In this document: in pieces, positions 1 through 64,000 of the stretch | Numbering within the stretch: the stretch's first letter is position 1 | How the letters are laid out: every line of letters starts with the position of its first letter | IMG/VR virus record: IMGVR_UViG_3300023313_000005 | Location: 11,554-75,553 of that record | From: a virus | Length of the DNA: 64,000 bases | Direction: 5' to 3' (one strand) | Position numbers and translations under genes: made by a program | The notes under the pieces: generated by a model | Seen by the model: only the letters and a program-made list of their open reading frames with translations | What the model was told of the DNA's origin: nothing | Database searches by the model: none

Positions 1-1
1 T

Positions 2-3000
2 GACACTAAATTAAATACTGATTTAGGAGAAATGACCTATGAAACTTATGTAGAATATAAAGATAAAGAAATAAAGGATAATAAATTACGTGGTAAAATA
101 AACCATAAAATATTAGAGACAGCCGGAATGAATGAGACGGAAACTATGAAAGCTATGCAAGATATTAAAGATAAATTAGCTGAAATAGGGATGTCTATAA
201 TGCCTTTCCAATGGTTATTTAAAAATAAAGAAACTATATTAGAAAAATATGGTATTAATATTAAAGACGACGTATTATTATCAGAAAAAACAATTTATTC
301 TACGCTTTTAAATTTAGTAGGTACTCCTGATTTAGTATCCATAGATAAATTTGGTAGGTTAAGTATTACTGATTGGAAAACAGGAAGTGCATTTAATGTG
401 GAATTTGTTAATACCATAATGAAATATGGTGATCAAGTTATAGATGTTACTGATAGTCAAAGAACAAGGGCTAAATTACAAATCATGCTTTATGCGTTAA
501 TGATAAAAATGAATAACCCTGAAGCAACATTTAAACATTTACAAGTTGCTTGGATACCGGGGGAATCAGCCATGTTTATGAATGACCATAAATCTCAAGT
601 AGAAATTAACGTGTATTTAAATATGTTAGAAACATATTTTAAAACTGAAAAGCCTGAGATATATGAAACTATGATAAAAGAATCTCCGAATATTTTTAAT
701 CATTCTCATTATAGCTCAGTAGAAACTGAATTAAAAGAACAATTAAATAGTAGTTCTGCTGTACATACATTAGAGCATAAACAGGCATTGCTTACAGAAT
801 TAATTAGTAAAAGTGCTACAGGTGTAACATTAAATGCTACCCAAAGAGATCAAGTAAATAAATTAACATATGAAATAATCGAATTAAAAAAGGATCCATC
901 TGTTATATTAAATGCTGATATTGAAAAAATGGGATTGTCTGATATGACAGTATCTAAATTATACTCAGGTCTATATTCGGATACAGACAATCCATTTCTT
1001 CATACATTTGAGCAATTAATGCAAGAAGGTAAAGAGAAAGTACATAGACTTTATACTGAGAAAAAAAATAAATTTGATAGGTTAATGCTTCCTATTTTTA
1101 ATAATTATTTAAAACGTAATGGGAAATCTTTAGTGGCTAATATGACACATAAACAATTAAATTTTGTTAAATATTATATAGGAAATGGTAAAGGTTTATT
1201 TGATTTTGCTTATGTAAATAGAACAAAGGATAATTTTAATTATTTAGACTTTGTTACTCCTAGTGATGCTCAGTGGTCAAATTTATCTGATTCTGAAAAA
1301 AGATTAATGTTATATATAATAGAAGAATTTAAAAAACCGTTTGATGAAAAAACAGGGTATTTAAATAAAGTTATTACAAAAGATAGATATGGTAGAGATC
1401 TTACTTCAATGGATTTAATTAATAGGAATAGAGCAATACCCTTTAAATATACACCTAGTTTTATGCCTCGTGTACCAATGGGTACTGAAGAAGTTCGTCA
1501 ACAATACCCTTTATTTTCTAAAGAAAAAATTAAGCATTTGTTTCGTAAACATATGACTACATATATAGAAGATAATTTTGAAGGTTATCGTAGTCAGGAA
1601 GCATTGCCTATGAAATATTTAGGGAATAGTCATATTATAAGTTCTGGAAATTATAGTAAGAATTTAGAAATAATATTTGATAAATTCATAAAAGGATCGT
1701 TAATGAAAGAACATATGCAAGATGCATATTCTATAGGTAAAGGATTGGAAATATTCTTTGATTCTAAAAAGGAAGGTACAGAAGATTTAATGCCTAATAC
1801 TACTAAATTTTTAAAAGAAAAGATTAATATGGATATACTAGATAAACATCGTAAAGGTAGTATATCTCGTAAGAAATTAAAAATAGGTAAATATACATTA
1901 TCTCCTCATAATATTACAAGGATGATAACTAAAATTACTAGTGCTCCAATAATGTGGTTACAACCAATCAATGGTACTAGAAATGGTATATTTATATCAA
2001 TGCTAAATGCTAAAAAAGCAGTATCAGACTCAATTTATTCTAAATTAGCAGGTGTTGAAGAATCAGTAGTTGATTTCACACTTCCCGATTTAACAGCAGC
2101 GTGGGGAGAATGGGCTAAAATGTCAGCAGCTATGATAACTGGTAATGGTAAACATAATAAAATGTGGCTAATGGCTAAAGAGTTTAGATATTTACCAGAT
2201 AATTATGATTGGGCTACCAGAAGTAATTTATTAATGACAGAACGTAAAGATTTAAGAACTGCTGCTTTTGGTAGTAGAACTATGTATATGTTTCATACAT
2301 TGCCTGAAGAATGGCATGCTATGATGATTATGGTTGCACAAATGAAAAATATGAAACATAATGGTAAATCAATGTATGACAATTATGAAGTAGTAACAAA
2401 AGACGGAGTATCTCATTTAGAGTGGGTAGGAGGTGTTAGAGGAGTAGTTAAAAATAAAGAGACGGGAGAAGTAATTAAAGAATTGAGGGGATTGGACCAC
2501 AAAGAAATGATACGTTTGAAGAGAGTTTATCAACAAATGCATGGTGGTTATAGGAGGGATGAAAGAACTGTCATGGAGGCTTTCATATGGGGGAAATTGA
2601 TATTACAATTTAAAAAATATTTACCATCAGTATTACAAAATGCTTTTAAATCTAAACATGTAGATTACTCCATAGGTAATTATGAATTTACCGGTGATAA
2701 AGAAAATGGAGTTGAGGTAATGGAGTGGGTAGGTAGAATGACAGAAGGAAGATGGTTAGTAATGGGTAAAGTAATTGCTAATATGATTAAAATTCAAAAT
2801 AATCCTGATTACAAATTTAAAACAATGCCTCCTCAGATGAAAAAGGAACTCATTGATGGATTAGTGACATTATCATCTTGGGCATTACTATATGCGAATT
2901 ATTTAATGATATTTGCAGGAGCAGATGATGATGATTCATTTAAGAAATTGACTAATATAATTATTCAAAATTATAGTCAACAATATAATATTTGGGACAT

Positions 3001-3253
3001 AGGCCGTAACTTTACTACAGCGCCTGCTTCGATTACTAAAACTTATGATGCTACTAACGCATTGGGTACATTAATGTTATCATCAATGCTTTACTCATTT
3101 AATGTAGACAATCAATTAACTAATAGAGGAGAGTTACGTGGATGGACTCAGACTAGAAGGTCGCTTCCGTATTTATCTACTTATTATAATATAGTAAGAT
3201 TTATGGAACATTCAGATGATGCTGAAACATATATTCCTTTTAGAGTGAGATAA
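2..3253 (+). CDS. Giant virion-associated protein (crAss-like virion RNA polymerase/cargo gene block), 5'-truncated, with a PD-(D/E)XK nuclease-like motif
   Basis: The frame is open from base 2, so it begins upstream of the window. GTPDLV...ITDWKTG...QIMLYA resembles a PD-(D/E)XK motif. It is very large and converges on the replication arm, as in crAss-like phages. Confidence 0.6.
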   Translation, partial: DTKLNTDLGEMTYETYVEYKDKEIKDNKLRGKINHKILETAGMNETETMKAMQDIKDKLAEIGMSIMPFQWLFKNKETILEKYGINIKDDVLLSEKTIYSTLLNLVGTPDLVSIDKFGRLSITDWKTGSAFNVEFVNTIMKYGDQVIDVTDSQRTRAKLQIMLYALMIKMNNPEATFKHLQVAWIPGESAMFMNDHKSQVEINVYLNMLETYFKTEKPEIYETMIKESPNIFNHSHYSSVETELKEQLNSSSAVHTLEHKQALLTELISKSATGVTLNATQRDQVNKLTYEIIELKKDPSVILNADIEKMGLSDMTVSKLYSGLYSDTDNPFLHTFEQLMQEGKEKVHRLYTEKKNKFDRLMLPIFNNYLKRNGKSLVANMTHKQLNFVKYYIGNGKGLFDFAYVNRTKDNFNYLDFVTPSDAQWSNLSDSEKRLMLYIIEEFKKPFDEKTGYLNKVITKDRYGRDLTSMDLINRNRAIPFKYTPSFMPRVPMGTEEVRQQYPLFSKEKIKHLFRKHMTTYIEDNFEGYRSQEALPMKYLGNSHIISSGNYSKNLEIIFDKFIKGSLMKEHMQDAYSIGKGLEIFFDSKKEGTEDLMPNTTKFLKEKINMDILDKHRKGSISRKKLKIGKYTLSPHNITRMITKITSAPIMWLQPINGTRNGIFISMLNAKKAVSDSIYSKLAGVEESVVDFTLPDLTAAWGEWAKMSAAMITGNGKHNKMWLMAKEFRYLPDNYDWATRSNLLMTERKDLRTAAFGSRTMYMFHTLPEEWHAMMIMVAQMKNMKHNGKSMYDNYEVVTKDGVSHLEWVGGVRGVVKNKETGEVIKELRGLDHKEMIRLKRVYQQMHGGYRRDERTVMEAFIWGKLILQFKKYLPSVLQNAFKSKHVDYSIGNYEFTGDKENGVEVMEWVGRMTEGRWLVMGKVIANMIKIQNNPDYKFKTMPPQMKKELIDGLVTLSSWALLYANYLMIFAGADDDDSFKKLTNIIIQNYSQQYNIWDIGRNFTTAPASITKTYDATNALGTLMLSSMLYSFNVDNQLTNRGELRGWTQTRRSLPYLSTYYNIVRFMEHSDDAETYIPFRVR

Positions 3254-3254
3254 A

Positions 3255-3278
3255 AAAGAGGGGATTTCTCCCCTCTTT
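3255..3278. terminator. Bidirectional intrinsic terminator
   Basis: AAAGAGGGGA-TTTC-TCCCCTCTTT hairpin between convergent genes. Confidence 0.8.
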
Positions 3279-3323
3279 CTAAATTCACATATTATAAACT
3301 ACTAGGGCAACCTAACGCTTATA

Positions 3324-3677
3324 TCATCTATTATCTCCATCACCTTGTATAGTATTATTAATTCTGCGTTTATTTAATTTAATTAAATTTCTAACAGCAA
3401 TTGTTTCTAAATCTATATTTAGTGAATCAGACAATGCGGCAACATACCATAATACATCACCTATTTCTTTGCTTAGTTCTCTAATAAAGTTATCATCTAA
3501 CTCTTTGTCACCGCGCATTACTTTTTTTACTTTATTAGCTATTTCACCTGCTTCTCCTACCAGACCCATTGTAGTATATACAATAGCATCATCGTCAGAA
3601 TAAACAGCTGTAGCTAGTGCTTCATCTTGGTACTCATTAAGAGTTAATGTCGAATCATCTCCAATATCCAAATTCAT
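3324..3677 (-). CDS. mazG: MazG-like nucleoside triphosphate pyrophosphohydrolase
   Basis: LNEYQ, GLVGEAGEIANKVKK and EIGDVLWY motifs. Confidence 0.9.
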   Translation of the reverse strand: MNLDIGDDSTLTLNEYQDEALATAVYSDDDAIVYTTMGLVGEAGEIANKVKKVMRGDKELDDNFIRELSKEIGDVLWYVAALSDSLNIDLETIAVRNLIKLNKRRINNTIQGDGDNR

Positions 3678-3846
3678 AATGTATTTCTTTCCATTTTAAT
3701 AATTTATACTTAATAGGTCTTTTAAAATTACCTATCTGTTTATTTTTTGAAATATAATTACAAGTTATCGGTTCGTTATTATCAAAATAACCTAATATTC
3801 TTTGAAATTTTTTAGGTTCTTGTTTTGTAATATCTATCCATTCCAT
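3655..3846 (-). CDS. Small phage protein (DUF551-like); probable start MEWIDITKQEP
   Basis: W-I-x4-(E/L)-P N-terminus; this start directly follows the RNR stop. Confidence 0.5.
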   Translation of the reverse strand: MEWIDITKQEPKKFQRILGYFDNNEPITCNYISKNKQIGNFKRPIKYKLLKWKEIHYEFGYWR

Positions 3847-3847
3847 A

Positions 3848-6046
3848 TTATAATATTTCACATTTACCACCTGCACATGATATTGATCCCAATGTATCAA
3901 TATTTACATAAGATGGTTTTAAATTAATAGTTTTCCAATCAATAGTTACTAAATTATTGTTTATATCATTCCATCTTTTAAAATTATGGACATCTTTTAA
4001 ACAATAAGTCATACGTTTATAATCATTATTAAAATAATTTTTACTAAACTTTTTAGCTCGTCTTATCCAATCTCTTTGTAAAAGATTTTCAGAAGTTTCT
4101 ATAGATAGATCAATTCCTTTATTTAATAAAGTATCACATGCTAGCCATAAATTATTATTAAAAGCATGTAATCCGTCTACAATTAATCCTGAAGCAAAAA
4201 TACTAGCATTTCCATATTCAGATAGAATTTCTTCGGGAGTATATATTGCAATAAAAGGTGCTTGGTTATAATCTTTATCTCCTGTTTTATCAATTAAAGA
4301 TATTCCTGTAAACCATTCCTTATTATCATAAATATATTTACTAACTTTATCCCAGTCGTCTACTATGATAGTATTTGATACATTATGTCGTAATTTTTTA
4401 TCAATACATAATTCTTCATTAGTACCATATTCTATCCAATTTTGACGTACTATTTTAACATAAGATAATTGATTAACTCCCAATAATTCTTTCTTAAATA
4501 AAGAATTAGGATTTACTTCTATTGGAAAACTAAATATATAATCTGTATTATTAGCACTCCATACAGATTCTTCTACAGCTTTTGGATTTAAATTTTTAAA
4601 TATTAATCCCTCATCTTCTTCTTTATTTACTTGAATATTTCTTATATATCTACGTGAATGTTCTCCATGAATTCCACTAGCTGTTTCTAATAATATAGAA
4701 GTATTTCCAGAAGGTTTTACTGTAGTAGTTCGTGCTGATTGATTAATCTTTATAAGAGCAGCTATTTCTTTATTTACCTTTTTGATTAATTCAGCACCTT
4801 TTTTCTGTAAAGATTTGTTAAATAAAACAGAAGGATTATTCATCCATCCAGTTAAAGAACAGCCCAATAGAGCTTCTTTATTAAATATCTGTCTAGATAT
4901 ACTAGGAATGTATTTAAAGTCTGTATATGACGCTTGTATAGTGCCTAAAATGGCTGCTCCTTCACATGCTTTGAGGAATGTTTCTTCATTATCACATAAT
5001 CCTCCATTTATTTCACATAAATTACAGCCTTGCCATCCTGATATTCCATCTTTTGTTTTAGGTATCATAGATATTTCAACACAAGGATTATACACTATAT
5101 CTTCATTATCACTCCATACAAAACCTGGTTCTCCCCATTCCTTTACTTTATTAATTATTTTATCAAATTCTTCTTTACTAGTACTATTTCGTAATAATAC
5201 TACAGAGTTATTTGATCTAGCGCGTTGAGGATTTTCAGAATACCAGTTTCCTGTTTTAGCATTTAACATATCATGATCATCATGACTAAATAAACATATT
5301 GTTGCAGAACGTCTTACGCCACCGCTTAATACAGCGTCGGACATATACATTATACAATCATATGCAATAATAGATTTAAATATACCAATAGAATTATTTA
5401 ATAAAGTTTCTATTTTAATTATACTATTACGTAGCCCATCGGAACCAGGAGCTTTAAATCCTCCTGATATATATGATCCTTTAGGTCTAATCTGAGAATA
5501 ATCAAAATCTATTCTATATCCTGAATATTTATTATATTTGTTATCTACTGTAGTATAAGAACTAATTAATACACCTATTGCATCTGACCATCCTTCTATT
5601 GAGTCTTCTATTACAAAAGTTTTAACTCCCTTTTCTCTAGATTCTATATCAGGTAATTTATTAGTATGACATTTTTGTACACTAAATCCTACACCACATC
5701 CGCATAATAACCAATACATGCATTCATTAAAAAATTCAATTCTATCAACATATCCTGTAATACAATTAAACATTTTAGCTTCATGTTTTAAAATAGGGGC
5801 ACCCCCGAATTGGAGTGCCCTTTGTGAACCTAAAATTAATTTATCTTTATATAATTGTTCAGCTAATTGAATTTTATCTTCTAATTCATTAGACATTACA
5901 TCATTTAATTTTAAACGATGCATATCCATTACTCTTTTTACGGATTCATCCCATGTTTCTTTTCTATTTAAATTATCAATATATTTAGCATAACTACTTT
6001 GGAATTTATAATCTGCTAATAATTTTCTACCTTTGTTTATGTCCAT
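3848..6046 (-). CDS. Ribonucleotide reductase large subunit, probably class II (NrdJ-like)
   Basis: FNC, GGVRRSA, NPCVEI, GCNL, TVKPSG and C-terminal CAGGKC; no small subunit gene nearby. Confidence 0.9.
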   Translation of the reverse strand: MDINKGRKLLADYKFQSSYAKYIDNLNRKETWDESVKRVMDMHRLKLNDVMSNELEDKIQLAEQLYKDKLILGSQRALQFGGAPILKHEAKMFNCITGYVDRIEFFNECMYWLLCGCGVGFSVQKCHTNKLPDIESREKGVKTFVIEDSIEGWSDAIGVLISSYTTVDNKYNKYSGYRIDFDYSQIRPKGSYISGGFKAPGSDGLRNSIIKIETLLNNSIGIFKSIIAYDCIMYMSDAVLSGGVRRSATICLFSHDDHDMLNAKTGNWYSENPQRARSNNSVVLLRNSTSKEEFDKIINKVKEWGEPGFVWSDNEDIVYNPCVEISMIPKTKDGISGWQGCNLCEINGGLCDNEETFLKACEGAAILGTIQASYTDFKYIPSISRQIFNKEALLGCSLTGWMNNPSVLFNKSLQKKGAELIKKVNKEIAALIKINQSARTTTVKPSGNTSILLETASGIHGEHSRRYIRNIQVNKEEDEGLIFKNLNPKAVEESVWSANNTDYIFSFPIEVNPNSLFKKELLGVNQLSYVKIVRQNWIEYGTNEELCIDKKLRHNVSNTIIVDDWDKVSKYIYDNKEWFTGISLIDKTGDKDYNQAPFIAIYTPEEILSEYGNASIFASGLIVDGLHAFNNNLWLACDTLLNKGIDLSIETSENLLQRDWIRRAKKFSKNYFNNDYKRMTYCLKDVHNFKRWNDINNNLVTIDWKTINLKPSYVNIDTLGSISCAGGKCEIL

Positions 6047-6627
6047 ATATTTTTTTCTATTTTTATATTTAACATATCAATATTAAATGTTTCTTTACTC
6101 ATATCAGGAATTGAACTAACGTCTTGTGTTCTAGGAATATGTACAATAGAATTACAACGTGGTTCAGATAATTCTTTTTCTAATTCTAGATACAATTCTT
6201 CTGATCTATATAAAATTTGTCTAAGTTTTAATATAAAATCAAAGTGTTGATCTTTAAAGAATTTGAAAATATAATTTTTATATTCATCATCCATATATGA
6301 ATATTTACCTTTTAAAAATAAAAAATAATTTTGTTCATATCCTTCGGGTAAATTATAAACATACATAACATATTCCTCATTAATTACATAATGGTCATTA
6401 TATAAATATTTATTAATTAACCATTCATGCAATTCAGTATACCATTTTTTATTGTTTCGATATAATAAAAATATTTTATCCGTATATTTTGTTTGAGTAT
6501 TATCCCTAACAAAACATCCAGATAGATTAGAATATTCGGAATATTTTCCGCCTAATAATGGTAAAACGTAAGTAAAAGATTTGTTCTTTAATCTTAATGT
6601 GCTTACTTTTTTTACCATCTCTGTCAT
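6037..6627 (-). CDS. Hypothetical protein
   Basis: 196-aa ORF coupled within the operon. Confidence 0.7.
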   Translation of the reverse strand: MTEMVKKVSTLRLKNKSFTYVLPLLGGKYSEYSNLSGCFVRDNTQTKYTDKIFLLYRNNKKWYTELHEWLINKYLYNDHYVINEEYVMYVYNLPEGYEQNYFLFLKGKYSYMDDEYKNYIFKFFKDQHFDFILKLRQILYRSEELYLELEKELSEPRCNSIVHIPRTQDVSSIPDMSKETFNIDMLNIKIEKNIWT

Positions 6628-6630
6628 TAT

Positions 6631-7407
6631 TTATATTAGTTTAGATAAATCAATAGATTCATTATCATCATTATTGATATGATTAATAATTGGTTCTTTT
6701 GGTAAATAACCAATTGTACTCTCCATATCAAAATCATTACATAACATATAAATCATATTAAATGTTTCATAAAATCGTGTTATTCCTTCATGTATTCCAT
6801 ATTTTTTTATATATTCATTTATACAAATACTTTGATAAGTATCTGTTGCTAATTTATTTTCAAATAGTTTATTAACTGTTTTTATTCCCATGCCTTCTAA
6901 TCCTTCTATACCATCTGTAGAATCTCCCATTAAAGTTTGTGTAAAAATAAATCTATTTACATCATCATACGTTACTGTTATAAATGCATTTTTACTATAA
7001 TTATAATGAGTACCTATGTTTTGATATAATACATCTTTATCAATTGCTGATATTATATTATTAGTATATTTTGTACTAAAATATGAAACTAAATCATCCG
7101 CTTCTAAATTAGTATCATAATATGCGTTATAATTTTGTATCATATATTCTTTTAATGCATAGAATATAGGAGGTTTAGATACATCTTTCCTATTATGCTT
7201 ATAACCTTTACTGTATTTATAATTTTTATATCTAAAACACTTGCCTTTTGTAATAAATAATATATATTTAGTAGTGTTACATGATTTATTAATATCATTA
7301 ATTAATGTATTTAATCGTTTAATAGATGCTTCATATGATCGATCTAAGTCATTTTTTCTGGGTAAACTTAAATATAATATAGAATCTGCGTCTATTAAAT
7401 TAACCAT
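6631..7407 (-). CDS. 5'-3' exonuclease (T7 gp6/FEN-like)
   Basis: LIDADS, YKHNR, LEADD, IDKD and MGDSTDGIEG motifs. Confidence 0.88.
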   Translation of the reverse strand: MVNLIDADSILYLSLPRKNDLDRSYEASIKRLNTLINDINKSCNTTKYILFITKGKCFRYKNYKYSKGYKHNRKDVSKPPIFYALKEYMIQNYNAYYDTNLEADDLVSYFSTKYTNNIISAIDKDVLYQNIGTHYNYSKNAFITVTYDDVNRFIFTQTLMGDSTDGIEGLEGMGIKTVNKLFENKLATDTYQSICINEYIKKYGIHEGITRFYETFNMIYMLCNDFDMESTIGYLPKEPIINHINNDDNESIDLSKLI

Positions 7408-7762
7408 TTCTAATTTGTTTTATCATATTATAATACGTATTTTTTTTCATATATACAAATTCTCCTTGAGGTAAAAATATTCCTTTTTCAGAACGCTTAA
7501 CATGTTTGTGAAAAATAACTAAATCTTTTTCATCTCGTCCTGTATTTAATAAAATATTATTTATTTCTCGTTTACTTATTGATTTCTTTATTTTACATTG
7601 AATATCATGGAGTAATTCATCTCCAAATATATCAATGCCTTTATTATCCATATTACGTGATTCACTTCTTGAAGTAACACAAAACATGTTCATATTTTTT
7701 AGTTCATTAACTATTTGTCGTTCATAGTTATGACCTGCTGTTCGATTACGATTTTTAGCCAT
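7400..7762 (-). CDS. PD-(D/E)XK nuclease, Holliday junction resolvase-like
   Basis: GHNYERQI...GIDI...IQCK. Confidence 0.7.
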   Translation of the reverse strand: MAKNRNRTAGHNYERQIVNELKNMNMFCVTSRSESRNMDNKGIDIFGDELLHDIQCKIKKSISKREINNILLNTGRDEKDLVIFHKHVKRSEKGIFLPQGEFVYMKKNTYYNMIKQIRNG

Positions 7763-8768
7763 TGTTTATATTGTTACTCAATAAATGTTTATTTATTAAT
7801 TCCATAGTATTACTTTTCCCCTCATTATAAATATAATCAGATATGTCTTTATAAATAGGTGTTATAAATATACTAAATTCTGGAAATCTATTATGTAATT
7901 TATGTGCCGCTATTTTACCTGTTTTATCATTATCATAATTAATAATTATATTATCTGCTATTGTTTGTAACATGTTTATTTTATCATCAGATATTAATGT
8001 TTGTTCTCCTATAGGACATATAGCTGATAGTCCTAAACTATCATATACCATTACATCTTTATATGATGATGTAATTATTAAAGTATTAACATGATTAGGT
8101 AATTGTTCTAATCCCATTAATGGGGAATTTTTAGCATTAGTTCTAAATTTATCTTTCTTATTATAAGCATATGGTCTATATATTTGTATCTCTTTTGTTT
8201 TTTTAGATATTAAATATTCAAATAATGGATCTTTTTTAAATTTACCATACCATATTATTTTTCCTATAAATGCTCTAAATATAGGTCTGACATTAAATTT
8301 AGAAAGTATTTCGGTAGTTATATTATATTTATACCAATAATCTAAATGGAAAGGTTTAAATTTATTATAACATTCATTTATTAATTGTGTTCTTTTATCT
8401 TTTTTTACTATAAATTTTTGACTAATTTGTGTAGAGTAAGGTAAATATTTATCATTAAATGTTTTAGGCATTAAACATAAATTAAAATCATGATCAATTA
8501 TTTGTATAACTTCTTGCAAAAAAGAAGAATTTAAATCTAATTTATTAGCAATAGCACACATCATAAAACAGTCTCCTGATAAATCAATATGAGAAGTATC
8601 TCTAAATATTAGTCTATTTGATTTGTTATAATAAAAATAACATCCTGGATTTTTATCTTCCCTAAATGGATTTTTATATTGTTTTTTTAAAGCAACTTTA
8701 ATACCCAAATAACGTTCCATAATTGATATTTCATCTATTAATGATAATATTGTATATGTTGTTATCAT
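7755..8768 (-). CDS. DNA primase (DnaG/TOPRIM, crAss-like)
   Basis: NPFREDKNP N-terminal motif, ITSSYKDVM, YDNDKTG and KDISDY. Confidence 0.85.
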   Translation of the reverse strand: MITTYTILSLIDEISIMERYLGIKVALKKQYKNPFREDKNPGCYFYYNKSNRLIFRDTSHIDLSGDCFMMCAIANKLDLNSSFLQEVIQIIDHDFNLCLMPKTFNDKYLPYSTQISQKFIVKKDKRTQLINECYNKFKPFHLDYWYKYNITTEILSKFNVRPIFRAFIGKIIWYGKFKKDPLFEYLISKKTKEIQIYRPYAYNKKDKFRTNAKNSPLMGLEQLPNHVNTLIITSSYKDVMVYDSLGLSAICPIGEQTLISDDKINMLQTIADNIIINYDNDKTGKIAAHKLHNRFPEFSIFITPIYKDISDYIYNEGKSNTMELINKHLLSNNINNG

Positions 8769-8782
8769 GTTATATAGGTAAT

Positions 8783-8807
8783 AAAAGGAGGGGAAAACCC
8801 CTCCTTT
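8783..8807 (-). terminator. Intrinsic terminator
   Basis: AAAGGAGGGG-AAA-ACCCCTCCTTT hairpin. Confidence 0.7.
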
Positions 8808-8812
8808 AATGA

Positions 8813-9580
8813 TTAAAATAAATTATTAGTATCTAATGCATCGGAACTCATTTCAGTATCTGTAGAGGGAGTTGGTTTATTATATTTTTGTAACTCCATG
8901 CTATTTTGAAAATCTGATTTCCAAGGATATGACTCATCGTTAGCATATTTTTCCATGTTACCAGTGGAAGTAATATGTCCTCTATTGAAATACCCTTTAT
9001 ATACATCTTGGTAAAGACCATCCTTAACACCTAATAGTACAATAATTTCTTTACCGTATTTTTGAAGAATATCATTTAATTCTGATACATCTCCATTAAA
9101 TATAGCATCCAAATTAGATAATACTAAATTAGTATCTGGATCATTAGTATTAGCGTTAATCGATGCTATAATTAAACGATATAATGATTCTTCACCTACT
9201 TTACATTTACGTACAGATGTAGTATCATACCAATCATATTGAATATTATTAACATCATTAACATACAAAGTTTTTCCTTTGTTATTAATTATTTGAAAAT
9301 TACCCGATTGAGATACTTTATCTCTATTTTCTAAAAATAAAGAAATCTTATTAATGAAATTATGATCTTTATTTTCAATAAAGAAATCTAATCTGATTTT
9401 TTTAAATTTATTTCCCTCATTATCAACTCCTTCTGAAACATATACTGGGGATTTTGCACTATCGCCATATATTTCTTGTAATTGAGAGTGAGTAGGATTA
9501 ACATGAGTTATTTTAACGGGCATCATACCTGTCCATAATTGTTTATCAACACTTGTCGATTCTGTGAATTTAAATTCCAT
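8813..9580 (-). CDS. Conserved replication-region protein, possibly ssDNA-binding
   Basis: Lies between the AAA ATPase and primase; acidic tail ending in LF. Confidence 0.45.
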   Translation of the reverse strand: MEFKFTESTSVDKQLWTGMMPVKITHVNPTHSQLQEIYGDSAKSPVYVSEGVDNEGNKFKKIRLDFFIENKDHNFINKISLFLENRDKVSQSGNFQIINNKGKTLYVNDVNNIQYDWYDTTSVRKCKVGEESLYRLIIASINANTNDPDTNLVLSNLDAIFNGDVSELNDILQKYGKEIIVLLGVKDGLYQDVYKGYFNRGHITSTGNMEKYANDESYPWKSDFQNSMELQKYNKPTPSTDTEMSSDALDTNNLF

Positions 9581-9585
9581 ATTTA

Positions 9586-10239
9586 TTAATTATTATAATT
9601 ACTAATTGCTTTATTTACTATACTCAAATCATTAGGGATATACTCCTCTTTAAACATCCCTCTAGGTGATTTAGCAGGATATTTTTCAGTATGATTTGTT
9701 ACAAAAGAATAACTAGTAGGTGATGTGGATGTGTCTACATCTGTGTATAAAATTATTTCAAATAATCCTTCCAGTGTTATATAGGCATCAATCATTCTTC
9801 CTACAGTTTTCATTTTATATACGCCATCTTCTCCTACTTCGGGATGCCATAACATAAATACATTCAAATCATCTCTTAAATTACGTGCTGTTTGAAATAT
9901 ACTATTAATATGCACACCTATTTCATTAAATTTATCGTACCCTTTTTCACTAGCACGGTTCATAAATTCAAAACCCATTAGATATTGTCCATCATCTATC
10001 ACAATGTTTTTAATATCTTTTCGGTCTTGATTTATTCCTTCTAAAATTTGATTAATTACTTTCCAGTTATGTGTTTCTACATAATTTTTTAATTTTTCGT
10101 TATACAATTTTTTAAATCCTTTAATGGGGAGAGATTTACCTGCTACACTTATTATATAAGTTTCTTTGTTATTTAATCCCTCAACGGATGTAGATTTACC
10201 TGTTCCACTTTTACCAACTATTGCAATTACTTCACTCAT
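9586..10239 (-). CDS. AAA family ATPase (Sak4/AAA_24-like)
   Basis: Walker A GKSGTGKS, Walker B IVIDD, and KSPRGMF. Confidence 0.85.
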   Translation of the reverse strand: MSEVIAIVGKSGTGKSTSVEGLNNKETYIISVAGKSLPIKGFKKLYNEKLKNYVETHNWKVINQILEGINQDRKDIKNIVIDDGQYLMGFEFMNRASEKGYDKFNEIGVHINSIFQTARNLRDDLNVFMLWHPEVGEDGVYKMKTVGRMIDAYITLEGLFEIILYTDVDTSTSPTSYSFVTNHTEKYPAKSPRGMFKEEYIPNDLSIVNKAISNYNN

Positions 10240-11093
10240 ATTTTTATATATTTTATAATTTTATTTAATTCATGTAAATTGTGTATTCGTTTAGCTCCTA
10301 CATCATAATGTCTATTATATGGGGCATCCATTAAATAACATAATATCCCATTTTTATTGAGATCGGCAAAGGTACGAAAATTATCGTCAACAAACAAATT
10401 TAAATTTTCTTTTTTTGCAGATTCTAATTTGGAACCTGAAGTACATATTAATTTTACATTAGGATAATTATTTTTTATTAACCATTCTTTACGTATATTA
10501 TAAAACTTTTTAGGCATTCCTGTTATATAACATGTTGGTTCAAAAGGAATGTCTTCAGGTTTTATTTTAATAGGTAAATTTTTCCAAAATGATGCTCTAT
10601 TTGCTAATTTATTATACATTTCTTCCCATTTACCATTAGTCCAATGATATATTTCTGTCGGATTTATATTAAGTAAAGATGCAATATAACCATTCATATC
10701 ACATAATATATCATCAATATCTAATCCTATTCTAATTGTAGAATACATATGATACTTACGATCATCTAAATGAGGATGGGTATAATAATACTCATTTAAT
10801 GCCATAGCGTTCCATATGACATGCGTAATATGTAATAAATTGGTTTCCTTATCATAATCTTCACATAATTCATATGCGGCAAGATGTCTCTTTAAACTAG
10901 CTATACAAGTGCTCCAATCCATTCCCTTTTTCCAATTATCTTCTTCGTATTTTTCAGCACCTTTTTTATACAATTCTGCTAAATCAGCTAAAGGTAATGT
11001 AGGAATTAAATCATAACGAGGTTTGTCTTTATTATATCTCAATGCTTTATTTGAGAAATTCTTTAACGTATGTCCCATTTTGTACTTTTTCAT
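10236..11093 (-). CDS. dATP/dGTP diphosphohydrolase-like domain fused to a HAD 5'-nucleotidase-like domain
   Basis: N-terminal KPRYDLIP...GAEKY..DNWKKG...HITHVIWNA; C-terminal GLDIDDIL...FVDD...PYNR. Confidence 0.75.
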   Translation of the reverse strand: MKKYKMGHTLKNFSNKALRYNKDKPRYDLIPTLPLADLAELYKKGAEKYEEDNWKKGMDWSTCIASLKRHLAAYELCEDYDKETNLLHITHVIWNAMALNEYYYTHPHLDDRKYHMYSTIRIGLDIDDILCDMNGYIASLLNINPTEIYHWTNGKWEEMYNKLANRASFWKNLPIKIKPEDIPFEPTCYITGMPKKFYNIRKEWLIKNNYPNVKLICTSGSKLESAKKENLNLFVDDNFRTFADLNKNGILCYLMDAPYNRHYDVGAKRIHNLHELNKIIKYIKI

Positions 11094-12114
11094 AATTTAT
11101 ATTTTCACTTTTAGGTAATTCCACCATTAAGCCATTTTCACCAATAAATTGATATCCTATTCTATAATCATCTATTCCATATGAATTTTTAATTACCTTT
11201 AATGCTCTAAATCTATTATAATTTTTATTATTAACAAAATCTTTAATATTATATCCCATATAATCAAATACTTTTAATTTATATGGATTCATTAATCCAA
11301 TTACAACATCTGCATTTTCATAAATATCTGCAGAACCTTTAAAATCTTTAGGTTGTACATCTATTTCTGTTTTAACTGCGCGGTATGTATCTTCAATACC
11401 TCTATTTAATTGAGATATATCTATAACAGTCATCCCGTAGTAATCACGTAACACACTCATATATTCAGAATGTTTATCTAATATTGCTTTATCAGTGTTA
11501 CATCCTTCTTCAGTACGTACTTTACCTATATGATCTGTAATATGTATAATTATTTCATTAGGATTATCAGGAATATATCTAGTATTGTATTTATCAATAG
11601 GTTCTTTCTTTCCTCTGGATAATGCAAAGTTTTTAGCAAAACTATATACTTTTGTTGGGTGAGCGGCCCCATCTATTATAGTAATATGTTTTTCTAATTC
11701 TTTAAAAAAATCAGAGTATGAATCTATTATTGCAATATGTTCTTTAGATAATTCAAATAATTTATTAGGCCATCCCATTAATGTGGGAACATCTAACAAT
11801 ATTCCATGATCTATATACATTAAATATGCTGTCCATTTTGCAATTTTTAATTCTTTAGATCGTTCCATAGAACGGTAAATCCAATGAATATTAATATTTG
11901 TTTTATTTTTTAACCACCACCTATAAGGTTCTAATACAAACATTGTATCAACAATAGCTGTTTTACCACTACCGGGTAATCCTCCAAATAAATAATACAT
12001 TCCTTTACCGAATACAATAGAAGAACCTAATTTCCCTTGTTTCAAAGGAATCCATGTGTGTAAACCATCTATTCCTTTTTGTACTTGTTGTCTAAATAAA
12101 TTAAATGTTGTCAA
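11047..12114 (-). CDS. Replicative DnaB-like helicase
   Basis: GGLPGSGKT, SMER, DH, ISQLNR and DFKGS...ENADVV motifs. Confidence 0.85.
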   Translation of the reverse strand: MTTFNLFRQQVQKGIDGLHTWIPLKQGKLGSSIVFGKGMYYLFGGLPGSGKTAIVDTMFVLEPYRWWLKNKTNINIHWIYRSMERSKELKIAKWTAYLMYIDHGILLDVPTLMGWPNKLFELSKEHIAIIDSYSDFFKELEKHITIIDGAAHPTKVYSFAKNFALSRGKKEPIDKYNTRYIPDNPNEIIIHITDHIGKVRTEEGCNTDKAILDKHSEYMSVLRDYYGMTVIDISQLNRGIEDTYRAVKTEIDVQPKDFKGSADIYENADVVIGLMNPYKLKVFDYMGYNIKDFVNNKNYNRFRALKVIKNSYGIDDYRIGYQFIGENGLMVELPKSENINYEKVQNGTYVKEFLK

Positions 12115-12638
12115 AAGTCTATAGTATTTGTTGATGTTACATTATTTTCACCATTAAGTATTGCTTCACATTCTTGTTCTAATGTACTAGTTTCTGAATC
12201 AAATATAAATTTTGAATTCTTTTTAGTATATTGCCAATTATAATGTTCTTGTCGAGTTAAATAATTAGTAGTGGCTTGTATAATAATATCTTTATCATAT
12301 TGCGGAAATATTTTTTGAAATCTTACCATTCGTTTCTTACATTCTAATGAGTTACCTGATACTCTATATCCATTAGGTAATAACATAGTAGGCCATAATG
12401 ATAACCACTCTTTTATCCATGAATTAATTGATTCACTAGTGATATCTTTAAATAATCCGGGAGGAACATTTAATCCTCCCGAACTATTAATAAAACCTTT
12501 TGTAATTAACGAATCGTAAATATTAGACAAATTTAATTCTTTAATTTCTAAATTAATAAATTTTAAGTATAATGCTATATATTCATTAGCATTAATCTTA
12601 TATTTTATTAACTTTTCTATGTCTATTACTACATTCAT
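12111..12638 (-). CDS. Hypothetical replication-associated protein
   Basis: 175-aa ORF coupled to the helicase gene. Confidence 0.55.
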   Translation of the reverse strand: MNVVIDIEKLIKYKINANEYIALYLKFINLEIKELNLSNIYDSLITKGFINSSGGLNVPPGLFKDITSESINSWIKEWLSLWPTMLLPNGYRVSGNSLECKKRMVRFQKIFPQYDKDIIIQATTNYLTRQEHYNWQYTKKNSKFIFDSETSTLEQECEAILNGENNVTSTNTIDF

Positions 12639-12836
12639 TACATTTTATTATTTTATATTTATTAATTGTTATAAATTTTGTACCATGACAATATTTACAA
12701 ACTTTATTATAACCATAATGTTCTAATATTTCGTCTATTGTATTCATGTATTGTCATATATTTGTTTATATAATAACCCGTTGTTATGAAATCATATTCA
12801 TTTTTTAAAAAATTAAATATTTGTTTATAACTTTTT

Positions 12837-13559
12837 TTAAACTCCGTAGTATTCATCATAGATATTATATTTTCCATAATTATCCTGTCTTTGATAAAAG
12901 TTTTCGGCATAAATTCTCCCATAATTGAATGAATATTTTCCATGAGTAGGGCATTCATCTCCTAAATAATTAGTATTAGAATACCATAATTGATGTTCTT
13001 TTTCATATACCCATTTACCTAATAATAAAATAGGTTTTTCGGGAAACATAATTGCTAATTTATTAGTATCTAATTTAATTAATCTTTCGGCATATACAGG
13101 ATCTATTTTATAACATTCATATAACAAATTAAGAAGATTAGGTTTTACCAATTCATTTTTAATTTTAAGTATAGTATCGGTATCGTTAGATTTATTCATG
13201 AGACTATATTCCCTAAATGTACCATTATGTGCAATTACTGGATATTTACTATAACCTTCTTCTTGAGTTATATTATCTATATCACATACATAAGGATGAC
13301 AATTTATTACGGATTTATCACCTACGGATACTTTACGTAAATGTACTATTAATTCATCATTTTTTTGAACATTGAAATTTTTAATAGCTTTTAAAAAATT
13401 AGATATTTTAAAATATCCTTTAGATAAGTATATTTTATTATCTCTTTTTATGGAAAAACCTAATCCATCTTTATTTCGTAAATTAAAAGCTTCTATTGTA
13501 CTTTTATTTAAAAATGATGTTACATCATCACCTTCTTTTTTAACTATTATTAAACACAT
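12837..13559 (-). CDS. Class II (Ntn) glutamine amidotransferase
   Basis: N-terminal M-C, DGLG, HLR, NCHPY, AHNGT and DTDT. Confidence 0.85.
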   Translation of the reverse strand: MCLIIVKKEGDDVTSFLNKSTIEAFNLRNKDGLGFSIKRDNKIYLSKGYFKISNFLKAIKNFNVQKNDELIVHLRKVSVGDKSVINCHPYVCDIDNITQEEGYSKYPVIAHNGTFREYSLMNKSNDTDTILKIKNELVKPNLLNLLYECYKIDPVYAERLIKLDTNKLAIMFPEKPILLLGKWVYEKEHQLWYSNTNYLGDECPTHGKYSFNYGRIYAENFYQRQDNYGKYNIYDEYYGV

Positions 13560-14893
13560 GATATAACACTTTTTAAATTATTAGTTTTATATACGTCATC
13601 GTTATTATCTAAATATTCTAGACGTTCATTATTTGCTTTTTTAAATTTTTCCTTACGTTCTTCAAAATATGAAATTAAATAATTAGATAATTTTTTATCA
13701 TACACATTATTCAATATTGTTTTAATATGTATTTTAGATTTATTTATGATATCTAATTGATTATTTTCAACATAATGAACAAACGCCATACAGAATAATA
13801 TCCAATTTTTAATTTTATTAAAATTTAATGACGCTCCGTGAGGTCTAAATTCTATAGTATATGAATTATTATTTCTGATATTAAAATTAGCAGGTATTAA
13901 ATTAATCCAATTATATCTTGGTAATCGATGCAGTGCGATATCATGTTGATATCTATCTGTATATCTTCCACCAGGATGATTATATGATTTATTATATTTA
14001 TTACCTAATTGTCTAGATGGTAATATATGTTGATTTAACATAATATTATATAAATATTCGTAAGCTAAATCTATACCATAATAATATCCATATTTTTTAA
14101 TATAAGGTAATAAAACATAATTAATTTTATTAGCGTATGAATTATTTTTTCTACTAAGAGGAAGTGTTTCAAATACTTCCTCTTGTAAATGCATCGCTAA
14201 TAGATTAGATAATACGGTAAATGCTTTATTATTAATAAATCCTCCAATGTGAACATGTACGGCACATTTATGATCTATTTCGCATCTTTTATTTATAATA
14301 TTTAGACTTTGTTTAAGATTATTCATTCCTAAATCACCTGATAAAATACCAGTTACATATTCTCCTCCTAATAAATCACCATCATCATTTACTAATGAAC
14401 CATCTCTAACACAACTTAAATTTAAATTATGATCTGTATATAAAGCAGGGTGTAATCTACCACTACATGTTTCAATTTCTACCCCAAAAGTATATTTTAA
14501 ATGTCCTGTAGAAATGTATGATGGTGATTTTGTGTTATTTGATGAATTATGATATTCTGTATACCAACCTATATTTTTATTTTTAAATATAGATTTTTGT
14601 ATATCATCAACTAAATCTTCACCATTATACGCCTCATATAACCCATATTTACGAGCTGTATTTAAAGAATCATAAAATGTAATACGATTATAAGTATTAT
14701 GTACTATCTTTTTTTCATATATGCCTATTGGGACATAATCTGTACTTATAACATATGATGTCTTATCTTTAGTTTTTATTTTAACTAAATGTCTAGTATT
14801 AATTACACAAAAACCTGTATCTATATGAATTTTAGGACAGTATATTTCATATTTATTAGTATTTATAACAAATACACTTTTTTGTTTATCCAT
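13550..14893 (-). CDS. Putative amidoligase (COOH-NH2 ligase fold)
   Basis: FGVEIE, RDGSL, CAVHVHIG and TIEFR motifs. Confidence 0.85.
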   Translation of the reverse strand: MDKQKSVFVINTNKYEIYCPKIHIDTGFCVINTRHLVKIKTKDKTSYVISTDYVPIGIYEKKIVHNTYNRITFYDSLNTARKYGLYEAYNGEDLVDDIQKSIFKNKNIGWYTEYHNSSNNTKSPSYISTGHLKYTFGVEIETCSGRLHPALYTDHNLNLSCVRDGSLVNDDGDLLGGEYVTGILSGDLGMNNLKQSLNIINKRCEIDHKCAVHVHIGGFINNKAFTVLSNLLAMHLQEEVFETLPLSRKNNSYANKINYVLLPYIKKYGYYYGIDLAYEYLYNIMLNQHILPSRQLGNKYNKSYNHPGGRYTDRYQHDIALHRLPRYNWINLIPANFNIRNNNSYTIEFRPHGASLNFNKIKNWILFCMAFVHYVENNQLDIINKSKIHIKTILNNVYDKKLSNYLISYFEERKEKFKKANNERLEYLDNNDDVYKTNNLKSVISCV

Positions 14894-16088
14894 AATAATC
14901 TACTATATTTTGTAATTCATTAACCTTTTTAATAACCTTTGATAATTTGAATTTTATTTTTTTAGGAACTACTTTTTGAATATTATGTAATTCCTTTTTA
15001 ATATCAGTAGTTATTTTTTCACATACTTCATATGGATCATCATCATCTACATTATTTGTTTCGTTATGAAAAAGTTCCATTAATTTTTCAATATTGTCTA
15101 TTAAAAATATATCATTAGTATTATCATTATAAGTTCTTAATAATTGATATACACTATGTGTTTCATTATAAATGATTCTATCTTCTTTCCAAACTCTAGT
15201 ACTAAATGTTGAAAAATTAAATACAGAACATGCTCCATATTTAGATGTCATAGTAATCCTACCTTTATAATTATAAACATTGGTAATATTATCAATTTTA
15301 GAATATCTAGTAAGACCAACATTATTATTTACCCATAATAAGAATTGATTATTTTTTGTTATTTTTACCTTTTTCTTAATTAATGGATTTCTTTTAATTT
15401 TAACATTAGACTTATTTAAAATAACACCATCTTTTATTTGATAATGAATAAAACTTTTAAATTCTTCAATTTTAGTACATCCTATTATTTTTAAAGGTTC
15501 TTTTTCTGAAGAAATATATATACTAGGTTCGTTATTTTGTGTAATTATTCCATAATGAAGAGGTCTTTCTTCATCTTTATATATATTTAAGATATTAGTA
15601 TCTTTAACATGCCACATTAACGCACATGCTCCTTCATAATCTGAAAGTATTTTAAGATTACCTATCGTATTAATATAATAAGGGAATATTTTAGAATCCA
15701 CATCAATTGTGTAATTATTAAATGCATTATTTGGATACATATTATTATATGTTTTTAATAACATATCTAAATTTCTAAGTGTTCCATTATGAGCACCTAC
15801 TACATCTCCATACATAAAAGGATGTGTATTTTCAATACATACTGTTCCTACAGTAGCATGTCTAGTATGTCCTATAAATAAATTACTTTCTTTAAAATCA
15901 TGATTTGTTAATACTTGATTAATAACTCCTCCTGTTTTTTTAAAAACTCTATCTTCCCATTTGATTTTTTTATTATTATTAAAATAACCTGATGAGTGAT
16001 AACCTCTATCTTGATTAAGAATAAATAATATTTTAATCAAATCTTTATTATAATTGTTCTTTCCGGAATAACCTAATAATCCACACAT
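14886..16088 (-). CDS. Class II (Ntn) glutamine amidotransferase
   Basis: MCGLLG, DRG, GHTRHAT, HPF, AHNGT and VDS. Confidence 0.9.
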   Translation of the reverse strand: MCGLLGYSGKNNYNKDLIKILFILNQDRGYHSSGYFNNNKKIKWEDRVFKKTGGVINQVLTNHDFKESNLFIGHTRHATVGTVCIENTHPFMYGDVVGAHNGTLRNLDMLLKTYNNMYPNNAFNNYTIDVDSKIFPYYINTIGNLKILSDYEGACALMWHVKDTNILNIYKDEERPLHYGIITQNNEPSIYISSEKEPLKIIGCTKIEEFKSFIHYQIKDGVILNKSNVKIKRNPLIKKKVKITKNNQFLLWVNNNVGLTRYSKIDNITNVYNYKGRITMTSKYGACSVFNFSTFSTRVWKEDRIIYNETHSVYQLLRTYNDNTNDIFLIDNIEKLMELFHNETNNVDDDDPYEVCEKITTDIKKELHNIQKVVPKKIKFKLSKVIKKVNELQNIVDYYG

Positions 16089-16116
16089 ATATTATATTAA
16101 TTTATAATTATAAAAA

Positions 16117-16572
16117 TTAAATACTGTCAACATCTGTTATTAAGATATCATCATTATTTTTTGATACACTACCGCTTTTTGTTACGGATTTTATTTTTTC
16201 TCTAAATTTTCGATAATCATTATCTGCAATGATAGATCCTAATGGTTCATTAAAATAAATATATGCTTTATGTGTTTGATTATTATCATCAATCACACTA
16301 ATTAATTTTCGTTTATACCATGACCCAGAATAATCATTTTCATTAAATCCTTCTAGATAATCTAATTCCATTAATGTATCTTCATTAACTTCATATAATT
16401 CACCTTTTACAGGAAATTTACTCTTTACTCCTTCTGCTACATATGGAATTCCCTCTTGATACATTTGATAATTAAATGCAGTTACTGCTTTACCTAAAAA
16501 TTTAGAAGATCTTAGTAGATAGTTATTACCAAATCCTTGCATTAATGTTCCGTATACAAATACTTTTATCAT
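16117..16572 (-). CDS. Gamma-glutamylcyclotransferase (AIG2-like)
   Basis: VFVYGTL, GELY, LDYLEG and YKR. Confidence 0.9.
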   Translation of the reverse strand: MIKVFVYGTLMQGFGNNYLLRSSKFLGKAVTAFNYQMYQEGIPYVAEGVKSKFPVKGELYEVNEDTLMELDYLEGFNENDYSGSWYKRKLISVIDDNNQTHKAYIYFNEPLGSIIADNDYRKFREKIKSVTKSGSVSKNNDDILITDVDSI

Positions 16573-16574
16573 TT

Positions 16575-17327
16575 TTATTTAATTAAATTGTTAATAATTT
16601 TTGTTATTTCTGTTTTATATTTATTAAATACAATATTTCCATTTAAAGAAGGTGCTGAATTTATTTCTATAATCTTATATATTGGATTATTTCTAATTTC
16701 ACCATTTTTATATTGGCTTTGTACTCGAACATCACAAGCACCTATATCTAAATTAACTGCATTTAATGCTTTTACACAATCATTTACTATTTGTTCCCAA
16801 TTAATTGGTTTTTCAAACATTTTATTATTTTCTAATATCCAATTAGAATTATTAGAATTTCTATAGAATCGTGTAGTAGCTGTTGATTTTAATAATTTTC
16901 TACATGCATGAAAACATCCATTTTTAGAAACATGTATTCTATATTCTCTTACTCCTGAAAAATATTCTTCAAAAATATAATTTGAAAATTTTAATTTATT
17001 ATAATTTTGCTCATCTCGTAATAAAAATATATCTTTAGCACGAGATCCATAAATAGGTTTAGCTATAATAGGGTATTTTAAATTATCAATTTTATATAAT
17101 GAATATTTGCAAGTAGGAATATCATACTCATTAAAACATTGTTTCATAATTCTTTTATTAGCACTATTTTTACATGCATTTGATGAATTAATTTCTAAAT
17201 ATTTATGTTTTAATGGAGTATTATGAGTAGAACCTAATCTAAGTAATACTCTTTTTGGAAAAAATGGTAATTCTTTTCTTAATCTATTATGAGAAGGATG
17301 TCGTGATCTAATTATAGGTTTAAACAT
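16575..17327 (-). CDS. ATP-grasp peptide ligase
   Basis: YPIIAKP, EYRIHV, GACDV and IEINSAP. Confidence 0.85.
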   Translation of the reverse strand: MFKPIIRSRHPSHNRLRKELPFFPKRVLLRLGSTHNTPLKHKYLEINSSNACKNSANKRIMKQCFNEYDIPTCKYSLYKIDNLKYPIIAKPIYGSRAKDIFLLRDEQNYNKLKFSNYIFEEYFSGVREYRIHVSKNGCFHACRKLLKSTATTRFYRNSNNSNWILENNKMFEKPINWEQIVNDCVKALNAVNLDIGACDVRVQSQYKNGEIRNNPIYKIIEINSAPSLNGNIVFNKYKTEITKIINNLIK

Positions 17328-17328
17328 T

Positions 17329-18057
17329 TTATACTTTTTTTAGACATTTTATATTAATTGTTTTTTCTTTATTATGTTGATCAGTTACGATACAATAATT
17401 ATTTTTAATACGCTTTACAATAAATAATTCATTTAATTTAGTATTAATAGAATATTTATCATATTTTATATATTTTACAATATTACCTTTTTCTATCTTA
17501 TTTTTTAATACTGATAATCCGTAATTAAAAATAGTATGTTCTAATTTATATATTTTATTAATCGAAAATACACGACGAGTAAAAGGTTGTATAAAACAAG
17601 CTAAATTAAGAGAATGTGGCCATAATAACTTTTGATGGTTTTTTGCTATATAAGTAACAGTTGGGGAAGCTATATCATTAACTGCATATAATTTCCTTGT
17701 ATGAGATAATGAATTTACTTCGGTATTATCATTATATATAAAAAATTTACCAAATACATTTATATAAAGAACTTTATCATAATCAATATGAAAAGAAATT
17801 TCATTTGATTCTGTAGGATAATTATTATCTGCTAATAAAAAATGTTTTTTAGAATATAAATTACCGTCTATAGAAACATAATTCTTAGTAGTTTTATGAA
17901 CATAATAATATGTATTATATATTAATTTATTTCCTGAATAACTTGCACTATTGCTTAAAACTACCCCATTAGATAATATTATATCATTATCTATTTCAGA
18001 TAAAGGTTTATAATTTTGAAATAACTGATCTCTGATTTGATTCTCTAACTCTTCCAT
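17329..18057 (-). CDS. Hypothetical protein in the amidoligase cluster
   Basis: 242-aa ORF. Confidence 0.6.
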   Translation of the reverse strand: MEELENQIRDQLFQNYKPLSEIDNDIILSNGVVLSNSASYSGNKLIYNTYYYVHKTTKNYVSIDGNLYSKKHFLLADNNYPTESNEISFHIDYDKVLYINVFGKFFIYNDNTEVNSLSHTRKLYAVNDIASPTVTYIAKNHQKLLWPHSLNLACFIQPFTRRVFSINKIYKLEHTIFNYGLSVLKNKIEKGNIVKYIKYDKYSINTKLNELFIVKRIKNNYCIVTDQHNKEKTINIKCLKKV

Positions 18058-18838
18058 TTGTAATAATTGAAATATTATATTTATTAATAATATTAGTTGC
18101 TAATATTTTATCATTATTATTTATAGCATTGATTATATTACTTTTTAATTCATTTGTAATTATATTATTATTATTAACAAAAGTTATTGCTTGTAAGGTT
18201 TGATTAAATACCCATTTTTGAAGTGATGTATTTTTTAACCAAAAATTAGAAATTGTACGGTACTCAATACCATATTTAGTAAATCTAAATCTACCCGCTT
18301 TTCCATATTCTTGTTTTCTAATATCATCATTATCCATAATTACAGCAGGTACTCCTAGAAATAAATCCATTGCTTTAACTAACTGTTCTGATATTTCCAT
18401 CTCTGGCGTATCCCATCCTACATGTATATGACCTCCCGCAAATCTATATTTAGGATGAGGTTTTATGGGAGTCATCATATTAGTAGTCCATACATCAAAA
18501 TCAATACTACATCCAAATGTAGATGCTTGTTTAGTTTTAAGAACTTTCTCTGAAAATTCCATAGAAGGGTCAGCTATTAATTTCATACCACTAGGTAATA
18601 ATTTTGTAATTTCTGTTTTACAAAATTTTATTTCTCTTATAAAGGACTTATAATCTATTACAGGAGGAATATTAAATTCTACCATTACATTATCTTCTTG
18701 TACAGCATGTCCGTTATTTGATAATTTGCGAGGTTTTCTTTTAGTTCCTCCTAAAAGTCCTTCTGCAGAAATTGAATTATTATTATTATCTATAATAAAC
18801 ATTTCGGGATCTGTTCCTATTGTTATATTAGTTATCAT
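18008..18838 (-). CDS. phiEco32-like COOH-NH2 ligase (type 2)
   Basis: IGTDPE, QEDNVMVE, FGC, GGHIHVG and YGIEYRT. Confidence 0.88.
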   Translation of the reverse strand: MITNITIGTDPEMFIIDNNNNSISAEGLLGGTKRKPRKLSNNGHAVQEDNVMVEFNIPPVIDYKSFIREIKFCKTEITKLLPSGMKLIADPSMEFSEKVLKTKQASTFGCSIDFDVWTTNMMTPIKPHPKYRFAGGHIHVGWDTPEMEISEQLVKAMDLFLGVPAVIMDNDDIRKQEYGKAGRFRFTKYGIEYRTISNFWLKNTSLQKWVFNQTLQAITFVNNNNIITNELKSNIINAINNNDKILATNIINKYNISIITNGRVRESNQRSVISKL

Positions 18839-19506
18839 TTGTTATTATTTATTGTTTTAATAATTCCAGAATTGTTGTGTAAATCATAATTATCACTAAA
18901 ATCAAACCATGAAGTGTGATACACTTTAACTTTATTAATTATATCAATAAACGGTTTACCTTTTATTAAAAATTTGTCATTTGATAAACATTCACTATTG
19001 TCTATGTTTTTAATAAAATTATCTACTGTACTATTGTTATAAAAAATACCAATTCTTAATAATAATAAATACATACTTAATAAATGAGGCTCAGATCCCC
19101 ATTGTTTATCAAACCTTACTTTTATACATTTATTATGTAGTGATAAATCTGTTTCATTTATTAATGTTTGTAATGTAATTATAGATTTTGGTATTTCAAA
19201 ATTACGTTCAATATAATGAATAAAATGTTTTAAATTATTTACATTATTTTTATTTAATTCAAAATCATCATGATGAAGTATTAATGTATATTTATTTCGT
19301 TTTTTTAATAAAGAAGAGTTACATTTAAATCCGTAAATTGATATATCACGACCTGTAATTTGAGACCAAAATATATCTTGAAAATAATCTTTACAGTACG
19401 TTAAAGGTGTAATATTTATATTATTTTCAATTAAAGAAAATTGTATACCTGATGTTACTGCTTCCTCTAATTTATGCTGTAAGTTGTTCTGAATAATTGT
19501 GATCAT
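18835..19506 (-). CDS. Hypothetical protein in the amidoligase cluster
   Basis: 223-aa coupled ORF with CKDYFQD motif. Confidence 0.6.
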   Translation of the reverse strand: MITIIQNNLQHKLEEAVTSGIQFSLIENNINITPLTYCKDYFQDIFWSQITGRDISIYGFKCNSSLLKKRNKYTLILHHDDFELNKNNVNNLKHFIHYIERNFEIPKSIITLQTLINETDLSLHNKCIKVRFDKQWGSEPHLLSMYLLLLRIGIFYNNSTVDNFIKNIDNSECLSNDKFLIKGKPFIDIINKVKVYHTSWFDFSDNYDLHNNSGIIKTINNNK

Positions 19507-20086
19507 AACAATATTTTTTTAATAAATCTTTTACTAATTTACATGAAGGGTGAGAGGTCTCTTCATATTCAGGATGAAATTGTACCGCTAATGCATTTAA
19601 ATCTTTATAATAAATAATTTCATATTCAATTACATTAGAAGTTATATTAGTAGCTATTTTATTTTTACAAAATGCTAATGGTAAATATGAATTAATATTT
19701 GTAGGATTCATCATTTGATGATGATAACTATTAACTTTAATTACTTTATTATTACAAATAATTTCATGATCTTTACAATTATGATTATTTACATCTTGAA
19801 TTAATGATCCACCAGATACAACAGTTAGTAATTGAGCACCTCTACATATTCCTAATATTGGAATATTATGTAATTTAGCCATTTCAATTACTTTTATTTC
19901 TTTATAATCACGATTTTTATCTGGGATATCATTTTTTAAATCTTCATATTGATCATATAATTTAGCGTTTATATCAGTACCTCCTCCTAATATTACTAAA
20001 TTAGCATCTTTTACAGTGTATACTTCTTTGTAATTACTTAACCATTCATGTGATTCATTAGGTGATGTCATATAAATTTTAAGCAT
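19472..20086 (-). CDS. Class I glutamine amidotransferase / peptidase C26-like
   Basis: GGGTDI, GICRGAQ, NSYHHQ and QFHPE. Confidence 0.9.
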   Translation of the reverse strand: MLKIYMTSPNESHEWLSNYKEVYTVKDANLVILGGGTDINAKLYDQYEDLKNDIPDKNRDYKEIKVIEMAKLHNIPILGICRGAQLLTVVSGGSLIQDVNNHNCKDHEIICNNKVIKVNSYHHQMMNPTNINSYLPLAFCKNKIATNITSNVIEYEIIYYKDLNALAVQFHPEYEETSHPSCKLVKDLLKKYCYDHNYSEQLTA

Positions 20087-20645
20087 TTTTTAATAATTTT
20101 TTATTACGGTTATAAACATATGTTAAATCTGACATTAAATTGGTAAATGATAACTCATCAATATACCAATCATCGCCTTCTTCATCAATTTCTAATTCGT
20201 GATCATTCATAATTACTCTTATATCAGAATAAAATTGATCATCATCTAATTGATAATATTCATCATTACTATTTTCACATGATGATATATAAGTAGATGA
20301 CTTAATTACTATTTTGTATGTTGTACAACAATACCATAAATAATAATTTAATTTATACAATACTCGTAATAAACTCTTATAAAACATATAATATGTCATA
20401 TTAGGGAAATAATTACGTGTTAATGCATATAATGATGTTACTGATCTAGATGCATTAGTACTACAATTTATATAACCTGGAGTAATTATATTTGCTGTAG
20501 CAGGTGATCCTTTTTTTATATAATTTAATAAAAAAGAATATGGTGTCTTATATAAAAAATAAGGTGTTTCAGTATCTTTATTATAAATTTTCATCATAGG
20601 ACACATATCTAACGCTCTTTTTGAATTAAAATTGTAATTTTTCAT
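20079..20645 (-). CDS. Hypothetical protein
   Basis: 188-aa coupled ORF. Confidence 0.6.
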   Translation of the reverse strand: MKNYNFNSKRALDMCPMMKIYNKDTETPYFLYKTPYSFLLNYIKKGSPATANIITPGYINCSTNASRSVTSLYALTRNYFPNMTYYMFYKSLLRVLYKLNYYLWYCCTTYKIVIKSSTYISSCENSNDEYYQLDDDQFYSDIRVIMNDHELEIDEEGDDWYIDELSFTNLMSDLTYVYNRNKKLLKNA

Positions 20646-21180
20646 AATCTCTTTTAATTATTAGATTTTTAATTACATGATATTTATTATTTTTACCATA
20701 TAAAATAGAATTATGTTTTTTTATTTTATATTTATATTCTTTGAATGTTAATATTTTTTGATCTTTAAAATCGGTTGAATTATTAGTATCACAATAATGA
20801 CTATATTGCAATAATTCAATAGGATTTAAATCAAAATTATCTTTTAGCCATTTGAAAGTTTTTAATATTGTGTTTCTTTCTTTATCTATATAAGATATCA
20901 GTTTTATAAGTAACTTTAAACTATTAAATGTATGTTCGTTACCCATTAAAATTAATTCATTAGTTTTAGTATTTATAGAAAATGGTAAATTTAAATCATT
21001 TTTTATAAAATCTAACCATTCATCAATTAAGATACCTGTCATATCACCATCTATTGTAATAATAACATCTTTAATTTTATCTTTAATTTTAAGTAATTTA
21101 AATTCATCATACGTATTAGCTAAATCATAGTATATATAATTGTTATCTGTTTCTATTGATATATATAAATTGGGTTCCAT
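20626..21180 (-). CDS. Hypothetical protein
   Basis: 184-aa coupled ORF. Confidence 0.6.
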   Translation of the reverse strand: MEPNLYISIETDNNYIYYDLANTYDEFKLLKIKDKIKDVIITIDGDMTGILIDEWLDFIKNDLNLPFSINTKTNELILMGNEHTFNSLKLLIKLISYIDKERNTILKTFKWLKDNFDLNPIELLQYSHYCDTNNSTDFKDQKILTFKEYKYKIKKHNSILYGKNNKYHVIKNLIIKRDYEKLQF

Positions 21181-21181
21181 A

Positions 21182-22987
21182 TTAAAATAAAGTTAATTGT
21201 TTATTTTCAATTACGTTTATAATTTTATAACATTCTCTAATATAATAATTCATATTTATATTTTTTAAATAATTAATATTACTATCATAGTCATTTAATA
21301 TTGTAACATTAAAACCTGATTCAATAGCTTCTATACGTCCATCTTCGTGGTGTTTATACAATGAATTATTACTATTGGATATAATATATCTATTTGTTTT
21401 TTGTAATCGTTTATACCCCTTTAAAGTGTGTAATATAGTAGCCCATCCTTTAGTAGCTGTAAAACTTTTACAAAAATCAAATATGTTACATTCATTTAAT
21501 GATTGTTCTATTGGAATAGATTTTAAAAAATAATTACTAATTGCGATTCTTACTGCTTTCATAGAATGATTTTTATGCCAATCTCTTTCTATTTCAAAAG
21601 CACCTTTATATTTTATTTTGTTATCAATTGTACAAGCTATATAATTATTTACATCACGTATTATCATTTGTTTATAATTAACATATTCTAATTCTAAATT
21701 AGTTAATTTTTCCCATGATTTACATATTTGTATACATTTATTATATTCAGATTTTGGTAATAATATTGTTAATCCATCTGTATTAATTTGTAACATTGTT
21801 ACATCATATAATAAATCTACTATTTTTTCAGAAAGCATTGTTAATAATAACTGACCATTAATAGTAATGTTCATTGTAAATAATGGGTCATATAAAAAAC
21901 TATATTCACTATTAGATTTACCAAAAGATCCATTTAACGCAATTTTAATTACATAATTCTGAGGAGTACCTTTTTTAAATGTTTTTCTTATTTCATATTG
22001 TTGTTTATATATTTTACAAAATGCTAAACCTAAATGTTTAGGATAAAAATTATTACTAATAGCTAAGTTAGGATAATATGATTTTACATCAATATCTAAA
22101 ATCATATGAGTATTAGAATTAGAGTATCTTCCGGGTGAAATACAACCATGAATTCCTCCTGTACCAAATTCATATTTAAAATTTTTATATATTACATTTA
22201 AATTTTTAAATACTCCTTTTGTTTCGGTAATAATTTTATTTTTAAGAATTGATAGAAAATTGTTAAATTCTTTACTTGAATATTTAACATAAGGTAATAT
22301 ACAATCTTTTAATTTAATTTCTTTTCTATATGTACGTAATTGATTAATTGTTGATATACTAGTATTTAATTCTTCAGATAATAGTTTTTTAAAAATACTT
22401 TCACCTATACCTGCATCAGGTTTATTTAATACATTTATATTATATATTTTGCTAATTTCTTTTCTTAACTCAATTACAGGTAACGATTTTAAATAAAATT
22501 CATATGTTGAATCTACATCATTTATGCAATATTTTATTATATCAGGTATTTGGTGTTTTTCTATAATAGCATCGGGCGATAATGGTAAATCTTGAACTTT
22601 TTTCCAACGTAATGCTATTTGTATTTTTTTCAAACTAGTACGTTTGGCTTTATTATCAAAATGCCAAATTTTATATAAATCTATTTGAGGAATAATTACT
22701 TCTGATTCATATATTGATGAATATTTACTATTTATTATTTCTTTACTTTTATTATATAATCCTTTTATATTTCTTGTTTTTATTAAATAATGTAATAAAG
22801 GATAATCATAATTAATATTATTAAATCCTATTAATTGAATATCAGATAATAAAAATTTTATATATTCATCAAAGTCATTTTTACTGTCATGTAATATAAA
22901 TATTTTAGTTTCTTTAGTTTTTATATTAAAGAATATACCACAGTGGAAATTTTTAAATTGTTCTAAATCATATATATAAGTATCCAT
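21182..22987 (-). CDS. polB: Family B DNA polymerase (crAss-like)
   Basis: Exonuclease motifs YDLE, GFNNINYD and YCINDV; polymerase motifs DVKSYYP, KIALNGSFGK and QINTDG. Confidence 0.9.
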   Translation of the reverse strand: MDTYIYDLEQFKNFHCGIFFNIKTKETKIFILHDSKNDFDEYIKFLLSDIQLIGFNNINYDYPLLHYLIKTRNIKGLYNKSKEIINSKYSSIYESEVIIPQIDLYKIWHFDNKAKRTSLKKIQIALRWKKVQDLPLSPDAIIEKHQIPDIIKYCINDVDSTYEFYLKSLPVIELRKEISKIYNINVLNKPDAGIGESIFKKLLSEELNTSISTINQLRTYRKEIKLKDCILPYVKYSSKEFNNFLSILKNKIITETKGVFKNLNVIYKNFKYEFGTGGIHGCISPGRYSNSNTHMILDIDVKSYYPNLAISNNFYPKHLGLAFCKIYKQQYEIRKTFKKGTPQNYVIKIALNGSFGKSNSEYSFLYDPLFTMNITINGQLLLTMLSEKIVDLLYDVTMLQINTDGLTILLPKSEYNKCIQICKSWEKLTNLELEYVNYKQMIIRDVNNYIACTIDNKIKYKGAFEIERDWHKNHSMKAVRIAISNYFLKSIPIEQSLNECNIFDFCKSFTATKGWATILHTLKGYKRLQKTNRYIISNSNNSLYKHHEDGRIEAIESGFNVTILNDYDSNINYLKNINMNYYIRECYKIINVIENKQLTLF

Positions 22988-22999
22988 GTTTAAAATAAG

Positions 23000-23019
23000 A
23001 AAGGGGAATTACCCCCTTT
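23000..23019 (-). terminator. Probable intrinsic terminator
   Basis: AAAGGGG-AATTAC-CCCCTTT hairpin. Confidence 0.55.
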
Positions 23020-23076
23020 CTGTTTAAGTTAAATTAATAATTCATACACATTAAAATTAAAGAACATGTACGTTCT

Positions 23077-23364
23077 TTAATCTTTTCTTTTTTTTATTTT
23101 AATATTATGAATACGTGAACATACTCTTAAAAATGAAACATCGTCATCCTCAATCCAATATTTTATTAATAGTCTAGATTGTTTACTACTAATATGAAAA
23201 ATATTACTTAATTTTAATATTAATATATAATCATCTAATTTAGAATTATTATCTATGTAATTCCAAATTTCATCAGGATAAAATCGTATTTCTGAATAAT
23301 GATTATAGTAATAAATTAAATATAGTATTGCTATTAATAAAAAAGTTATAATTATTCCAATCAT
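23077..23364 (-). CDS. Small membrane-anchored protein; probable start MIGIIITF
   Basis: N-terminal hydrophobic helix. Confidence 0.55.
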   Translation of the reverse strand: MIGIIITFLLIAILYLIYYYNHYSEIRFYPDEIWNYIDNNSKLDDYILILKLSNIFHISSKQSRLLIKYWIEDDDVSFLRVCSRIHNIKIKKRKD

Positions 23365-23384
23365 TAATTTATTGTTTTTTATGT

Positions 23385-23429
23385 TTAATAAATTACATTT
23401 AAATAAAATTTTAATTTTGTATCTATCAT
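23385..23429 (-). pseudogene. Truncated terminal MID unit (MIDTKLKFYLNVIY*)
   Basis: Full junction motif AATATATTATGATAGATAC but only 14 codons. Confidence 0.55.
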
Positions 23430-23438
23430 AATATATTT

Positions 23439-23675
23439 TTATAATGAATTGAGTTCTTTCCATTTTCCCATAGACATAGACCCTTTATAACTATATTTTA
23501 ATCCGTATCCACTTCCCCAATTAGTACCTTTTCCACTTCCCTCTCCAGACCCATTCCCTATTCCGCCTGTTGAACAACATCCACTACCATCCATATATCT
23601 ATGTGTATAAAGATATTCTATATTATTCATATCTATAAGTATATTGTCTAATCTATCTATTGTAAAATCTATCAT
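23439..23675 (-). CDS. Array A peptide 18 (MIDFTIDRL)
   Basis: MID start, Gly-rich core. Confidence 0.75.
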   Translation of the reverse strand: MIDFTIDRLDNILIDMNNIEYLYTHRYMDGSGCCSTGGIGNGSGEGSGKGTNWGSGYGLKYSYKGSMSMGKWKELNSL

Positions 23676-23683
23676 ATTATTTT

Positions 23684-23941
23684 TTAATAAATTGAACTAT
23701 CTAAAATTAAAAATTCATTCCCAGTTCCAAGATCATGTCCCGTCCTTTCACTTTCACCATAATCTGCTATGTATAAATTTTCATGCTGAGTATTTACTAA
23801 ACTACAATCTATCCATCCTCCGTATTTATTTCCTCCACCTGTTCCGTGTCCCATAGAATTAATTTTTGGTGCGGTAGAACTTAAAAATAATACCCCTCTA
23901 GGATAACATTCCCCATAATCATTAATATTATAATCTATCAT
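23684..23941 (-). CDS. Array A peptide 17 (MIDYNINDYG)
   Basis: MID start, ATGA overlap. Confidence 0.75.
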   Translation of the reverse strand: MIDYNINDYGECYPRGVLFLSSTAPKINSMGHGTGGGNKYGGWIDCSLVNTQHENLYIADYGESERTGHDLGTGNEFLILDSSIY

Positions 23942-24192
23942 AATATACTAATTTCTTCTCCTTTTCCGATATCATAATGATAAATATATTTATCATTATA
24001 TGTACTTTCATATCCACATCCATATTTAGTTTCGTACGTGCATTGTATATATCCTAACCCACACCCATTTCCATTTTTCTCTCCATACTCAGATGAATTT
24101 CCACTTCCGTGCCCATTTCCATATCTATAACCTTGTCCATTTCCTCTTCCCCCATGTCCCGTTCCTTTATTATTAAGTCTTGTATCTATCAT
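23938..24192 (-). CDS. Array A peptide 16 (MIDTRLNNKG)
   Basis: MID...IL, Gly-rich. Confidence 0.8.
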   Translation of the reverse strand: MIDTRLNNKGTGHGGRGNGQGYRYGNGHGSGNSSEYGEKNGNGCGLGYIQCTYETKYGCGYESTYNDKYIYHYDIGKGEEISIL

Positions 24193-24386
24193 AATATATT
24201 TATATATTCATGTCCACATCCTTTTTCATCTATATATCCTATTCCATATCCACTTCCATATCCATCTTTTATTCCCTTTCCTAATCTATCTCCACCATCA
24301 TCTCCCACTCCTTGTCCATATCCATACCCATTGGCATTCCCGAATTCATACCAATTTCCATTATTATTAATATTATAATCTACCAT
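24189..24386 (-). CDS. Array A peptide 15 (MVDYNINNNG)
   Basis: MVD...IL, Gly-rich. Confidence 0.8.
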   Translation of the reverse strand: MVDYNINNNGNWYEFGNANGYGYGQGVGDDGGDRLGKGIKDGYGSGYGIGYIDEKGCGHEYINIL

Positions 24387-24685
24387 AATATATTGTTTAT
24401 ATATTCACATCCATCTCCATATCCACTTTCATGATTGTTTCCATATCCATTTCCGCACCCTTTTCTACAGCTATATCCATATCCATTTCCAAGTCCATCT
24501 CCATCTCCACATCCGTATCCTTTTCCATATCCTTTCCCATTTCCATATCCATTTCCATTTCCATCTCCATCTCCAAGTCCATCTCCATCTCCATCTCCAA
24601 ACCAATGCCTATATTTATTTCTATTACTATTTCCACATACTATTCTATATCCTTTTTCATTAATATCAAGTGTTGCGTCAATCAT
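24380..24685 (-). CDS. Array A peptide 14 (MIDATLDINEKG)
   Basis: MID...ILW, Gly-rich. Confidence 0.8.
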   Translation of the reverse strand: MIDATLDINEKGYRIVCGNSNRNKYRHWFGDGDGDGLGDGDGNGNGYGNGKGYGKGYGCGDGDGLGNGYGYSCRKGCGNGYGNNHESGYGDGCEYINNILW

Positions 24686-24921
24686 AATATATCAATTTCA
24701 TTTCCATTTCCGTTAATATATTTATTTATATAGTCATATACATAACCATATCCGTATCCATATCCATTTTCATTATTATCATTATTTTCTTCTCCGTATC
24801 CTTCTCCGTAATCATCCCCATAACCGTCTCCATGTCCACCTCCATATCCATGTCCTTTTTTATATCCAACATCATCAGAGAATATATAACATCCCCTATT
24901 ATTATATTCTATATCTATCAT
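24682..24921 (-). CDS. Array A peptide 13 (MIDIEYNNRG)
   Basis: MID...IL, Gly-rich. Confidence 0.8.
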   Translation of the reverse strand: MIDIEYNNRGCYIFSDDVGYKKGHGYGGGHGDGYGDDYGEGYGEENNDNNENGYGYGYGYVYDYINKYINGNGNEIDIL

Positions 24922-24924
24922 AAT

Positions 24925-25158
24925 TTATAAAACAAAAGGTTCTTTCCATTTCCCACGGTTATATCTATTCAATCCTATATTTTCACCATCTCCGACTCCT
25001 TGTCCATTACCTTTTCCACATTTATCTCCCCATCCACTACCTTCTCCACGTCCATTACCTTGACCATATTTATTACCTACTCTTATATCATAATGCATTC
25101 CATTATCAATTAAATGTGATTTTTTATATCCATTATCATTATATTTTGTATCTATCAT
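24925..25158 (-). CDS. Array A peptide 12 (MIDTKYNDNG)
   Basis: MID...VL, Gly-rich. Confidence 0.8.
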   Translation of the reverse strand: MIDTKYNDNGYKKSHLIDNGMHYDIRVGNKYGQGNGRGEGSGWGDKCGKGNGQGVGDGENIGLNRYNRGKWKEPFVL

Positions 25159-25295
25159 AATATATCATTTTCATACCCGTCCCCATACCCGGTTTCATTG
25201 TCATGTCCATCTTCACCACCATCTCCATGCCCATATTCATTTCCAAACCCATTTTCATATTCTATTCTATTATTAGTAAATGCTGTATCTATCAT
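25155..25295 (-). CDS. Array A peptide 11 (46 aa, MIDTAFTNNRIEY...ENDIL), not in the ORF track
   Basis: Manual translation; ATGA overlaps at both ends. Confidence 0.8.
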   Translation of the reverse strand: MIDTAFTNNRIEYENGFGNEYGHGDGGEDGHDNETGYGDGYENDIL

Positions 25296-25525
25296 AATGC
25301 GTTATTTTCATATCTTATTCCATAATTATTATATTTATAATTATATTCCTCTCCTCCACCATGTTTATTTCCATATCCATTCGCATGTCCTTTTCCATAC
25401 CCATTTCCGTCTTCAAATCCATATCCACTTCCTTCTCTATATCCCCCTCCTTCTCCATTTCTATATCCTATTTCATGTCCTATTTTATGTCCTGTTCCAA
25501 TATTATTAAAATTTACATCTATCAT
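25292..25525 (-). CDS. Array A peptide 10 (MIDVNFNNIG); start corrected from 25573
   Basis: The MID start overlaps the upstream stop. Confidence 0.8.
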   Translation of the reverse strand: MIDVNFNNIGTGHKIGHEIGYRNGEGGGYREGSGYGFEDGNGYGKGHANGYGNKHGGGEEYNYKYNNYGIRYENNAL

Positions 25526-25785
25526 GATATAGTATTTACATATCCGTAACCATTTCCATCTCCATATCCGCATCCATCTATATATCCGTATCCATTTGCA
25601 TATCCATATCCGTATCCTTTCCCATTTTCATATCCGTCCCCACATCCATATCCATTAATATCCCCATCCCCATTTCCATATCCATATCCATATCCATATC
25701 CATGTTTACTCTCACATCCGTGTCCTTTTCCGTATCCGTATCCTATTCCACTATCATTATTATTATTAAATTTTACATCTATCAT
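25522..25785 (-). CDS. Array A peptide 9 (MIDVKFNNNN)
   Basis: MID start, GY repeats. Confidence 0.8.
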   Translation of the reverse strand: MIDVKFNNNNDSGIGYGYGKGHGCESKHGYGYGYGYGNGDGDINGYGCGDGYENGKGYGYGYANGYGYIDGCGYGDGNGYGYVNTIS

Positions 25786-25961
25786 AATACATCGTTTATA
25801 TCCTCATTTCTATCGTTTCCGTATCCATCTCCACATCCATTCCCGTATCCATCCCCATATCCATATCCATATCCACTTCCATTTCTATCTCCTTGCCCAT
25901 ATTCGTATCCTCTTCCATATCCATATTCTATTCCGATATTACTAAAATTTGTATCTATCAT
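25782..25961 (-). CDS. Array A peptide 8 (59 aa, MIDTNFSNIGIEY...DINDVL), not in the ORF track
   Basis: Manual translation; ATGA overlaps at both ends. Confidence 0.8.
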   Translation of the reverse strand: MIDTNFSNIGIEYGYGRGYEYGQGDRNGSGYGYGYGDGYGNGCGDGYGNDRNEDINDVL

Positions 25962-26176
25962 AATATACGAATTTCTATTCCTATTCCATTTCTATTTTCA
26001 TGATTATATTCTTCTCCAAACATAAATCTTTTTCCAAATCCTTTTTTGAGTTCACTATCATACCATTTTGTATTTTCACTCCATTTTCCAAGTCTAGTAC
26101 TATATCCTGTTCCAGATTCCTCCCCTAATCTTTCTAAATAACTAAATCCCTTATTGTTAAAAGTTCTATCTATCAT
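25958..26176 (-). CDS. Array A peptide 7 (MIDRTFNNKG)
   Basis: MID...IL. Confidence 0.8.
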   Translation of the reverse strand: MIDRTFNNKGFSYLERLGEESGTGYSTRLGKWSENTKWYDSELKKGFGKRFMFGEEYNHENRNGIGIEIRIL

Positions 26177-26343
26177 AGTATAGTATAATTATTTCCATTC
26201 CCTTCTCCATATTCATTACCATGTCCTCCACCATGTCCGTGACCATACCCATTTCCATAATTATCTCCACATGACAATCCATATTTTATTTCAAATGTTA
26301 TTCCATATCCATTTCCATCAGTATTGATATTCATATCTATCAT
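26173..26343 (-). CDS. Array A peptide 6 (56 aa, MIDMNINTDG...YTIL), not in the ORF track
   Basis: Manual translation; ATGA overlaps at both ends. Confidence 0.8.
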   Translation of the reverse strand: MIDMNINTDGNGYGITFEIKYGLSCGDNYGNGYGHGHGGGHGNEYGEGNGNNYTIL

Positions 26344-26552
26344 AATATATCATTTATTTTTTCATAACTATGTCCATATCTATATCCATTTCCTTTACCA
26401 TATCCATTCCCATTTCCACATCCATTTTTATAATCGTCCCCATTTCTACTTCCGGATCCATATCCATATCCTCTTCCGTCTCCATAGCCATTTCCAAATC
26501 CAGATCCGTATCCATATCCAACACCATTAATATTAAGTTTTGTATTTATCAT
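26340..26552 (-). CDS. Array A peptide 5 (MINTKLNING)
   Basis: Gly-rich, ends INDIL. Confidence 0.8.
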   Translation of the reverse strand: MINTKLNINGVGYGYGSGFGNGYGDGRGYGYGSGSRNGDDYKNGCGNGNGYGKGNGYRYGHSYEKINDIL

Positions 26553-26565
26553 AGTACATAAATTT

Positions 26566-26844
26566 TTATTCTATATATATATCATCTCCTATACCATATC
26601 CATCTCCCGCACCATTCTTATATCCTTTCCCATTTCCATATATATTTCCTTTTCCATTTCCACATCCATTCCCGTCTCCACATCCATTTTTATCTCCATA
26701 TCCACATCCATTTCCAAACCCATTCCCGTACCCTATTCCATTTTCAGACTCGCTTCCATATCCATATCCTAATTTACTTCCATACCCATACCCTTCTCCA
26801 TATTCGTATTCTATTCCGGTATTGTTAAAATATGTATCTATCAT
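26566..26844 (-). CDS. Array A peptide 4 (MIDTYFNNTG)
   Basis: MID start, Gly-rich. Confidence 0.8.
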   Translation of the reverse strand: MIDTYFNNTGIEYEYGEGYGYGSKLGYGYGSESENGIGYGNGFGNGCGYGDKNGCGDGNGCGNGKGNIYGNGKGYKNGAGDGYGIGDDIYIE

Positions 26845-27041
26845 AATATATTATTTTTATCTCCATATCCATAACCATGTCCATTTCCATTTCCATTTCC
26901 ATATTTCTTTCCGTATTCATATGTATTTCCATACCCATATGCATTTCCTTTTCCATAATTATATCCAGTATTAGAACTATATCCATCTCCAAATCCATTT
27001 CTATATTCTATTCCAGTATTATTAAAACTTGTGTCTATCAT
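26841..27041 (-). CDS. Array A peptide 3 (MIDTSFNNTG)
   Basis: MID...IL. Confidence 0.8.
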   Translation of the reverse strand: MIDTSFNNTGIEYRNGFGDGYSSNTGYNYGKGNAYGYGNTYEYGKKYGNGNGNGHGYGYGDKNNIL

Positions 27042-27265
27042 AGTATATCATTTATACATCCATATCCACTTCCATCCTCATATCCATTTCCATCCCCACA
27101 TCCTTCTCCGTATCCATTTCCGTTTCCGTATTCATTGCCATATCCATTTCCATCCCCATTTTCATTTCCACATCCATTTCCGTACCCATATCCGTATCCT
27201 ATTCCATTTTCATATCCATATTCATCTTCACCATATCCATTAATATTAAGTTTTGTATCTATCAT
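27038..27265 (-). CDS. Array A peptide 2 (MIDTKLNING)
   Basis: MID...INDIL. Confidence 0.8.
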   Translation of the reverse strand: MIDTKLNINGYGEDEYGYENGIGYGYGYGNGCGNENGDGNGYGNEYGNGNGYGEGCGDGNGYEDGSGYGCINDIL

Positions 27266-27459
27266 AATATATTTTCATTTCCGCGTCCATACCCATATCC
27301 GTATCCATCTCCATTTCCTTGTCCATGTCCATGTCCATATCCCCCATATCCATTTCCGTGTCCCCTTCCATCTCCATTTCCATGTCTATTCCCAGATCCA
27401 TATTGACTATCATAACTGATTTTATGATGTCCTGTACTATTAAAATATATATCTATCAT
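27262..27459 (-). CDS. Array A peptide 1 (MIDIYFNSTG)
   Basis: MID...IL. Confidence 0.8.
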   Translation of the reverse strand: MIDIYFNSTGHHKISYDSQYGSGNRHGNGDGRGHGNGYGGYGHGHGQGNGDGYGYGYGRGNENIL

Positions 27460-27473
27460 AACTCATAAAATTA

Positions 27474-27499
27474 AAAGGGGAGATATTACTCTCCCCTTT
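27474..27499 (-). terminator. Terminator-like hairpin immediately upstream of array A
   Basis: AAAGGGGAGA-TATTAC-TCTCCCCTTT, a 10-bp stem followed by a T-rich tract on the minus strand. Confidence 0.7.
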
Positions 27500-27525
27500 A
27501 TTTGACTAAAATTTAGTGCATTGAC

Positions 27526-27933
27526 TTAAAGATTAATAGCAGTCTGAGCTTCACGTTCTCGGATTTGGTCTTCCATTTTCTGAATAATAGCATCTATGCT
27601 CTCTGCAGACTTAGATGATATCTTCCAATAAGGAATAGTAGAGAATTGTTCAACTGCCTCATCAGTCATTCTAATAACTTCTATGGCAGTCATACTATTT
27701 TGAATTACAGGCATTGTAAATTCACATTCAGAGGGTTTACTAGAACCTAAAGTAGCTAATTCTGATAGAGTATGAGCTCCTGCCCAAGACCTAATTCTTC
27801 TTGTTTTTTGGAGTGTTACATACATTCCATTTTTGGTATCTTTAACATTTACTAATTTACCAAAATGTACTCCTGCAGAGTATGTTCTTACAATTACTTG
27901 TTCGCCTAAATCTGGATGATTTGTGTTTTCCAT
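27526..27933 (-). CDS. Uncharacterised phage protein with a VIVRTYSAGVHFG motif
   Basis: VIVRTYSAGVHFG...RRIRSWAGA.TLSELA...IEVI pattern, recalled from small uncharacterised phage proteins. Confidence 0.75.
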   Translation of the reverse strand: MENTNHPDLGEQVIVRTYSAGVHFGKLVNVKDTKNGMYVTLQKTRRIRSWAGAHTLSELATLGSSKPSECEFTMPVIQNSMTAIEVIRMTDEAVEQFSTIPYWKISSKSAESIDAIIQKMEDQIREREAQTAINL

Positions 27934-27952
27934 GGTTTTTGTTTATTAATTA

Positions 27953-28219
27953 TTAATCAATTGAGTTCATCATTTTTTTAGTTACAGGATTATATTCCTG
28001 TTGTACTATTTTTATTACACATGGGGTATCTTCACTTGTTTTTACAGTAAAGTGATGACCATGCTCCACAATAACAGCCCCATTAGGTTCCAGAACTACT
28101 GTACCCATTTTTTCAAACTTCTTAATTACTTTTACATCAGTAGATTTCTTTAAATCCACATAATGTTCTCCATTACTGTGCTCCAGAATCAATTTCTGAT
28201 TTTCTTGTTCTGTATTCAT
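27953..28219 (-). CDS. Small His-motif protein, copy A (HGHH...QQEYNP)
   Basis: Paralog of 33951-34178. Confidence 0.8.
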   Translation of the reverse strand: MNTEQENQKLILEHSNGEHYVDLKKSTDVKVIKKFEKMGTVVLEPNGAVIVEHGHHFTVKTSEDTPCVIKIVQQEYNPVTKKMMNSID

Positions 28220-28235
28220 TTGTTTGTTTTTATGC

Positions 28236-28997
28236 TCAAGATTGAGCGGTTAATAATTCAAAATATGATTTTTTAGACATATGTATAGGATCTTCATTAG
28301 GTAAAGGTACTATTTTCTTATCCATTTCAAATAAGAATACATCTCCTTGACGTATAATACTTTTAATATGACCTTCCATAGATGGATAATACATACATAA
28401 ACTAGCAACTGCTTCTAAAGGAGATCCATTTTTAAAATGTTCAGGTACCCATAACCAATGTTCGTCATTAGTACTAGTACAATGACATCTAATTACAGGT
28501 ACTATAGGATCTTCTACTGCATCAGGATCTTGTAATTTTGTAATATCCACATGCCATAGTTCATACATTACATGATAATCTATTTCCTCCATCTTATCTA
28601 ATGTTTCATTATATACCCTATTGATAAGATGTTCTCCTTCAGTTTTTATTCTTTCTGAAGGTAAATTATCCATCATCTCTCTAATAGAAATAACTCCAAA
28701 TAAAGCAGCTCTATAGTTGCTATTTTTAATGCTAAATGCCTCTTGATAGGTATATTTATCAAAAGCATCCCAATAAGCCATTAATCCCTCTATATAAGCG
28801 GCTTCTTCAAATTCCCCATAAGTACAAATATCTTCAATCATAGGATCAAAGAATCTGGATTTAGCCCGTTTAAAATTATCATTGTACTTTGTTTTTAAAA
28901 ATCTTATGATTGTAGGATCTTTTAAGGTAGCATTATTCACCTGAAAAGTTTTACTCTCTGAGTAGTACGTAATACCTTCAATTGGTAATGTTTTCAT
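28236..28997 (-). CDS. CxC/RQGDV 'LTAQS' protein, copy A
   Basis: Paralog of 34183-35001 (CHCTSTNDEHWLWV, RQGDVF, YFELLTAQS). Confidence 0.8.
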   Translation of the reverse strand: MKTLPIEGITYYSESKTFQVNNATLKDPTIIRFLKTKYNDNFKRAKSRFFDPMIEDICTYGEFEEAAYIEGLMAYWDAFDKYTYQEAFSIKNSNYRAALFGVISIREMMDNLPSERIKTEGEHLINRVYNETLDKMEEIDYHVMYELWHVDITKLQDPDAVEDPIVPVIRCHCTSTNDEHWLWVPEHFKNGSPLEAVASLCMYYPSMEGHIKSIIRQGDVFLFEMDKKIVPLPNEDPIHMSKKSYFELLTAQS

Positions 28998-29030
28998 AAT
29001 TAATTAATCTGTTTGTGTTTATATCTGTAT

Positions 29031-29273
29031 TTATTTTTGTAAAATACCAAAAGAATCTCCGTTTCCTTTTGAAGTTGATAAATTTAATATTATTCCAGTT
29101 CCTACATCAGATTCATATTCAAGTCTATGTATATTTCCTTTTCCATTTCCTTTACCATCACCAATTCCTATCCCATCACCATCACCATATCCAGTTCCTT
29201 GGTTATATCCTAAACTATCTATTAATGAATCTAAACCTCCACGTCCAGTTTTTTTAAATTTATAATCTATCAT
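29031..29273 (-). CDS. Outlying MID Gly-rich peptide (MIDYKFKKTG)
   Basis: Same start motif and Gly-rich core as array A. Confidence 0.7.
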   Translation of the reverse strand: MIDYKFKKTGRGGLDSLIDSLGYNQGTGYGDGDGIGIGDGKGNGKGNIHRLEYESDVGTGIILNLSTSKGNGDSFGILQK

Positions 29274-29463
29274 TATTAAATGTAATAACTATTTTTTCTA
29301 TTCCATATCCAGGTCTAGATATTTGTTCTTTGCATTCGTTATTTAAATCATGTGTAACTGAAGCTTCAATTATAATATTTCTGATAATTTTATGTTGACT
29401 CACATAATAAGAAACTTCAGAATCTACAAAACTTCCGAAATTAGTAAAGTTTATATCTATCAT
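29260..29463 (-). CDS. Outlying diverged MID peptide (MIDINFTNFG); start corrected from 29505
   Basis: Junction TGTATATTATGATAGAT. Confidence 0.6.
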   Translation of the reverse strand: MIDINFTNFGSFVDSEVSYYVSQHKIIRNIIIEASVTHDLNNECKEQISRPGYGIEKIVITFNNDRL

Positions 29464-29473
29464 AATATACATA

Positions 29474-29611
29474 TTATTTTTGAGTACGTAATCTTTCCAC
29501 CTCATTCTCCATTACCTGAAGTAACTTCTGAAGTTGGTTGTACGTTGGTAGGTCGTTGTAAGATAGTGATAATTCCACACCATCTCTTTCAAAGGTTATC
29601 TTGTTTTTCAT
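29474..29611 (-). CDS. Hypothetical 45-aa protein (MKNKITFERDG)
   Basis: Manual translation; fills the gap on the coding strand. Confidence 0.5.
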   Translation of the reverse strand: MKNKITFERDGVELSLSYNDLPTYNQLQKLLQVMENEVERLRTQK

Positions 29612-29647
29612 TCTATAACTCTTTTGTCATTACATCTAAGTTTGAGA

Positions 29648-29905
29648 CTACACAAGCTCAAAATACCTCTCAAATTCCCAAACAACCCAATCTCTTTTAC
29701 TTCTTGATAGCTTTGATTTTTTCTGTTGGATTAATTCGTATTCTTTCACAATATCAACCGATAACATTTGTTTTGACCTTTTATCATAAAAGTCAGTAAA
29801 ACCAAAAGCGGCACTCATAGTTAATATAGTTGTCATTGTTTTACTTATCGGTTTCCTTTTTGGGAGTTCTCTTTCCCTGTATTTCAATCCGTTTATTTCT
29901 ATCAT
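29648..29905 (-). CDS. Hypothetical protein
   Basis: 85-aa coupled ORF. Confidence 0.65.
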   Translation of the reverse strand: MIEINGLKYRERELPKRKPISKTMTTILTMSAAFGFTDFYDKRSKQMLSVDIVKEYELIQQKKSKLSRSKRDWVVWEFERYFELV

Positions 29906-30102
29906 TTCACAACTCTTTTAATATTTCCTCTATTTATTAATTCTTGACATTCTTCAAGAGTTCCTTGACAATCAATAAATTCTATATGTTTTACTCTCCA
30001 TGCAAAATATCCATCTGTTTTTAAATCCCTAAATCTATTAGGAAATCTACTTACTTGGATTCCGAATTTACCATTTTCAAATTCTACTATTCTTGGTTTC
30101 AT
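29902..30102 (-). CDS. Hypothetical protein
   Basis: 66-aa ORF with an A-rich initiation region. Confidence 0.6.
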   Translation of the reverse strand: MKPRIVEFENGKFGIQVSRFPNRFRDLKTDGYFAWRVKHIEFIDCQGTLEECQELINRGNIKRVVK

Positions 30103-30112
30103 TTGTTTTGTT

Positions 30113-30289
30113 TTAATATTTTAAATCTTCTGTAATTATATCTATAACTACCATTAATAATACTATAAATAATACTACCCGAATCCGAAACAATGTATCT
30201 AAATCTGTTATATTTATATCATTTTTGAGGAATATTACAAGAATTAGAGAAATTCCTACTACTGATAGGTATTTGATTAGTTTTTTCAT
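30113..30289 (-). CDS. Small two-TM membrane protein (58 aa, MKKLIKYLSVVG)
   Basis: Manual translation; paralog of 30294-30467. Confidence 0.7.
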   Translation of the reverse strand: MKKLIKYLSVVGISLILVIFLKNDINITDLDTLFRIRVVLFIVLLMVVIDIITEDLKY

Positions 30290-30293
30290 CTTA

Positions 30294-30467
30294 TTAATCT
30301 ATATCTTTTGTTATTACAGCTGTGAGGATTATAAATAGCGCTGTAAATGCTATCATTGCAAATCTATCAAAAGGAGATGATTCCATTATATTAGTGTCAC
30401 CTTTGATGAATATTATAAGAAGTAAGGTAAGCCCTACTACTGATAGGTATTTGATTAGCTTTCTCAT
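30294..30467 (-). CDS. Small two-TM membrane protein (57 aa, MRKLIKYLSVVG)
   Basis: Manual translation; ATGA overlap with the upstream gene. Confidence 0.7.
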   Translation of the reverse strand: MRKLIKYLSVVGLTLLLIIFIKGDTNIMESSPFDRFAMIAFTALFIILTAVITKDID

Positions 30468-30736
30468 TCCTTTTTGTCTTTAATGAATACTTTTAATGTT
30501 CTTCCCTCGTCTTGTAAACTCAACTCTACTTCGCAATGCTTGTTTTTGTTTACGTATTTTCTGCCTTTCGGGTCTATCACCTCTACTCTGGTGACTTCGC
30601 TTAATTCTACTAGCGTTCCTTTCACCACCCAATCTTCAAAGCCGTCAAACTCCGCACAGCTTCTTTCCATTTCTTCCAACTCCTCCTCTGTGACTAGACG
30701 AAGTTCGTTGTCTGATAGTTCAATTAGTATCTTCAT
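30464..30736 (-). CDS. Hypothetical protein
   Basis: 90-aa ORF. Confidence 0.65.
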   Translation of the reverse strand: MKILIELSDNELRLVTEEELEEMERSCAEFDGFEDWVVKGTLVELSEVTRVEVIDPKGRKYVNKNKHCEVELSLQDEGRTLKVFIKDKKE

Positions 30737-30883
30737 TTTGTTTTGTTTTTTAAACTAACACGTTGTATGTGGTCTGAACGTCTTGACAAGCATAATAATA
30801 AATGTCTGCAGTTCCCGTTCGTGTTGCCTCATATTAACATTGTTTATACGCCATGCTGCGCACGGGCGCATACACGGGTGTTA

Positions 30884-31183
30884 TCAACAAGGTGGTTTGC
30901 ACCATTCTTTTACTATCATATTTTCAAAGTTGTATTTCCAGCAATTATCATTTTCCCACCATTCATTAATTCCGTATTTACCATTTTCGTATTTAACAAA
31001 CACTTGTTTGTCATCAGTAGGTAAGGCATCTTTAATCGCTACCCAATTGCTAATATGTGGTATAGATAATTGCTCTATACAGTGGTTTATTAATTCGTGT
31101 AAAGTCCAGTAACTATCGCAGTTGTTGTCTATTTTTTCAACTGGGTTTATTCCCATTTCTTCTAATAATTTTCTTGTTGTCAT
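30884..31183 (-). CDS. Small phage protein with a DUF551-like C-terminus
   Basis: NWVAIKDALP...VKEW. Confidence 0.55.
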   Translation of the reverse strand: MTTRKLLEEMGINPVEKIDNNCDSYWTLHELINHCIEQLSIPHISNWVAIKDALPTDDKQVFVKYENGKYGINEWWENDNCWKYNFENMIVKEWCKPPC

Positions 31184-31195
31184 TTTGGTTTTATT

Positions 31196-31441
31196 TTAAA
31201 GTTCAACTCTTTTTTTGTAGTAAATCTCGTCCGTGATTCCATCCTCCAACTCTATCACTAAGACAATGTCCTCACCCCTTTCCTCTCTGGTCACAGAAAG
31301 CACCCCCACATCTTCACTGATTAGCCGCCCGTCCAATGTTTCCACGATGGTGGGCATATCTATTATCTGATCTCGCTTGAAGTGCTCCTCGTGGAAGACT
31401 ACTCCGTCTGTGGTTATTCGTTTGTATGGGCTTATATCCAT
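31196..31441 (-). CDS. Hypothetical protein
   Basis: 81-aa ORF. Confidence 0.6.
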   Translation of the reverse strand: MDISPYKRITTDGVVFHEEHFKRDQIIDMPTIVETLDGRLISEDVGVLSVTREERGEDIVLVIELEDGITDEIYYKKRVEL

Positions 31442-31959
31442 GATGATTTTTCAATTAATTCCTTATGGAATTCTGCAAACTTTTTTGCTCTTTTTTTTGT
31501 TGGGAAAGCAAGGAATGATATTTTATCGCGTGTTTCTAGAATCTCATAACTTGGCTCCCCACAAATAGGTAGTATTATAGATTTAGCTGTTTTATCGTAC
31601 CATTCTAAATTCTTTTCTTCTTCCCAATTTGGACTCCAATCTCCATTATAATCAGCTACCAATTGGGATAGCATGGCTTTGGCAATACTAGCTTCTGCTT
31701 GCTTTCTTGTTTTGAATATATTACCATCATTATCAGTTCTGCGTGGAATACCTATTGGATAAATATTACTAAAAGCATCTATCCAATACCCTCCTACTTT
31801 TTCTAACTCTTCCCGAGTCTTTAATTTCCCTTCTTGTGGCTCTTCCTTGAGTGTCTTTAACACCCTCTCCAATTCTGGAATATCTTTTTTTGAAACTGTG
31901 ATTTTGACTGTGTCGGTATTCAATTCTGTTACTTTCATGTTATTTGTTTTTGATTGCAT
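31432..31959 (-). CDS. Hypothetical phage protein
   Basis: 175-aa ORF with YNGDWSPNW motif. Confidence 0.65.
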   Translation of the reverse strand: MQSKTNNMKVTELNTDTVKITVSKKDIPELERVLKTLKEEPQEGKLKTREELEKVGGYWIDAFSNIYPIGIPRRTDNDGNIFKTRKQAEASIAKAMLSQLVADYNGDWSPNWEEEKNLEWYDKTAKSIILPICGEPSYEILETRDKISFLAFPTKKRAKKFAEFHKELIEKSSWI

Positions 31960-32527
31960 TTTCTAAATGTAAAAAGTACGCTTTATATGCTTTGTACATT
32001 GCTTCTATTCTGATAAATTCTTCTGTACCTCTTTTTGTTTCAAATTCGTCATCACCCTTAAACCATTCATCCCATTGTTCAATAGTTTTGCATTCACATC
32101 CAATTTTTATTTTATTATTCACTATACCAAAACTCCATTTTGAGTAAATAGGCATAATTGCATTACTTATATCTGCTCTACGAAGGTTTACCCCGTCAAA
32201 GTTTACTCCACGAAGGTCTGATTCACGAAGGTCTGCTTCATCGAGGATTGATTCACAAAGGTTTGCTCCACGAAGGTCTGCTCTGTAAAGGTTTGCTCCA
32301 CGAAAATCTACTCTACGAAGGTTGGTTTCATAAAGATTTGCTCCACGAAGGTTAGCTTCATAAAAGTTGGCTTCAAAAAGGTTGGCTCCACAAAAATTTG
32401 CTTCAAAAAGATTGGCCCCATGAAAGTCTGCCCCACGGAGGTCAGCTCTACGCAAGTAGGCTCCTATTAATGTATCGCCTTCAATTTCTTTTAATACTTT
32501 TCCGTTAAAATCTTTAATTTGTATCAT
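31940..32527 (-). CDS. Pentapeptide repeat protein
   Basis: A(D/N)(L/F)xx repeats; C-terminal IKIGC...W domain. Confidence 0.9.
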   Translation of the reverse strand: MIQIKDFNGKVLKEIEGDTLIGAYLRRADLRGADFHGANLFEANFCGANLFEANFYEANLRGANLYETNLRRVDFRGANLYRADLRGANLCESILDEADLRESDLRGVNFDGVNLRRADISNAIMPIYSKWSFGIVNNKIKIGCECKTIEQWDEWFKGDDEFETKRGTEEFIRIEAMYKAYKAYFLHLENAIKNK

Positions 32528-32582
32528 GACTTTTTGATTACATTTTTTAATGTAATAAATATATCAACAATATTTATTTATA

Positions 32583-32735
32583 TTACAATTCATAACTTAA
32601 TATATGTTTATATTTAATATGAGTATAAGGCGTAAACATTGAATTAAATTTATTTGCAATCATTATAGTAAATTTTAAATTTGGATAATCAAGTCTAGTA
32701 CGTGCTTTACAATCTTTGAGTATTACCAGTTTCAT
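32583..32735 (-). CDS. Array B peptide 9 (MKLVILKDCK...SYEL)
   Basis: Manual translation, 50 aa. Confidence 0.75.
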   Translation of the reverse strand: MKLVILKDCKARTRLDYPNLKFTIMIANKFNSMFTPYTHIKYKHILSYEL

Positions 32736-32881
32736 AGTTTATAAGTTTTTTTAGATTCGTATATAATATGACTATAGGGTAAATATACTGAATAATATCT
32801 AGTAGATATTATTATATTGTATGGTTCATTATAATAACTAATACTTTTTGCTTTACAATTTTTAAGTATAATTAATTTCAT
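32732..32881 (-). CDS. Array B peptide 8 (MKLIILKNCK...TYKL)
   Basis: Manual translation, 49 aa. Confidence 0.75.
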   Translation of the reverse strand: MKLIILKNCKAKSISYYNEPYNIIISTRYYSVYLPYSHIIYESKKTYKL

Positions 32882-33030
32882 AGCTCATAAAAATTTTTAG
32901 ATTTGTATCTAATACGACTATAAGGTAAATATAATGAATGATATGCATCAGATATTATTATATCATATGGCATAAAATATTGACTGAGTGTATTTATTGT
33001 TTTACAATCTCTAAATATTATTAACTTCAT
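32878..33030 (-). CDS. Array B peptide 7 (MKLIIFRDCK...FYEL)
   Basis: Manual translation, 50 aa. Confidence 0.75.
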   Translation of the reverse strand: MKLIIFRDCKTINTLSQYFMPYDIIISDAYHSLYLPYSRIRYKSKNFYEL

Positions 33031-33170
33031 GGCCAATAAAAGGTTATACTTTTATAATATATCTTAAAATAAGGAGTATAAAATATCTTATATCTAAAAT
33101 CTATATAAAGGTTAGAATCATCTGGTTTATTAGTATGAAATTCACAATTTTTAATTACAATTAGTCTCAT
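33027..33170 (-). CDS. Array B peptide 6 (MRLIVIKNCE...FYWP)
   Basis: Manual translation, 47 aa. Confidence 0.75.
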   Translation of the reverse strand: MRLIVIKNCEFHTNKPDDSNLYIDFRYKIFYTPYFKIYYKSITFYWP

Positions 33171-33307
33171 AAGTAATAAGTAGTTATAGTTTTAAATTTA
33201 ATTTTATAGCGAGAAAAACAAAATATATTATTTTGTAATACTATAGGGTAAGTTACGTATTTAAGTTCATTAGCTAGTTTACAGTCTTTAAGTGTTATTA
33301 GTTTCAT
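33167..33307 (-). CDS. Array B peptide 5 (MKLITLKDCK...TYYL)
   Basis: Manual translation, 46 aa. Confidence 0.75.
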   Translation of the reverse strand: MKLITLKDCKLANELKYVTYPIVLQNNIFCFSRYKIKFKTITTYYL

Positions 33308-33450
33308 ACCATATGAATTTTCATTTTTTCACCTTTTATACAAAAATTAAAAGTGTATAATGTTATAAATTGATAATCTAAAAGTACACTATAAAATATA
33401 GATGAATGATAATCATGTATTACACAATTTTTTATTATTATTAATCTCAT
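33304..33450 (-). CDS. Array B peptide 4 (MRLIIIKNCV...IHMV)
   Basis: Manual translation, 48 aa. Confidence 0.75.
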   Translation of the reverse strand: MRLIIIKNCVIHDYHSSIFYSVLLDYQFITLYTFNFCIKGEKMKIHMV

Positions 33451-33602
33451 AATTGATACATTTTACAATTTCCAAATTTTACATTTTTAATACTTATTAA
33501 TGCATATGAAGTAGTAGATACATGATATTTATAGCATATAAGATCTACAAAAGGTAAATATTGAGTAAAATCTTCATTTATAGGAATTACTATTAAATTC
33601 AT
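33447..33602 (-). CDS. Array B peptide 3 (MNLIVIPINE...MYQL)
   Basis: Manual translation, 51 aa. Confidence 0.75.
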   Translation of the reverse strand: MNLIVIPINEDFTQYLPFVDLICYKYHVSTTSYALISIKNVKFGNCKMYQL

Positions 33603-33748
33603 AACTCATATTTGTTAGAATAACTATACATAATACAAATATCACTTAGGTATAAAAGATAATTATTACTACATAGATCTGAATTTAATACAATATTTGA
33701 AATAGAAGAAGTAATATCGGCATATTTATTTAATAGTACTAAAGTCAT
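33599..33748 (-). CDS. Array B peptide 2 (MTLVLLNKYA...KYEL)
   Basis: Manual translation, 49 aa. Confidence 0.75.
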   Translation of the reverse strand: MTLVLLNKYADITSSISNIVLNSDLCSNNYLLYLSDICIMYSYSNKYEL

Positions 33749-33894
33749 AATTCATATCTATTAGAATATTTATATGTAATGCAAATATTACCTATATATA
33801 AAAGATAAATATCACTATATAGATCTGAAATTAACCTATCGTTTGATGAAAGCATAAAAATATCATCATATTTATTTAATATTACTAAAGTCAT
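33745..33894 (-). CDS. Array B peptide 1 (MTLVILNKYD...RYEL); start corrected from 33954
   Basis: 49 aa; close paralog of peptide 2. Confidence 0.75.
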   Translation of the reverse strand: MTLVILNKYDDIFMLSSNDRLISDLYSDIYLLYIGNICITYKYSNRYEL

Positions 33895-33912
33895 ATTTTG
33901 TTGTGTTGTAAT

Positions 33913-33943
33913 AAAAAGGTGCAGAGAATTTCCCCACACCTTT
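33913..33943 (-). terminator. Imperfect terminator-like hairpin upstream of array B
   Basis: AAAGGTG...CACCTTT inverted repeat with a T-tract on the minus strand. Confidence 0.45.
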
Positions 33944-33950
33944 AACCCTA

Positions 33951-34178
33951 TCAATCAAATGCATCCTGTAACATTTTAGTTACAGGGTTCAGCTCTTGTT
34001 GAGTATATTTAATGATGTTTTCACTTTCTGTTTTTAATGTCCCATGCTCGCCATGGGTTACTATTCCGTTACTACCTGTTTTGATGAGAAGAGCACCTTT
34101 ATACTCCTCACTAACAATGTCCCCTTTTACCTCTAAAGTATGAGGATGGGTAGACTTTTGAATTATTAATTTTTCCAT
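33951..34178 (-). CDS. Small His-motif protein, copy B (HPH...HGEH...QQELNP); start MEKLIIQK
   Basis: Paralog of 27953-28219. Confidence 0.8.
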   Translation of the reverse strand: MEKLIIQKSTHPHTLEVKGDIVSEEYKGALLIKTGSNGIVTHGEHGTLKTESENIIKYTQQELNPVTKMLQDAFD

Positions 34179-34182
34179 TATA

Positions 34183-35001
34183 TTAAGATTGTGCTGTGAG
34201 TAATCCAAAATACTCATCAGCTGTTAAACTTCTTTTTTTGGGGTTGTAAGATATTAAATCTTTTAGTTCTTCAATATCTTTATCATATTCTGTGATAAAA
34301 ACATCTCCTTGACGTTTTATCTCTTTGATGTAAGGAATAACTGATTCATGAAAGACTGCCGTAGATGCTATGGCTGTTAAAGCACTATTGTCTTCAGGTT
34401 TATTTACCCAAAGATAATGCTCTTCATTAGTAGTGGTACACCAGCACTTAACTACATATAGTTTATTAGTACTAAATTTAGTTCCATCAACTTCTAGTAA
34501 TTCATAAACTACATGGTAATCTTTCATACCGGTAAAATTACCTTCATAATCGAATGTTTTATGAGTTACTTCCTTACCTCCTACATCTATAGTAGTATAA
34601 CCCATACCCTCTATCAATTCTTTTACATCCAACAATTCAAATACTAAAATTTGAAAGGCATTATTTTTGATTTCGAATGCCTCTTTAAATGTTATAGGAG
34701 GAATATCCTCCCACATATCTAATAGTATCTCTACTTTAGACACACAACTTTTAAAAATGTTAGCACCTTCTATTTCTTCTCCTTCGGCTATTTTCTTGTC
34801 AATTTTTTCAGGGAGCTCTCGGAATTTGTTTATAATAGTATTTTCAAATTCTTTCTTAGTTCCCTTCAACTTATAATATTGGATAAGTTCTTTTTTTGTA
34901 ATACCTATCCAAATATCAGTTGTTGCCTCGTATTTTAATTCTGATGTTACCTCTATGATATGGAGGTTTTTTAACTTACGAAGTTTATTTTCATCTTTCA
35001 T
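34183..35001 (-). CDS. CxC/RQGDV 'LTAQS' protein, copy B
   Basis: CWCTTTNEEHYLWV, RQGDVF and YFGLLTAQS. Confidence 0.8.
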   Translation of the reverse strand: MKDENKLRKLKNLHIIEVTSELKYEATTDIWIGITKKELIQYYKLKGTKKEFENTIINKFRELPEKIDKKIAEGEEIEGANIFKSCVSKVEILLDMWEDIPPITFKEAFEIKNNAFQILVFELLDVKELIEGMGYTTIDVGGKEVTHKTFDYEGNFTGMKDYHVVYELLEVDGTKFSTNKLYVVKCWCTTTNEEHYLWVNKPEDNSALTAIASTAVFHESVIPYIKEIKRQGDVFITEYDKDIEELKDLISYNPKKRSLTADEYFGLLTAQS

Positions 35002-35020
35002 GTTTATTGAATTTTGGTTT

Positions 35021-35716
35021 TTAATATAAAAAAGATATATGTTGTCTAATATTAAATTTAGAATCTTCTATTAATAATAAACATTGATTAGAATTTATTA
35101 AAGTATCTATAAAAATATAGTCTTTATCTAATTCTATATTATCTCTTTTTGTATGACCTACTACTTGAATATAATCATCTATTCCATACAATTTTAAAGA
35201 TCTAGGACGTATCCATAAAGGTCCTGCGAGTTGTGAATCACCATGCGGATCAACACCTCTAAATGTAAATGATAGAGGTTTATATTTAAATAGTTCATTT
35301 AAATCAAATGCTATGGTGTCGGATTTAGGATTTATACCTACATTTTCACACCAAATTTTACTTACTCCCGCATGAGTAAACAAATAATAATCATATTCAT
35401 AAGCTATTTGAAATAATTCTAAATTATCAGTAATTAATTTTTGTATCTCAAATGCTGAAGATTGATATCCTGAATAACGCTCATTAATATTTGGGAAATA
35501 GTGATAGTCATGATTTCCAATTAATAAAATTGTATTATCAAAATTATCATTTTTATATTTTAATATTTCCTTAAAATTATGAACTTGTTCTACTAAACTA
35601 TGATTAAAACTATCAAAATAGTCACCAATAAATATTACTTTATCAGGATTTGTTTTCTCAATGTGATCCTTCCATTTAGTACAGCCATGGATATCACCAA
35701 TAACTAATGTTTTCAT
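35021..35716 (-). CDS. Calcineurin-like metallophosphoesterase
   Basis: GDIHG, GDYFD, GNHD, THAG and GHT. Confidence 0.92.
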   Translation of the reverse strand: MKTLVIGDIHGCTKWKDHIEKTNPDKVIFIGDYFDSFNHSLVEQVHNFKEILKYKNDNFDNTILLIGNHDYHYFPNINERYSGYQSSAFEIQKLITDNLELFQIAYEYDYYLFTHAGVSKIWCENVGINPKSDTIAFDLNELFKYKPLSFTFRGVDPHGDSQLAGPLWIRPRSLKLYGIDDYIQVVGHTKRDNIELDKDYIFIDTLINSNQCLLLIEDSKFNIRQHISFLY

Positions 35717-35964
35717 GTTACTGATTTGTATACTTCTGGAAATAAATTATTTCCATAAAGTATTGGTTTATTAAATGCTGATTTTAGAACTTCATGTGTC
35801 CATTCTAAATCAGATAATTTTCTAGCACTCATTGTAGAAAGTTCATATTTAAATGGTTTATTATTTAAATCAAAAAATACATGACCTATTCTAAGAGTTA
35901 CATTACCGTCATCATTTAATAATGCAATAACTCTAAATTCCCAATTTCTATATGATTTCTTCAT
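35713..35964 (-). CDS. Hypothetical protein; start MKKSYRN downstream of the tRNA
   Basis: The longer track start lies inside the tRNA. Confidence 0.6.
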   Translation of the reverse strand: MKKSYRNWEFRVIALLNDDGNVTLRIGHVFFDLNNKPFKYELSTMSARKLSDLEWTHEVLKSAFNKPILYGNNLFPEVYKSVT

Positions 35965-35979
35965 AATTTTTAAAATTTG

Positions 35980-36064
35980 TACCCGGAGCGGGACTTGAAC
36001 CCGCACGAGCGCAATGCTCATTGGATTTTAAGTCCAACGTGTCTACCAATTCCACCATCTGGGC
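35980..36064 (-). tRNA. tRNA-Leu (anticodon UAA)
   Basis: GCCCAGA/TCCGGGT acceptor stem, TGGTA D-loop, TTGGA-CTTAAAA-TCCAA anticodon arm, long variable arm, GTTCAAG T-loop. Confidence 0.95.
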
Positions 36065-36074
36065 AAATTAATAA

Positions 36075-36097
36075 AAAGGGGGAGTAATTCCCCCTTT
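36075..36097 (-). terminator. Intrinsic terminator
   Basis: AAGGGGGA-GTAAT-TCCCCCTT hairpin with a T-tract. Confidence 0.65.
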
Positions 36098-36100
36098 ATT

Positions 36101-36307
36101 TTATCCTTTGAAAATAGTCTTTCCTTTAAATTTTCTGTCTAACCATCTTGTAAAGGGAGTTTTTCCCCTTTTACAAGAGAAATCTAAAGGTGCAACTTTG
36201 GTGGTTGTTAACCACCTCTGATTAACAATGATTTTTTTTTGTTCTAATGGAACGTATTTATCTCTTAGAAAATTCGATTGTGCTTTTGTGAAATCACTCT
36301 GTTTCAT
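36101..36307 (-). CDS. Small basic hypothetical protein
   Basis: 68-aa ORF. Confidence 0.55.
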   Translation of the reverse strand: MKQSDFTKAQSNFLRDKYVPLEQKKIIVNQRWLTTTKVAPLDFSCKRGKTPFTRWLDRKFKGKTIFKG

Positions 36308-36461
36308 GGTAATACTTTTTAATTTGGGTTTAATATTCCGTTTAAATAAATTACTACTTTACATTTATCTGTAATTATGATAAATGCTTTTTTGTTTACA
36401 TCATACCCGGAACTTTTAGGTAAATTGATGTCGTGCATATACTGGAATAAATTTTGTAAGT

Positions 36462-36824
36462 TCATAACTTATCAGTGTTATATGTCCATTTGAATTGATG
36501 ATCTCTTGTAAACCATATTATTACATCCGGTTTATCTAATTTAATATCACATTTTAATACGAAATACTCATCCATGTGTTTAGGATCTATCCAAATAGAT
36601 TTTGTCCTATTTACAGTGGTAATATCTATTCTAGTATTATCGGATACTAAAACATCAATACCATCTGTATATTCAGATAATACATATTCTACCATTAAAT
36701 CGTCTGATTCTATGGTGATTATACATGCCTTTTTTTCAGGGTTTATAATATTACCCCTAAAATATAATTGAGCATTGAGATTTAATCCCATTCCCAATAA
36801 CATAATAATAAATAGATTTTTCAT
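36462..36824 (-). CDS. Secreted protein with a Bacteroidota-style signal peptide
   Basis: MKNLFIIMLLGMGLNLNA|Q. Confidence 0.65.
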   Translation of the reverse strand: MKNLFIIMLLGMGLNLNAQLYFRGNIINPEKKACIITIESDDLMVEYVLSEYTDGIDVLVSDNTRIDITTVNRTKSIWIDPKHMDEYFVLKCDIKLDKPDVIIWFTRDHQFKWTYNTDKL

Positions 36825-37024
36825 GTTTTTTGTTTTAATAGTTTAAATAAAACTAATATGGACAGTTGAATACTACCCATATTAGTCAATTATGAGGTGC
36901 TACTTCCCCTCATTAGTCAACCTTTGAATAAAAGGATTTAATATTTTTTAGATAAAAAAGGGAAGGGAGAAATTCTCTCCCTATCCCTATATTAAACCAA
37001 AAAACACCTCTGAATCAGAGGTAA

Positions 37025-37276
37025 TTATAAAGTAGTTTCAATATTCTCTTTCCGACGTTTTTTTCTGAGATCTGTTATCTCATTGAATAAGGTATCATCA
37101 TGGACAATTTTTTTAAGTTTGTCCATGATAGTGTTATATCCAGTGCCATAACTACTATCCTCGTTAGCTATACTCGATAAAAGATTACGTAAATCACGTG
37201 ATCTTTTATCAATTGGCGCATTTGCCAATTGATATAAGTACTCAAATTGCTCGTTTGTTAATACTATTCGTTTCAT
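37025..37276 (-). CDS. Hypothetical protein
   Basis: 83-aa ORF. Confidence 0.6.
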   Translation of the reverse strand: MKRIVLTNEQFEYLYQLANAPIDKRSRDLRNLLSSIANEDSSYGTGYNTIMDKLKKIVHDDTLFNEITDLRKKRRKENIETTL

Positions 37277-37296
37277 GGTATTTTATTTTTTTTGGA

Positions 37297-37563
37297 TTAA
37301 TAATATTCTGTCAAAAGCATTATTATTGATGTATATAGTATCAATAATAGTATTCTTAAAAATAATTTTAAGATTCTATCTGGTTTTACCCAGATGGAAA
37401 ATGATGCCGCAATACAACACATTACGGCCATTGAGCCATATGCGCATGCAACATTTGTTGTATCCAATGGGTAAATACCCCATGAATATAAATCCCAGGA
37501 TAAACCTCCTAGGACTATCGATAGTAATACTACCATTACTGATAATGCTCTTTGATTTTTCAT
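37297..37563 (-). CDS. Small membrane protein (about 3 TM)
   Basis: Hydrophobic segments. Confidence 0.6.
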   Translation of the reverse strand: MKNQRALSVMVVLLSIVLGGLSWDLYSWGIYPLDTTNVACAYGSMAVMCCIAASFSIWVKPDRILKLFLRILLLILYTSIIMLLTEYY

Positions 37564-37955
37564 TTTTTTGTTTTTTTTGGATTAATAGAAACTCATCCCT
37601 TTGATATTATCGCAGGGATGAGGGAATAGGGTATAATCTTCACATTTTTTAGAAAGGATGATTACACAATGGCCACTTCCTGCAATAAGTTGTTACAGGA
37701 AGATTTGGACAGCTCTTTGGCTGTTAGTCTTAAATACTAACCACAAGGACTTCTCCTTATGACTCCCCTCCCGAAGGGTTTAGTTTTTTGGTACGGCGGG
37801 ATCTACCTCTATATTTGTAGTTATAGTTGTAGCACGTACCTTTAATAAAATTTACATATACCTCTGTTAGTGAATCACATACAGGTCGAGGTAATAGCTG
37901 CATATGATATAATTGTAAGCCCATCCCTTAGATTACTCTTTGGGATGGGATAAGA

Positions 37956-38120
37956 TTAGTCATTATACAAGGTATTCATTATGATGATACCAATACCTGT
38001 TGGGATGAATATCATCCCACAGGCTACCCTAAATAAATTTACTCCTGGGTATTTTAGGAGTAAAAATGTTCCTAGGGATGTTATAAACATCCCTATTAGT
38101 GTGATTATTAGTTTCTTCAT
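37956..38120 (-). CDS. Small two-TM protein (54 aa, MKKLIITLIG)
   Basis: Manual translation. Confidence 0.55.
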   Translation of the reverse strand: MKKLIITLIGMFITSLGTFLLLKYPGVNLFRVACGMIFIPTGIGIIIMNTLYND

Positions 38121-38213
38121 GGTTTGTTTATTGGTTTGAGCGTAGTAAATACCTAAACTTACATGATATGTAGACCAAATAGCACTCTATTGAGTGTATT
38201 TTGCACCAATAAG

Positions 38214-38288
38214 TTGACCCGATACTGTTAACTTGGTAAAAAATAATGTTTTTAATAATGCTATACTTATTTGACCCGATACTGTTAA
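38214..38288. repeat. 18-bp direct repeat TTGACCCGATACTGTTAA, two copies
   Basis: Copies at 38214-38231 and 38271-38288. Confidence 0.85.
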
Positions 38289-38334
38289 GTATATTTAAAA
38301 AAACCCCCTACATATGTAGGGGGCTTGGGGTGGG

Positions 38335-38760
38335 TTAAAAATCAAAATCTTCTTCCTCAACTTCTTCATCCTCTTTAACTTCAACGCCTTCAGGGGCTTT
38401 TACGCCCCATTTAAGGCGCTCTTTGCCCTCTTTGTTTTCGTGAACTTCGAATGTAAGTTCAACATCCTTTGAAAGGTTTAACAAAGTGTTTTTGTCAGTG
38501 CACTGCACCGACTCCACGGATTGCGCAACCCCTTTTTGATTGGTGATAACACCAACCAAATTGCAAGGTTTGCTACCGTACCACCCCTTACTCTCATGTC
38601 CTGATGGGGTAACGGGTTCACCAAATGTGAATCCCTGAACTTTGATAGTGTAAAACCCATGCTCTAATCCGCATGAGAAACTATCAAAACAAAAGATATT
38701 ATCTATCTTTTGTTTCAATGCTGTTAATGGAGCATTGGTTAATTTATGTATTTTGTTCAT
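38335..38760 (-). CDS. Possible single-stranded DNA-binding protein
   Basis: Beta-rich body with a strongly acidic tail ending EEDFDF. Confidence 0.45.
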   Translation of the reverse strand: MNKIHKLTNAPLTALKQKIDNIFCFDSFSCGLEHGFYTIKVQGFTFGEPVTPSGHESKGWYGSKPCNLVGVITNQKGVAQSVESVQCTDKNTLLNLSKDVELTFEVHENKEGKERLKWGVKAPEGVEVKEDEEVEEEDFDF

Positions 38761-39198
38761 AATTCATGCGCGTTGGTAGGACGCACCCCCTTTTAAGTTT
38801 GTAAAATGTGAAAATCTGACGTTTCAGGACTTGCAAAACGCTGCGTGATGCAGAATTTTTGAGGCCGTTTTACGCCAGTAAAGCCTTAGGGGGTTTTTTT
38901 TGGGGTACAACACCCCCTCAAAATTTTAGAAAAAATATAAAAAAACACTTTTAAAATTTTAGAAAAAAATAAAATTTAGTAATTTTTAGAAAAAATAAAA
39001 AATAAAAAAAGCCCCACAAATATGCAGGGCTTTTAGATAGTTCCTCCTTTTTTAGAAAGGTTTATGCTCGAACAAATCGGAAGTGATTGAGCAACCTGCA
39101 CTTCCGCAATTAAACTGTGTTTTCATAATTTAAATTTTAAGTTAATACGGTGAGGGGCATTTCACCACACCCCTCGTGATAAGCAGTAGCGAATATTC

Positions 39199-39570
39199 TC
39201 AGCGAGAACGGCGGCCTATCAAAATGTTTTTTAAGTTAGTGTATAATAGCTCAAATAGTCCACTAAATATTAGTTTAATACCTATAAAGCATAGTAAAGG
39301 ATTATTAGTTGTGAGACTAAATAGAAGCTGCCATGAGGTATGAAAGACGAATTGGGATAGGTGCCACCCATCTGTAAATGATACAAACCATCTTGATGAT
39401 CCCCAAAACTTCTCTTTTTTTACATATTTGTTGTTGATGATAACTGTCTTCCATTTTTTAGTCCAAGATTCAGATTTATTCCAATAGGATATATTGAAAA
39501 GATTTTCTGAAGATAGATCCATTATTACATTACTTACTACTAGAAGACTTATTAGAAATATATATATCAT
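39199..39570 (-). CDS. Membrane protein
   Basis: SWxxKW...FTDGWHL motif and hydrophobic segments. Confidence 0.65.
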   Translation of the reverse strand: MIYIFLISLLVVSNVIMDLSSENLFNISYWNKSESWTKKWKTVIINNKYVKKEKFWGSSRWFVSFTDGWHLSQFVFHTSWQLLFSLTTNNPLLCFIGIKLIFSGLFELLYTNLKNILIGRRSR

Positions 39571-39757
39571 ATGATGTTAATAGGTTGTAGAATACTGTTA
39601 TTTTTATTACAATCATTAATATTGTAAAGAGGTATATTTTATCAGAGATACTTATTATTATACCATAGGTTATAAAAAATAAGAAAAACAGTGTGAACAG
39701 TAGTCTTTCTTTAATTAGAAACTTCCAAAAGTTTAGTATAAATAAGTATTTTATCAT
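39530..39757 (-). CDS. Small membrane protein
   Basis: Hydrophobic 75-aa ORF. Confidence 0.5.
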   Translation of the reverse strand: MIKYLFILNFWKFLIKERLLFTLFFLFFITYGIIISISDKIYLFTILMIVIKITVFYNLLTSYDIYISNKSSSSK

Positions 39758-39880
39758 TTTTTAAAAAAGATAGATATTGAATATAGTTCCTGCAGTAACT
39801 ATCGTGAAGTGTTACCCTATAGTACTCGCGTACTAGGGTTTCATCGAATGTTCCTGCGTCACATCCGCATCACTTCTATG

Positions 39881-39912
39881 CAAAGATACTACTTTTTTTT
39901 GAGACTACCAAA
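39881..39912 (-). promoter_or_regulatory. Bacteroidota-type primary sigma promoter (leftward)
   Basis: TTTG-N20-TATCTTTG on the minus strand. Confidence 0.7.
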
Positions 39913-39969
39913 TTTTTTAAGTACTTTTTTATAACTTTTTTTGTATATCCTATTAATTTTTATTGAATA

Positions 39970-40001
39970 TTTGGTATTTAGAAATATTTTATTTATATTT
40001 G
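39970..40001 (+). promoter_or_regulatory. Bacteroidota-type primary sigma promoter (rightward)
   Basis: TTTG-N20-TATATTTG. Confidence 0.7.
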
Positions 40002-40019
40002 TATAAAAATAAACAAGTT

Positions 40020-40304
40020 ATGGGAACAAAACATTCAGGTCAATATAAAAGGAAGGTTATTGTGGATAAAGTAATACCTTCTTTTGAGAGTAAAGCTACT
40101 GAAATTGTACATGAGAATGGTGTGATGTATGTAGTGGAGTTAACGCTTCCTCAAGATAGGAAGTTATTTTTAGATTATTATAATACTCAAGAACATAATC
40201 AAACAGGTAATGGTTATATATATCAAAGATCTCCATTTATGTATGCTGATCCAACAGAAAATAATAGAATATATAGACTTACTAATTTTGATAGAAAAAA
40301 ATAA
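40020..40304 (+). CDS. Hypothetical protein; start MGTKHSG
   Basis: ATG just downstream of the promoter. Confidence 0.6.
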   Translation: MGTKHSGQYKRKVIVDKVIPSFESKATEIVHENGVMYVVELTLPQDRKLFLDYYNTQEHNQTGNGYIYQRSPFMYADPTENNRIYRLTNFDRKK

Positions 40305-40316
40305 ATAGTAAATATG

Positions 40317-40347
40317 TTGTGTATATAAAATATATTTTGTATATTTG
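40317..40347 (+). promoter_or_regulatory. Bacteroidota-type promoter
   Basis: TTG-N20-TATATTTG. Confidence 0.55.
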
Positions 40348-40378
40348 CACAAATAATGTATAACTATAATAAAAATAC

Positions 40379-41203
40379 ATGGAAAATGTACTAATTAAAA
40401 ATGTGAATTTAATTCCAGAAGTAGAACAGTTTAATGCTTCTGTATTATTGCAAGTAGGTATGCTCTATAAAAGAGGTAATATTTGGTCTAAGCCAATTTT
40501 AAACAATTATCCTGGTAATGTATTGTTTAATGGAGTAACTGATGTTAAAAGTGATAATAATAATTTTATTCTCACATATGAAGGCGGTAGTAAAAAATAT
40601 TTAGAAGCAACATCAGAGGGTATTGATTATAGATTATGGAACAATGCTTCACCGGATAAAGCTACAAATGTCAAATTATTAGTGAAAGGTAATCCTAAAA
40701 GAGATCTGTATAATGTTAACCTGACTGTTAATATCGAATACCTAAATGATAATACTACTCTAATACGTAATTTATCTACGTTTAATAACGAATTATGGGA
40801 AAATGTTCAATTTAATCAAGAGTTGAGAACATTAGGTTTCCAATGGTACTTGCATGGTGTATCAGGTGGTGATTTTGCCCAAGGTGATTTTATAGCTAAT
40901 GATAATAAATTGGATTTTAATACAGGTAATGGTGATAGTAGATATTGTGTTATTACAATAGATCCTAACTTCCCAATTGCTAATAAAGCAGGAATAGAGG
41001 ATGTTAATGGAAATATTGTAGCTGCACATTATTATTTAAATTATGAAAAGGAAGTGCTAGATATAGGTGATGAATATCTAACCTTAATTGCTTACACACG
41101 TACAAAAAAGATGCATAGAGGGTTGGTAGATAATAATCATCCAGATAGTGATTTAAATATTTCTTTACAACAGTTATTTCCTAATAAAAAATTAACAAGA
41201 TGA
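40379..41203 (+). CDS. Hypothetical protein
   Basis: 274-aa ORF. Confidence 0.75.
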   Translation: MENVLIKNVNLIPEVEQFNASVLLQVGMLYKRGNIWSKPILNNYPGNVLFNGVTDVKSDNNNFILTYEGGSKKYLEATSEGIDYRLWNNASPDKATNVKLLVKGNPKRDLYNVNLTVNIEYLNDNTTLIRNLSTFNNELWENVQFNQELRTLGFQWYLHGVSGGDFAQGDFIANDNKLDFNTGNGDSRYCVITIDPNFPIANKAGIEDVNGNIVAAHYYLNYEKEVLDIGDEYLTLIAYTRTKKMHRGLVDNNHPDSDLNISLQQLFPNKKLTR

Positions 41204-42081
41204 ATATTACAAAACAAGAATGGTCTGATATTATCAATACCGAATGGGGTCTTAACCTAAGTGATTATGAAATAACCACTAGTAATGGGGTAATGCTCAC
41301 TAGAACCAATGCATTAAAACCATGGCACGCTATTAAAGCTAATGCTATGGCTAAACAATCAATACCTGGTTTAATAGGTGATATTTCAACTATAACCTTT
41401 ATTGACACAAGTACTGCAGAGTTGGTAGTTGATTATATAAAATATGGTAAGCACCAGTATAGGGTATTTCATATCATTAAAATAGGTGTTGAATTAAATG
41501 TTATTCTTAAACAGAATAATGGGTATGCAGACTTCATAGTAAGTAAAATGGAAGATTTAAAAAGTGACCCTAATTTTTATGCTAATCTGAATAGTTGGTT
41601 GGGCACTAATTCGTACGAAATAATGAATGATTATGATGTAGCATTACTTATGACGTATAGGACGTTTAATGTTAGAAAAATAGCAGTAGATGCAGTTTTG
41701 GACAATGCTACTTTAGTGTTTAACGTGACTAACCAAAATGATGTGATTAATGTAGATATGGTTCTATATAATGGAGATACTCAAATAGAAACAAACGGTA
41801 ATTTAATATATTTCACACCAAGAGGTAATCACTTTAGTCATAGGTATAAAGGAGGATCTGAGCTAGGGTCATCTCTTAGTATTTCCACAGATTTTAGAAA
41901 TAGGGAACCTGGCGTACAACATTTATATGCTGAATCTATAGATGATTTGAAAAATCTATATTTATTTGGGAAAGCACAGGCAATGGGTGATTCAGGGGAA
42001 GTTAAATATTTTACTACAGCTATGGTAATAGATATAGATAATATAGCAAGCTTTTATAAATATGCCGAATTAAACAAATAA
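41200..42081 (+). CDS. Hypothetical protein
   Basis: 293-aa ORF with an ATGA overlap. Confidence 0.75.
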   Translation: MNITKQEWSDIINTEWGLNLSDYEITTSNGVMLTRTNALKPWHAIKANAMAKQSIPGLIGDISTITFIDTSTAELVVDYIKYGKHQYRVFHIIKIGVELNVILKQNNGYADFIVSKMEDLKSDPNFYANLNSWLGTNSYEIMNDYDVALLMTYRTFNVRKIAVDAVLDNATLVFNVTNQNDVINVDMVLYNGDTQIETNGNLIYFTPRGNHFSHRYKGGSELGSSLSISTDFRNREPGVQHLYAESIDDLKNLYLFGKAQAMGDSGEVKYFTTAMVIDIDNIASFYKYAELNK

Positions 42082-42168
42082 TGGAAAAAGGCAAAAAAAC
42101 TATCGACAGTATATGGACAATTTGGTTTGTTTATATACTGTTGATAGTAATTATGTTAATAATAGGTC

Positions 42169-42429
42169 ATGGACAATAACTTAAAATATATTATAAATGA
42201 AATAGAGTCCCTTACCCCTGATGATAATATAAGTGTAAAAGTTTCTTGGACGATGGGAAATGAGTATCACGGTGTTACAGAAGTATCTAAACTATTTAAT
42301 AATATTGCAGAAATGGAAGATGCAGGTATTTATAGTAGTAATAGAGAAGTAACTGCATTTTCAGAAAAAGGGTTATCTAAATTAATAGGGATGGGATTTA
42401 GTGAGAGTGAAATAATAAAAAAATATTAA
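42169..42429 (+). CDS. Hypothetical protein
   Basis: 86-aa ORF. Confidence 0.65.
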   Translation: MDNNLKYIINEIESLTPDDNISVKVSWTMGNEYHGVTEVSKLFNNIAEMEDAGIYSSNREVTAFSEKGLSKLIGMGFSESEIIKKY

Positions 42430-42432
42430 GCA

Positions 42433-42825
42433 ATGGAGATACCAATGGGAGTGTCATCCAAAGAAGAAGTATTAGAACATTATAATAGAATTATAAATAC
42501 ATTCTTAGATGATAAAATGAAATTAACAAAAGGAGAAGTAAGAGCATTGGCTCTTATAATGCTTATGGATAATAAGGATAGAACTCCTATAGACAGAGAA
42601 GCAATGCTTCTTGATTTTAAAACAGTGAAAGAGAGGATAATGTTCGATATGGATGTAAGTAAAGCAAGATTAGGTAACATATTAACATCACTTCGTAAGA
42701 AAGGAGCAATAAAAACCACACAAAACGGAGATGAACTGAATCCTATCTTTAGCTCTATCATTAATGAAGAACCTCCTTTCAATTTGAATATAGTATGGCA
42801 TATAAACAAGAAAGAAGAAATTTAA
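42433..42825 (+). CDS. Winged-HTH DNA-binding protein
   Basis: LTKGE...SKARLGNILTSLRKKGAI...LNP. Confidence 0.55.
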   Translation: MEIPMGVSSKEEVLEHYNRIINTFLDDKMKLTKGEVRALALIMLMDNKDRTPIDREAMLLDFKTVKERIMFDMDVSKARLGNILTSLRKKGAIKTTQNGDELNPIFSSIINEEPPFNLNIVWHINKKEEI

Positions 42826-43082
42826 CACGTCCTGTTAAAAAAGCATGTCATAAAGCAAGTATAGATTTAAACATCCCTAAACCAATTGTAGAAGAAGTAA
42901 TATATAGATATTACAGGATGATTGCTGATGAAATCAAAAAGGGCGATGTTATGGATGACAATACATTTCATATATTTAATATAATAGGATTAGGTAAATT
43001 ATACCCGAGTAAAAGAAAAATAAACTATCGTAGAAATAAAAAACAAAAAGAAAATGGAGGCAAAACTAGCAATAAAAATTGA
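42795..43082 (+). CDS. HU/IHF-like DNA-binding protein
   Basis: Helical N-terminus followed by NIIGLGKL; basic; crAss-like phages carry IHF homologues in this block. Confidence 0.55.
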   Translation: MAYKQERRNLTRPVKKACHKASIDLNIPKPIVEEVIYRYYRMIADEIKKGDVMDDNTFHIFNIIGLGKLYPSKRKINYRRNKKQKENGGKTSNKN

Positions 43083-43257
43083 TGATGAGAGAGTGTTTAC
43101 AGAGTTTAGGTTTAAACCCGCAGAAGTTAAAGGATTTTATGTAACAAATGACGATGAGGAAGGAATAAAATATTGTACGATACAATTAGGAGATACTGAT
43201 TATAGTTTGTTATATACAGAAAACTTATATGAAGATTTATTAGCAGTAATAGAATGA
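43054..43257 (+). CDS. Hypothetical protein
   Basis: 67-aa coupled ORF. Confidence 0.6.
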   Translation: MEAKLAIKIDDERVFTEFRFKPAEVKGFYVTNDDEEGIKYCTIQLGDTDYSLLYTENLYEDLLAVIE

Positions 43258-43604
43258 TAGATTTTGTAGAATTACCTAAAGGAGATATTAAGTTAAGATT
43301 ATACAATTCTTTCAAACCTTTCAGATTAAAAGCTGAAGATACAGGTTCGTTAGAAGAAACAAAAGAAGAATATAGGATTCGTCAAAAAACCATTAAACGA
43401 TTTTATAAACAAAGAAAAAATGTAAAACATGTATCTACAATGTTGATTCCTTCATTGGATAATAACGGTGATATGATATATAATGACAAAGGAAATCCTG
43501 TATTTTTAGGAAAAACAAAAGGTAAAACATATATTAAAAACGACAGTTCTACACATTTTAAAAGAGCAGATCATTTAAAACAAATTAAAAATGGAAAAGA
43601 GTAA
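43254..43604 (+). CDS. Hypothetical protein
   Basis: 116-aa coupled ORF. Confidence 0.65.
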   Translation: MIDFVELPKGDIKLRLYNSFKPFRLKAEDTGSLEETKEEYRIRQKTIKRFYKQRKNVKHVSTMLIPSLDNNGDMIYNDKGNPVFLGKTKGKTYIKNDSSTHFKRADHLKQIKNGKE

Positions 43605-43998
43605 AGTAAGTTTGAACATTGATTCGATACCGGAAGATCAACCTATAATGAAAAATAATTTTACAGTAGAAGAAGCTATTAATTATCTAAAAGATAATAA
43701 TTATTCACCTATTAGTGACGGGGTACTATTCTATGTGAAGTATGTTGATGAGATAGACGAAAAACCAGAACAGCTCATTGGTACAAAATCACAAGAAGAT
43801 GCTATAATGGAAGAATATGAAAAAGCATGGGTTGATGTAGTAGCTGTTGGTCCCGAAGTAACTACAACAAAAATAGGAGATAAGATATTAATTAACCCTA
43901 AGTTTTGGGTAACAGCAATAATGGAAGTATATATTAATGGTTTGAAATTTGGGTTGCTAAAAGAAGGTCTTATAGCAATGACTCATAGTAAAAAATAA
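43591..43998 (+). CDS. groES: GroES-like co-chaperonin
   Basis: PISDGVL, VVAVGPEV...KIGDKIL and INGLKFGLLKE; directly upstream of groEL. Confidence 0.7.
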   Translation: MEKSKVSLNIDSIPEDQPIMKNNFTVEEAINYLKDNNYSPISDGVLFYVKYVDEIDEKPEQLIGTKSQEDAIMEEYEKAWVDVVAVGPEVTTTKIGDKILINPKFWVTAIMEVYINGLKFGLLKEGLIAMTHSKK

Positions 43999-44005
43999 AG
44001 GTCAA

Positions 44006-45628
44006 ATGGTAAGGAGAGTAGTATTTAACGCTGATGCTAGGCAAAAATTATTGTCTGGCATCAGCATTCTAGCAAATGCAGTAAAAGTTACATTGGGACC
44101 TAAAGGTCGAAATGTGATAATTGATAAAAACTTTATAACACCTCATATTACTAAAGATGGTGTAACTGTAGCACAAGATATTATATTAGAAGAAAGAGTT
44201 CCTAATATCGGGTGTTCTATGATTAAAACAATCGCGAGAAAAACAGCAGAAGAAGCAGGCGATGGGACAACAACAGCAACTGTTTTAGCACATTCTATTT
44301 TTTCTTTAGGGATGAAAGCATTGGATGAATATAATCCTATAGATATAAAAAGAGGAATGGATAAAGCTGTAAAATCAGTAACTGATTATATTAAAAAAGT
44401 ATCAACAAAAGTTACTAATTTAAAAGAAGTAGCCGTTATAGCTACTAATGGCGATATTGAAATGGGCAATCTAATTGCAGAAATAATGGGAAAAATAGGT
44501 AAAGAGGGTACAGTTACTGTAGAAAATTCCAATTCCCATAAAACATACTATGAAATAGTGGAGGGGCATAAATATGATTCCGGATACATTTCTCCGTATT
44601 TTGTAACTAATAATGATAAACAATCCGTTGAATTTGATAATTCTATGGTATTGGTAACTGACGAAAAGATAAATAGTTATGATGTAATAGAAGGATTTGT
44701 TCAGTTATGCCATTCTAAAGGAGCACCATTACTTATTATATGTGAAGAAATGAGTGGGCAAGCTTTATATCTATTGTTGGCTAATAAAGCAAATAAAGGA
44801 CTTCAAGTATGTGTTACATCAGCACCGGGTTACGGAGGCCAACGTAAAGCATTACTTGAAGATATAGCAGGTAGTACAGGAGCTACTTTATTGGGTAATA
44901 GTTATGGAAGACCGTTCCATATGTATAACGGAGACAAACTAAAAGCTAGTGTTTTGGGAGGTGCTAAAAGAATAGTAGTTAACAGAGAAGGAACTATTAT
45001 CATAGGAGGTAATGCATCTAAGGATAAAATACAAAATATGATTAGTACTATAGAACAGCACCGTGATCTAGAGCCAGACAAGGCAGTAAAAGAATTATTT
45101 ACCTCACGAATAGCAAGACTAAAAGGGGGAGTAGCAGTACTAAAAGTTGGCGGTTATAGTGAAGTAGAAGTGAATGAGAAAAAAGATAGAATTGACGACG
45201 CAATTAGGGCAGTCCAGTCTTCTATGGAGGAGGGTATAGTAGCAGGAGGAGGTACTACGTACATAAATGCTATTGGCAGTATTAATATAAAGGACGCAAT
45301 TAATGTTTCTGAAGAAAAGGGCATGGAGATTATAAAGGAAGCATTAGAAACTCCATTTAATAGGATAGCGATAAACGCAGGACATGATCCAAAAGAAATT
45401 AAAAAACAAATAACTACTACAATAGGGTATGATTTTAGAGATGATGAAATTTGTGATTTATTGAAAAAAGGAATAGTAGATCCTGCTAAAGTATTGAGAG
45501 TAGCTTTGGAAAATGCAGTAAGTGTTTCAGGACTATTGTTAACTACAGAGTGCATTGTTTACAATAAACTTACTGATATTGATGTAGCCATGTTAGCAAA
45601 AGGACCTCAAATGAACAAACATAAATAG
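44006..45628 (+). CDS. groEL: Chaperonin GroEL
   Basis: VKVTLGPKGRNV, TKDGVTVA, GDGTTTATV, EKKDRIDDA, GGG and IVDP. Confidence 0.97.
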   Translation: MVRRVVFNADARQKLLSGISILANAVKVTLGPKGRNVIIDKNFITPHITKDGVTVAQDIILEERVPNIGCSMIKTIARKTAEEAGDGTTTATVLAHSIFSLGMKALDEYNPIDIKRGMDKAVKSVTDYIKKVSTKVTNLKEVAVIATNGDIEMGNLIAEIMGKIGKEGTVTVENSNSHKTYYEIVEGHKYDSGYISPYFVTNNDKQSVEFDNSMVLVTDEKINSYDVIEGFVQLCHSKGAPLLIICEEMSGQALYLLLANKANKGLQVCVTSAPGYGGQRKALLEDIAGSTGATLLGNSYGRPFHMYNGDKLKASVLGGAKRIVVNREGTIIIGGNASKDKIQNMISTIEQHRDLEPDKAVKELFTSRIARLKGGVAVLKVGGYSEVEVNEKKDRIDDAIRAVQSSMEEGIVAGGGTTYINAIGSINIKDAINVSEEKGMEIIKEALETPFNRIAINAGHDPKEIKKQITTTIGYDFRDDEICDLLKKGIVDPAKVLRVALENAVSVSGLLLTTECIVYNKLTDIDVAMLAKGPQMNKHK

Positions 45629-45629
45629 T

Positions 45630-45776
45630 ATGAAATCTAATATTGATAATTATATTAATAATTTTTATATTTGCCCCAATTGTGGTGAAGAAATTATATC
45701 AAATAGTTTTAACATAAAAAGACATAATAAGTTAGAATGTAAAAAATTAAATAAAAAGAATGAGCGTAATAAATAA
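45630..45776 (+). CDS. Small C2HC zinc-finger-like protein (48 aa)
   Basis: Manual translation: CPNC-x13-H-x4-C. Confidence 0.45.
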   Translation: MKSNIDNYINNFYICPNCGEEIISNSFNIKRHNKLECKKLNKKNERNK

Positions 45777-46314
45777 GTTTGATACCAACTCTAACTTTTG
45801 GAAGATGAATCCCCAGTTTAAAATACTGGAGCCGTTTAAATCTTTATATATCAAAGATAAAACTGCGGGGAAGAAATACACTTCTAAAGTAATGTGGGCG
45901 GTAGCTTTTTTATTAGACCCTTCTAAGGATAACATTTACAGAAATGTCCCTACAGATGAACGTAAAGAACTCATCTGTAGGGATTTTTTAGGTTATTCTG
46001 TATCTAAATTCGATAAGTACCAAAATATAATGGATTTTTATAAAAAACAAGTTTTATCTCAAGCTGCTAAAAGTTTATTAGTATGGGAGGACATTATGAC
46101 AGATAGAGAAAAGACATTAAAAGGTATGTATAAAGAAGCATTAAAAAATAAAGATATTGATTTAATAGTCGAATTGGATAAATTATTAGCTACTACTCCT
46201 AAATATTATATGGATTATGATAAAATAAAAAAGACATTTTTAGAAGAAGAAGAATCCAATAATAGGGGTAAAGGGAATAGAGTCAAATCATTAACAGATA
46301 CAGGTGAGATCTAA
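45760..46314 (+). CDS. Probable terminase small subunit / packaging-associated protein
   Basis: Helical 184-aa protein overlapping the terL start. Confidence 0.5.
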   Translation: MSVINKFDTNSNFWKMNPQFKILEPFKSLYIKDKTAGKKYTSKVMWAVAFLLDPSKDNIYRNVPTDERKELICRDFLGYSVSKFDKYQNIMDFYKKQVLSQAAKSLLVWEDIMTDREKTLKGMYKEALKNKDIDLIVELDKLLATTPKYYMDYDKIKKTFLEEEESNNRGKGNRVKSLTDTGEI

Positions 46315-49300
46315 ACACATACCTAATTCAAAATTTATTGTAGGGGATATACCTGAGTTTAATCCTGTTTCCCAATACTATGAACGACTTACCTGGTGGA
46401 AAGAACAGAAACGTAGGTGCATAGAAGGATATTGGGTAGATGGTAAATGGTGCCCTGGTGTTTTATATTTTTATATAAATTTTTGGAATATAGAAGTAGA
46501 GGCAAGAGAAGGATCATTAGGTAAGGTAATTGGGACTCCGTGGTTTAGAGATTTAGAGTGGGACAAAGGGTATGTTATGGTAGAAGCAAGAGGGTTTTCC
46601 GGATTTACTAATGATGATGAATATACTTGTAACATTGCAGTATTAAAAAAAGAAGAATTACATAACGACGGATTATTAGATTTATATATAAAAAACGGAT
46701 ATGTTCGTAAGCAGGATTTAAGTAAAGAATATGTTCCCGCACGAGAATATTTACGAAAAATACATAAAGGTAATTTAGGGAAACCACTATTCCAAAATGA
46801 GGCATGTAATGTAGTAGATTTGGAATCTCGCGGAGGAGGTAAAGATTTAAAATCAACAGAAGTAGTTTATACAGAAACAGGCAAACTACCCATTTCTAAA
46901 ATCAAAGTAGGTGATCGTATTTTTGGCGCAGATGGTAAATTGACAACAATAACTTCTCGTAAAGATTTTTATGATCAGCAACAGTACAGGGTAGTATTCT
47001 CTGATGGGAGAAGTATAGAATGTGGAGGAGGGCATTTATGGACAGTGTATAGTAGAAGTAAGCACGGATACAAGAAAAAAGTATTATCTCTTGATGACAT
47101 AAGAAAAGATTATAAAATTGGTACACGGGGTGATAGTAGATATTTTGTACAATTATGCCAACCATTAGAATATTCTGAAAAAGAATTACCAATAGATCCT
47201 TATTATTTAGGATTATGGTTAGGTGATGGTAATTCAAATAATACATGTATAACTTCTGCCGACGAAGAAATAAAGGATAGTATTAAAAAATATGCTGAAG
47301 AGTTAGGTATGCGTATGAGCATTAGTTACCCTAACGAAACTGCTTCTGTTTATAGAATATGTGAATTAAAAAATGGTGTTGAAAATAAACTTATTACAAA
47401 ATTAAAACAACTAAATGTTTTATATAATAAGCACATCCCTGATATATACTTACATAGTTCCAAAGAACAACGTCTAGAATTATTAAGAGGGCTTATGGAT
47501 AGCGACGGATATGCGGATGAAAGACATATTGAATTAACTACTAGCTATAAAGGCTTACAAAAAACAATTCCCGAACTAATTCATTCATTAGGAATTAGAA
47601 CAAAAATACGCATCAAAAAGACTACGCATAAAAATAGTCTTAGAATATCATTGTTAACAGATTTACGGATATTTAAACTTACCAGAAAACTTAAATTTGT
47701 AGGGAAAAATAGATCTAAATTTGCTATTACAAATAGAACAATGAGCGCTATACGTGAAATTATTCCAACAACCGTGCATCATTCTGTATGTATAAGTGTG
47801 GATAATACTGATTCTTTATTTGTAGCGGGCGAAGGTTGTATTGTAACACATAATTCTTTTTGGGGAGGTGGTAATATAGGTCATAATTTCTTATTCGATG
47901 GTGCTATTGATTATGATGTATACTTGTCTAAAAAAATGACAGATAAGCCTTTAACTACACAAACATTAGTAGGTGCTATAGATTCGTCTTTTTCTAAAGA
48001 TTTGCTTGCTAAATTTAAATTAGGAATGAAGCATTTACCTGGAGCTATAGAATATAATAATGAAACATATCCTTCCCCATTATCTATAGATTATACAGGA
48101 TCATTAATGCCGGGTAAATTCTTAGTATCTACTGCTACTGGTAGTAAAATACATCATAGATCATTTAAAGATAATCCTTTAGCCGCAAACGGTACCAGGC
48201 CATCATTATCATATTTAGAGGAGGTCGGGTTCATGGATAATATAGAAGAATCGTTAGGGGCAATGAAAGAATGTGTTGCATCTGGAGAAAGACAATTCGG
48301 AAGTATTTACATGTTTGGTACAGGAGGTCTATTTAAAGGGATGGCATCAATGCATATGAGTAATATATTTTATAATCCTTCCGATTATAATTGTTTGGAA
48401 TTTGATGATGAATGGGAAGGGCGTGGTAAAATTGGTTATTTTATACCTGCGTATAGAACACTTAATGGATTTAAAGAAACTGAAGATTATATAACGAATG
48501 ATGAAAAGGCATTAAATTTTTTATTAAAAGAACGTAAATCAGTATTAAAAAATAAAATTAAATATGCATCGGAAGTAATTAATAGACCTATAAAACCTTC
48601 TGAAATATTCTTTTCTACAGAAGGTACTTTCTTCCCATTAACTGAACTTAAACAGAGTCAGGAGAACTTACTAAAAAATGATAAATTATTAAACGCATCA
48701 TGGAAAGGATTTGTTGTAATATCAGAAGATGATACATTAATATGGAAAAATACGGATGATATGCCTATAACACAATGGCCCTATAAAGCAGGTAAAATGG
48801 GGGAAGGCTGTATAGAAATATTTGAAATGCCTGTAAAAAATGTAGAAAATGAGGTAGTAAATAATATATATATTGCAGGATGTGACCCGGTTGACGATGA
48901 TGGCTTTGAAGGGTCATTACAATCATCATTTATTATGAATAGGCTTACGGGTAGAATAGTTGCTGAATACACAGCACGTCATGAAAGGGCAGACCAATAT
49001 TATGAGAATTTAAGAAAATTACTTTTATTTTTTAACGCAAAGTGTAATTATGAAAATAACAAAAAGGGTTTATTTCAGTATTTTCATAATATGAATTGTT
49101 CATATCTATTATCAGAAACCCCTAAATTATTAAGGGATCAAGGCATGGTTAGAACAGTAAGCATTGGTAACAAGTCGTATGGTACACCTGCTAATCAATA
49201 TGTTAATAGATGGGCTAGAGATTTAATAAAGAAATGGTTATTAGAACCTGCTATTAACAAAGATAACAACATAAATGCCGATACTATACGTTCTATTGCA

Positions 49301-49519
49301 TTAATAGAAGAATTAATAAGATGGACAGATAAGGGTAATTTTGATAGGGTATCAGCATTGGGGATGTTAATGATATTAAAAGAAGAAAAATATAAAAACG
49401 CAGTAAGTTTAGAAACCACACATCAATCAATATTTAATAGATGGTCAGGTAGATTAAAGAAGAAAGGTATCGGTTATAAAAAAGCTATTACGAAACAAAA
49501 TTTTTTACAGAATAATTAA
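46304..49519 (+). CDS. terL: Terminase large subunit with an intein
   Basis: Walker A SRGGGK|S, Walker B LEEVG, FGTGG, nuclease motif AGCDP, YENN and GNFDRVSA. Confidence 0.93.
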   Translation: MRSKHIPNSKFIVGDIPEFNPVSQYYERLTWWKEQKRRCIEGYWVDGKWCPGVLYFYINFWNIEVEAREGSLGKVIGTPWFRDLEWDKGYVMVEARGFSGFTNDDEYTCNIAVLKKEELHNDGLLDLYIKNGYVRKQDLSKEYVPAREYLRKIHKGNLGKPLFQNEACNVVDLESRGGGKDLKSTEVVYTETGKLPISKIKVGDRIFGADGKLTTITSRKDFYDQQQYRVVFSDGRSIECGGGHLWTVYSRSKHGYKKKVLSLDDIRKDYKIGTRGDSRYFVQLCQPLEYSEKELPIDPYYLGLWLGDGNSNNTCITSADEEIKDSIKKYAEELGMRMSISYPNETASVYRICELKNGVENKLITKLKQLNVLYNKHIPDIYLHSSKEQRLELLRGLMDSDGYADERHIELTTSYKGLQKTIPELIHSLGIRTKIRIKKTTHKNSLRISLLTDLRIFKLTRKLKFVGKNRSKFAITNRTMSAIREIIPTTVHHSVCISVDNTDSLFVAGEGCIVTHNSFWGGGNIGHNFLFDGAIDYDVYLSKKMTDKPLTTQTLVGAIDSSFSKDLLAKFKLGMKHLPGAIEYNNETYPSPLSIDYTGSLMPGKFLVSTATGSKIHHRSFKDNPLAANGTRPSLSYLEEVGFMDNIEESLGAMKECVASGERQFGSIYMFGTGGLFKGMASMHMSNIFYNPSDYNCLEFDDEWEGRGKIGYFIPAYRTLNGFKETEDYITNDEKALNFLLKERKSVLKNKIKYASEVINRPIKPSEIFFSTEGTFFPLTELKQSQENLLKNDKLLNASWKGFVVISEDDTLIWKNTDDMPITQWPYKAGKMGEGCIEIFEMPVKNVENEVVNNIYIAGCDPVDDDGFEGSLQSSFIMNRLTGRIVAEYTARHERADQYYENLRKLLLFFNAKCNYENNKKGLFQYFHNMNCSYLLSETPKLLRDQGMVRTVSIGNKSYGTPANQYVNRWARDLIKKWLLEPAINKDNNINADTIRSIALIEELIRWTDKGNFDRVSALGMLMILKEEKYKNAVSLETTHQSIFNRWSGRLKKKGIGYKKAITKQNFLQNN
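46844..47854 (+). mobile_element. 337-aa intein with a LAGLIDADG homing endonuclease, inserted in the terminase Walker A motif
   Basis: Ends VTHN|S; LGLWLGDG and LRGLMDSDG motifs; removing it restores GGGKS. Confidence 0.9.
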
Positions 49520-49582
49520 AAAAGTGTATTACATAAAATAATATATATATATATTTGTAAATTGTTATAAATTATCATATAG

Positions 49583-52084
49583 ATGACTGTAAGTAGAATT
49601 AAAAAAGAAGGTTCTTCGGGAGCAAAATTTCCTCCACAAAAAAAGTCAACTAGCGAAAAAGGTAAATCTTTTGGTATAGAATGCATAGAGGGTGCTGAAA
49701 ATTTAGCATTGTTTTCAAGTCATGAAATTAGGCAATCATATTATAATAAAAAGAAAAATTATGATTTGGCTAATGATATAATTGATTTAAAAGATGTAGA
49801 ATCGGTATGTAGCCCATTAGGATTAGATATGTCAACTTTCCCTGCTACAATGCAAAATTATCCATTAGCTAACCCTAAGATTAAGCTATTGATGGGAGAG
49901 GAAATGAAACGTCCTTTTGAATTTAGAGTAAGATCTACAAATCCAAATACTGCTAATAAGAAGGAAGAAGCATACAAAAATGATATTTTGGAGTATGCAA
50001 TGAATAATATAAGTAAAGAAGGTCTCGATGAGAAACAAGTTACCATTGAGATGGATAAAATAAAAAGATATTACGATTATACGTATCAAGATTTTCATGA
50101 AAAAATGGCATCTGATATATTGTCGTATTTTTGGAAAGAACAAGATTTAAGTGATAAATTTTCTAAAGGATTTCAGGATGCTCTTATCGCAGGTGAAGAA
50201 ATATATAGGATTGATATTGTTGCAGGTGAGCCTGTGGTTGTCAAATGTAATCCCCTTAACATATTTACATACGGTATGGGTGAGAGTCCATACTTGGATG
50301 ATGCTGATATTATAATAGAAGATACATATGTATCTATAGGTAAGGTTATTGATGAGTTTTATGAATATTTGAAACCAGAAGATATAAACGAGTTAGAAGA
50401 ACAACGTACTAATAAAACAGGATCTAGGAGTAGCACAGGAGATACATTAAATTATAAAAACTTTTTTCCACAGTTATTATCATCTACATTTACAGGAGAA
50501 TCATTTACTGTATCTAGTAATGAAGGAAGAAATCGTTTTGGTGGATATAGAGACGACGCAGGTAATATTAGAGTGACAAGGGTAGTATGGAAATCACGAC
50601 GTAAAATAGGCAAGCTTACATATTATGATGAATTTGGTGATATGCAACATACCATTGTAGATGAATATTATAAACCAAATAAATTAGAAAATGAATCAGT
50701 AAAATGGTTATGGGTAAATGAATATTGGGAAGGTACTCGTATAGGAAAAGATTTATATGTAAAAATACAACCCCGTCCAATTCAATTCAGATCTATTAAT
50801 AATTTGTCCAAATGTAAATCTGGATATGTAGGTACAGCATATAATATTAATAGCTCTCGAGCTAGATCATTGTATGACCAAATGAAACCTTATCAGTATT
50901 TGTATAATATTTTTATGTATAGGACTGAATTAGCATTTGCTAAATATAAAGGACCCATAATGGAAATTAATGCCGCAGCTATTCCAGACGATATGGATCT
51001 CGAAGAATGGTTGTATTATGCTGAAGTTACAGGTTATGCGTTAATGGATCCATTCAATGAATCAAAAAAAGGACCTTCTCAAGGTACATTAGCGGGATCT
51101 ATGAATACCGTAGGTGGTAAAATATTATCGGATGATTCTATAGGTAACTACATACAGTCTAATATACAAATGCTACGTTATATAGAAGAGCAATTAGGTT
51201 CTATTTCCGGAGTTTCTCAACAACGTCAAGGTCAAATTGAAACTAGGGAGTTAGTAGGAAATGTTGAAAGGGCTGTATCACAAAGTGCTCATATTACAGA
51301 GCCCTGGTTTCATACACATGAACATGTTAAATTGAGAGTACTTAATGTTTTATTAGAAACGGCAAAGTATTGTTTTAAAGACGAAACTGATAAAAGATTA
51401 CAATTTGTTACAGATGATATGTCTACTATCACAATTAATGTTGATGGTAAAATGCTGAATGAATCTGAATATTCGGTATTTGTAAATAGTGGAATGAGAG
51501 ATTTAGAATTTGAACAAGCATTGAAACAATTGGCGCAAGCAGGTTTGCAGAGCGGTAAACTAAATTTTGCAGACGTAGTTAAAGTGTATCAGGCTAATAA
51601 TATGACAGATAAGGCTAAACTAATAGAAGAGGCAGAAGCTAAAAAAGCACAAAGTGATGCAGAACAGCAACAAAAACAACAAGAGCATGAACAACAATTA
51701 CAGCAAGCTCAACAACAAGCTGCACAAGAATTAGCTAAAATGCAAATTGAAAATAGGGAGGATGAGCAAGCTGCTAAATTAGAAGAGATAAAAGTAAAAG
51801 CAGAAGAGGAACGTAAAACCCTTCTTTTAAAATCTCAAGTAGAAAATGAATTAACAGCTAATGCTAAAGATTTAGAACGAGAAAAATTAAGAATAAATAA
51901 AGAGATAGAACAAGAAAAATTAAAATTAGAGAAAGAAATATCTGAAAATCAATTACGTGTCAAACAAAAAGAATTAGATGCCACATTGGCATTTAAACGT
52001 CAAGAATCAAATAATAAATTAAAAGTAGAGCGTGAAAAAATGATTGCGGATAGAAAAGCAAGAAATAAAAATAATAGTAAATAG
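49583..52084 (+). CDS. Portal protein (crAss-like)
   Basis: Follows terL; 833 aa; WVNEYWEGT, KPYQYLYN, GVSQQRQG and a coiled-coil tail. Confidence 0.88.
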   Translation: MTVSRIKKEGSSGAKFPPQKKSTSEKGKSFGIECIEGAENLALFSSHEIRQSYYNKKKNYDLANDIIDLKDVESVCSPLGLDMSTFPATMQNYPLANPKIKLLMGEEMKRPFEFRVRSTNPNTANKKEEAYKNDILEYAMNNISKEGLDEKQVTIEMDKIKRYYDYTYQDFHEKMASDILSYFWKEQDLSDKFSKGFQDALIAGEEIYRIDIVAGEPVVVKCNPLNIFTYGMGESPYLDDADIIIEDTYVSIGKVIDEFYEYLKPEDINELEEQRTNKTGSRSSTGDTLNYKNFFPQLLSSTFTGESFTVSSNEGRNRFGGYRDDAGNIRVTRVVWKSRRKIGKLTYYDEFGDMQHTIVDEYYKPNKLENESVKWLWVNEYWEGTRIGKDLYVKIQPRPIQFRSINNLSKCKSGYVGTAYNINSSRARSLYDQMKPYQYLYNIFMYRTELAFAKYKGPIMEINAAAIPDDMDLEEWLYYAEVTGYALMDPFNESKKGPSQGTLAGSMNTVGGKILSDDSIGNYIQSNIQMLRYIEEQLGSISGVSQQRQGQIETRELVGNVERAVSQSAHITEPWFHTHEHVKLRVLNVLLETAKYCFKDETDKRLQFVTDDMSTITINVDGKMLNESEYSVFVNSGMRDLEFEQALKQLAQAGLQSGKLNFADVVKVYQANNMTDKAKLIEEAEAKKAQSDAEQQQKQQEHEQQLQQAQQQAAQELAKMQIENREDEQAAKLEEIKVKAEEERKTLLLKSQVENELTANAKDLEREKLRINKEIEQEKLKLEKEISENQLRVKQKELDATLAFKRQESNNKLKVEREKMIADRKARNKNNSK

Positions 52085-52151
52085 TAACAATAACTGGTTA
52101 TCTAAAATGCTATTACAATGTTAAAAAGTTAAGCATATTAATTAAAAAACT

Positions 52152-52183
52152 TTTGGAAGTAATATTTATAATAATTAAATTTG
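52152..52183 (+). promoter_or_regulatory. Bacteroidota-type promoter for the capsid genes
   Basis: TTTG-N20-TAAATTTG. Confidence 0.65.
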
Positions 52184-52190
52184 TAGCAAA

Positions 52191-53381
52191 ATGGAAAAAA
52201 CAGAACTAGGATTAGATCAATTAGCCAAGCAAATAAAGGGAGAGGGATCATTTGTAATACCCGAAACTACTCCCAAGCCTGCTGATATACCTGACGATAA
52301 AGTTGTAGAAAATCAAGAAGGTAATGTAAACCAAAATACTAATGGTGATGAGTCATTAGAAGATGATAATATTTTAAATAAACCTATTGACATAAGTGAT
52401 GCGGTAAATATACCACCGAGTTCATCTGATGATAATGAGCCCCCTGCTCCTAAAGATACCCAAGATGCTTCTCTTTTTACTCCATTTGCTAATGTCTTAA
52501 AGGAGCAGGGGGTTTTAAATGAAGAATTGTTAAAAGATAAGAAACTAGAATCAATAGATGATTTGGTTTCTGTCATGAAAGAACAAATTGATACACAAGC
52601 TAAAACTTATGCGGAGGCTCAAAAACAATCACTTACACCAAAAGGGCGTGAATATTTGAATTTGATTGAACAAGGAGTGTCTCCGGATAATGCGTTAAGT
52701 ACGGTTAATACAGAAGAATTAGTTAATGGATATACTGCGGAAAGGTTAGAAGATATAAATATACAAAAAGAAGCAGTAAGTTTATATTTACAATCATTAA
52801 ATACAGAGGATAGTGAAATTAAAGATCAGTTACAGTATCTCGAAGACATGGGTAAGCTTGAGGAAAAAGCTAAAACTTATGTGTCCAAAATGCAAGAATC
52901 AATCAAACAACAAAAAGAATACCTAAAACAACAATCCATTCAGCAGCAGGAGTTGCAGAGAAAAAATATGGAAACGGAGCTTGAAAATTTAAAGAAAAAA
53001 GTTTTTACAGTTAAAGAGATAGTTCCGGGTAAAGTATTAAATGATTCACTTAAAGATCAATTATTTAAATCCATGACCACAGCTGTTGGTACAGACCCTA
53101 ATACGGGACAGCCTATTAATGCTGTTGCCGCAAAACGTTTAGAAGATCCTCATAGTTGGGAGATGAAAGTTCATTATTTAACTCTTTTGGGAGTATTTGA
53201 TGATAAATGGGACGGTATTTTAAACAGTGTTAAAACAGATGCGGTCAAAGATTTTGAAAAAGCATTGCGTACTACATCACCTGTTACAGGGGCACCCCCC
53301 GTAATGTCAGATGATGTACCAGATAAGACTAAAGACTTGCTTGCAGGATTTGCTAAATTCAAGCAGGCATTAAACAAATAA
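52191..53381 (+). CDS. Putative capsid scaffolding protein
   Basis: Acidic coiled-coil protein between portal and MCP. Confidence 0.6.
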   Translation: MEKTELGLDQLAKQIKGEGSFVIPETTPKPADIPDDKVVENQEGNVNQNTNGDESLEDDNILNKPIDISDAVNIPPSSSDDNEPPAPKDTQDASLFTPFANVLKEQGVLNEELLKDKKLESIDDLVSVMKEQIDTQAKTYAEAQKQSLTPKGREYLNLIEQGVSPDNALSTVNTEELVNGYTAERLEDINIQKEAVSLYLQSLNTEDSEIKDQLQYLEDMGKLEEKAKTYVSKMQESIKQQKEYLKQQSIQQQELQRKNMETELENLKKKVFTVKEIVPGKVLNDSLKDQLFKSMTTAVGTDPNTGQPINAVAAKRLEDPHSWEMKVHYLTLLGVFDDKWDGILNSVKTDAVKDFEKALRTTSPVTGAPPVMSDDVPDKTKDLLAGFAKFKQALNK

Positions 53382-53395
53382 AAACTAAATAAATT

Positions 53396-54880
53396 ATGAC
53401 AGCATTCCCTTTACAGGAATATTTGCCTACAGATTGGTCAGGATTAACAACTGAGAACCATCTTGCTTCAATATACGGTATTGATGTGCAGGAAGCTTCC
53501 GAGTTGATCACGATGCTGCATCAGATCAACAACGGAATGGATCTCGATACATTCTTGTCCAAACTAGGTGTTAAATATTTCGACTCAGATGAAGATTTTA
53601 GGTGGAGACTACAAGGTTTCAGCCGTAAAAATCTGCCACTGCTTCGTGCAGAAATTAACGGAACAACAGTAACTGCTTCTGATACACCTGGTATAGGTGG
53701 ATCTGAGTTTACTCTTGTTTTCTCAGAAGATTTCTTTGATGATACCGACTTGATTGTTGGTGAAAAGAACGAAAGATATCCTATTAGGGTTTTAGACGTT
53801 CCTGAATATCAAGGATCTGAAGTATTGTATAGATGTAAACTTTTTACAAATGACCCTGATTTGTATGTTCCTTTTGCTGAACTACAAGCAGGTAAAAGAT
53901 TTTCTAGGGATTGGAATCCAGTAACTAGAACTCTATCTGTAAAAGGTGGACATGTTAACTATACTAGCCCATTCTCAATGATTAACACATTTACCATGAT
54001 TCGTATGCAAGATGTACGACCTGGTAATATGATTTCAAAACCAGTTGCTTTCTCATGGCAAGTTGACTATGATGGTAAAATTGAAACTAAAACTACCTGG
54101 ATGCAGTACGCTGATTGGGAGTTTGAAATGCAGTTTCAAGAAGCCAAAGCTCGACTTTTAATGTTTGCCACATCTAATCGTAATGATGACGGTACATATT
54201 CTGAAAAAGGTAAATCAGGTTATGAGATTAAACAAGGAGCAGGCATTCGTCAACAAATGGAAGGTTCTAATACAGCTTTCTATAATACATTTGATATCAA
54301 ATGGATGACTTCTGTGTTGCTTGATATGTCAGTTAATCGTTTGACTCGTGATGAGCGTAAATTTGTATTTAGAACTGGAGAATGGGGCATGTATCAATTC
54401 TCAGAGTCACTTGAGAGTTATACTGCATTATATACTCCTCTTTTTGTAAATGAGAGAGTATACTCAGGTAAAGATAATACGTTGGGATATAAAGGCCAAT
54501 TCCTTGAGTTTAAAGGACCACAGGGAACAGAGGTAACTCTATCACATGAGCCTATGAATGATGACCCTACACGTAATAAGATTTATCATCCAGAAGGAGG
54601 ATTGGCCGAATCACGTAGGTATGATATCTTAGATATTGGACCGGCTAATGGTGCACCTAATATTCAAAAGTGCATGGTTAAAAATCAAGAAGACATAATG
54701 ATTTATATCAACGGTCTTCGTGATCCTTTCAATCCTAATGGTAAATTAACAGCCGCTGCACATTCTGTAGACGGGTATGAAGTACATAGAGCTGCTGTAT
54801 GTGGTGCTATGATTACAGATCCTACCCGAACTGCTACATTGGCACCCGGATTGTTAAGTGACGTAGGAGTAATTTATTAA
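53396..54880 (+). CDS. Major capsid protein (crAss-like)
   Basis: GLTTENHL, GAGIRQQ and TGEWG motifs; size and position. Confidence 0.88.
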   Translation: MTAFPLQEYLPTDWSGLTTENHLASIYGIDVQEASELITMLHQINNGMDLDTFLSKLGVKYFDSDEDFRWRLQGFSRKNLPLLRAEINGTTVTASDTPGIGGSEFTLVFSEDFFDDTDLIVGEKNERYPIRVLDVPEYQGSEVLYRCKLFTNDPDLYVPFAELQAGKRFSRDWNPVTRTLSVKGGHVNYTSPFSMINTFTMIRMQDVRPGNMISKPVAFSWQVDYDGKIETKTTWMQYADWEFEMQFQEAKARLLMFATSNRNDDGTYSEKGKSGYEIKQGAGIRQQMEGSNTAFYNTFDIKWMTSVLLDMSVNRLTRDERKFVFRTGEWGMYQFSESLESYTALYTPLFVNERVYSGKDNTLGYKGQFLEFKGPQGTEVTLSHEPMNDDPTRNKIYHPEGGLAESRRYDILDIGPANGAPNIQKCMVKNQEDIMIYINGLRDPFNPNGKLTAAAHSVDGYEVHRAAVCGAMITDPTRTATLAPGLLSDVGVIY

Positions 54881-54899
54881 TCATAAATAAAAATAACAA

Positions 54900-55766
54900 A
54901 TGGAAAAAGTAGAAGCAAAGCCAAGTACATTCACACTTCCAAATAAGACCGTCATGGTGATGCCAATTATCCGTAAGGGTAGTTGGCTCCCTGAAGGTCA
55001 TGATGGGGAATTTATGTACACAGGAACAACATTGAGATTAACAGTACCTATTCATGGTGTAACGGGTCAATTAATTGATCCTTTAACAGAAGAAGAGCGA
55101 ATATTTTTTGAACAACCTTCTGTGTTAAGTATGAATCCTGGAGATCTCAGTATTTATAAAAAAGGTAGAGATAATTATTGGGCCAAGTTTGAAGTCAAAT
55201 TGACTAAAGACGGTTTGGAATTAGATCTAAGTAATCCTATTCAATATTTACAATATAAAGTGTTACTAGTTAATACCGATCTTATAGCTAAAAGTTTTGA
55301 AGATCGCTTCGCAGGAGGTGGTAAACGATTTATGTTAGTAGATAAGGATTATGAAGTTAAAACAAAAGTCGATAATGCTAATTTAATGCAATCAGTTTGG
55401 ATGGAATTTGGGGCTATTAAAAACTCAACCAATAAACTTAGGAATGTATTAAAAATATGTACTGAAAAAGCATTAAGTAAAAATGTAAAACTTGAATTTC
55501 TTATTGCTGAAGTAACTAAAATTATAGAAGAAGATCCAAATAAATTTATTTCTGTAATTACTGATGATAATTTTGAAATGAGGTCATTTATTGAAGATGC
55601 TATCGAAGTAGGTGCTATTGTAAAGCCTGCAAAAAATAGATATGCATTCGCAGGAGAACCTGATGAAGTTTATACTATAGACCAACTTATTACTGAATTA
55701 GACCCAGAAGGGATTAATCAGGATAAATATTTTAAAATAAAAACTCAAATTGAAGAATCAATTTAG
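54900..55766 (+). CDS. Conserved crAss-like structural-module protein
   Basis: LDLSNPIQYL motif; directly after the MCP gene. Confidence 0.7.
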   Translation: MEKVEAKPSTFTLPNKTVMVMPIIRKGSWLPEGHDGEFMYTGTTLRLTVPIHGVTGQLIDPLTEEERIFFEQPSVLSMNPGDLSIYKKGRDNYWAKFEVKLTKDGLELDLSNPIQYLQYKVLLVNTDLIAKSFEDRFAGGGKRFMLVDKDYEVKTKVDNANLMQSVWMEFGAIKNSTNKLRNVLKICTEKALSKNVKLEFLIAEVTKIIEEDPNKFISVITDDNFEMRSFIEDAIEVGAIVKPAKNRYAFAGEPDEVYTIDQLITELDPEGINQDKYFKIKTQIEESI

Positions 55767-55769
55767 TAG

Positions 55770-56453
55770 ATGACAGCTACGGAATTAAAAACTGAATTTC
55801 TAATAGGGTATGACAAGGTGTCCAGTTTTGCGGCACCTGGTTATACTGATTCTGAGATTTCTACTTTTTTAAGTCAGGCACAAGAACGTTTTGTAAAACA
55901 ACGGTATACACCCAAAGGAAATAAATATCAAGATGGATTTGAGGAGACTGAAAAAAGAAGAAAAGATTTAGAAGGAGTGATAATGTTAGGAACAGGGACT
56001 TTATCCGCAGACCAATCTAATTTATTGTCTACAAATAGTGTGGCATACGATTTACCTACGGATCATTGGTTAACTATAATAGAATGGGTAGCTACTGATA
56101 ATGTGTGCTCTCCTACTGTAAAAGTAGTATCAAAAACACACGATGAGTATTTTGCTATAATAGATGACCCATTTAAAAAACCGTCATCTGATAAAGCATT
56201 TAGATTAGATTTAGCTAGGAGTAATGGTAATAAGAGATATGAAATTATTACTGATGGTAGTTATAATATAAATAACTACTTTTTAAGGTATATAAAAGAA
56301 TTAGTTGACATAGATATAACAAATAATATTTCAAGTGAGTTACATAATATGACACACCGTGAAATAGTTAATATTGCAGTCACAATAGCCTTGGAAAATA
56401 CCCAAGAACCACGAGTTCAGTCTCATATGGGGCTAGGACAACAGGTAGAATAA
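55770..56453 (+). CDS. Head-tail ring/adaptor protein (crAss-like)
   Basis: EISTFLSQAQ, GFEETEKRRKDL and HREIVNIAV. Confidence 0.7.
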   Translation: MTATELKTEFLIGYDKVSSFAAPGYTDSEISTFLSQAQERFVKQRYTPKGNKYQDGFEETEKRRKDLEGVIMLGTGTLSADQSNLLSTNSVAYDLPTDHWLTIIEWVATDNVCSPTVKVVSKTHDEYFAIIDDPFKKPSSDKAFRLDLARSNGNKRYEIITDGSYNINNYFLRYIKELVDIDITNNISSELHNMTHREIVNIAVTIALENTQEPRVQSHMGLGQQVE

Positions 56454-56487
56454 ATAAAATAAATGTTTAATTAAAAATTAAAAACTC

Positions 56488-57759
56488 ATGATTTCAAGTA
56501 GAAATATTGGTTTTGTACTAATTGGAGATACCACTCCTTACAATAACGCATCAGCCACCAATCCTGCAGAAGTAGGTGATGGCGAGGTTGTTGTTTTTGA
56601 CCAATGGGGTACAGTAGTTACTACTGGTACCGCAACAGCGGGTCAAAAGTTCCGTGTTGTTCAAGGACGAGGTTCCGGGCTTTCCAATAGGAGTACAGAT
56701 CTAATTGATCCGGCTAACGGTAATTTAGTATCGTTTAATGCTAATAGGCATTACAACGCCGCAGAACAGGTCACAGACCTAGGATATAATGGTTCCACAG
56801 GTTCCATTGATGCCCAAAATTCGACTAGCTATTTGCTAAGAATAAATCTTTTAGAGAAAGACAAAACAGGTTTTGCTCAACAAGAAAAGATATATGGTAA
56901 ATATACTAGTGACTCATCAGCAACTCAGTGGGAAATTGCTCGCGAAATTGCTGCTAATTTGAACGATAACGCACGTAAACGTAAAGAACGTGATGTATCT
57001 GCAACTTGTATTTTTGATAATGCCGCGGCAGTAGATGGTACATCTATAGTCGGTCCTGTAAATTTGGACGAAGTTAATGTAACTCATGGCTCTGATATCA
57101 TAACACAAGGAAGTAATGCATGGACTGCAGCACCTGTGGTGGGTGAAGTACTGTCATTAGATAGTGCTAACAGCGTGGGATATGAAATTGTAGAAGTAAT
57201 TAATTCTACTACAGTACGTGTTCATATGCCTTACCAAGGTGCTACTGCAACTAATCAGATTGCTACTGCACATACAGCGGCCTCTATCGCTGCTGCTGAT
57301 TGTGGCATTAAGCTTACCGGTGTAGCCAGAGGATTCAGTGCTTCTCATCCAGGAAGATGGGCTAAAGTTAGCTTCAATACTCAATTGGAGAACTTCGGTA
57401 ATACTACATTAACATCTACAACCACCCCTACTGAAGGTCAGGGTAATTATCAGCAAGTAGCAAAAGATGAGTATTTCGCTGAAGCTGCGACAGGAAATAA
57501 GTACCGAAAGGACTTCTTGTTTAGTGCTACTACAGATACTGATTTATCAGGAGCTACTTACTACGGATGTTTGGCATTCAAGTGGACCTCTCCTCATGTA
57601 GTATCAGGTATTGGAAACCAACCGGTTTCTTCTAAGCATTGTCACATTTATGTGGGCGATGGTGCAGCAGATTCTGCATGGTCAGAAGCAGGTAATCAAG
57701 GTGCGGATTTGAGAGCAATCTTGAATACAATCTTTGGTACATCCGAGGCATATAACTAA
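56488..57759 (+). CDS. Structural protein, likely auxiliary capsid/decoration protein
   Basis: Position; Ala/Thr/Gly-rich; C-terminal GxGNYxQVAxxE pattern; followed by a terminator. Confidence 0.6.
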   Translation: MISSRNIGFVLIGDTTPYNNASATNPAEVGDGEVVVFDQWGTVVTTGTATAGQKFRVVQGRGSGLSNRSTDLIDPANGNLVSFNANRHYNAAEQVTDLGYNGSTGSIDAQNSTSYLLRINLLEKDKTGFAQQEKIYGKYTSDSSATQWEIAREIAANLNDNARKRKERDVSATCIFDNAAAVDGTSIVGPVNLDEVNVTHGSDIITQGSNAWTAAPVVGEVLSLDSANSVGYEIVEVINSTTVRVHMPYQGATATNQIATAHTAASIAAADCGIKLTGVARGFSASHPGRWAKVSFNTQLENFGNTTLTSTTTPTEGQGNYQQVAKDEYFAEAATGNKYRKDFLFSATTDTDLSGATYYGCLAFKWTSPHVVSGIGNQPVSSKHCHIYVGDGAADSAWSEAGNQGADLRAILNTIFGTSEAYN

Positions 57760-57777
57760 AATAACCTATTTATTAAC

Positions 57778-57805
57778 AAAGAAGGGAGTGAATTCTCCCT
57801 TCTTT
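57778..57805 (+). terminator. Intrinsic terminator
   Basis: AAAGAAGGGAG-TGAATT-CTCCCTTCTTT. Confidence 0.8.
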
Positions 57806-57818
57806 ATACACTATTAAT

Positions 57819-58394
57819 ATGGCGTTTGTACCATTAATTAAATATTGTTTACAAAAAGATAGTAGTGGTAATTATCAGTTACAGGCGGATGATATAACCG
57901 ATGTGTATGATGCCACAGATAACACAACAGGATGGGAAGATGCATCTACATTATTAGCATCTAATCTATCAACCGCTACATTAACTATAACAGATCCTGA
58001 TGGGGTAACTACTGTTATAGATGTATTAAATCAAATACCTGTACCTGTTACTGGTAAAATCGAGTTTTCACCATTAGATTCTTCTAATGGTATTTCTATT
58101 AAAGACGGGTACTATAAAGTATTATACACATTATATGACGGTGCTATAACCTATACTAATTGTGTAGAAAATTATTTTTATCCAGACATTAAATGTTGTA
58201 TTTCAAAATTAGTTAATATGTTGAGGGATGATCCTACTAATAAGACACTAATTGATGATATAACTAAAGTAAAAGCTTGGGAACATGTGTTATGTTCAGC
58301 AGCTAGTACTGTGGATAAAACAACCGCTGACTCTTATATAAAACTATTAACTGATTACTGTGATTATAAAGCATGTAATTGTAAATCTAAATAA
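57819..58394 (+). CDS. Structural protein (tail/fiber hub-like), Cys-rich C-terminus
   Basis: DGYYKVLY motif; position. Confidence 0.55.
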   Translation: MAFVPLIKYCLQKDSSGNYQLQADDITDVYDATDNTTGWEDASTLLASNLSTATLTITDPDGVTTVIDVLNQIPVPVTGKIEFSPLDSSNGISIKDGYYKVLYTLYDGAITYTNCVENYFYPDIKCCISKLVNMLRDDPTNKTLIDDITKVKAWEHVLCSAASTVDKTTADSYIKLLTDYCDYKACNCKSK

Positions 58395-58396
58395 TA

Positions 58397-59389
58397 ATGA
58401 GCTGTAATTGCACAACTAATCCTTGTGGATGTGATTCAGGTGTATCACTACCATATTTAACAGGAGCTACTGGAAATGATGGACAATTTGGTGGGTTTTC
58501 TGCTAGATGGAAATTTGATTCTAGTACCGCAACATCTCCCGCATCAACATATGTAAGACTAAATAATGCCACACCATCGTCTGTAACTCAAATATATATT
58601 AGTGATACTAATTTTGATAATGTAGATCACGATTCGTTTTTAGACAGTTTTAGTAATAGTGGTTCATTTGGTACAATACGTATATGGAAACAATTTGATT
58701 CTAGTAAATTTTGGATGGGTACAGTTACAGCTGTTACAGATAATGGTACAGACCATACTCTTGCTGTAACACATATTCAAAGTAATAGTACATTTACGGC
58801 ATCTGACGCATTAATTATTAGTTTTACTAATAATGGGGCTACAGGAGCAACAGGTGCTACAGGTGCTGCAGGGGCTAATGCAGCTCAAGTAATTGATGTA
58901 GATTTTTCAGGAAGTATTGCTACATCAACAGCAGGTCCTGTAGCTTTAAGTTCATTATCTATACCTGCTAATCAATTAGATACAGACAAAGATTATTTAG
59001 AATTTACAGGATTTGTAACATTAACAGGTAGTGATAATGCCGTAAATTCTATTTATTTATCAATAGGTGATCAAGGAAGAGCTTTGGATGGAGGAGAAAC
59101 ATTCACTTTATATAAAGAAACAGGTGTAAAATCTTTTCATGTTAGAGGTTTAGTAATTAGAGAATCTGCTCTATTAGCACATTGTTTCACAGAAATAACA
59201 GCATGCTATTTTGCAAATGCAGGTATTACATTAAATCCTGTAGATGCCGCTAGTAGTTTGTTTAATCATCAACAAATAGCAATTGATTGGTCACAAATTA
59301 ATTTGTTAGAAATAGGATTAGATAATGTAACTAGCACTAATACAATTACATTACAACATTTTGAAGTTAAACACGTACAAAAAGTATAA
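58397..59389 (+). CDS. Fiber-like structural protein with short collagen-like repeats
   Basis: GATGATGATGAAGA; Cys-rich N-terminus. Confidence 0.6.
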   Translation: MSCNCTTNPCGCDSGVSLPYLTGATGNDGQFGGFSARWKFDSSTATSPASTYVRLNNATPSSVTQIYISDTNFDNVDHDSFLDSFSNSGSFGTIRIWKQFDSSKFWMGTVTAVTDNGTDHTLAVTHIQSNSTFTASDALIISFTNNGATGATGATGAAGANAAQVIDVDFSGSIATSTAGPVALSSLSIPANQLDTDKDYLEFTGFVTLTGSDNAVNSIYLSIGDQGRALDGGETFTLYKETGVKSFHVRGLVIRESALLAHCFTEITACYFANAGITLNPVDAASSLFNHQQIAIDWSQINLLEIGLDNVTSTNTITLQHFEVKHVQKV

Positions 59390-59391
59390 AA

Positions 59392-60249
59392 ATGCCTAGA
59401 CGACTATCAATACAAGAACAAGAAATTTTAGCAGGAGGTGGTACAATATCGCTTTCTACAACAGAGTATGTTGATATATATAGAATATATAGTACAGGAA
59501 CTGTTACATTAACTTCTAATGTTACTATACAAGCGTCAGGTACTCCCGAATTAGGAATGGAATACATATTCCATTATGTGGCTGATTTAGATTATGCAAG
59601 TAATAAATTTACAGTATTTGGTGCAGATATTCCTCCCACTTTACAAGATAAAGAATTATTTATTAGATGTTATTATACAGGGTCTGCATGGGAAGTTGTT
59701 ATTCTTCCTGATTTTGATGGGTCATCATGGATAACAGGAAGCATGATAACAGCATTAACCCTCACATCAGGACTATATGCTGCTCAATCAGTAGACACTG
59801 CTGCACTGAAGGATGCTAATGTTACTTCTGCTAAATTAGCTTCTTCTTCTGTAGGGACTAGTAATATAATCGCAAATGCTGTTACAATAGGTAAATTAGA
59901 AACAAAAGCTAATAAATTTAGTATTACAGTACCCGTATCGTTTGAATCAGGAGAACAGTCGGAAAACAGCATTATAATGCCTTTTGACGGTACTTTAACT
60001 TCAGTAAGATATGTTGTAACAAAAGCTATCGCAGCTACCGATAATGGCACTATAACACCTCTTGTTAACGGTGTTGCAACAACCCCTGCAAATATAACAC
60101 TTACAGCATCTACTGTTATTAATACAACATTAGATACAACAATAACTGCCGGTAATACTTTTACAGCAGGACAAGTGATAAAAATGACTACCGCTAAAAC
60201 AACAGCAGGTGGCAAACTATTATTAACATTATCTTTTACTAGAACGTAA
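59392..60249 (+). CDS. Fiber-like structural protein
   Basis: VTxAKLA shaft-type repeats and a beta-sandwich-like C-terminus. Confidence 0.6.
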   Translation: MPRRLSIQEQEILAGGGTISLSTTEYVDIYRIYSTGTVTLTSNVTIQASGTPELGMEYIFHYVADLDYASNKFTVFGADIPPTLQDKELFIRCYYTGSAWEVVILPDFDGSSWITGSMITALTLTSGLYAAQSVDTAALKDANVTSAKLASSSVGTSNIIANAVTIGKLETKANKFSITVPVSFESGEQSENSIIMPFDGTLTSVRYVVTKAIAATDNGTITPLVNGVATTPANITLTASTVINTTLDTTITAGNTFTAGQVIKMTTAKTTAGGKLLLTLSFTRT

Positions 60250-60491
60250 TGGCGTTAAGTTCTGCAAATTTGTTACAATGGATTGCTCAATGTAGATATT
60301 TGTTTAAAAATTATGCAAGTATTATAGAGGGTAAATATCGGTATGGCATAATTTGTCCAGATGATGAAAAAATACTAAAAGTTATTTCTTGGTATATAGA
60401 AGAAATAGAAGATTATTATGATAACTGTTCCTGTTTAATAGAAGCAGATATATGTGAAATGATTGTTGAAATTCAAAAGCTTACTAATTAA
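60249..60491 (+). CDS. Small structural protein
   Basis: 80-aa coupled ORF. Confidence 0.55.
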   Translation: MALSSANLLQWIAQCRYLFKNYASIIEGKYRYGIICPDDEKILKVISWYIEEIEDYYDNCSCLIEADICEMIVEIQKLTN

Positions 60492-62314
60492 TGGCTAATA
60501 ATTTATTTTTTCCGGCTATACAAAGATATGACACTATTACGAGTAGTGACTGGATTACCTTTTATCCTATTGTGGCAGATAGGAATAAGTATGATGGGGG
60601 TATTGATGGGCTTCCTCGTAAAATAACGATGGGTTCATTATTGACCTTTATAGAGAATAATGCTAATATATCAGCTACTTCCCAATTTGAGGTTAAAGAT
60701 GAGGGTGTATCATTAGGTACTTCTTTTACAAAATTAAACTTTACAGGCCCTTTTGTTAAAGCCAGTGATGCAACAGGAGGTGAGGCTAAGGTAAGTATTC
60801 AAGGTAATTTAATAGCTGATTTAACAGATGTATCTACTAAATCATATCTTAATTTTGCGGATTTATATAACGGTGTTGTTACAGATTGGATTACAAATAA
60901 GCCCGTAGAAACATCAAATGTTAATTGGTATAATAATTTTAAAGCTAGTACATATGGGTTAATATATGATCCAGTTAATGATACATGGCGTGCATCGTTA
61001 TTAAATGAAGTATTAGATTATTTAGCTTATAATGTATATGTTAATGATGGGTACTTAACTGGAGATAGGAAAATAGGGTTAAGTACTTTTGGATTTGAAA
61101 TAACTTCTGCCGCAGTAACAAATACATTTAATGGGTATACCAGTACAGTAGGTGGTGGTAAAATAAAGTTTTATACTCCAGACCATATTAGAGTTAATGG
61201 CTCAATGTTTAATGATACTGCAACAGATTCTCAATTGAACATTGGATTCTACGCAGACGATACTAACTATTTAGCTTCTAGAGTAGATAGATCAATTTAT
61301 ATTGATTTTTATGCTGTAGCGGGAGTAGGTTATTCCGGGGAATCCGCAAGGTTAATAAGAAATACAGGAACTAATGGTAACTTTACATTAATTAATAGCG
61401 TAGGTACGGGATTAATTAGTTTCCAACAAGGTACTGGTGGAACTACAAAATTTAATTTTAATACATCGGGTCAATTACAAGCAACTAAATACGGGGTAGG
61501 TACTTTTACAGGTACTGCAACTTATACACTACAAGTAGATGCATCAGGTAATATTATAGAAGGGGCATTAGGTGCTGCGGATACAAATTTTGCAGCTAAT
61601 GATCTAACATTTAGCGGGGCTAGAACACATGATATAAGCGGTAATAGTTTAATAATTCAAAATGGAGTAGGTGTTAATATATTAGATATTAATATCACTA
61701 GTTCATATTCTTTATTTGGATGGAATGCTTCTAATTGGATTAAGATAAATAGTAATTCTGTGTTACTTGAAGCAGGGGGTGTACAAAGTGTATCATTAAC
61801 ATCTACGGATTTTAGAAGTACGGTACCAATTACATCAGTAAATTCGTATCTCACATTAGAAAATGCGGCAGGTAATAAGGTACGATTACAATCACCCTCT
61901 TCATTTACAACATACACATTAGTATTCCCCACAACAGATGGTACAGAAACTAATCAAGCATTAGTAACGGATGGTGCAGGAACATTGTCATGGAAAGATA
62001 TGGATGGGATGCCTGCGGGTTCTGTAACTACTACCACATACACATTAGTACTAGGGGATAAAGGTACTATGATAGAAGCTAGTAATGCTTCAGCTATTAC
62101 AATAACTGTCCCACCTACATCTTCAGTAGCTTTTCCTACAGGAACAATGATAAGTTTTACGCAAAGATCTGCAGGGCAGTTAACTTTAGCTCCTGGTACA
62201 GGAGTAACATTAAGTAACGCTAATGGTCTTAAAACAGCAAGTCAATATTCTGTAATCAGTCTTTGGAAATCAACAGGTGACACCTGGTATGTATTTGGAG
62301 ACACAACTGTATAA
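60491..62314 (+). CDS. Tail fiber protein
   Basis: Thr/Gly-rich; LVTDGAGTLSW; C-terminal YTLVLGD...TWYVFGD adaptor-like domain. Confidence 0.7.
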   Translation: MANNLFFPAIQRYDTITSSDWITFYPIVADRNKYDGGIDGLPRKITMGSLLTFIENNANISATSQFEVKDEGVSLGTSFTKLNFTGPFVKASDATGGEAKVSIQGNLIADLTDVSTKSYLNFADLYNGVVTDWITNKPVETSNVNWYNNFKASTYGLIYDPVNDTWRASLLNEVLDYLAYNVYVNDGYLTGDRKIGLSTFGFEITSAAVTNTFNGYTSTVGGGKIKFYTPDHIRVNGSMFNDTATDSQLNIGFYADDTNYLASRVDRSIYIDFYAVAGVGYSGESARLIRNTGTNGNFTLINSVGTGLISFQQGTGGTTKFNFNTSGQLQATKYGVGTFTGTATYTLQVDASGNIIEGALGAADTNFAANDLTFSGARTHDISGNSLIIQNGVGVNILDINITSSYSLFGWNASNWIKINSNSVLLEAGGVQSVSLTSTDFRSTVPITSVNSYLTLENAAGNKVRLQSPSSFTTYTLVFPTTDGTETNQALVTDGAGTLSWKDMDGMPAGSVTTTTYTLVLGDKGTMIEASNASAITITVPPTSSVAFPTGTMISFTQRSAGQLTLAPGTGVTLSNANGLKTASQYSVISLWKSTGDTWYVFGDTTV

Positions 62315-62317
62315 GAT

Positions 62318-63169
62318 ATGATATTTGGAGGACTAACAGCAAAACCTGCAGGAACAGCATCTTTGGATATAGACTTATACAGTTCTCCAATAATTGCTGT
62401 ATCATTAAGGAAGATATCATCTAGTTATTCAGGTAATTGTATTAGAGTAAGAAGAGATTCCGATAACACATCTCAAGATATAGGATTTACAGGAGGATTA
62501 GGTACATGGGTAGATGACGCTGCTATATCAAGTTTTATAGGTGCAGGTACGGGATACATTGAGGGATGGTATGACCAATCAGGAAATGGTTATGATTTAC
62601 AACAAAGTACACTTAGTTACCAACCAAAGTTAGTAGCCGATGTATTTGGTGTATCTGGGGGTAGTGCTAATTGCATACAATTTGATGCGACTAGTTGGAA
62701 TTTGTTTGTAGATGGTACAACTAATGTATTTTTTGCATCCGCTAATTTAACAATGTTAATCGCATATAGGTTAACTACATCAGGATTTGACGCAATGTTT
62801 TCTTGTAATGGAGCTGCTGCTACTACTCAAAATTATTTAAAATATTTAAGATATTCTACAGCAGGTAGGTTTTATACAAACGTATATAATAATACTTTAT
62901 CTGGATCCGCTCCTACAAAAGAAGAACATGTCGTATTACAGTATAATGGTAGCACTAATAGTGTAACTATAGATGATGGTACTACAGATTCATTATCGGC
63001 ATCAGGTGTTGTTTCAAAACGTTATTTTGTTTTAGGAGCAGGCGGAAGTACAGGTAGTTATGCGTGGGGAGGAGAGATAGCGGAATTTATATGGTTTGAT
63101 GCTAGCTTGACTAATTCTGAAATAAATACAATGAGAGATGATCAAAACGCAACATATACCTTATATTAA
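62318..63169 (+). CDS. Receptor-binding lectin-like (ConA/LamG-type) protein
   Basis: SLRK...IRVRRDSD...DIGF, WYDQSGNG and GEIAEFI. Confidence 0.65.
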   Translation: MIFGGLTAKPAGTASLDIDLYSSPIIAVSLRKISSSYSGNCIRVRRDSDNTSQDIGFTGGLGTWVDDAAISSFIGAGTGYIEGWYDQSGNGYDLQQSTLSYQPKLVADVFGVSGGSANCIQFDATSWNLFVDGTTNVFFASANLTMLIAYRLTTSGFDAMFSCNGAAATTQNYLKYLRYSTAGRFYTNVYNNTLSGSAPTKEEHVVLQYNGSTNSVTIDDGTTDSLSASGVVSKRYFVLGAGGSTGSYAWGGEIAEFIWFDASLTNSEINTMRDDQNATYTLY

Positions 63170-63462
63170 TGAAAGTATTAATATCAAATATAAAAGAAGA
63201 TTTAGAAGCAATTAATAATATTATATCTATCACAGCAGGATTAGATACTTCTTTATATTCAGCAGGTGCTGTTAATAAAAAAGTAACTAGTGATGTATAT
63301 TGGTATAATATAGAATCGGTATTAAATTGTTCAAAAAAACAAGAACTAATAACAATTGTTGAAGCAAATATGGATCCATCTAATTTACCATCATCAGTAT
63401 CTATTGTAGATGTTGGTGATTTAGAATTAGAAGGTTATGTAGAAGGATATTCAATTAACTAA
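63169..63462 (+). CDS. Hypothetical protein
   Basis: 97-aa coupled ORF. Confidence 0.55.
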   Translation: MKVLISNIKEDLEAINNIISITAGLDTSLYSAGAVNKKVTSDVYWYNIESVLNCSKKQELITIVEANMDPSNLPSSVSIVDVGDLELEGYVEGYSIN

Positions 63463-63479
63463 TTATAAACCAATAAACA

Positions 63480-63731
63480 ATGGTATCTAAGATGATAACA
63501 AGCGATACATCAGTAATAGCCACATTATGTGTAGCATTCGGGGCTAATTTAATAGAAATGTTAAGTAATATAGAATTAAGTACTTGGTTTACTACAGGTA
63601 CTTTTATATTGGCTGTTATTGTGGGTCTATTAAAAGCTAGGGTGTATTATATAGACTGTCAAATTAAACAATTACAATATAAACACATGTTAGAAGATGA
63701 CGAGAAAACTGACACATCTCCAGAGAAGTAG
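63480..63731 (+). CDS. Holin-like membrane protein
   Basis: Two hydrophobic segments and a charged tail, located after the fiber genes. Confidence 0.45.
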   Translation: MVSKMITSDTSVIATLCVAFGANLIEMLSNIELSTWFTTGTFILAVIVGLLKARVYYIDCQIKQLQYKHMLEDDEKTDTSPEK

Positions 63732-63993
63732 ATTAAAGGTTACTGTAGTAGCTAGTATATTTATATATCTACAAACATTTTTCCCAATGTATGTAATAGT
63801 AAGTGCTTCACATTTAGAAGTATTTGAACTAGCTTCAGCATGGGGAGCATGGGCGTCTGCTATATCAGGGGTAGGAGTGTTAATAGGGTATTATGTAAAT
63901 AAAGATACACAAAGACCTTCTTTTGTAAATAATACAATTATAGGAATGCCTAATAATGAGGATCATGATGATCCTGAAGATATACCATTATGA
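63697..63993 (+). CDS. Two-TM membrane protein (holin-like)
   Basis: Two hydrophobic helices. Confidence 0.45.
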   Translation: MTRKLTHLQRSRLKVTVVASIFIYLQTFFPMYVIVSASHLEVFELASAWGAWASAISGVGVLIGYYVNKDTQRPSFVNNTIIGMPNNEDHDDPEDIPL

Positions 63994-64000
63994 ATATATA

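Follow-up and report, generated by a model that had tools for sequence, protein, structure and literature searches.

Two copies of an uncharacterised core gene pair in a microbial-mat phage, each adjoined by an amplified family of small genes

The 64,000-nucleotide stretch of DNA analysed here (the window) belongs to a phage recovered from a microbial-mat metagenome, whose host is probably a member of the Bacteroidota. We find the same minus-strand layout twice, a core gene and a small His-motif gene followed by a terminator-like hairpin and a coupled array of small genes (Table 1), as originally predicted down to the open reading frames and to arrays of nine and 18 units. The two cores are paralogs (35% identity, E = 5e-34), as are the two small His proteins (35% identity, E = 9e-12), while the arrays, A and B, are two unrelated families, and small-ORF paralog arrays occur in the whole 75.5-kb record only at the two core copies. 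Coupling in array B is as tight as had been claimed, with ATGA overlaps at 14 of the 17 junctions, but its extent had been underestimated: two further MID-type units lie upstream of coreB, and the coreB block is therefore embedded in the array-B family. The gene singled out earlier as an extra 135-aa ORF is real and can now be named, as its product is a DUF6948 protein by Pfam, and its look-alikes in the Atlas are DUF6948 clusters.

Table 1. Genes, arrays and predicted terminator-like hairpins at the two core copies, in window coordinates.
Feature	Positions	Strand	Size or structure	Remarks
coreA	34183..35001	-	272 aa	ORF; phage family without prior characterisation
HisA	33951..34178	-	75 aa	ATG at 34178; partner of coreA
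Terminator-like hairpin A	33915..33943	-	13-bp stem, then UUUUUAUU (U-tract)	-15.9 kcal/mol; z -3.5
Array A	32583..33894	-	9 coupled paralogs of 46-51 aa	MKLIILKNCK...YEL type; 24-57% identity
MID-type unit	29260..29463	-		upstream of coreB; assigned by eye from MIDINF start
MID-type unit	29031..29273	-		upstream of coreB; clusters with array B (BLASTP)
coreB	28236..28997	-	253 aa	B-subtype core
HisB	27953..28219	-	88 aa	partner of coreB
DUF6948 protein	27526..27933	-	135 aa	Pfam PF22253, E 3.8e-19, 69 bits (cut-off 27), profile positions 2-84 of 85
Terminator-like hairpin B	27474..27499	-	10-bp stem, then U-tract	z -3.9
Array B	23439..27459	-	18 coupled genes of 46-101 aa	MIDxxFNNxG start, (Gly-X)n body
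ORF with hydrophobic stretch	23077..23463		128 aa	before closing hairpin
Terminator-like hairpin closing array-B block	22998..23021	-		after 128-aa ORF

The hairpins expected before each array both exist and are more stable than shuffled sequence. Together with the hairpin that closes the array-B block, they fit the criterion for an intrinsic (rho-independent) terminator, a G+C-rich hairpin followed by a U-tract, although all three are predictions; terminator-like sites number 23 versus 2.9 expected in shuffles. The first array-A ATG lies 20 nt beyond the end of hairpin A and the first array-B ATG just 14 nt beyond that of hairpin B, which leaves no room for a separate sigma-70-type promoter in the latter gap. 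Because the arrays directly follow terminator-like hairpins, both would most likely depend for their transcription on read-through from the core operons. The order core, hairpin, array is also found at two related loci, L005 and L007.

The core family is large, with 101 homologues collected here and 452 cluster representatives at 50% identity, and has a common architecture in which a variable N-terminal hairpin and helical domain precede a conserved C-terminal beta domain. The latter carries the motifs CWCTTTNxEHWLW and RQGD in coreA, and E, C, T, E, H, W, R, G and D residues are invariant across the family. Neither the core nor its His partner matches a family in Pfam, PHROG, NCBIfam or PADLOC. 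The AlphaFold2 model of coreA is confident (pLDDT 88.5), and Foldseek finds no match in the PDB at E <= 0.001 for the core or for a core-His fusion; the best Z-scores from a wide VIA-align search, 5.9 for the core and 4.6 for the fusion, cover an aligned span of just 50-60 residues. Among named families there is a likeness to DUF6745 (PF20530), found for example in Microcystis phage LMM01, a weak resemblance between predicted structures over ~110-140 residues (BFVD Foldseek E = 4.7e-4; Atlas TM 0.39) that has no counterpart in sequence. CoreA groups with cores that are associated with MORN genes, and coreB with DUF6948-associated cores, those of L031, L033 and L036 being its closest relatives. 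By this sequence grouping the two are anciently diverged subtypes and not the products of a recent duplication, and the original view of the locus as a duplicated system is not supported.

The His partner adjoins the core at 60 of 80 viral and 15 of 17 bacterial loci, and the two are naturally fused in two relatives (P0125 and P0203), the first of which gives a confident AlphaFold2 model (pLDDT 91.1, pTM 0.82). HisA has three invariant histidines together with Q, E, N, P and a C-terminal D; H13, H42 and H45 are invariant among 27 His partners, and the HGHH variant seen in HisB is shared with L031, L033 and L036. Adjacency, natural fusions, the confident fusion model and the invariant residues thus support the core and its His partner as a conserved functional pair that forms one folding unit. 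This unit probably binds metal. Mono-metal three-His sites, e.g., those of cupins, have three invariant histidines placed for the metal in a beta-barrel; no sequence or fold match to cupins was found.

We then turn to whether arrays accompany the pair elsewhere, the test on which the prediction of one core-plus-library system had been staked. They generally do not: 50 of 67 distinct cores, among them all 37 of clade II, have no array nearby. Within one clade of the core family, on the other hand, small-gene arrays (MORN_2, Gly-X and others) recur directly beside the pair. At ~12 non-redundant loci, just 12-450 bp separate the core from an array, and these arrays belong to at least four unrelated families; MORN_2 arrays abut core homologues in L003-L007, L013, L016, L026 and L030. 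Several of the array-bearing loci are phylogenetically related, and a part of the adjacency is to be expected by chance. Clade II loci carry GIY-YIG-like (homing-endonuclease-like) genes and other inserts between core and His. In bacterial relatives, a Recep_L/LRR-like domain is fused to the N-terminus of the core, or an LRR_4 gene adjoins it.

This distribution bears on the possibility that the arrays and the pair are simply juxtaposed, with neither a physical nor a functional link, at a permissive site beside a conserved pair where a gene accordion operates in a hyperplastic region. Such a site would accommodate the variety of what is inserted beside or between core and His (GIY-YIG-like, MORN, Gly-X, LRR-like and other genes), array positions that range from upstream to downstream to inside the pair, and the majority of loci that have no array at all. 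It does not readily explain why each array of this genome lies against a core copy, why, at 9 of the 13 loci with arrays, no more than 260 bp separate the core from the nearest array gene, why repeat domains are fused to bacterial cores, or why a modelled core-peptide complex, described below, passes its controls. Mere juxtaposition is conceivable but doubtful.

Array B has the clearest affiliation, and it is not with the core. Gly-rich small ORFs are confined to DUF6948-bearing loci (the window, L018, L031/32/34 and L036) and occur at none of ~90 other loci, and in Pectobacterium phage Koroua, Ralstonia phage NK-7 and Chlorobiaceae phage CV-1-33 the ORF right after DUF6948 is again (Gly-X)n, rich in Tyr, Asp, Asn and Ser and on the same strand; that of NK-7 is annotated as a "fibroin heavy chain-like protein". 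These three cultured phages do not contain the core pair. With the module defined as a DUF6948 gene and, immediately after it, a same-strand ORF of alternating Gly-X, the window has one as well, since array B starts directly downstream of DUF6948. On these comparative grounds DUF6948 and (Gly-X)n are an independent two-gene phage module, and array B represents the (Gly-X)n partner in amplified form, tracking DUF6948 and not the core pair. The window differs from the cultured phages in having 18 Gly-X copies downstream of coreB and two upstream, a terminator-like hairpin between DUF6948 and the array, and linkage to a B-subtype core and its His partner. No described system with such a layout had been recognised earlier; the DUF6948 and (Gly-X)n part is present in cultured phages, and literature searches by DUF name returned no paper.

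The composition of array B (26% G, 12% N and 12% Y, with GGA as 272 of 352 Gly codons) and its variable bodies, which are imperfect hexanucleotide repeats, (NAT-GGA)n, of period 6, raise the question of whether the ORFs are by-products of non-coding simple-sequence DNA, the more so because reading frames stay open on the opposite strand and in the other registers as well. We find this scarcely credible, given that all 18 units have an ATG, the conserved MID start and a stop, that their junctions are so regularly coupled, and that unrelated phages keep the (Gly-X)n frame with other Gly codons, always after DUF6948. Gly codon use is GGA here, GGT in L031 and mixed in L018, and the pattern is therefore maintained at the level of the protein.

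Array A is an orphan family that occurs on this contig alone, and it offers no comparative support as a result. Neither an array-A unit (32732-32881) nor an array-B unit (26566-26844) matches MORN_2 (PF07661) at E up to 0.1 in a search that did match the arrays of L013, L026 and L007, and a profile comparison of array A with the MORN-like mini-proteins of L009 finds no similarity (hhalign probability 2.7%). In layout, array A resembles the MORN_2 (YwqK-like) mini-gene arrays of large uncultured phages, which likewise line up small, diverged and translationally coupled paralogs within accessory regions. Modelling of a core-peptide complex, as had been proposed, gives a median ipSAE of 0.63 for an array-A peptide on coreA versus 0.11 for the best control, which passes a mark that 58 of 80 solved complexes attain, as do 2 of 110 mismatched pairs; contact agreement between runs is at least 12% and partner pLDDT at least 34, but one of the three runs fails with a score of 0.01, and how the peptide itself folds is uncertain. 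The modelled interface places peptide residues 1-9 against coreA residues 4-33 and 59-83, and the N-terminal hairpin contacted in this way is present in all cores, array-bearing or not. Docking of array-A peptides on the N-terminal domain of coreA is thus a prediction that the model supports.

The modelled docking, the identical gene order at both copies and the restriction of arrays to them are what a dedicated system would predict, in which the core pair modifies, chaperones or assembles with both arrays as interchangeable cargo. The abutting arrays of several lineages, the LRR-like domains fused to bacterial cores, and the four or five lineages in which the B-subtype core, its His partner, DUF6948 and Gly-X remain together despite rearranged order point the same way. 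We nevertheless regard a dedicated system as rather unlikely: most cores, and the whole of clade II, do without an array, Gly-X genes accompany DUF6948 where no core pair is present, array A is confined to this contig, and terminator-like hairpins separate cores from arrays. What finds support in the predicted core-plus-library system is the core-His pairing, a clade-limited recurrence of arrays and, by modelling, the docking of array A; general co-occurrence with arrays and array B as a client of the core are not supported.

The conserved ~10-aa N-termini and variable bodies of the array peptides suggest two other roles. The arrays could encode RiPP-like precursors, with a short leader and a hypervariable core, to be modified by the core pair as a new metal-dependent enzyme, a proposal to which the invariant His and Cys of the pair lend some colour. 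Nine proteins of the region scanned against Pfam, PHROGs and NCBIfam, however, include no RiPP enzyme, recognition element, protease or exporter, peptide genes are absent near most core pairs, Gly-X genes follow DUF6948 elsewhere with no core pair present, and simple-repeat bodies of 46-101 aa differ from known precursor cores, leaving this a very slim chance. The internal proteins of T4 carry a conserved N-terminal capsid-targeting tag that is cleaved by the prohead protease, and are present in virions. By analogy, the N-terminal decapeptide might be a packaging tag and the bodies injected anti-defence proteins, in keeping with the plasticity of the region. This too is highly improbable, as in other phages the Gly-X partners, invariably found after DUF6948, do not share these N-termini, and adjacency to the core pair would be left unexplained.

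We consider the best reading to be a hyperplastic accessory region in which the core pair serves as a conserved anchor and perhaps as a hub: two old copies of a two-part protein, with arrays amplified beside each, for which we see about an even chance. The ~250-aa core and its ~75-aa His partner would form one folding unit whose predicted fold found no match among solved structures in the searches above, and beside each copy a small accessory gene would have been amplified into a translationally coupled tandem family. Slippage and unequal crossing-over probably generate the variation in the hexamer bodies of array B, array A would be a lineage-specific family of ~49-aa mini-proteins, and the core pair can evidently do without either. 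Hyperplastic regions, or gene accordions, are familiar from large DNA viruses, as in the plastic regions of T4-type phages and the amplification of poxvirus K3L. The locus resembles them in that small accessory genes are inserted, multiplied and diversified at sites bordered by conserved anchors, and in the homing-endonuclease-like genes found at the same junction in clade II, but differs in that two unrelated families are amplified here, each beside a copy of the same conserved pair.

The variable N-terminal domain of the core may be a docking site for small partner proteins, which could be array A here, MORN_2 or LRR-like proteins in relatives, and the fused LRR-like domain in bacteria. The locus may also have a host-directed role. 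An extended and, in our judgement, unlikely version of this proposal makes the core-His unit a constant metal-dependent effector or assembly hub that interchangeable small repeat-protein adaptors aim at host targets; the adaptors would be the array-A mini-proteins, MORN_2 or LRR-like proteins in relatives and fused LRR-like domains in Bacteroidota, docked on the N-terminal hairpin and helical domain.

The core-His pair is a large un-annotated phage family with a confident model that found no match among solved structures and with invariant His, Cys and Glu residues, making it a clean structural and biochemical target. Its recurrence beside amplified small-gene families, together with the bacterial LRR fusions, renders the idea of a hub with adaptors directly testable, and the amplification of Gly-X beside DUF6948 is an extreme case, at 20 copies, of a widespread phage module. 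If the link is merely positional, the locus still exemplifies accessory-gene amplification next to conserved phage anchors; if the constant hub with adaptors is real, phages would have their own equivalent of modular "constant enzyme plus variable receptor" systems, based on a fold unseen in solved structures.

We find the two-copy layout of the original prediction in the sequence, with every ORF at its predicted coordinates. The two ~260-aa proteins, coreA and coreB, are indeed paralogs (35% identity over 192 residues, E 5e-34), as are their small His-motif partners, HisA and HisB (35% identity, E 9e-12), and the hairpin claimed after each core pair is present in both copies with a U-tract. 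The claimed arrays of coupled small genes are likewise there: array A consists of nine paralogous units of 46-51 aa that share 24-57% identity, and array B of 18 units of 46-101 aa with the common start MIDxxFNNxG, 14 of whose 17 junctions are ATGA overlaps. These are the only two sites with small-ORF paralog arrays in the whole 75.5-kb IMG/VR virus record, of which the window makes up bases 11554-75553. Three points required correction: the gene described as "extra" is present but is identified as a DUF6948 protein; two further MID-type units lie just upstream of coreB, so that the block of coreB, HisB and the next gene is embedded in the array-B family; and the gene bodies of array B are imperfect hexanucleotide repeats, (NAT-GGA)n, which accounts for its Gly/Tyr/Asn/Asp/His composition and for the skew of its glycine codons toward GGA (272 of 352).

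Coordinates of the core pairs and their neighboring features in the window
Feature	Coordinates	Strand	Description
coreA	34183-35001	-	ORF; paralog of coreB
HisA	33951-34178	-	ORF after coreA
hairpin A	33915-33943	-	13-bp stem, U-tract, z -3.5
array A	32583-33894	-	small-gene array adjoining coreA/HisA
MID-type units upstream of coreB	29031-29273, 29260-29463	-	correction to the original prediction
coreB	28236-28997	-	ORF; paralog of coreA
HisB	27953-28219	-	ORF after coreB
DUF6948 protein ("extra" gene)	27526-27933	-	Pfam E 3.8e-19
hairpin B	27474-27499	-	10-bp stem, U-tract, z -3.9
array B	23439-27459	-	small-gene array adjoining coreB/HisB

The minus-strand block (23 to 36 kb) has a DNA polymerase gene (21182-22987) on one side and divergent plus-strand large ORFs on the other. 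Directly upstream of coreA is a gene for a calcineurin-like metallophosphoesterase (35021-35716, minus strand; PF00149, E 3.8e-12), and just upstream of the module-A block is a tRNA-Leu gene (anticodon TAA; 35979-36064, minus strand) adjoined by a bidirectional terminator-like hairpin (36075-36097). A 195-aa pentapeptide-repeat protein, a further repeat-type protein of the array-A block, is encoded directly after array A (31940-32527, minus strand; Pfam PF00805, E 4e-33). Side by side at 30113-30289 and 30294-30467 (minus strand; MKKLIKYLSVVG...) are two paralogous ORFs of ~57 aa that contain hydrophobic stretches; they form the sole small paralog pair of the genome outside the two arrays.

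Core and His partner belong together as one unit. The core family comprises 101 close homologs and 452 cluster representatives at 50% identity, almost all of them viral, and the His-partner gene adjoins the core gene in 60 of 80 viral and 15 of 17 bacterial loci. In two relatives, P0125 and P0203, core and His partner are fused in frame; such fusions are rare, since a search for more with the His part of P0125 returned P0125 alone. Residues E167, C188, T191, E194, H195, W198, R230, G232, D233, Y264 and F265 are invariant in the core, and H13, H42, H45, Q60, E62, N64, P65 and a C-terminal D in the His partner; a putative metal site common to both proteins is a reasonable inference. AlphaFold2 models the core alone with a pLDDT of 88.5 and the P0125 fusion with 91.1 (pTM 0.82). 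Neither protein has a match in Pfam, PHROG, NCBIfam or PADLOC, a sequence profile search of the PDB with the His partner gives no match at E 10, and Foldseek finds none in the PDB for the core and fusion models at E <= 0.001. A wide VIA-align search reaches a best Z of 5.9 with the core and 4.6 with the fusion, in both cases for stretches of only about 50-60 residues, and the sole hint from BFVD is a weak similarity of the core model to DUF6745; a literature search on DUF6948 and DUF6745 found no paper. Among GenBank phages, tblastn with coreA, coreB and one clade-II core detects no core, and megablast no match to the region.

A maximum-likelihood tree of 67 distinct cores resolves two clades, with coreA and coreB both in clade I, where coreA groups with MORN-associated cores and coreB with the cores of loci L031, L033 and L036, all adjoining DUF6948. 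The original prediction of a duplicated system is thus not upheld in that the two copies are, on this tree, old subtypes rather than the products of recent duplication. It had also proposed that core pairs and interchangeable peptide arrays form one system, to be refuted if core homologs usually lack adjacent arrays; since homologs mostly do lack them (all 37 rows of clade II and 13 of the 30 in clade I), this strict reading fails. What remains is a positional link that recurs within clade I, where 17 of 30 rows, window copies included, have nearby repeat-type or other small-paralog genes: MORN_2 arrays (Pfam) at L003-L007, L013, L016, L026 and L030, Gly-X arrays of (Gly-X)n small genes at L018 and L031/32/34, MORN-like "MKL" mini-proteins at L009 and LRR-like proteins at L025. 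The nearest array gene lies <260 bp from the core (12-254 bp) in 9 of 13 array-bearing loci, and L005 and L007 share the window's order of core, terminator-like hairpin and array. The weight of this link is reduced because several array-bearing loci are related to each other. One further phage locus, L013, carries two diverged core copies (10001-10681 and 12490-13092) and is full of MORN_2 genes, 20 kb of it holding 53 small paralog ORFs if alternative frames are counted; a literature search on MORN in phages found nothing relevant. In clade II, core and His genes are often apart, with GIY-YIG-like and other genes between them. At L049, L050, L056, L063-L066 and L075 the intervening genes include genes of 190-240 aa (MTGIYKITSPTGKIYIGQS..., MWKIYKLHTS...) identified by eye as GIY-YIG-like, and a conserved ~75-115-aa gene (..AGFKAGQAY..), and the clade-II core-His junction looks like a site of homing-endonuclease traffic.

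Array B follows DUF6948 rather than the core. In a scan of about 100 loci for small ORFs with at least 25% Gly, Gly-rich ORFs occur only in DUF6948-bearing loci, namely the window, L018, L031/32/34 and L036; L033 has DUF6948 and no such ORF. Cultured phages without the core pair have DUF6948 as well, and in Pectobacterium phage Koroua, Ralstonia phage NK-7 and Chlorobiaceae phage CV-1-33 the ORF next after it is (Gly-X)n, a gene order like that of the window but without a core pair. The NK-7 ORF is annotated as "fibroin heavy chain-like", and that of CV-1-33 is not in the annotated frame: the deposited CDS of gene_25 (L101, 3786-4031) reads (Ala-Met)n and the overlapping frame (Gly-X)n, and because the latter resembles the ORFs that other phages have after DUF6948, the deposited frame is probably incorrect. 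Gly codon use differs by phage, with GGA in the window, GGT in L031 and a mixture in L018, from which it follows that selection on the protein maintains the alternation of Gly and X; a non-coding reading is highly improbable. Given the tie of Gly-X to DUF6948, array B is a 20-fold amplified DUF6948 partner gene and not, as first proposed, the core pair's own peptide set; its linkage to the B-subtype core pair is confined to this group of phages. A dedicated hub, in which the core pair serves both arrays, is quite unlikely, as most core relatives lack arrays and Gly-X genes follow DUF6948 in phages without the core pair.

Array A is an orphan family: in a profile search of 5.8 billion proteins, all matches are units of this contig itself. 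Array A does not match MORN_2, and its profile does not resemble that of the L009 family. The core-peptide modeling proposed originally was run with array A, as a three-chain prediction from coreA, HisA and array-A alignments with the peptide scored as partner. It passes its controls: the median ipSAE is 0.63, the best control 0.11. Of the solved complexes 58 of 80 attain that mark, and of the mismatched pairs 2 of 110. One of the three runs (0.63, 0.70, 0.01) scores near zero, and the support comes from a model. Agreement in contacts between runs is at least 12% and partner pLDDT at least 34. The predicted interface places the conserved peptide N-terminus (residues 1-9) against coreA residues 4-33 and 59-83, which form its N-terminal hairpin and helices; this hairpin is present in all cores, with arrays or without. 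The model thus supports array-A peptide binding to coreA, and the claim that the core assembles with peptides survives in this partial form. Pure juxtaposition, in which core pair and arrays make no contact at all, is somewhat unlikely. We consider a RiPP-like reading of the arrays very remote, and a capsid-targeted reading of their products equally so.

Cellular relatives of the core are all in Bacteroidota (17 of 17; Flavobacterium, Kordia, Tenacibaculum, Chryseobacterium, Chitinophagales, Pedobacter and others), from which the phage host is probably also a member of Bacteroidota. The only sequencing run with window DNA is a microbial-mat metagenome, probably its source, and no RNA dataset is listed as containing it; the G+C content of the window is 21-38%. 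Bacteria seldom carry the core gene: among 301 sampled genomes from the family of G001, it was found in the query genome G001 alone. Kordia, Tenacibaculum, Chryseobacterium and other Flavobacteriales have, in order, an SDR-like gene, the His-partner gene and a gene for a ~640-aa protein in which an N-terminal Recep_L/LRR-like repeat domain is fused to the core; in Flavobacterium caseinilyticum (L084) an LRR_4 protein is encoded after the core and His genes. In cells too, repeat-type binding domains are thus associated with the core's variable N-terminal side, and no other independent argument for a hub-and-adaptor reading is as good. That the locus is a real system of this kind we regard as unlikely. 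The trio is conserved at L088-L091, L093-L095 and L098 (453-aa SDR-like protein, 74-aa His partner, ~640-aa fusion), its SDR gene has generic SDR family matches only, and at Tenacibaculum L089 an ABC/AAA_21-type ATPase with PADLOC mad3 and AriA-like matches lies just downstream. Upstream of the L084 core gene, one 554-aa ORF (6010-7674) has matches to the DnaA ATPase domain (E 2.5e-44) as well as to FtsZ/tubulin GTPase plus FtsZ_C domains, and is either an unusual fusion or an ORF-calling artefact.

The reading we favor, at roughly even chances, is a composite one, in which two old subtypes of a conserved two-part protein would anchor a hyperplastic accessory region, with one small gene family amplified beside each. 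Array B would be the (Gly-X)n partner of DUF6948, diversified probably through slippage of its hexanucleotide repeats, and array A a group of mini-proteins, each of ~49 aa, for which coreA may be a docking site. The arrays start 20 nt (array A) and 14 nt (array B) after the terminator-like hairpins, a gap too short at array B for a separate sigma-70-type promoter, so that both are probably expressed by read-through, at a level below that of the cores. Tandem amplified accessory genes are an already known kind of arrangement in phages; new here are the core-His family as one unit whose confidently predicted fold matches no solved structure, the LRR fusions to the core in bacteria, and the family's recurrent neighborhood with amplified small-gene families in one clade.

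Follow-up and report, generated by a model that had tools for sequence, protein, structure and literature searches.

The region from 23439 to 27459 of the window (the whole stretch of 64,000 nucleotides analysed here), in the genome of a crAss-like phage of microbial-mat origin, contains Array A, a set of small, back-to-back, glycine-alternating genes numbering 18, or 20 with two outliers. It is tiled on the minus strand by 18 ORFs of 46-101 aa that combine an MID..(F/L/I)N..G head with a (Gly-X)n body, and all 18 consecutive ORFs listed by an earlier note on this DNA were found at their coordinates. Unit 1 (27262..27459, 65 aa) has the head MIDIYFNSTG and an IL tail, and is followed, each time through an ATGA overlap, by unit 2 (27038..27265, 75 aa) and unit 3 (26841..27041, 66 aa). 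Unit 4 (26566..26844, 92 aa) ends in IYIE and a TAA stop, leaving a 13-nt gap before unit 5 (26340..26552, 70 aa), which has an MIN head. Next come unit 6 (26173..26343, 56 aa), unit 7 (25958..26176, 72 aa), where the Gly-X alternation is gone and the head retained, unit 8 (25782..25961, 59 aa) and unit 9 (25522..25785, 87 aa), which has the C-terminus TIS and an ATGA overlap. Unit 10 (25292..25525) measures 77 aa from its MID start and 93 aa from an in-frame upstream ATG at 25573, while unit 11 (25155..25295) has 46 aa and unit 12 (24925..25158, 77 aa) ends with a TAA stop and a 3-nt gap. Unit 13 (24682..24921, 79 aa) precedes unit 14 (24380..24685, 101 aa), which has the C-terminus ILW, a TAG stop and a 7-nt overlap with the MVD-headed unit 15 (24189..24386, 65 aa). 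The array closes with unit 16 (23938..24192, 84 aa), unit 17 (23684..23941, 85 aa, without Gly-X alternation) and unit 18 (23439..23675, 78 aa), whose head, MIDFTIDRLD, is divergent. Two extra family members lie on the same strand upstream of the core genes, namely member 19 (29031..29273, 80 aa, head MIDYKFKKTG, Gly-X body) upstream of the hub gene described below, and member 20 (29260..29463, 67 aa, head MIDINFTNFG), which is not Gly-rich.

Array A is syntenic with, and lies directly downstream of, a gene for a DUF6948 (PF22253) protein of 135 aa (27526..27933, minus strand), which is separated from the start of unit 1 at 27459 by a 66-nt spacer. A terminator-like hairpin (27474..27499, minus strand) lies in this spacer, so that the two may be expressed and act independently. 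A second such hairpin (22998..23021, minus strand) lies downstream of the array and a 128-aa ORF; altogether, the region has 10 terminator-like sites against 0.8 expected. Also on the minus strand are a 253-aa "hub" gene (28236..28997, paralog at 34183-35001) with the motifs CxCTSTN.EHWLW and RQGDVF, and its 88-aa partner (27953..28219, paralog at 33951-34217). The hub protein gave a confident model without a fold match in the PDB. In related phage contigs, arrays of small MORN_2 proteins adjoin the same hub gene.

Thirteen of the 17 junctions between units are exact ATGA overlaps, as previously counted; the others are the 7-nt overlap ATGGTAG at 14/15 and short gaps at 4/5, 12/13 and 17/18. 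Successive ATGs are spaced 2 mod 3 in 15 of the 17 unit pairs, and positions -7 to +8 around each unit ATG are conserved at 78-100%, which the unit cores are not. In the Staphylococcus aureus lpl tandem paralog cluster (PMC2568036), the best-conserved unit is similarly reported to run from the 3' end of one ORF across the junction into the 5' end of its neighbour; the lpl genes described there encode lipoproteins and have intergenic spacers, whereas Array A consists of overlapping micro-ORFs. An independent assembly (Logan contigs) of the probable source run showed no differences from Array A in a comparison covering all but the repeat stretch 24462-24640. Only five of the 18 units are present as called proteins in public protein collections.

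The N-terminal motif M-I-D-x-x-(F/L/Y/I)-N-x-x-G, which had been proposed as a shared feature, was borne out. The family members begin with MID in 18 of 20 cases and with MVD and MIN in one each, and continue with x-x-(F/L/I/Y)-(N/D/S/T)-x-x-G, giving a conserved part of about 10 residues. Alternating G-x runs occur in 15 of the 18 units and span 13-65% of unit length, with Tyr, Asn or Asp between the glycines and an overall Gly content of 26%; members 7, 17 and 20 possess the head without the alternation. Net charge is negative in 13 of the 18 units. The product of each unit is small, mostly acidic and probably disordered, with a short hydrophobic head followed by glycine at every second residue. 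The C-terminal I-L, which the earlier note listed as the usual ending and fitted to a follower, is confined to ATGA-overlap junctions and absent from the non-overlapping units. It is likewise missing from all related arrays in other phages, which have tails such as GYGRG and GNGKG and spacers of 5-12 nt, and the most plausible view is therefore that it reflects the nucleotides surrounding the following start codon. This I-L tail is a trait of this phage alone and not a conserved follower peptide. The suggestion of a polyglycine-II structure (snow-flea antifreeze type, G-x-x) also fell away, since it needs a Gly period of 3 and the units show a period of 2 in protein and of 6 nt in DNA. RTX beta-rolls repeat the nonapeptide GGxGxDxUx, in which a hydrophobic residue recurs periodically; neither this period nor such a residue was present in the unit alignment or repeat table.

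The units are protein-coding. There is no in-frame stop in the 1,334 sense codons of Array A, compared with 36-186 stops in the other five frames and about 105 expected when the three codon positions were shuffled independently (minimum 82 in 2,000 shuffles). Stop avoidance is also visible in the codon pairs TAT:TAA (138:0) and TGT:TGA (24:0), as against GAT:GAA (83:67) and AAT:AAA (154:57). G is enriched at codon positions 1-2, the composition of position 3 being that usual for the genome. Moreover, members 7, 17 and 20 keep 67-85 codons open without any repeat. The frame is retained, as had been claimed, despite strong divergence, the best local nucleotide matches of at least 40 nt being 82-91% identical and all within low-complexity sequence. 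Gly codon usage is biased (GGA 77%, compared with 38% in the long genes) and the internal repeat periods of the cores are nearly all multiples of 6 (6, 12, 18 and 24 nt), which indicates that DNA slippage shapes the cores and that in-frame indels alone are uninformative on selection. In other lineages, like peptides are written with different Gly codons: GGT makes up 99% in the array of L026 and 89% in that of L058, while L029 uses GGT, GGA and GGC at 40, 36 and 21%. The protein is consequently what is kept, and together with stop avoidance this upholds the proposed selection at the protein level.

The DUF6948 gene was recognized by its Pfam match (E 3.8e-19), and its product is predicted to be an Sm/LSm-like barrel with a C-terminal helix, the helix being an addition in this phage. 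The model (pLDDT 93.8) matches SmAP1 (1loj) in a VIA search with Z 7.8 and an rmsd of 1.9 A over 68 residues, a Z below 8 counting as moderate; Sm/LSm-type domains fill all of the top 36 rows. Foldseek gave a probability of 1.00 with an E value of only about 0.01. The predicted fold is accordingly the Sm fold, a strongly bent five-stranded barrel. A Pfam scan at E <= 0.01 returned PF22253 alone and neither the LSM nor the Hfq model with their Sm1/Sm2 motifs, so RNA binding is suggested by analogy only. Tails of low complexity are known in Sm-type proteins, including the RG tails of eukaryotic SmB, SmD1 and SmD3 and the Gly-rich C-terminus of Acinetobacter Hfq (PMC5663733). The phage pair resembles these in associating a small bent Sm-type beta-barrel with a Gly-rich disordered extension. 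It differs from them in its tail, which is normally carried on a polypeptide of its own and is acidic and rich in Tyr, not in Arg or Gln. A single protein (P0044) that fuses DUF6948 to a Gly-X tail was also found.

In other phages the DUF6948 / (Gly-X)n pair is conserved and coupled. At least 564 DUF6948 relatives are present in IMG/VR, and among the best 80 loci, a (Gly-X)n ORF comes immediately after the gene in 66. For 54 of those 66, the ATG of the partner is formed by an A and the conserved C-terminal Trp codon of DUF6948, giving a 13-nt overlap; the partner is usually a single gene that is translationally coupled to DUF6948. No (Gly-X)n ORF was present in any of 25 polymerase-based loci or of 73 hub loci without DUF6948, and L028, a DUF6948 lineage with the hub, has no Gly-X gene. 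The same pairing occurs in Ralstonia phage NK-7, where XCO36016 (DUF6948) and XCO36015, annotated as a "fibroin heavy chain-like protein", lie on the same strand. Pairs of this type share with our locus a barrel gene (36-50% identical) followed by a small protein with glycine at every second residue. They usually have one partner and the 13-nt overlap, whereas Array A has 18-20 diverged copies, chained by ATGA and separated from DUF6948 by the hairpin. Their bodies place Tyr, Ser, Asp or Asn between the glycines, while in Array A Asn replaces Ser as a major residue, and their head is ME.[VI]..G instead of MID..FN..G. Graded heads (MIIDFAG, MLIDGNG, MEVISNG) lie between the two, and the MID family may be homologous to the single-copy partners. 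In an exhaustive profile search of the MID family, matches outside it were weak (best E 3.5e-9) and came through the low-complexity body, never the head. Other amplified arrays adjoin DUF6948 in L029 (21 units), L026 (6), L111 (3), and L058 and L167 (2 each). The Trp-codon start is absent in Array A, where the hairpin and spacer intervene, and likewise in the amplified arrays of L026 and L029. A literature search found no published study of the pair.

Taken together, we favour, at about even confidence, the explanation that a DUF6948 (Gly-X)n partner gene underwent tandem amplification and divergence and so gave rise to Array A, a translated family with 18 units, or 20 counting the outliers. 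The partner gene would have been uncoupled from DUF6948, multiplied and chained by stop/start overlaps, with its cores changing through in-frame hexanucleotide slippage; through amplification the phage would gain a pool of peptides both large and varied. These peptides may act together with the Sm-like barrel, as its clients or as detachable tails of low complexity. Their head might dock on the barrel, leaving the Gly/Tyr/Asp body to make multivalent contacts early in infection, whether nucleic-acid-competing or self-associating. A further extension, which we regard as a long shot, is that the Gly-X peptides form a library from which a phage Sm-like ring draws interchangeable, detachable tails of low complexity, and that the hub and 88-aa pair, which in other phages sits within arrays of very different micro-proteins (MORN_2 and others), is a hitherto unrecognised component that uses such hypervariable arrays or promotes their formation, all of these together remodelling host RNA/DNA metabolism or evading defence. 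If so, the hub and 88-aa pair, the Gly-X tails and the Sm-like ring would constitute a new kind of phage system.

Alternatively, the acidic peptides could be decoys or inhibitors in an arms race, with an action independent of DUF6948. They would titrate or mask a defence sensor, protease or nucleic-acid-binding protein of the host, with copy number and diversity driven by host counter-evolution, in the manner of a genomic accordion. We consider this unlikely, while noting that the copies are many, diverged and not homogenised, that most units are negatively charged, that the array sits in an early or accessory region beside replication genes and that the hairpin uncouples it from DUF6948. In addition, there are other proteins in which DUF6948 is joined to Dam and Dcm methyltransferases, Lar and ParB-like domains, settings typical of anti-restriction. 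However, disordered repeats diverge fast even without selection, and a partner role is indicated by the fact that most phages have one copy of the gene, in tight coupling with DUF6948. Viral tandem amplifications include the poxvirus K3L "genomic accordion" and, in giant viruses, arrays of MORN and ankyrin repeat genes (e.g. PMC6418002). Array A resembles them as an accessory gene expanded lineage-specifically into a diverged tandem multigene array, but its units are low-complexity, only 46-101 aa long and translationally chained.

Decidedly unlikely is a self-assembling material, in which the Gly/Tyr/Asn peptides alone would form silk-, amyloid- or condensate-like assemblies such as an infection compartment or matrix. 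Glycine alternating with Tyr, Asn, Ser or Asp does resemble both the (GX)n of silk and the [G/S]Y[G/S] of FUS-type low-complexity domains, and the NK-7 homolog bears its fibroin annotation. In the ESM Atlas, the closest clusters consist entirely of small viral proteins that lack a Pfam family; of the closest ones with such a family, one has KRTAP on 16% of its members. Yet the resemblance is compositional only, structural prediction lends it no support, and the high net negative charge of many units opposes aggregation.

The RiPP-like reading offered in the earlier note, with the MID head as an enzyme-recognised leader, a modified Gly/Cys/Tyr core and a removed IL follower, is very improbable. 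Prochlorosins are multicopy RiPP precursor sets, and the cores of microcin B17 (McbA) have Cys and Gly runs; Array A resembles both in having numerous short ORFs that combine a conserved N-terminus with a variable Gly-rich core, some with Cys. Its head of about 10 residues is nevertheless shorter than typical RiPP leaders, a conserved follower is lacking, many family members show no Cys, Ser or Thr patterns, and what usually accompanies such genes is an Sm-like barrel rather than an enzyme. No YcaO, radical-SAM or lanthionine-type enzyme was found in ten array-flanking genes (Pfam), in five of those plus five peptides (PHROGs) or in ten long ORFs (PHROGs), which leaves this reading without support; the sole amidoligase-like gene is about 9 kb distant, and the hub, having no known fold, could conceivably be an enzyme.

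Finally, it is scarcely credible that the array is non-coding, a satellite or recombination repeat in which frames stay open as a side effect of hexanucleotide repetition, as the micro-repeat periods, the GGA bias, the partly open antisense and shifted frames and phiPLPE-like phage repeats once taken for possible att sites (PMC3391216) might suggest, because only the sense frame is free of stops, an ATG, a conserved head and a stop mark every unit, units without repeats are still open, the same peptide recurs through different codons across lineages, the start codon lies on the DUF6948 Trp codon in 54 loci, and a DUF6948/Gly-X fusion protein exists. The repeat in question, (KMGCCG)35 of Iodobacter phage phiPLPE, was presented as GC-rich, non-coding and possibly an att site, and it resembles Array A as a phage hexanucleotide repeat that is readable as (Gly-X)n on one strand (PMC3391216, Table 3).

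Array A comprises 18 minus-strand ORFs of 46-101 aa, each starting with ATG, which tile positions 23439-27459 of the window, and the layout described in the earlier note was confirmed, with 13 of the 17 junctions formed by ATGA overlaps. The other junctions are one 7-nt overlap and three short gaps, and the ATG-to-ATG spacing is 2 mod 3 in 15 of the 17. Two further family members are located upstream of neighbouring genes (29031-29273 and 29260-29463), while no others were found genome-wide; among these 20 members, 18 begin with M-I-D, followed by x-x-(F/L/I/Y)-(N/D/S/T)-x-x-G. The array was reproduced without differences in Logan's independent contigs of a microbial-mat metagenome, the probable source run, in a comparison that skipped one repeat stretch. 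That metagenome was the only public run in which the region was found; RNA data sets containing the region did not appear, and the small RNA run from that sample yielded no match to it. On the minus strand, the gene order toward the array is the 253-aa hub gene (28236-28997), an 88-aa gene (27953-28219), a 135-aa DUF6948 gene (27526-27933), a terminator-like hairpin and unit 1. At the other end, a 128-aa ORF (23077-23463) with a hydrophobic segment, an uncertain start and no family match shares 25 nt with the end of unit 18 and is placed between the array and a second terminator-like hairpin. A sigma-70 promoter scan stayed at background (55 found versus 51 expected), and Rfam gave no family over 22500-35500.

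The units of array A are old copies. Near-identical pairs are absent, the best local matches reach 82-91% over 40-62 nt of low-complexity sequence, and the unit cores do not allow a reliable mutual alignment. The best-conserved DNA covers positions -7 to +8 around each ATG, with the A at -3 being 94% conserved; in Bacteroidota, initiation is not known to be led by Shine-Dalgarno sequences and A is favoured at -3. The C-terminal I-L, whose codons ATA-TTA also form positions -6 to -1 before the following start, occurs only together with the ATGA overlap and is missing from the three non-overlapping units, as well as from all other lineages, where spacers are 5-12 nt and the ends are GYGRG, GNGKG and similar; it is therefore not a family feature.

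Open frames alone are weak evidence for coding in this array, since the cores are imperfect hexanucleotide repeats (TRF periods are nearly all multiples of 6) whose slippage would preserve the frame without selection, and since the shifted and antisense frames are partly open too. Nevertheless, the sense frame contains 0 stops in 1,334 codons, compared with 36-186 stops in the remaining five frames and about 105 expected when the three codon positions are shuffled independently (minimum 82, 2,000 shuffles). Third-position A/T exchange is common where it is harmless (GAT:GAA 83:67, AAT:AAA 154:57) and never occurs where a stop would arise (TAT:TAA 138:0, TGT:TGA 24:0). Moreover, units 7, 17 and 20 have lost the repeat and yet, although their DNA is very AT-rich, run for 67-85 codons without a stop. 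Other phage lineages make the same kind of peptide from other codons: GGA accounts for 77% of Gly codons in array A versus 38% in the long genes of the same phage, while GGT makes up 99% in locus L026 and 89% in L058, and L029 uses GGT, GGA and GGC at 40, 36 and 21%. The only frame common to all lineages is the Gly-X frame, in which Gly stands at every second residue, and every Gly-X array is oriented as its neighbouring genes. The missing stops, the third-position pattern, the open non-repeat units and the codon differences between lineages settle that array A is coding, and the protein-level selection proposed in the earlier note is thus borne out.

The DUF6948 gene next to the array (PF22253, E 3.8e-19) has at least 564 relatives in IMG/VR, of which the best 80 loci were examined. 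A (Gly-X)n ORF lies directly downstream on the same strand in 66 of these 80 loci, usually as one copy of 23-304 aa with a composition of G 44%, S 18%, Y 12% and D 11%; among the 14 loci without it, four extend no more than about 200 nt past the DUF6948 stop, and 11 DUF6948 contigs end within the repeat. In 54 of the 66, the partner ATG is formed by an A and the TG of a conserved C-terminal DUF6948 Trp codon, giving a 13-nt overlap in the -1 frame, and the codon before this Trp is GTA, GAA, ATA, GCA, TCA or ACA, GC-rich phages included. In the fetched DUF6948 loci (L105-L184), the 3-100 codons preceding the Gly-X ATG are free of stops in the frame -1 to DUF6948. A -1 frameshift product joining the barrel to the tail may be made besides separate initiation. 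In the database protein P0044, DUF6948 and a Gly-X tail are naturally fused. The hub is present in only 4 of the best 80 DUF6948 loci, which makes the barrel/Gly-X pair a module in its own right.

The structure model of the DUF6948 protein is confident (pLDDT 93.8) and resembles Sm/LSm-type barrels. VIA matched it to archaeal SmAP1 with Z 7.8 and an rmsd of 1.9 Å over 68 residues, and the first 36 rows were all Sm/LSm-type domains; Foldseek gave a probability of 1.00 with E about 0.01. Sm sequence motifs are absent, and PDB sequence searches with DUF6948 and with the hub yielded no match. DUF6948 also occurs in longer proteins, as the C-terminal domain following Dam or Dcm methyltransferase, Lar, ParB-like, exonuclease or kinase domains; this is a hint of a setting linked to nucleic acids or to anti-restriction.

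Array A is best explained as a form of the DUF6948 partner gene that has lost its coupling, been amplified and diverged. Its homology to the partners is not provable by sequence statistics, since the family profile matches outside proteins weakly and along the low-complexity body. No match was obtained when 23000-28000 was compared by blastn with 50,697 phage records, and a word-indexed profile and an exhaustive HMM search with the 20-unit alignment returned its own units plus weak low-complexity matches, with no second phage carrying the MID head. A double-junction DNA pattern in IMG/VR picked up 27 loci, all chance matches or unrelated, and 25 DNA-polymerase-based relatives (at most 46% identity) had no such arrays. 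The heads form a graded series from the common ME.[VI]..G through MEVISNG (L058), MLIDGNG (L136) and MIIDFAG (L111) to MID..FN..G in the window. Other natures had been proposed for the units. The leader/core/follower architecture of RiPP-like precursors found no positive support: the head has only about 10 residues, a conserved follower is absent and, among the neighbouring genes and long ORFs compared with Pfam or PHROG, none fell into a known modifying-enzyme family, so that from the original interpretation the coding and selection part stood and this part did not. Polyglycine-II is not fitted by a Gly period of 2.

For the partner gene, conserved coupling and natural fusion argue for joint action of the Gly-X protein and the Sm-like barrel, and the nearest analogy is with Sm/Hfq proteins whose disordered tails are Gly-rich or acidic. 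Our best guess, made with low confidence, is that array A supplies the Sm-like protein with a stock of low-complexity partners. The roughly 20-fold multiplication and diversification points to a need for quantity or variety of disordered protein, or to an arms race, any of which could be the reason for keeping about 20 diverged copies. Array A is the largest fetched array of the pair, level with the 21-unit array of L029, and its ATGA chaining is unusual. The window is an example of how strongly the module can change, with the partner gene uncoupled, multiplied and diversified, and offers a testable way into the function of phage low-complexity proteins and of a phage Sm-like protein.

Among conserved two-gene modules of uncultured phages, DUF6948 with its Gly-X partner is one of the more widespread; it is visible in databases but unstudied. 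Literature searches found no relevant paper on DUF6948 or its Gly-X pairing, on "fibroin heavy chain-like" with phage, or on Sm-like plus glycine-rich plus phage; the nearest printed trace is the (KMGCCG)35 repeat of phage phiPLPE, which that paper took for a possible att site (PMC3391216). Annotation mostly misses the (Gly-X)n gene, many contigs break inside the repeat, and gene callers overlook such genes systematically; called proteins exist for only 5 of the 18 units of array A. Cultured phages that carry the gene pair include Ralstonia phage NK-7 and Vibrio phage IKEMa6-1; the NK-7 partner gene bears the annotation "fibroin heavy chain-like protein". Chlorobiaceae phage CV-1-33 (L186) has a repetitive M/A/L ORF ("MAMAMA...") annotated at the partner position (2786-3031), apparently a wrong frame of the Gly-X repeat. 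In L026 (8162-9568, minus strand), the strand opposite the array reads through its full length as a single 468-aa ORF rich in His, Asn and Gln, and a gene caller could choose this ORF instead.

IMG/VR contains 138 relatives of the hub family, and hub genes frequently lie within tandem arrays of small paralogs, including Gly-X, MORN_2, YD-like repeats (L031) and others. MORN_2 repeat arrays are found at L032 (24 units), L044 (at least 16), L039, L050, L052 and L054. Small-ORF families of at least three members occur in 17 of the 79 fetched hub loci versus 1/25, 6/80 (two of those six on hub-bearing contigs) and 0/27 in controls; the hub may be linked to the formation or use of small-gene arrays. 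DUF6948 adjoins the hub in 6 of the 79, and Gly-X ORFs stand beside it in five of these six, from three lineages (L026/27/34, L029 and L058), versus none of the 73 hub loci without DUF6948. One metagenomic protein, P0039, joins DUF6948 to a hub domain (40% and 44% identity to the two genes of the window); it could be a real fusion or reflect a lost stop codon, since the DUF6948 and hub genes of L026 are 1 nt apart. The hub model is likewise confident (pLDDT 90.6), but fold searches against the PDB gave nothing convincing (Foldseek E ≥ 0.08, VIA Z ≤ 5.0).

The window also possesses a second, paralogous pair of hub (34183-35001) and 88-aa gene (33951-34217), at 35% identity each. Directly downstream lies a second array (32583-33954, minus strand), unrelated to array A, with about 10 ATGA-chained ORFs of 46-52 aa whose heads are MKLIILK.CK or MTLV.LNKY and whose tails are Y.L; one unit had no match in Pfam or PHROG. 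Between both hub/array modules, a pentapeptide-repeat protein is encoded (31940-32527; Pfam PF00805, E 4e-33); DNA mimics are among the proteins of this class. Two neighbouring paralogous small membrane-protein ORFs of 57-58 aa, both beginning M(K/R)KLIKYLSVVG, occupy 30113-30467.

The window is 64 kb within a single 75.5-kb contig and is AT-rich (GC 21-38%). The portal, the major capsid protein and the large terminase belong to the crAss-like type, the major capsid protein sharing 39% identity with those of Bacteroides crAss-like phages, and a family-B-like DNA polymerase is also encoded. An amidoligase-like ORF (13550-14893; PHROG 2443, E 1e-14) is present in the replication-side gene block, about 9 kb away from array A and with no evident connection to it. 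A GroEL-type chaperonin (44006-45628; PHROG 5725, E 7e-135) is encoded just upstream of the terminase and portal genes. The large terminase ORF (46304-49519) is 1,071 aa long and matches PHROG terminases in two separate stretches, at residues 164-519 and 609-1040, and may contain an insertion (an intein or other domain) or an N-terminal extension.

Follow-up and report, generated by a model that had tools for sequence, protein, structure and literature searches.

Array B consists of nine ATG-started ORFs of 46–51 aa on the minus strand, which together fill all of positions 32583–33894 of the window, i.e. of the whole 64,000 nt of DNA analysed here (positions 11,554–75,553 of the 75.5-kb IMG/VR record IMGVR_UViG_3300023313_000005). 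All eight junctions between these ORFs are 4-base ATGA overlaps, eight units end in TGA and the last one in TAA, and no ORF of at least 30 aa is found in the other five frames of the array (Table 1). The ORFs were re-derived, and the nine starts and eight overlaps given in the initial annotation proved correct in all cases. When TGA was read as tryptophan, the units did not fuse and the read-through stopped after two codons. When the probable source run was assembled independently, a single contig contained the entire array, with zero differences and zero joints. It follows a pair of genes, here called hub and partner, from which it is separated by a hairpin. RNA folding of a 71-nt stretch gave -17.4 kcal/mol for this hairpin (z = -3.4; 0 of 200 shuffles were as stable), and transcription of Array B would probably proceed through or after this element 3' of the hub-partner module.

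The window encodes a terminase, a portal protein, a crAss-type major capsid protein and a DNA polymerase. The capsid protein shares 39% identity with its counterparts in gut crAss phages, in agreement with the Crassvirales context that had been guessed. The phage that carries Array B is crAss-like, uncultivated and of environmental origin (a microbial mat), and the array would lie in the minus-strand early/accessory arm of its genome. The gene directly downstream of Array B codes for a pentapeptide-repeat protein; DNA mimicry is known from this class of proteins.

Table 1 Features of the two hub-partner modules and their arrays (positions refer to the window).
Feature	Positions	Strand	Description
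Hub gene (B)	34183..35001	-	272 aa; variable N-terminal and conserved C-terminal domain (CWCTTTNxEHW, RQGDV, LLTAQS)
Partner gene (B)	33951..34217	-	88 aa from first ATG; three invariant His; QQExNP motif
Hairpin before unit 1	33915..33943	-	13-pair stem-loop followed by U-rich run; terminator-like; between partner gene and unit 1
Unit 1	33745..33894	-	49 aa, MTLVIL...YEL; ATG start, TGA stop
Unit 2	33599..33748	-	49 aa; ATGA overlap with unit 1
Unit 3	33447..33602	-	51 aa; most diverged of the nine; lacks Cys at position 9
Unit 4	33304..33450	-	48 aa; C-terminal HMV
Unit 5	33167..33307	-	46 aa
Unit 6	33027..33170	-	47 aa; C-terminal YWP
Unit 7	32878..33030	-	50 aa
Unit 8	32732..32881	-	49 aa; nearest to family consensus; used for modelling
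Unit 9	32583..32735	-	50 aa; final unit; TAA stop
Hub A	28236..28997	-	253 aa; paralog of hub B
Partner A	27953..28219	-	88 aa; paralog of partner B
Hairpin before Array A	27474..27499	-	terminator-like; RNA fold -20.3 kcal/mol, z = -3.7
Array A	23439..27459	-	about 18 Gly/Tyr-rich small ORFs (MID...IL); ATGA junctions in many

Coding capacity and paralogy of the nine units

ATG-to-stop ORFs of at least 40 aa cover 100% of the 1312 bases of Array B, compared to a mean of 6.7% and a maximum of 39% when this 21% G+C sequence was simulated 2000 times with a first-order Markov model; at most 3 ORFs were obtained per simulation versus 9 in the array. In-frame codon log-odds ranged from +0.24 to +0.46 per codon in all nine units (long genes: 0.49 +/- 0.13) and off-frame scores from -0.4 to -1.5; for unit 2, the values were +0.27 in frame versus -0.8 and -1.0 off frame. 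In addition, the invariant residues Leu3, Ile40 and Leu55 are encoded by synonymous codons that differ between the units. Both the codon usage and these synonymous codons point to real protein genes. The array had been described as hidden in apparently non-coding DNA, an impression that arises because the ORF track has a length cut-off; the ESM Atlas and a public protein collection in fact already contain the units as predicted proteins. A small metatranscriptome of the source sample (4 million letters) contained no reads from the window and is uninformative on expression.

The nine units can be aligned over their full length, with amino acid identities of 15–63% and nucleotide identities down to about 50%, and each is retrieved by a profile of all nine with E values of 4e-23 to 2.5e-15, a result that is partly circular because the units are themselves part of this profile. 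Mean pairwise identity is 45% in the N-terminus (10 columns), 18% in the middle and 35% in the C-terminus, as compared to 8% expected from composition, and the conserved ends and diverged middles originally proposed are thus borne out. The same holds for the motifs: M[KRTN]L[IV] is found at the N-terminus of all nine units, [KR][DN]C in six of them (units 4–9) and the C-terminal Y[EKQY]L, said to be frequent, in seven of the nine. With full-length alignment, tiling and codon signal in agreement, Array B is a set of real protein genes that are related by paralogy and packed in an operon-like manner. Having nine homologous ORFs head to tail on one strand of a phage genome, it falls among the tandem paralogous small-gene families, for which at least three such ORFs are taken as the minimum. 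Translation of the units is probable as judged from their sequence, and the nine genes would be translationally coupled.

Array B would stem from repeated local tandem duplication, with units 1/2 and 7/8 as the youngest copies. Units 1 and 2, a recent tandem duplicate, share 63% of their amino acids and 76% of their nucleotides, units 7 and 8 share 57% and 76%, respectively, and Tandem Repeats Finder (TRF) reported a period of 146 bases at either end of Array B. For the two youngest pairs, Nei-Gojobori dN/dS ratios were 0.68 and 0.86, respectively; older, saturated pairs gave 0.46–1.37. Since the values of the closest pairs are compatible with relaxed constraint as well as with positive selection, the diversifying selection suggested in the initial annotation is unsupported. 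Ratios near 0.7–0.9 denote weak constraint, which is also a counter-point to the reading of the units as clients of the hub that is set out below.

Ratios close to 1 in several pairs, together with the very low G+C content (18–22%) and repetitive nature of the DNA, would also suit units that are non-functional, i.e. a DNA- or RNA-level element or decaying duplicates whose frames are open by chance or youth. At nucleotide identities down to about 50%, however, nine frames, their lengths and eight ATGA junctions have stayed intact in stop-rich DNA, every one of the nine units shows the in-frame codon signal and conserved residues are specified by synonymous codons. Moreover, the opposite strand is devoid of ORFs, and a search of Array B against Rfam gave nothing that reached a family threshold, the only hit being a sub-threshold, snoRNA-like chance match. 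We consider a non-functional array very improbable.

Distribution and predicted fold of the array family

Homologs of the units were searched for in a broad range of collections. The unit profile, run against 1.84 billion representative proteins, retrieved only the units themselves and two low-complexity false matches, and it matched none of 21 related crAss-like contigs. No match was obtained for the units in PHROGs, Pfam, NCBIfam and PADLOC, for the Array B region in GenBank phages by blastn, or for unit homologs by hmmsearch among 6948 small ORFs from hub loci and in bacterial hub loci. A search of the ESM Atlas with the units and pattern scans for the head motif in 241 million metagenome records and IMG/VR likewise yielded nothing beyond Array B. 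As far as sequence comparison goes, Array B is a new orphan family, confined to one contig among the collections searched.

The products are rich in Tyr and Ile and poor in Gly (0.7%). The AlphaFold2 model of unit 8 (pLDDT 88) is predicted to be all-beta, with six short strands in three hairpin-like pairs, and is consistent with the small beta-rich fold that had been proposed for the family. Fold searches with this model gave weak generic beta matches only (Foldseek against PDB, best E = 3; VIA wide, best Z 3.1).

The hub-partner module and its arrays

The hub-partner module is present twice in the window, and in both copies it is followed by a hairpin and then by its own small-ORF array, in the same order. 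Hubs B and A are 35% identical (E 5e-34), and so are partners B and A (E 9e-12). The C-terminal parts of the two hubs align and their N-terminal 70–90 residues, approximately, do not. Alignment of partner B with its homologs suggests that its true start is Met14 at position 34178, giving a protein of 75 aa, and the three invariant His residues suggest a metal site. Hub B was modelled by AlphaFold2 with a pLDDT of 93 and a beta/alpha N-terminal domain. Neither the fold of the hub (Foldseek, best E 0.027; VIA, best Z 5.3, helical part only) nor its sequence profile found a match in PDB, and hub and partner matched no family in Pfam and NCBIfam. DUF6745 (PF20530) gave no match at E <= 0.1 for the 272-aa and 253-aa hubs, and none of 101 hub homologs found carries a Pfam domain; in a 396-aa hub homolog of a related phage, DUF6745 scored 33.4 bits (cutoff 27) at residues 151–249, upstream of the shared C-terminal domain.

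The hub family occurs in more than 140 viral contigs. It is absent from 50,697 GenBank phage records, as assessed with two different queries, and the 272-aa hub gene as single query in IMG/VR found no close relative. Hub and partner are on the same strand at 69 of 80 IMG/VR loci, and bacterial hub homologs carry LRR-like repeats in place of the N-terminal part of the phage proteins. By homology, the hub-partner pair is conserved across many uncultivated phages and Bacteroidota; both its duplication in the window and its wide conservation are direct observations.

A related phage, whose capsid protein is 67% identical, has at the same place seven ORFs of about 50 aa that align only weakly with each other (24–45%); they are preceded, in this order, by a hub homolog, a partner and a 189-aa gene. 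Small-paralog arrays are also found at several IMG/VR hub loci, where they start about 10–230 bases from the end of the hub gene or flank it, and their bodies are unrelated, being MORN_2-like (L062, L076) or Gly-rich (L064). Roughly 70 of the 80 hub loci have no recognisable array, and the module therefore does not require one. At L059 and L062, arrays are located on both sides of the hub, an arrangement that simple co-location in a variable region would also explain.

The MORN_2 (YwqK-like, PF07661) arrays of L062, L076, L051, L053, L059 and L072 resemble Array B in that they adjoin a hub or partner homolog, have ATGA overlaps, are of similar size (54–107 aa) and are Tyr-rich; the MORN_2 repeat is a beta-hairpin repeat. 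As to the stack of hairpins in one elongated sheet that characterises MORN_2 proteins, the unit 8 model shows three hairpin-like strand pairs, and its fold matches are weak and generic. In contrast to Array B, MORN repeats are Gly-rich, and none of the nine units matched MORN_2 or any other Pfam family at E <= 1 (positive control from L062, E 9e-9). Comparison of Array B by hhalign with the arrays of L055, L076/L062 and G021 gave probabilities of 2.2%, 1.2% and 0.2%, respectively.

Possible roles of the units

The complex of hub, partner and unit 8 was predicted with a score of 0.64, as compared to 0.30 for the best control, in a single in silico prediction with shallow, purpose-made alignments; of the reference cases, 58 of 80 solved complexes attained that mark, as did 2 of 110 mismatched pairs. 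At least 71% of the contacts are common to the runs, and the unit 8 chain has a pLDDT of 70 or more. Residues 2–9 of unit 8, the segment in which the units are best conserved, would pair with residues 10–17 of the hub in its variable N-terminal domain. With the best control already at 0.30, this contact may reflect unspecific pairing of a hydrophobic N-terminal strand with exposed edge strands.

The reading to which we tentatively give preference, at somewhat less than an even chance, is that Array B consists of translationally coupled genes for all-beta micro-proteins, arisen as tandem duplicates, that lie directly behind the hub-partner module. The units would be clients of the hub, onto whose variable N-terminal domain their shared N-terminal strand (M-K-L-I-I-L-K) would dock by beta-strand pairing. 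The conserved C-terminal domain of the hub and the His-rich partner would then act on the units or deploy them, and the outcome would be a small set of proteins that share a handle but differ in their bodies. Binding of the units to the hub and any action on the host are inferred. As neither hub nor partner has a recognisable catalytic fold or family, an action on the units is without a chemical basis.

Alternatively, the units could be independent early host-takeover or anti-defence proteins, an arms-race family expanded by tandem duplication ('genomic accordion'), of which each member hits a host target alone and for which adjacency to the hub merely reflects a common variable early region. 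Same-strand runs of short, lineage-specific genes are known from crAss-like phages, where anti-defence functions, including those of anti-CRISPRs, are suspected (Yutin et al. 2021, PMC7886860). Array B is similar to these blocks in being located in a Crassvirales genome and in consisting of short genes that lie on one strand and lack homologs in other lineages, but it differs from them in that its genes are clear mutual paralogs of near-constant length with ATGA at every boundary, and in that it lies behind a conserved two-gene module which is itself duplicated together with a second array. Tandem head-to-tail arrays of similar genes have also been described in phages G and 121Q and read as tandem duplication (2017, PMC5646251); like these, Array B is a head-to-tail duplicated phage gene family, but it comprises nine, far more diverged copies (15–63% amino acid identity) with much smaller products, in a podovirus-type genome of about 100 kb and next to a candidate partner protein.

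Further points agree with independent proteins. The neighbourhood is not conserved, the region from 23 kb to 39.5 kb being missing from all relatives' stretches compared apart from one hub-domain match (the closest contigs, with capsid proteins 76–80% identical, are too short or oriented away from the region). Arrays are missing at most hub loci, the pentapeptide-repeat protein gene adjoins the array, and recent duplicates under weak constraint suit a fast turnover. On the other hand, Array A, Array B and the array of the related phage all follow the hub pair in the same order, unrelated small-paralog families adjoin this pair in other phages, and the complex prediction beat its controls. There is also no tie of the units to a known anti-defence family by homology in PHROG, Pfam or PADLOC, the last of which covers defence rather than anti-defence and is a weak test of this point, and no aca-type HTH regulator is found beside Array B, whose neighbours are hub, partner and the pentapeptide-repeat protein. 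We consider independent proteins only slightly less probable than the client reading.

A special case of the client reading would be that the units are RiPP-like precursors and that hub and His-rich partner form the modifying enzyme. Prochlorosins are produced from multi-precursor RiPP clusters with many tandem short genes, which have a conserved N-terminal segment and a variable remainder, and RiPP recognition elements (RREs) bind the leader as a beta strand. Array B is alike in its conserved heads and variable bodies, in its many tandem genes of precursor size behind a conserved protein pair, and in the predicted docking of the head, in the form of a beta strand, to the beta/alpha N-terminal domain of the adjoining hub; the three invariant His of the partner, too, would fit a modifying enzyme with a metal site. 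In contrast to such clusters, however, no RiPP enzyme, RRE (PqqD), protease, transporter or exporter is recognised: hub and partner match none of these families, and an adjacent modifying enzyme or RRE was found neither by Pfam and NCBIfam nor by PDB sequence or fold searches, where a missing fold match is not a proof of absence. Furthermore, according to structure prediction the units would be folded beta proteins, conserved at the C-terminus as well (35%), rather than disordered leader-core peptides, the MORN-like arrays at other hub loci encode repeat proteins of 54–107 aa, which are unlikely precursors, and the hub pair also occurs without any array. We regard RiPP-like precursors as quite improbable.

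Going beyond Array B, hub, His-rich partner and arrays could constitute one undescribed phage system, in which an exchangeable N-terminal domain of the hub reads a shared handle on diversified micro-proteins; as a whole, we judge this extension of the client reading to be unlikely. Array B, the Gly-rich Array A and the MORN-like arrays elsewhere would then be the libraries of a machine that modifies, assembles or delivers them, the handle-binding domain would have an LRR domain as its counterpart in the bacterial relatives, and the whole would be a system of protein-level cassettes from which Bacteroidota phages derive variety.

Tandem small-gene arrays as such are already known, and what is new here is the orphan family and its hub-partner context. 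To our knowledge, many phages, crAss-like ones among them, devote a noticeable part of their genomes to runs of tiny orphan genes, and none of these runs has an assigned function. With Array B, such an array gains a concrete candidate partner with a predicted strand-on-strand contact, and this candidate belongs to a two-gene module that is conserved in phages and Bacteroidota and duplicated here with a second, unrelated array. If the link were false, Array B would be another fast-evolving orphan family, one that still illustrates clearly how tandem duplication gives rise to new genes in DNA of very high A+T content. If it were true, the 'blocks of short genes' would turn from a mere description into a system of handle, reader and variable bodies, and the hub family would have its first functional lead.

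Array B: tiling, coding potential and divergence

On the minus strand, Array B is tiled by nine ATG-initiated ORFs (units 1 to 9) of 49, 49, 51, 48, 46, 47, 50, 49 and 50 codons. All eight internal boundaries are 4-base ATGA overlaps, with the TGA stop lying within the ATG-A of the next unit, and the final unit stops with TAA. The initial annotation had described this tiling and these junctions along with recurrent N- and C-terminal motifs, all of which were present in the numbers claimed. The epithet 'hidden' reflects only the length cut-off of its ORF track, because the units already exist as predicted proteins in a large public protein set and the ESM Atlas. The G+C content of 18-22% makes stops frequent, and none of the other five frames within the array was open for 30 codons or more. 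In 2000 first-order Markov simulations, in which ATG-initiated ORFs of at least 40 codons were counted, ORF coverage of the stretch averaged 6.7% and never exceeded 39%, with no more than three ORFs, compared to 100% and nine ORFs observed. The repeat is not an assembly artefact, because a separate assembly of the run from which the record probably derives has all of the array on a single contig, identical in sequence and free of alternative joints. The source sample was a microbial mat metagenome, and the one RNA run listed for it, a tiny one, matched no part of the array.

Codon log-odds, modelled on 25 long window ORFs, were positive for all nine units in the frame of each unit (+0.24 to +0.46 per codon; in-frame segments of long genes, 0.49 +/- 0.13) and ranged from -0.4 to -1.5 in the two shifted frames, a contrast that is partly due to the mere absence of in-frame stops. 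Conserved residues are spelled synonymously across the units: Leu3 as TTA, CTA or CTG, Ile40 as ATT or ATA, the C-terminal Leu as TTA, CTA or TTG, and the conserved Tyr in columns 34 and 42 of the alignment as TAT or TAC. The units have diverged to about 50% nucleotide identity and have retained frame, length (46-51 codons) and every ATGA junction. Since the codon model, the synonymous codons and the kept frames, lengths and junctions add to the openness of the frames, the units are, as judged from the sequence, to be regarded as genes. A non-functional or non-coding array, with which nine intact frames are hard to reconcile, is very improbable; no Rfam family fits the array. Recoding of TGA as Trp did not join the units, because read-through stops after two codons.

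Tandem Repeats Finder detected 146-base periods at both ends of the array, corresponding to units 1/2 and 7/8, which are 63% and 57% identical at the amino acid level, respectively; the remaining pairs share 15-46%. Identity among the units is highest in the first ten columns (45%), falls to 18% in the middle and reaches 35% towards the C-terminus (8% expected from composition), in agreement with the claim of diverged middles. The diversifying selection suggested earlier was not borne out: Nei-Gojobori dN/dS was 0.68 and 0.86 for these two young pairs and scattered between 0.46 and 1.37 among the older pairs, whose very AT-rich third positions are saturated (GC3 of the units, 6-14%). These values show weak constraint. 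The proteins are of unusual composition, with 12% Tyr, 13% Ile, 3% Cys and 0.7% Gly.

Pfam, PHROGs, NCBIfam and PADLOC contained no match for the units. A nine-unit profile recovered only the units themselves and two low-complexity false hits among 1.84 billion representative proteins, and it matched the complete 75.5-kb viral record exactly nine times; no relative was revealed by scanning IMG/VR and 241 million metagenome records with the head motif. We are highly confident that Array B is genuine: an orphan family of micro-protein genes that arose by tandem duplication.

Features of the window discussed in the text
Feature	Position	Strand	Description
Amidoligase-matching region	12837-21180	-	one gene matched an amidoligase PHROG
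Array A	23439-27459	-	about 18 Gly/Tyr/Asn-rich small ORFs; start MID/MVD, mostly end IL; many ATGA junctions
Partner A	27953-28219	-	88 aa
Hub A	28236-28997	-	253 aa
Extra Array A member	29031-29273	-	upstream of hub A
Two adjacent paralogs	30294-30467 and 30113-30289	-	57-58 aa
Pentapeptide-repeat gene	31940-32527	-	195 aa; Pfam E 4e-33; directly downstream of Array B
Array B	32583-33894	-	units 1 to 9
146-base repeat, units 7/8	32703-32970		81% matches
146-base repeat, units 1/2	33594-33895		79% matches
Stem-loop	33915-33943	-	13 pairs and U-run; z = -3.4
Partner B	33951-34217	-	88 aa; start 34178 likelier by homolog alignment, giving 75 aa
Hub B	34183-35001	-	272 aa; upstream of Array B
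ORF	35713-36021		102 codons
tRNA-Leu	35979-36064	-	anticodon UAA
GroEL	44006-45628	+	just upstream of terminase block
Large terminase ORF	46304-49519	+	1071 aa

The hub-partner module and neighbouring arrays

Upstream of Array B, the hub gene (hub B) is followed by its small partner gene (partner B), a stem-loop and unit 1, with only about 20 A-rich bases between the stem-loop and the first ATG. Hub B is 35% identical to hub A (E 5e-34) in an alignment limited to the C-terminal ~180 residues, and the two partners are 35% identical to each other (E 9e-12). Downstream of the hub A pair follow a DUF6948 gene, a canonical-looking terminator hairpin (z = -3.7) and the small ORFs of Array A; the same layout of hub, partner, hairpin and small-ORF array is thus present twice in the window. 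In the pentapeptide-repeat gene, the DNA itself is also tandemly repeated, with a 15-base unit.

Metagenomes contain 101 hub homologs, which are about 245-260 aa long and all devoid of Pfam domains, and the hub is encoded at no fewer than 140 IMG/VR loci; it was found in 0 of 50,697 GenBank phage records. At 69 of 80 loci, the partner, whose family is characterized by three invariant His and a QQExNP...D C-terminus, is encoded on the same strand as the hub and within 2.4 kb of it. In Bacteroidota genomes (Kordia, Tenacibaculum, Chryseobacterium, Chitinophagales and others; L132-L141, e.g. L134 4373-6534), the partner gene lies immediately upstream of a gene for a ~640-aa protein that retains the hub C-domain; no small-ORF array was seen beside the module at the two bacterial loci inspected. 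The constant part is the hub C-domain plus the partner, and the N-terminal part of the hub is exchangeable, because it is replaced by LRR-like repeats in these bacteria and by a DUF6745 domain in a crAss-like relative whose capsid protein is 67% identical.

In the latter phage, hub and partner are followed by a 189-aa gene and seven ORFs of ~50 aa with ATGA-type junctions and weak mutual alignment (24-45% identity to the first). A conservative all-against-all search over 80 IMG/VR loci, some of them redundant, revealed tandem families of small paralogs (54-107 aa) at L051, L053, L059, L062, L072 and L076, of which one L062 member matched MORN_2 with E 9e-9, one L076 member only with E 0.058, and the others are MORN-like by sequence pattern. 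These MORN_2-like arrays (L062 3033-14322, L076 7557-9333) comprise up to 21 members with ATGA junctions around hub homologs of uncultivated phages. L064 carries a Gly-rich family resembling Array A beside its hub homolog, and L055 three 'MKL...' ORFs of ~57-62 aa. Several hub-locus arrays start ~10-230 bases from the hub stop, others surround the hub, and none of the hub-locus and related-phage arrays compared is related in sequence to Array B. Most of the 80 loci have no array, and the enrichment of arrays beside the hub pair is to be taken as an impression rather than a statistic.

Predicted fold and contacts

The AlphaFold2 model of unit 8, based on the nine-row alignment, was confidently all-beta (pLDDT 88), with six short strands forming three hairpin-like pairs, so that the small beta-rich fold proposed in the initial annotation holds as a prediction; nothing in the PDB matched it significantly. 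The hub model was confident as well (pLDDT 93), and Foldseek and VIA-align assigned it to no known fold.

In a complex prediction of hub B, partner B and unit 8, each chain with its own alignment, unit 8 scored 0.64 (runs 0.59, 0.64 and 0.68) compared to 0.30 for the best control. In the calibration of the tool, 58 out of 80 solved complexes attained that mark, as did 2 out of 110 mismatched pairs; this calibration applies only roughly here, because the alignments were custom-made and the prediction had three chains. At least 71% of contacts were common to the runs, with a unit 8 pLDDT of at least 70. Confident contacts were predicted between unit residues 2-9 and hub residues 10-17 plus helices around residues 59-83, placing the most conserved segment of the units against the variable N-terminal domain of the hub, although the hydrophobic edge strand involved is an element that such models tend to pair. 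The prediction supports, but does not show, binding of unit 8 to hub B. The reading that we tentatively favour is that the units may be clients of the adjacent hub pair, for which their common N-terminal strand would be the point of attachment. A RiPP-like version of this client model, which would have to do without any recognisable enzyme, is improbable.

Genomic setting

As guessed in the initial annotation, the window is assigned to a crAss-like phage. It encodes a major capsid protein that shares 39% identity with its counterparts in Bacteroides crAss phages and 76-80% with those on several short IMG/VR contigs. The window also contains genes for portal, terminase and DNA polymerase. On the plus strand, a GroEL/terminase/structural block syntenic among relatives begins at ~39.9 kb. 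Between 39.5 and 23 kb, the minus strand lacks conservation in the relatives' stretches compared, barring one domain match, and Array B lies within this variable arm, upstream of the replication genes. According to the main rival reading, possible though somewhat doubtful, the units would act independently, as early accessory proteins of an arms-race region, and their neighbourhood would be incidental.

Several other features were recorded in the window. The GroEL is ~41-43% identical to those of Bacteroides, Flavobacterium and Vibrio phages. Residues 164-519 and 609-1040 of the large terminase ORF match terminase PHROGs as distinct blocks, relatives' alignments are likewise split into two pieces, and the ORF may contain an inserted domain or intein. 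The tRNA-Leu overlaps the start of the 102-codon ORF, whose annotated start is therefore probably wrong; UUA, which corresponds to its anticodon, is the commonest Leu codon in Array B. The two adjacent 57-58-aa paralogs share a hydrophobic N-terminal segment (M[RK]KLIKYLSVVG...) and represent a further small tandem duplication in the variable arm. To connect the amidoligase region with the conserved micro-protein C-termini would be purely speculative.

crAss-like phages are known to carry blocks of short orphan genes (PMC7886860), and phages G and 121Q carry long tandem arrays of similar genes (PMC5646251). Array B is thus of a known kind; new are the family itself and the strict ATGA tiling in 20% G+C DNA. 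Above all, the novelty would lie in the coupling of such an array to a two-gene module that is both conserved and duplicated and that it is predicted to contact.
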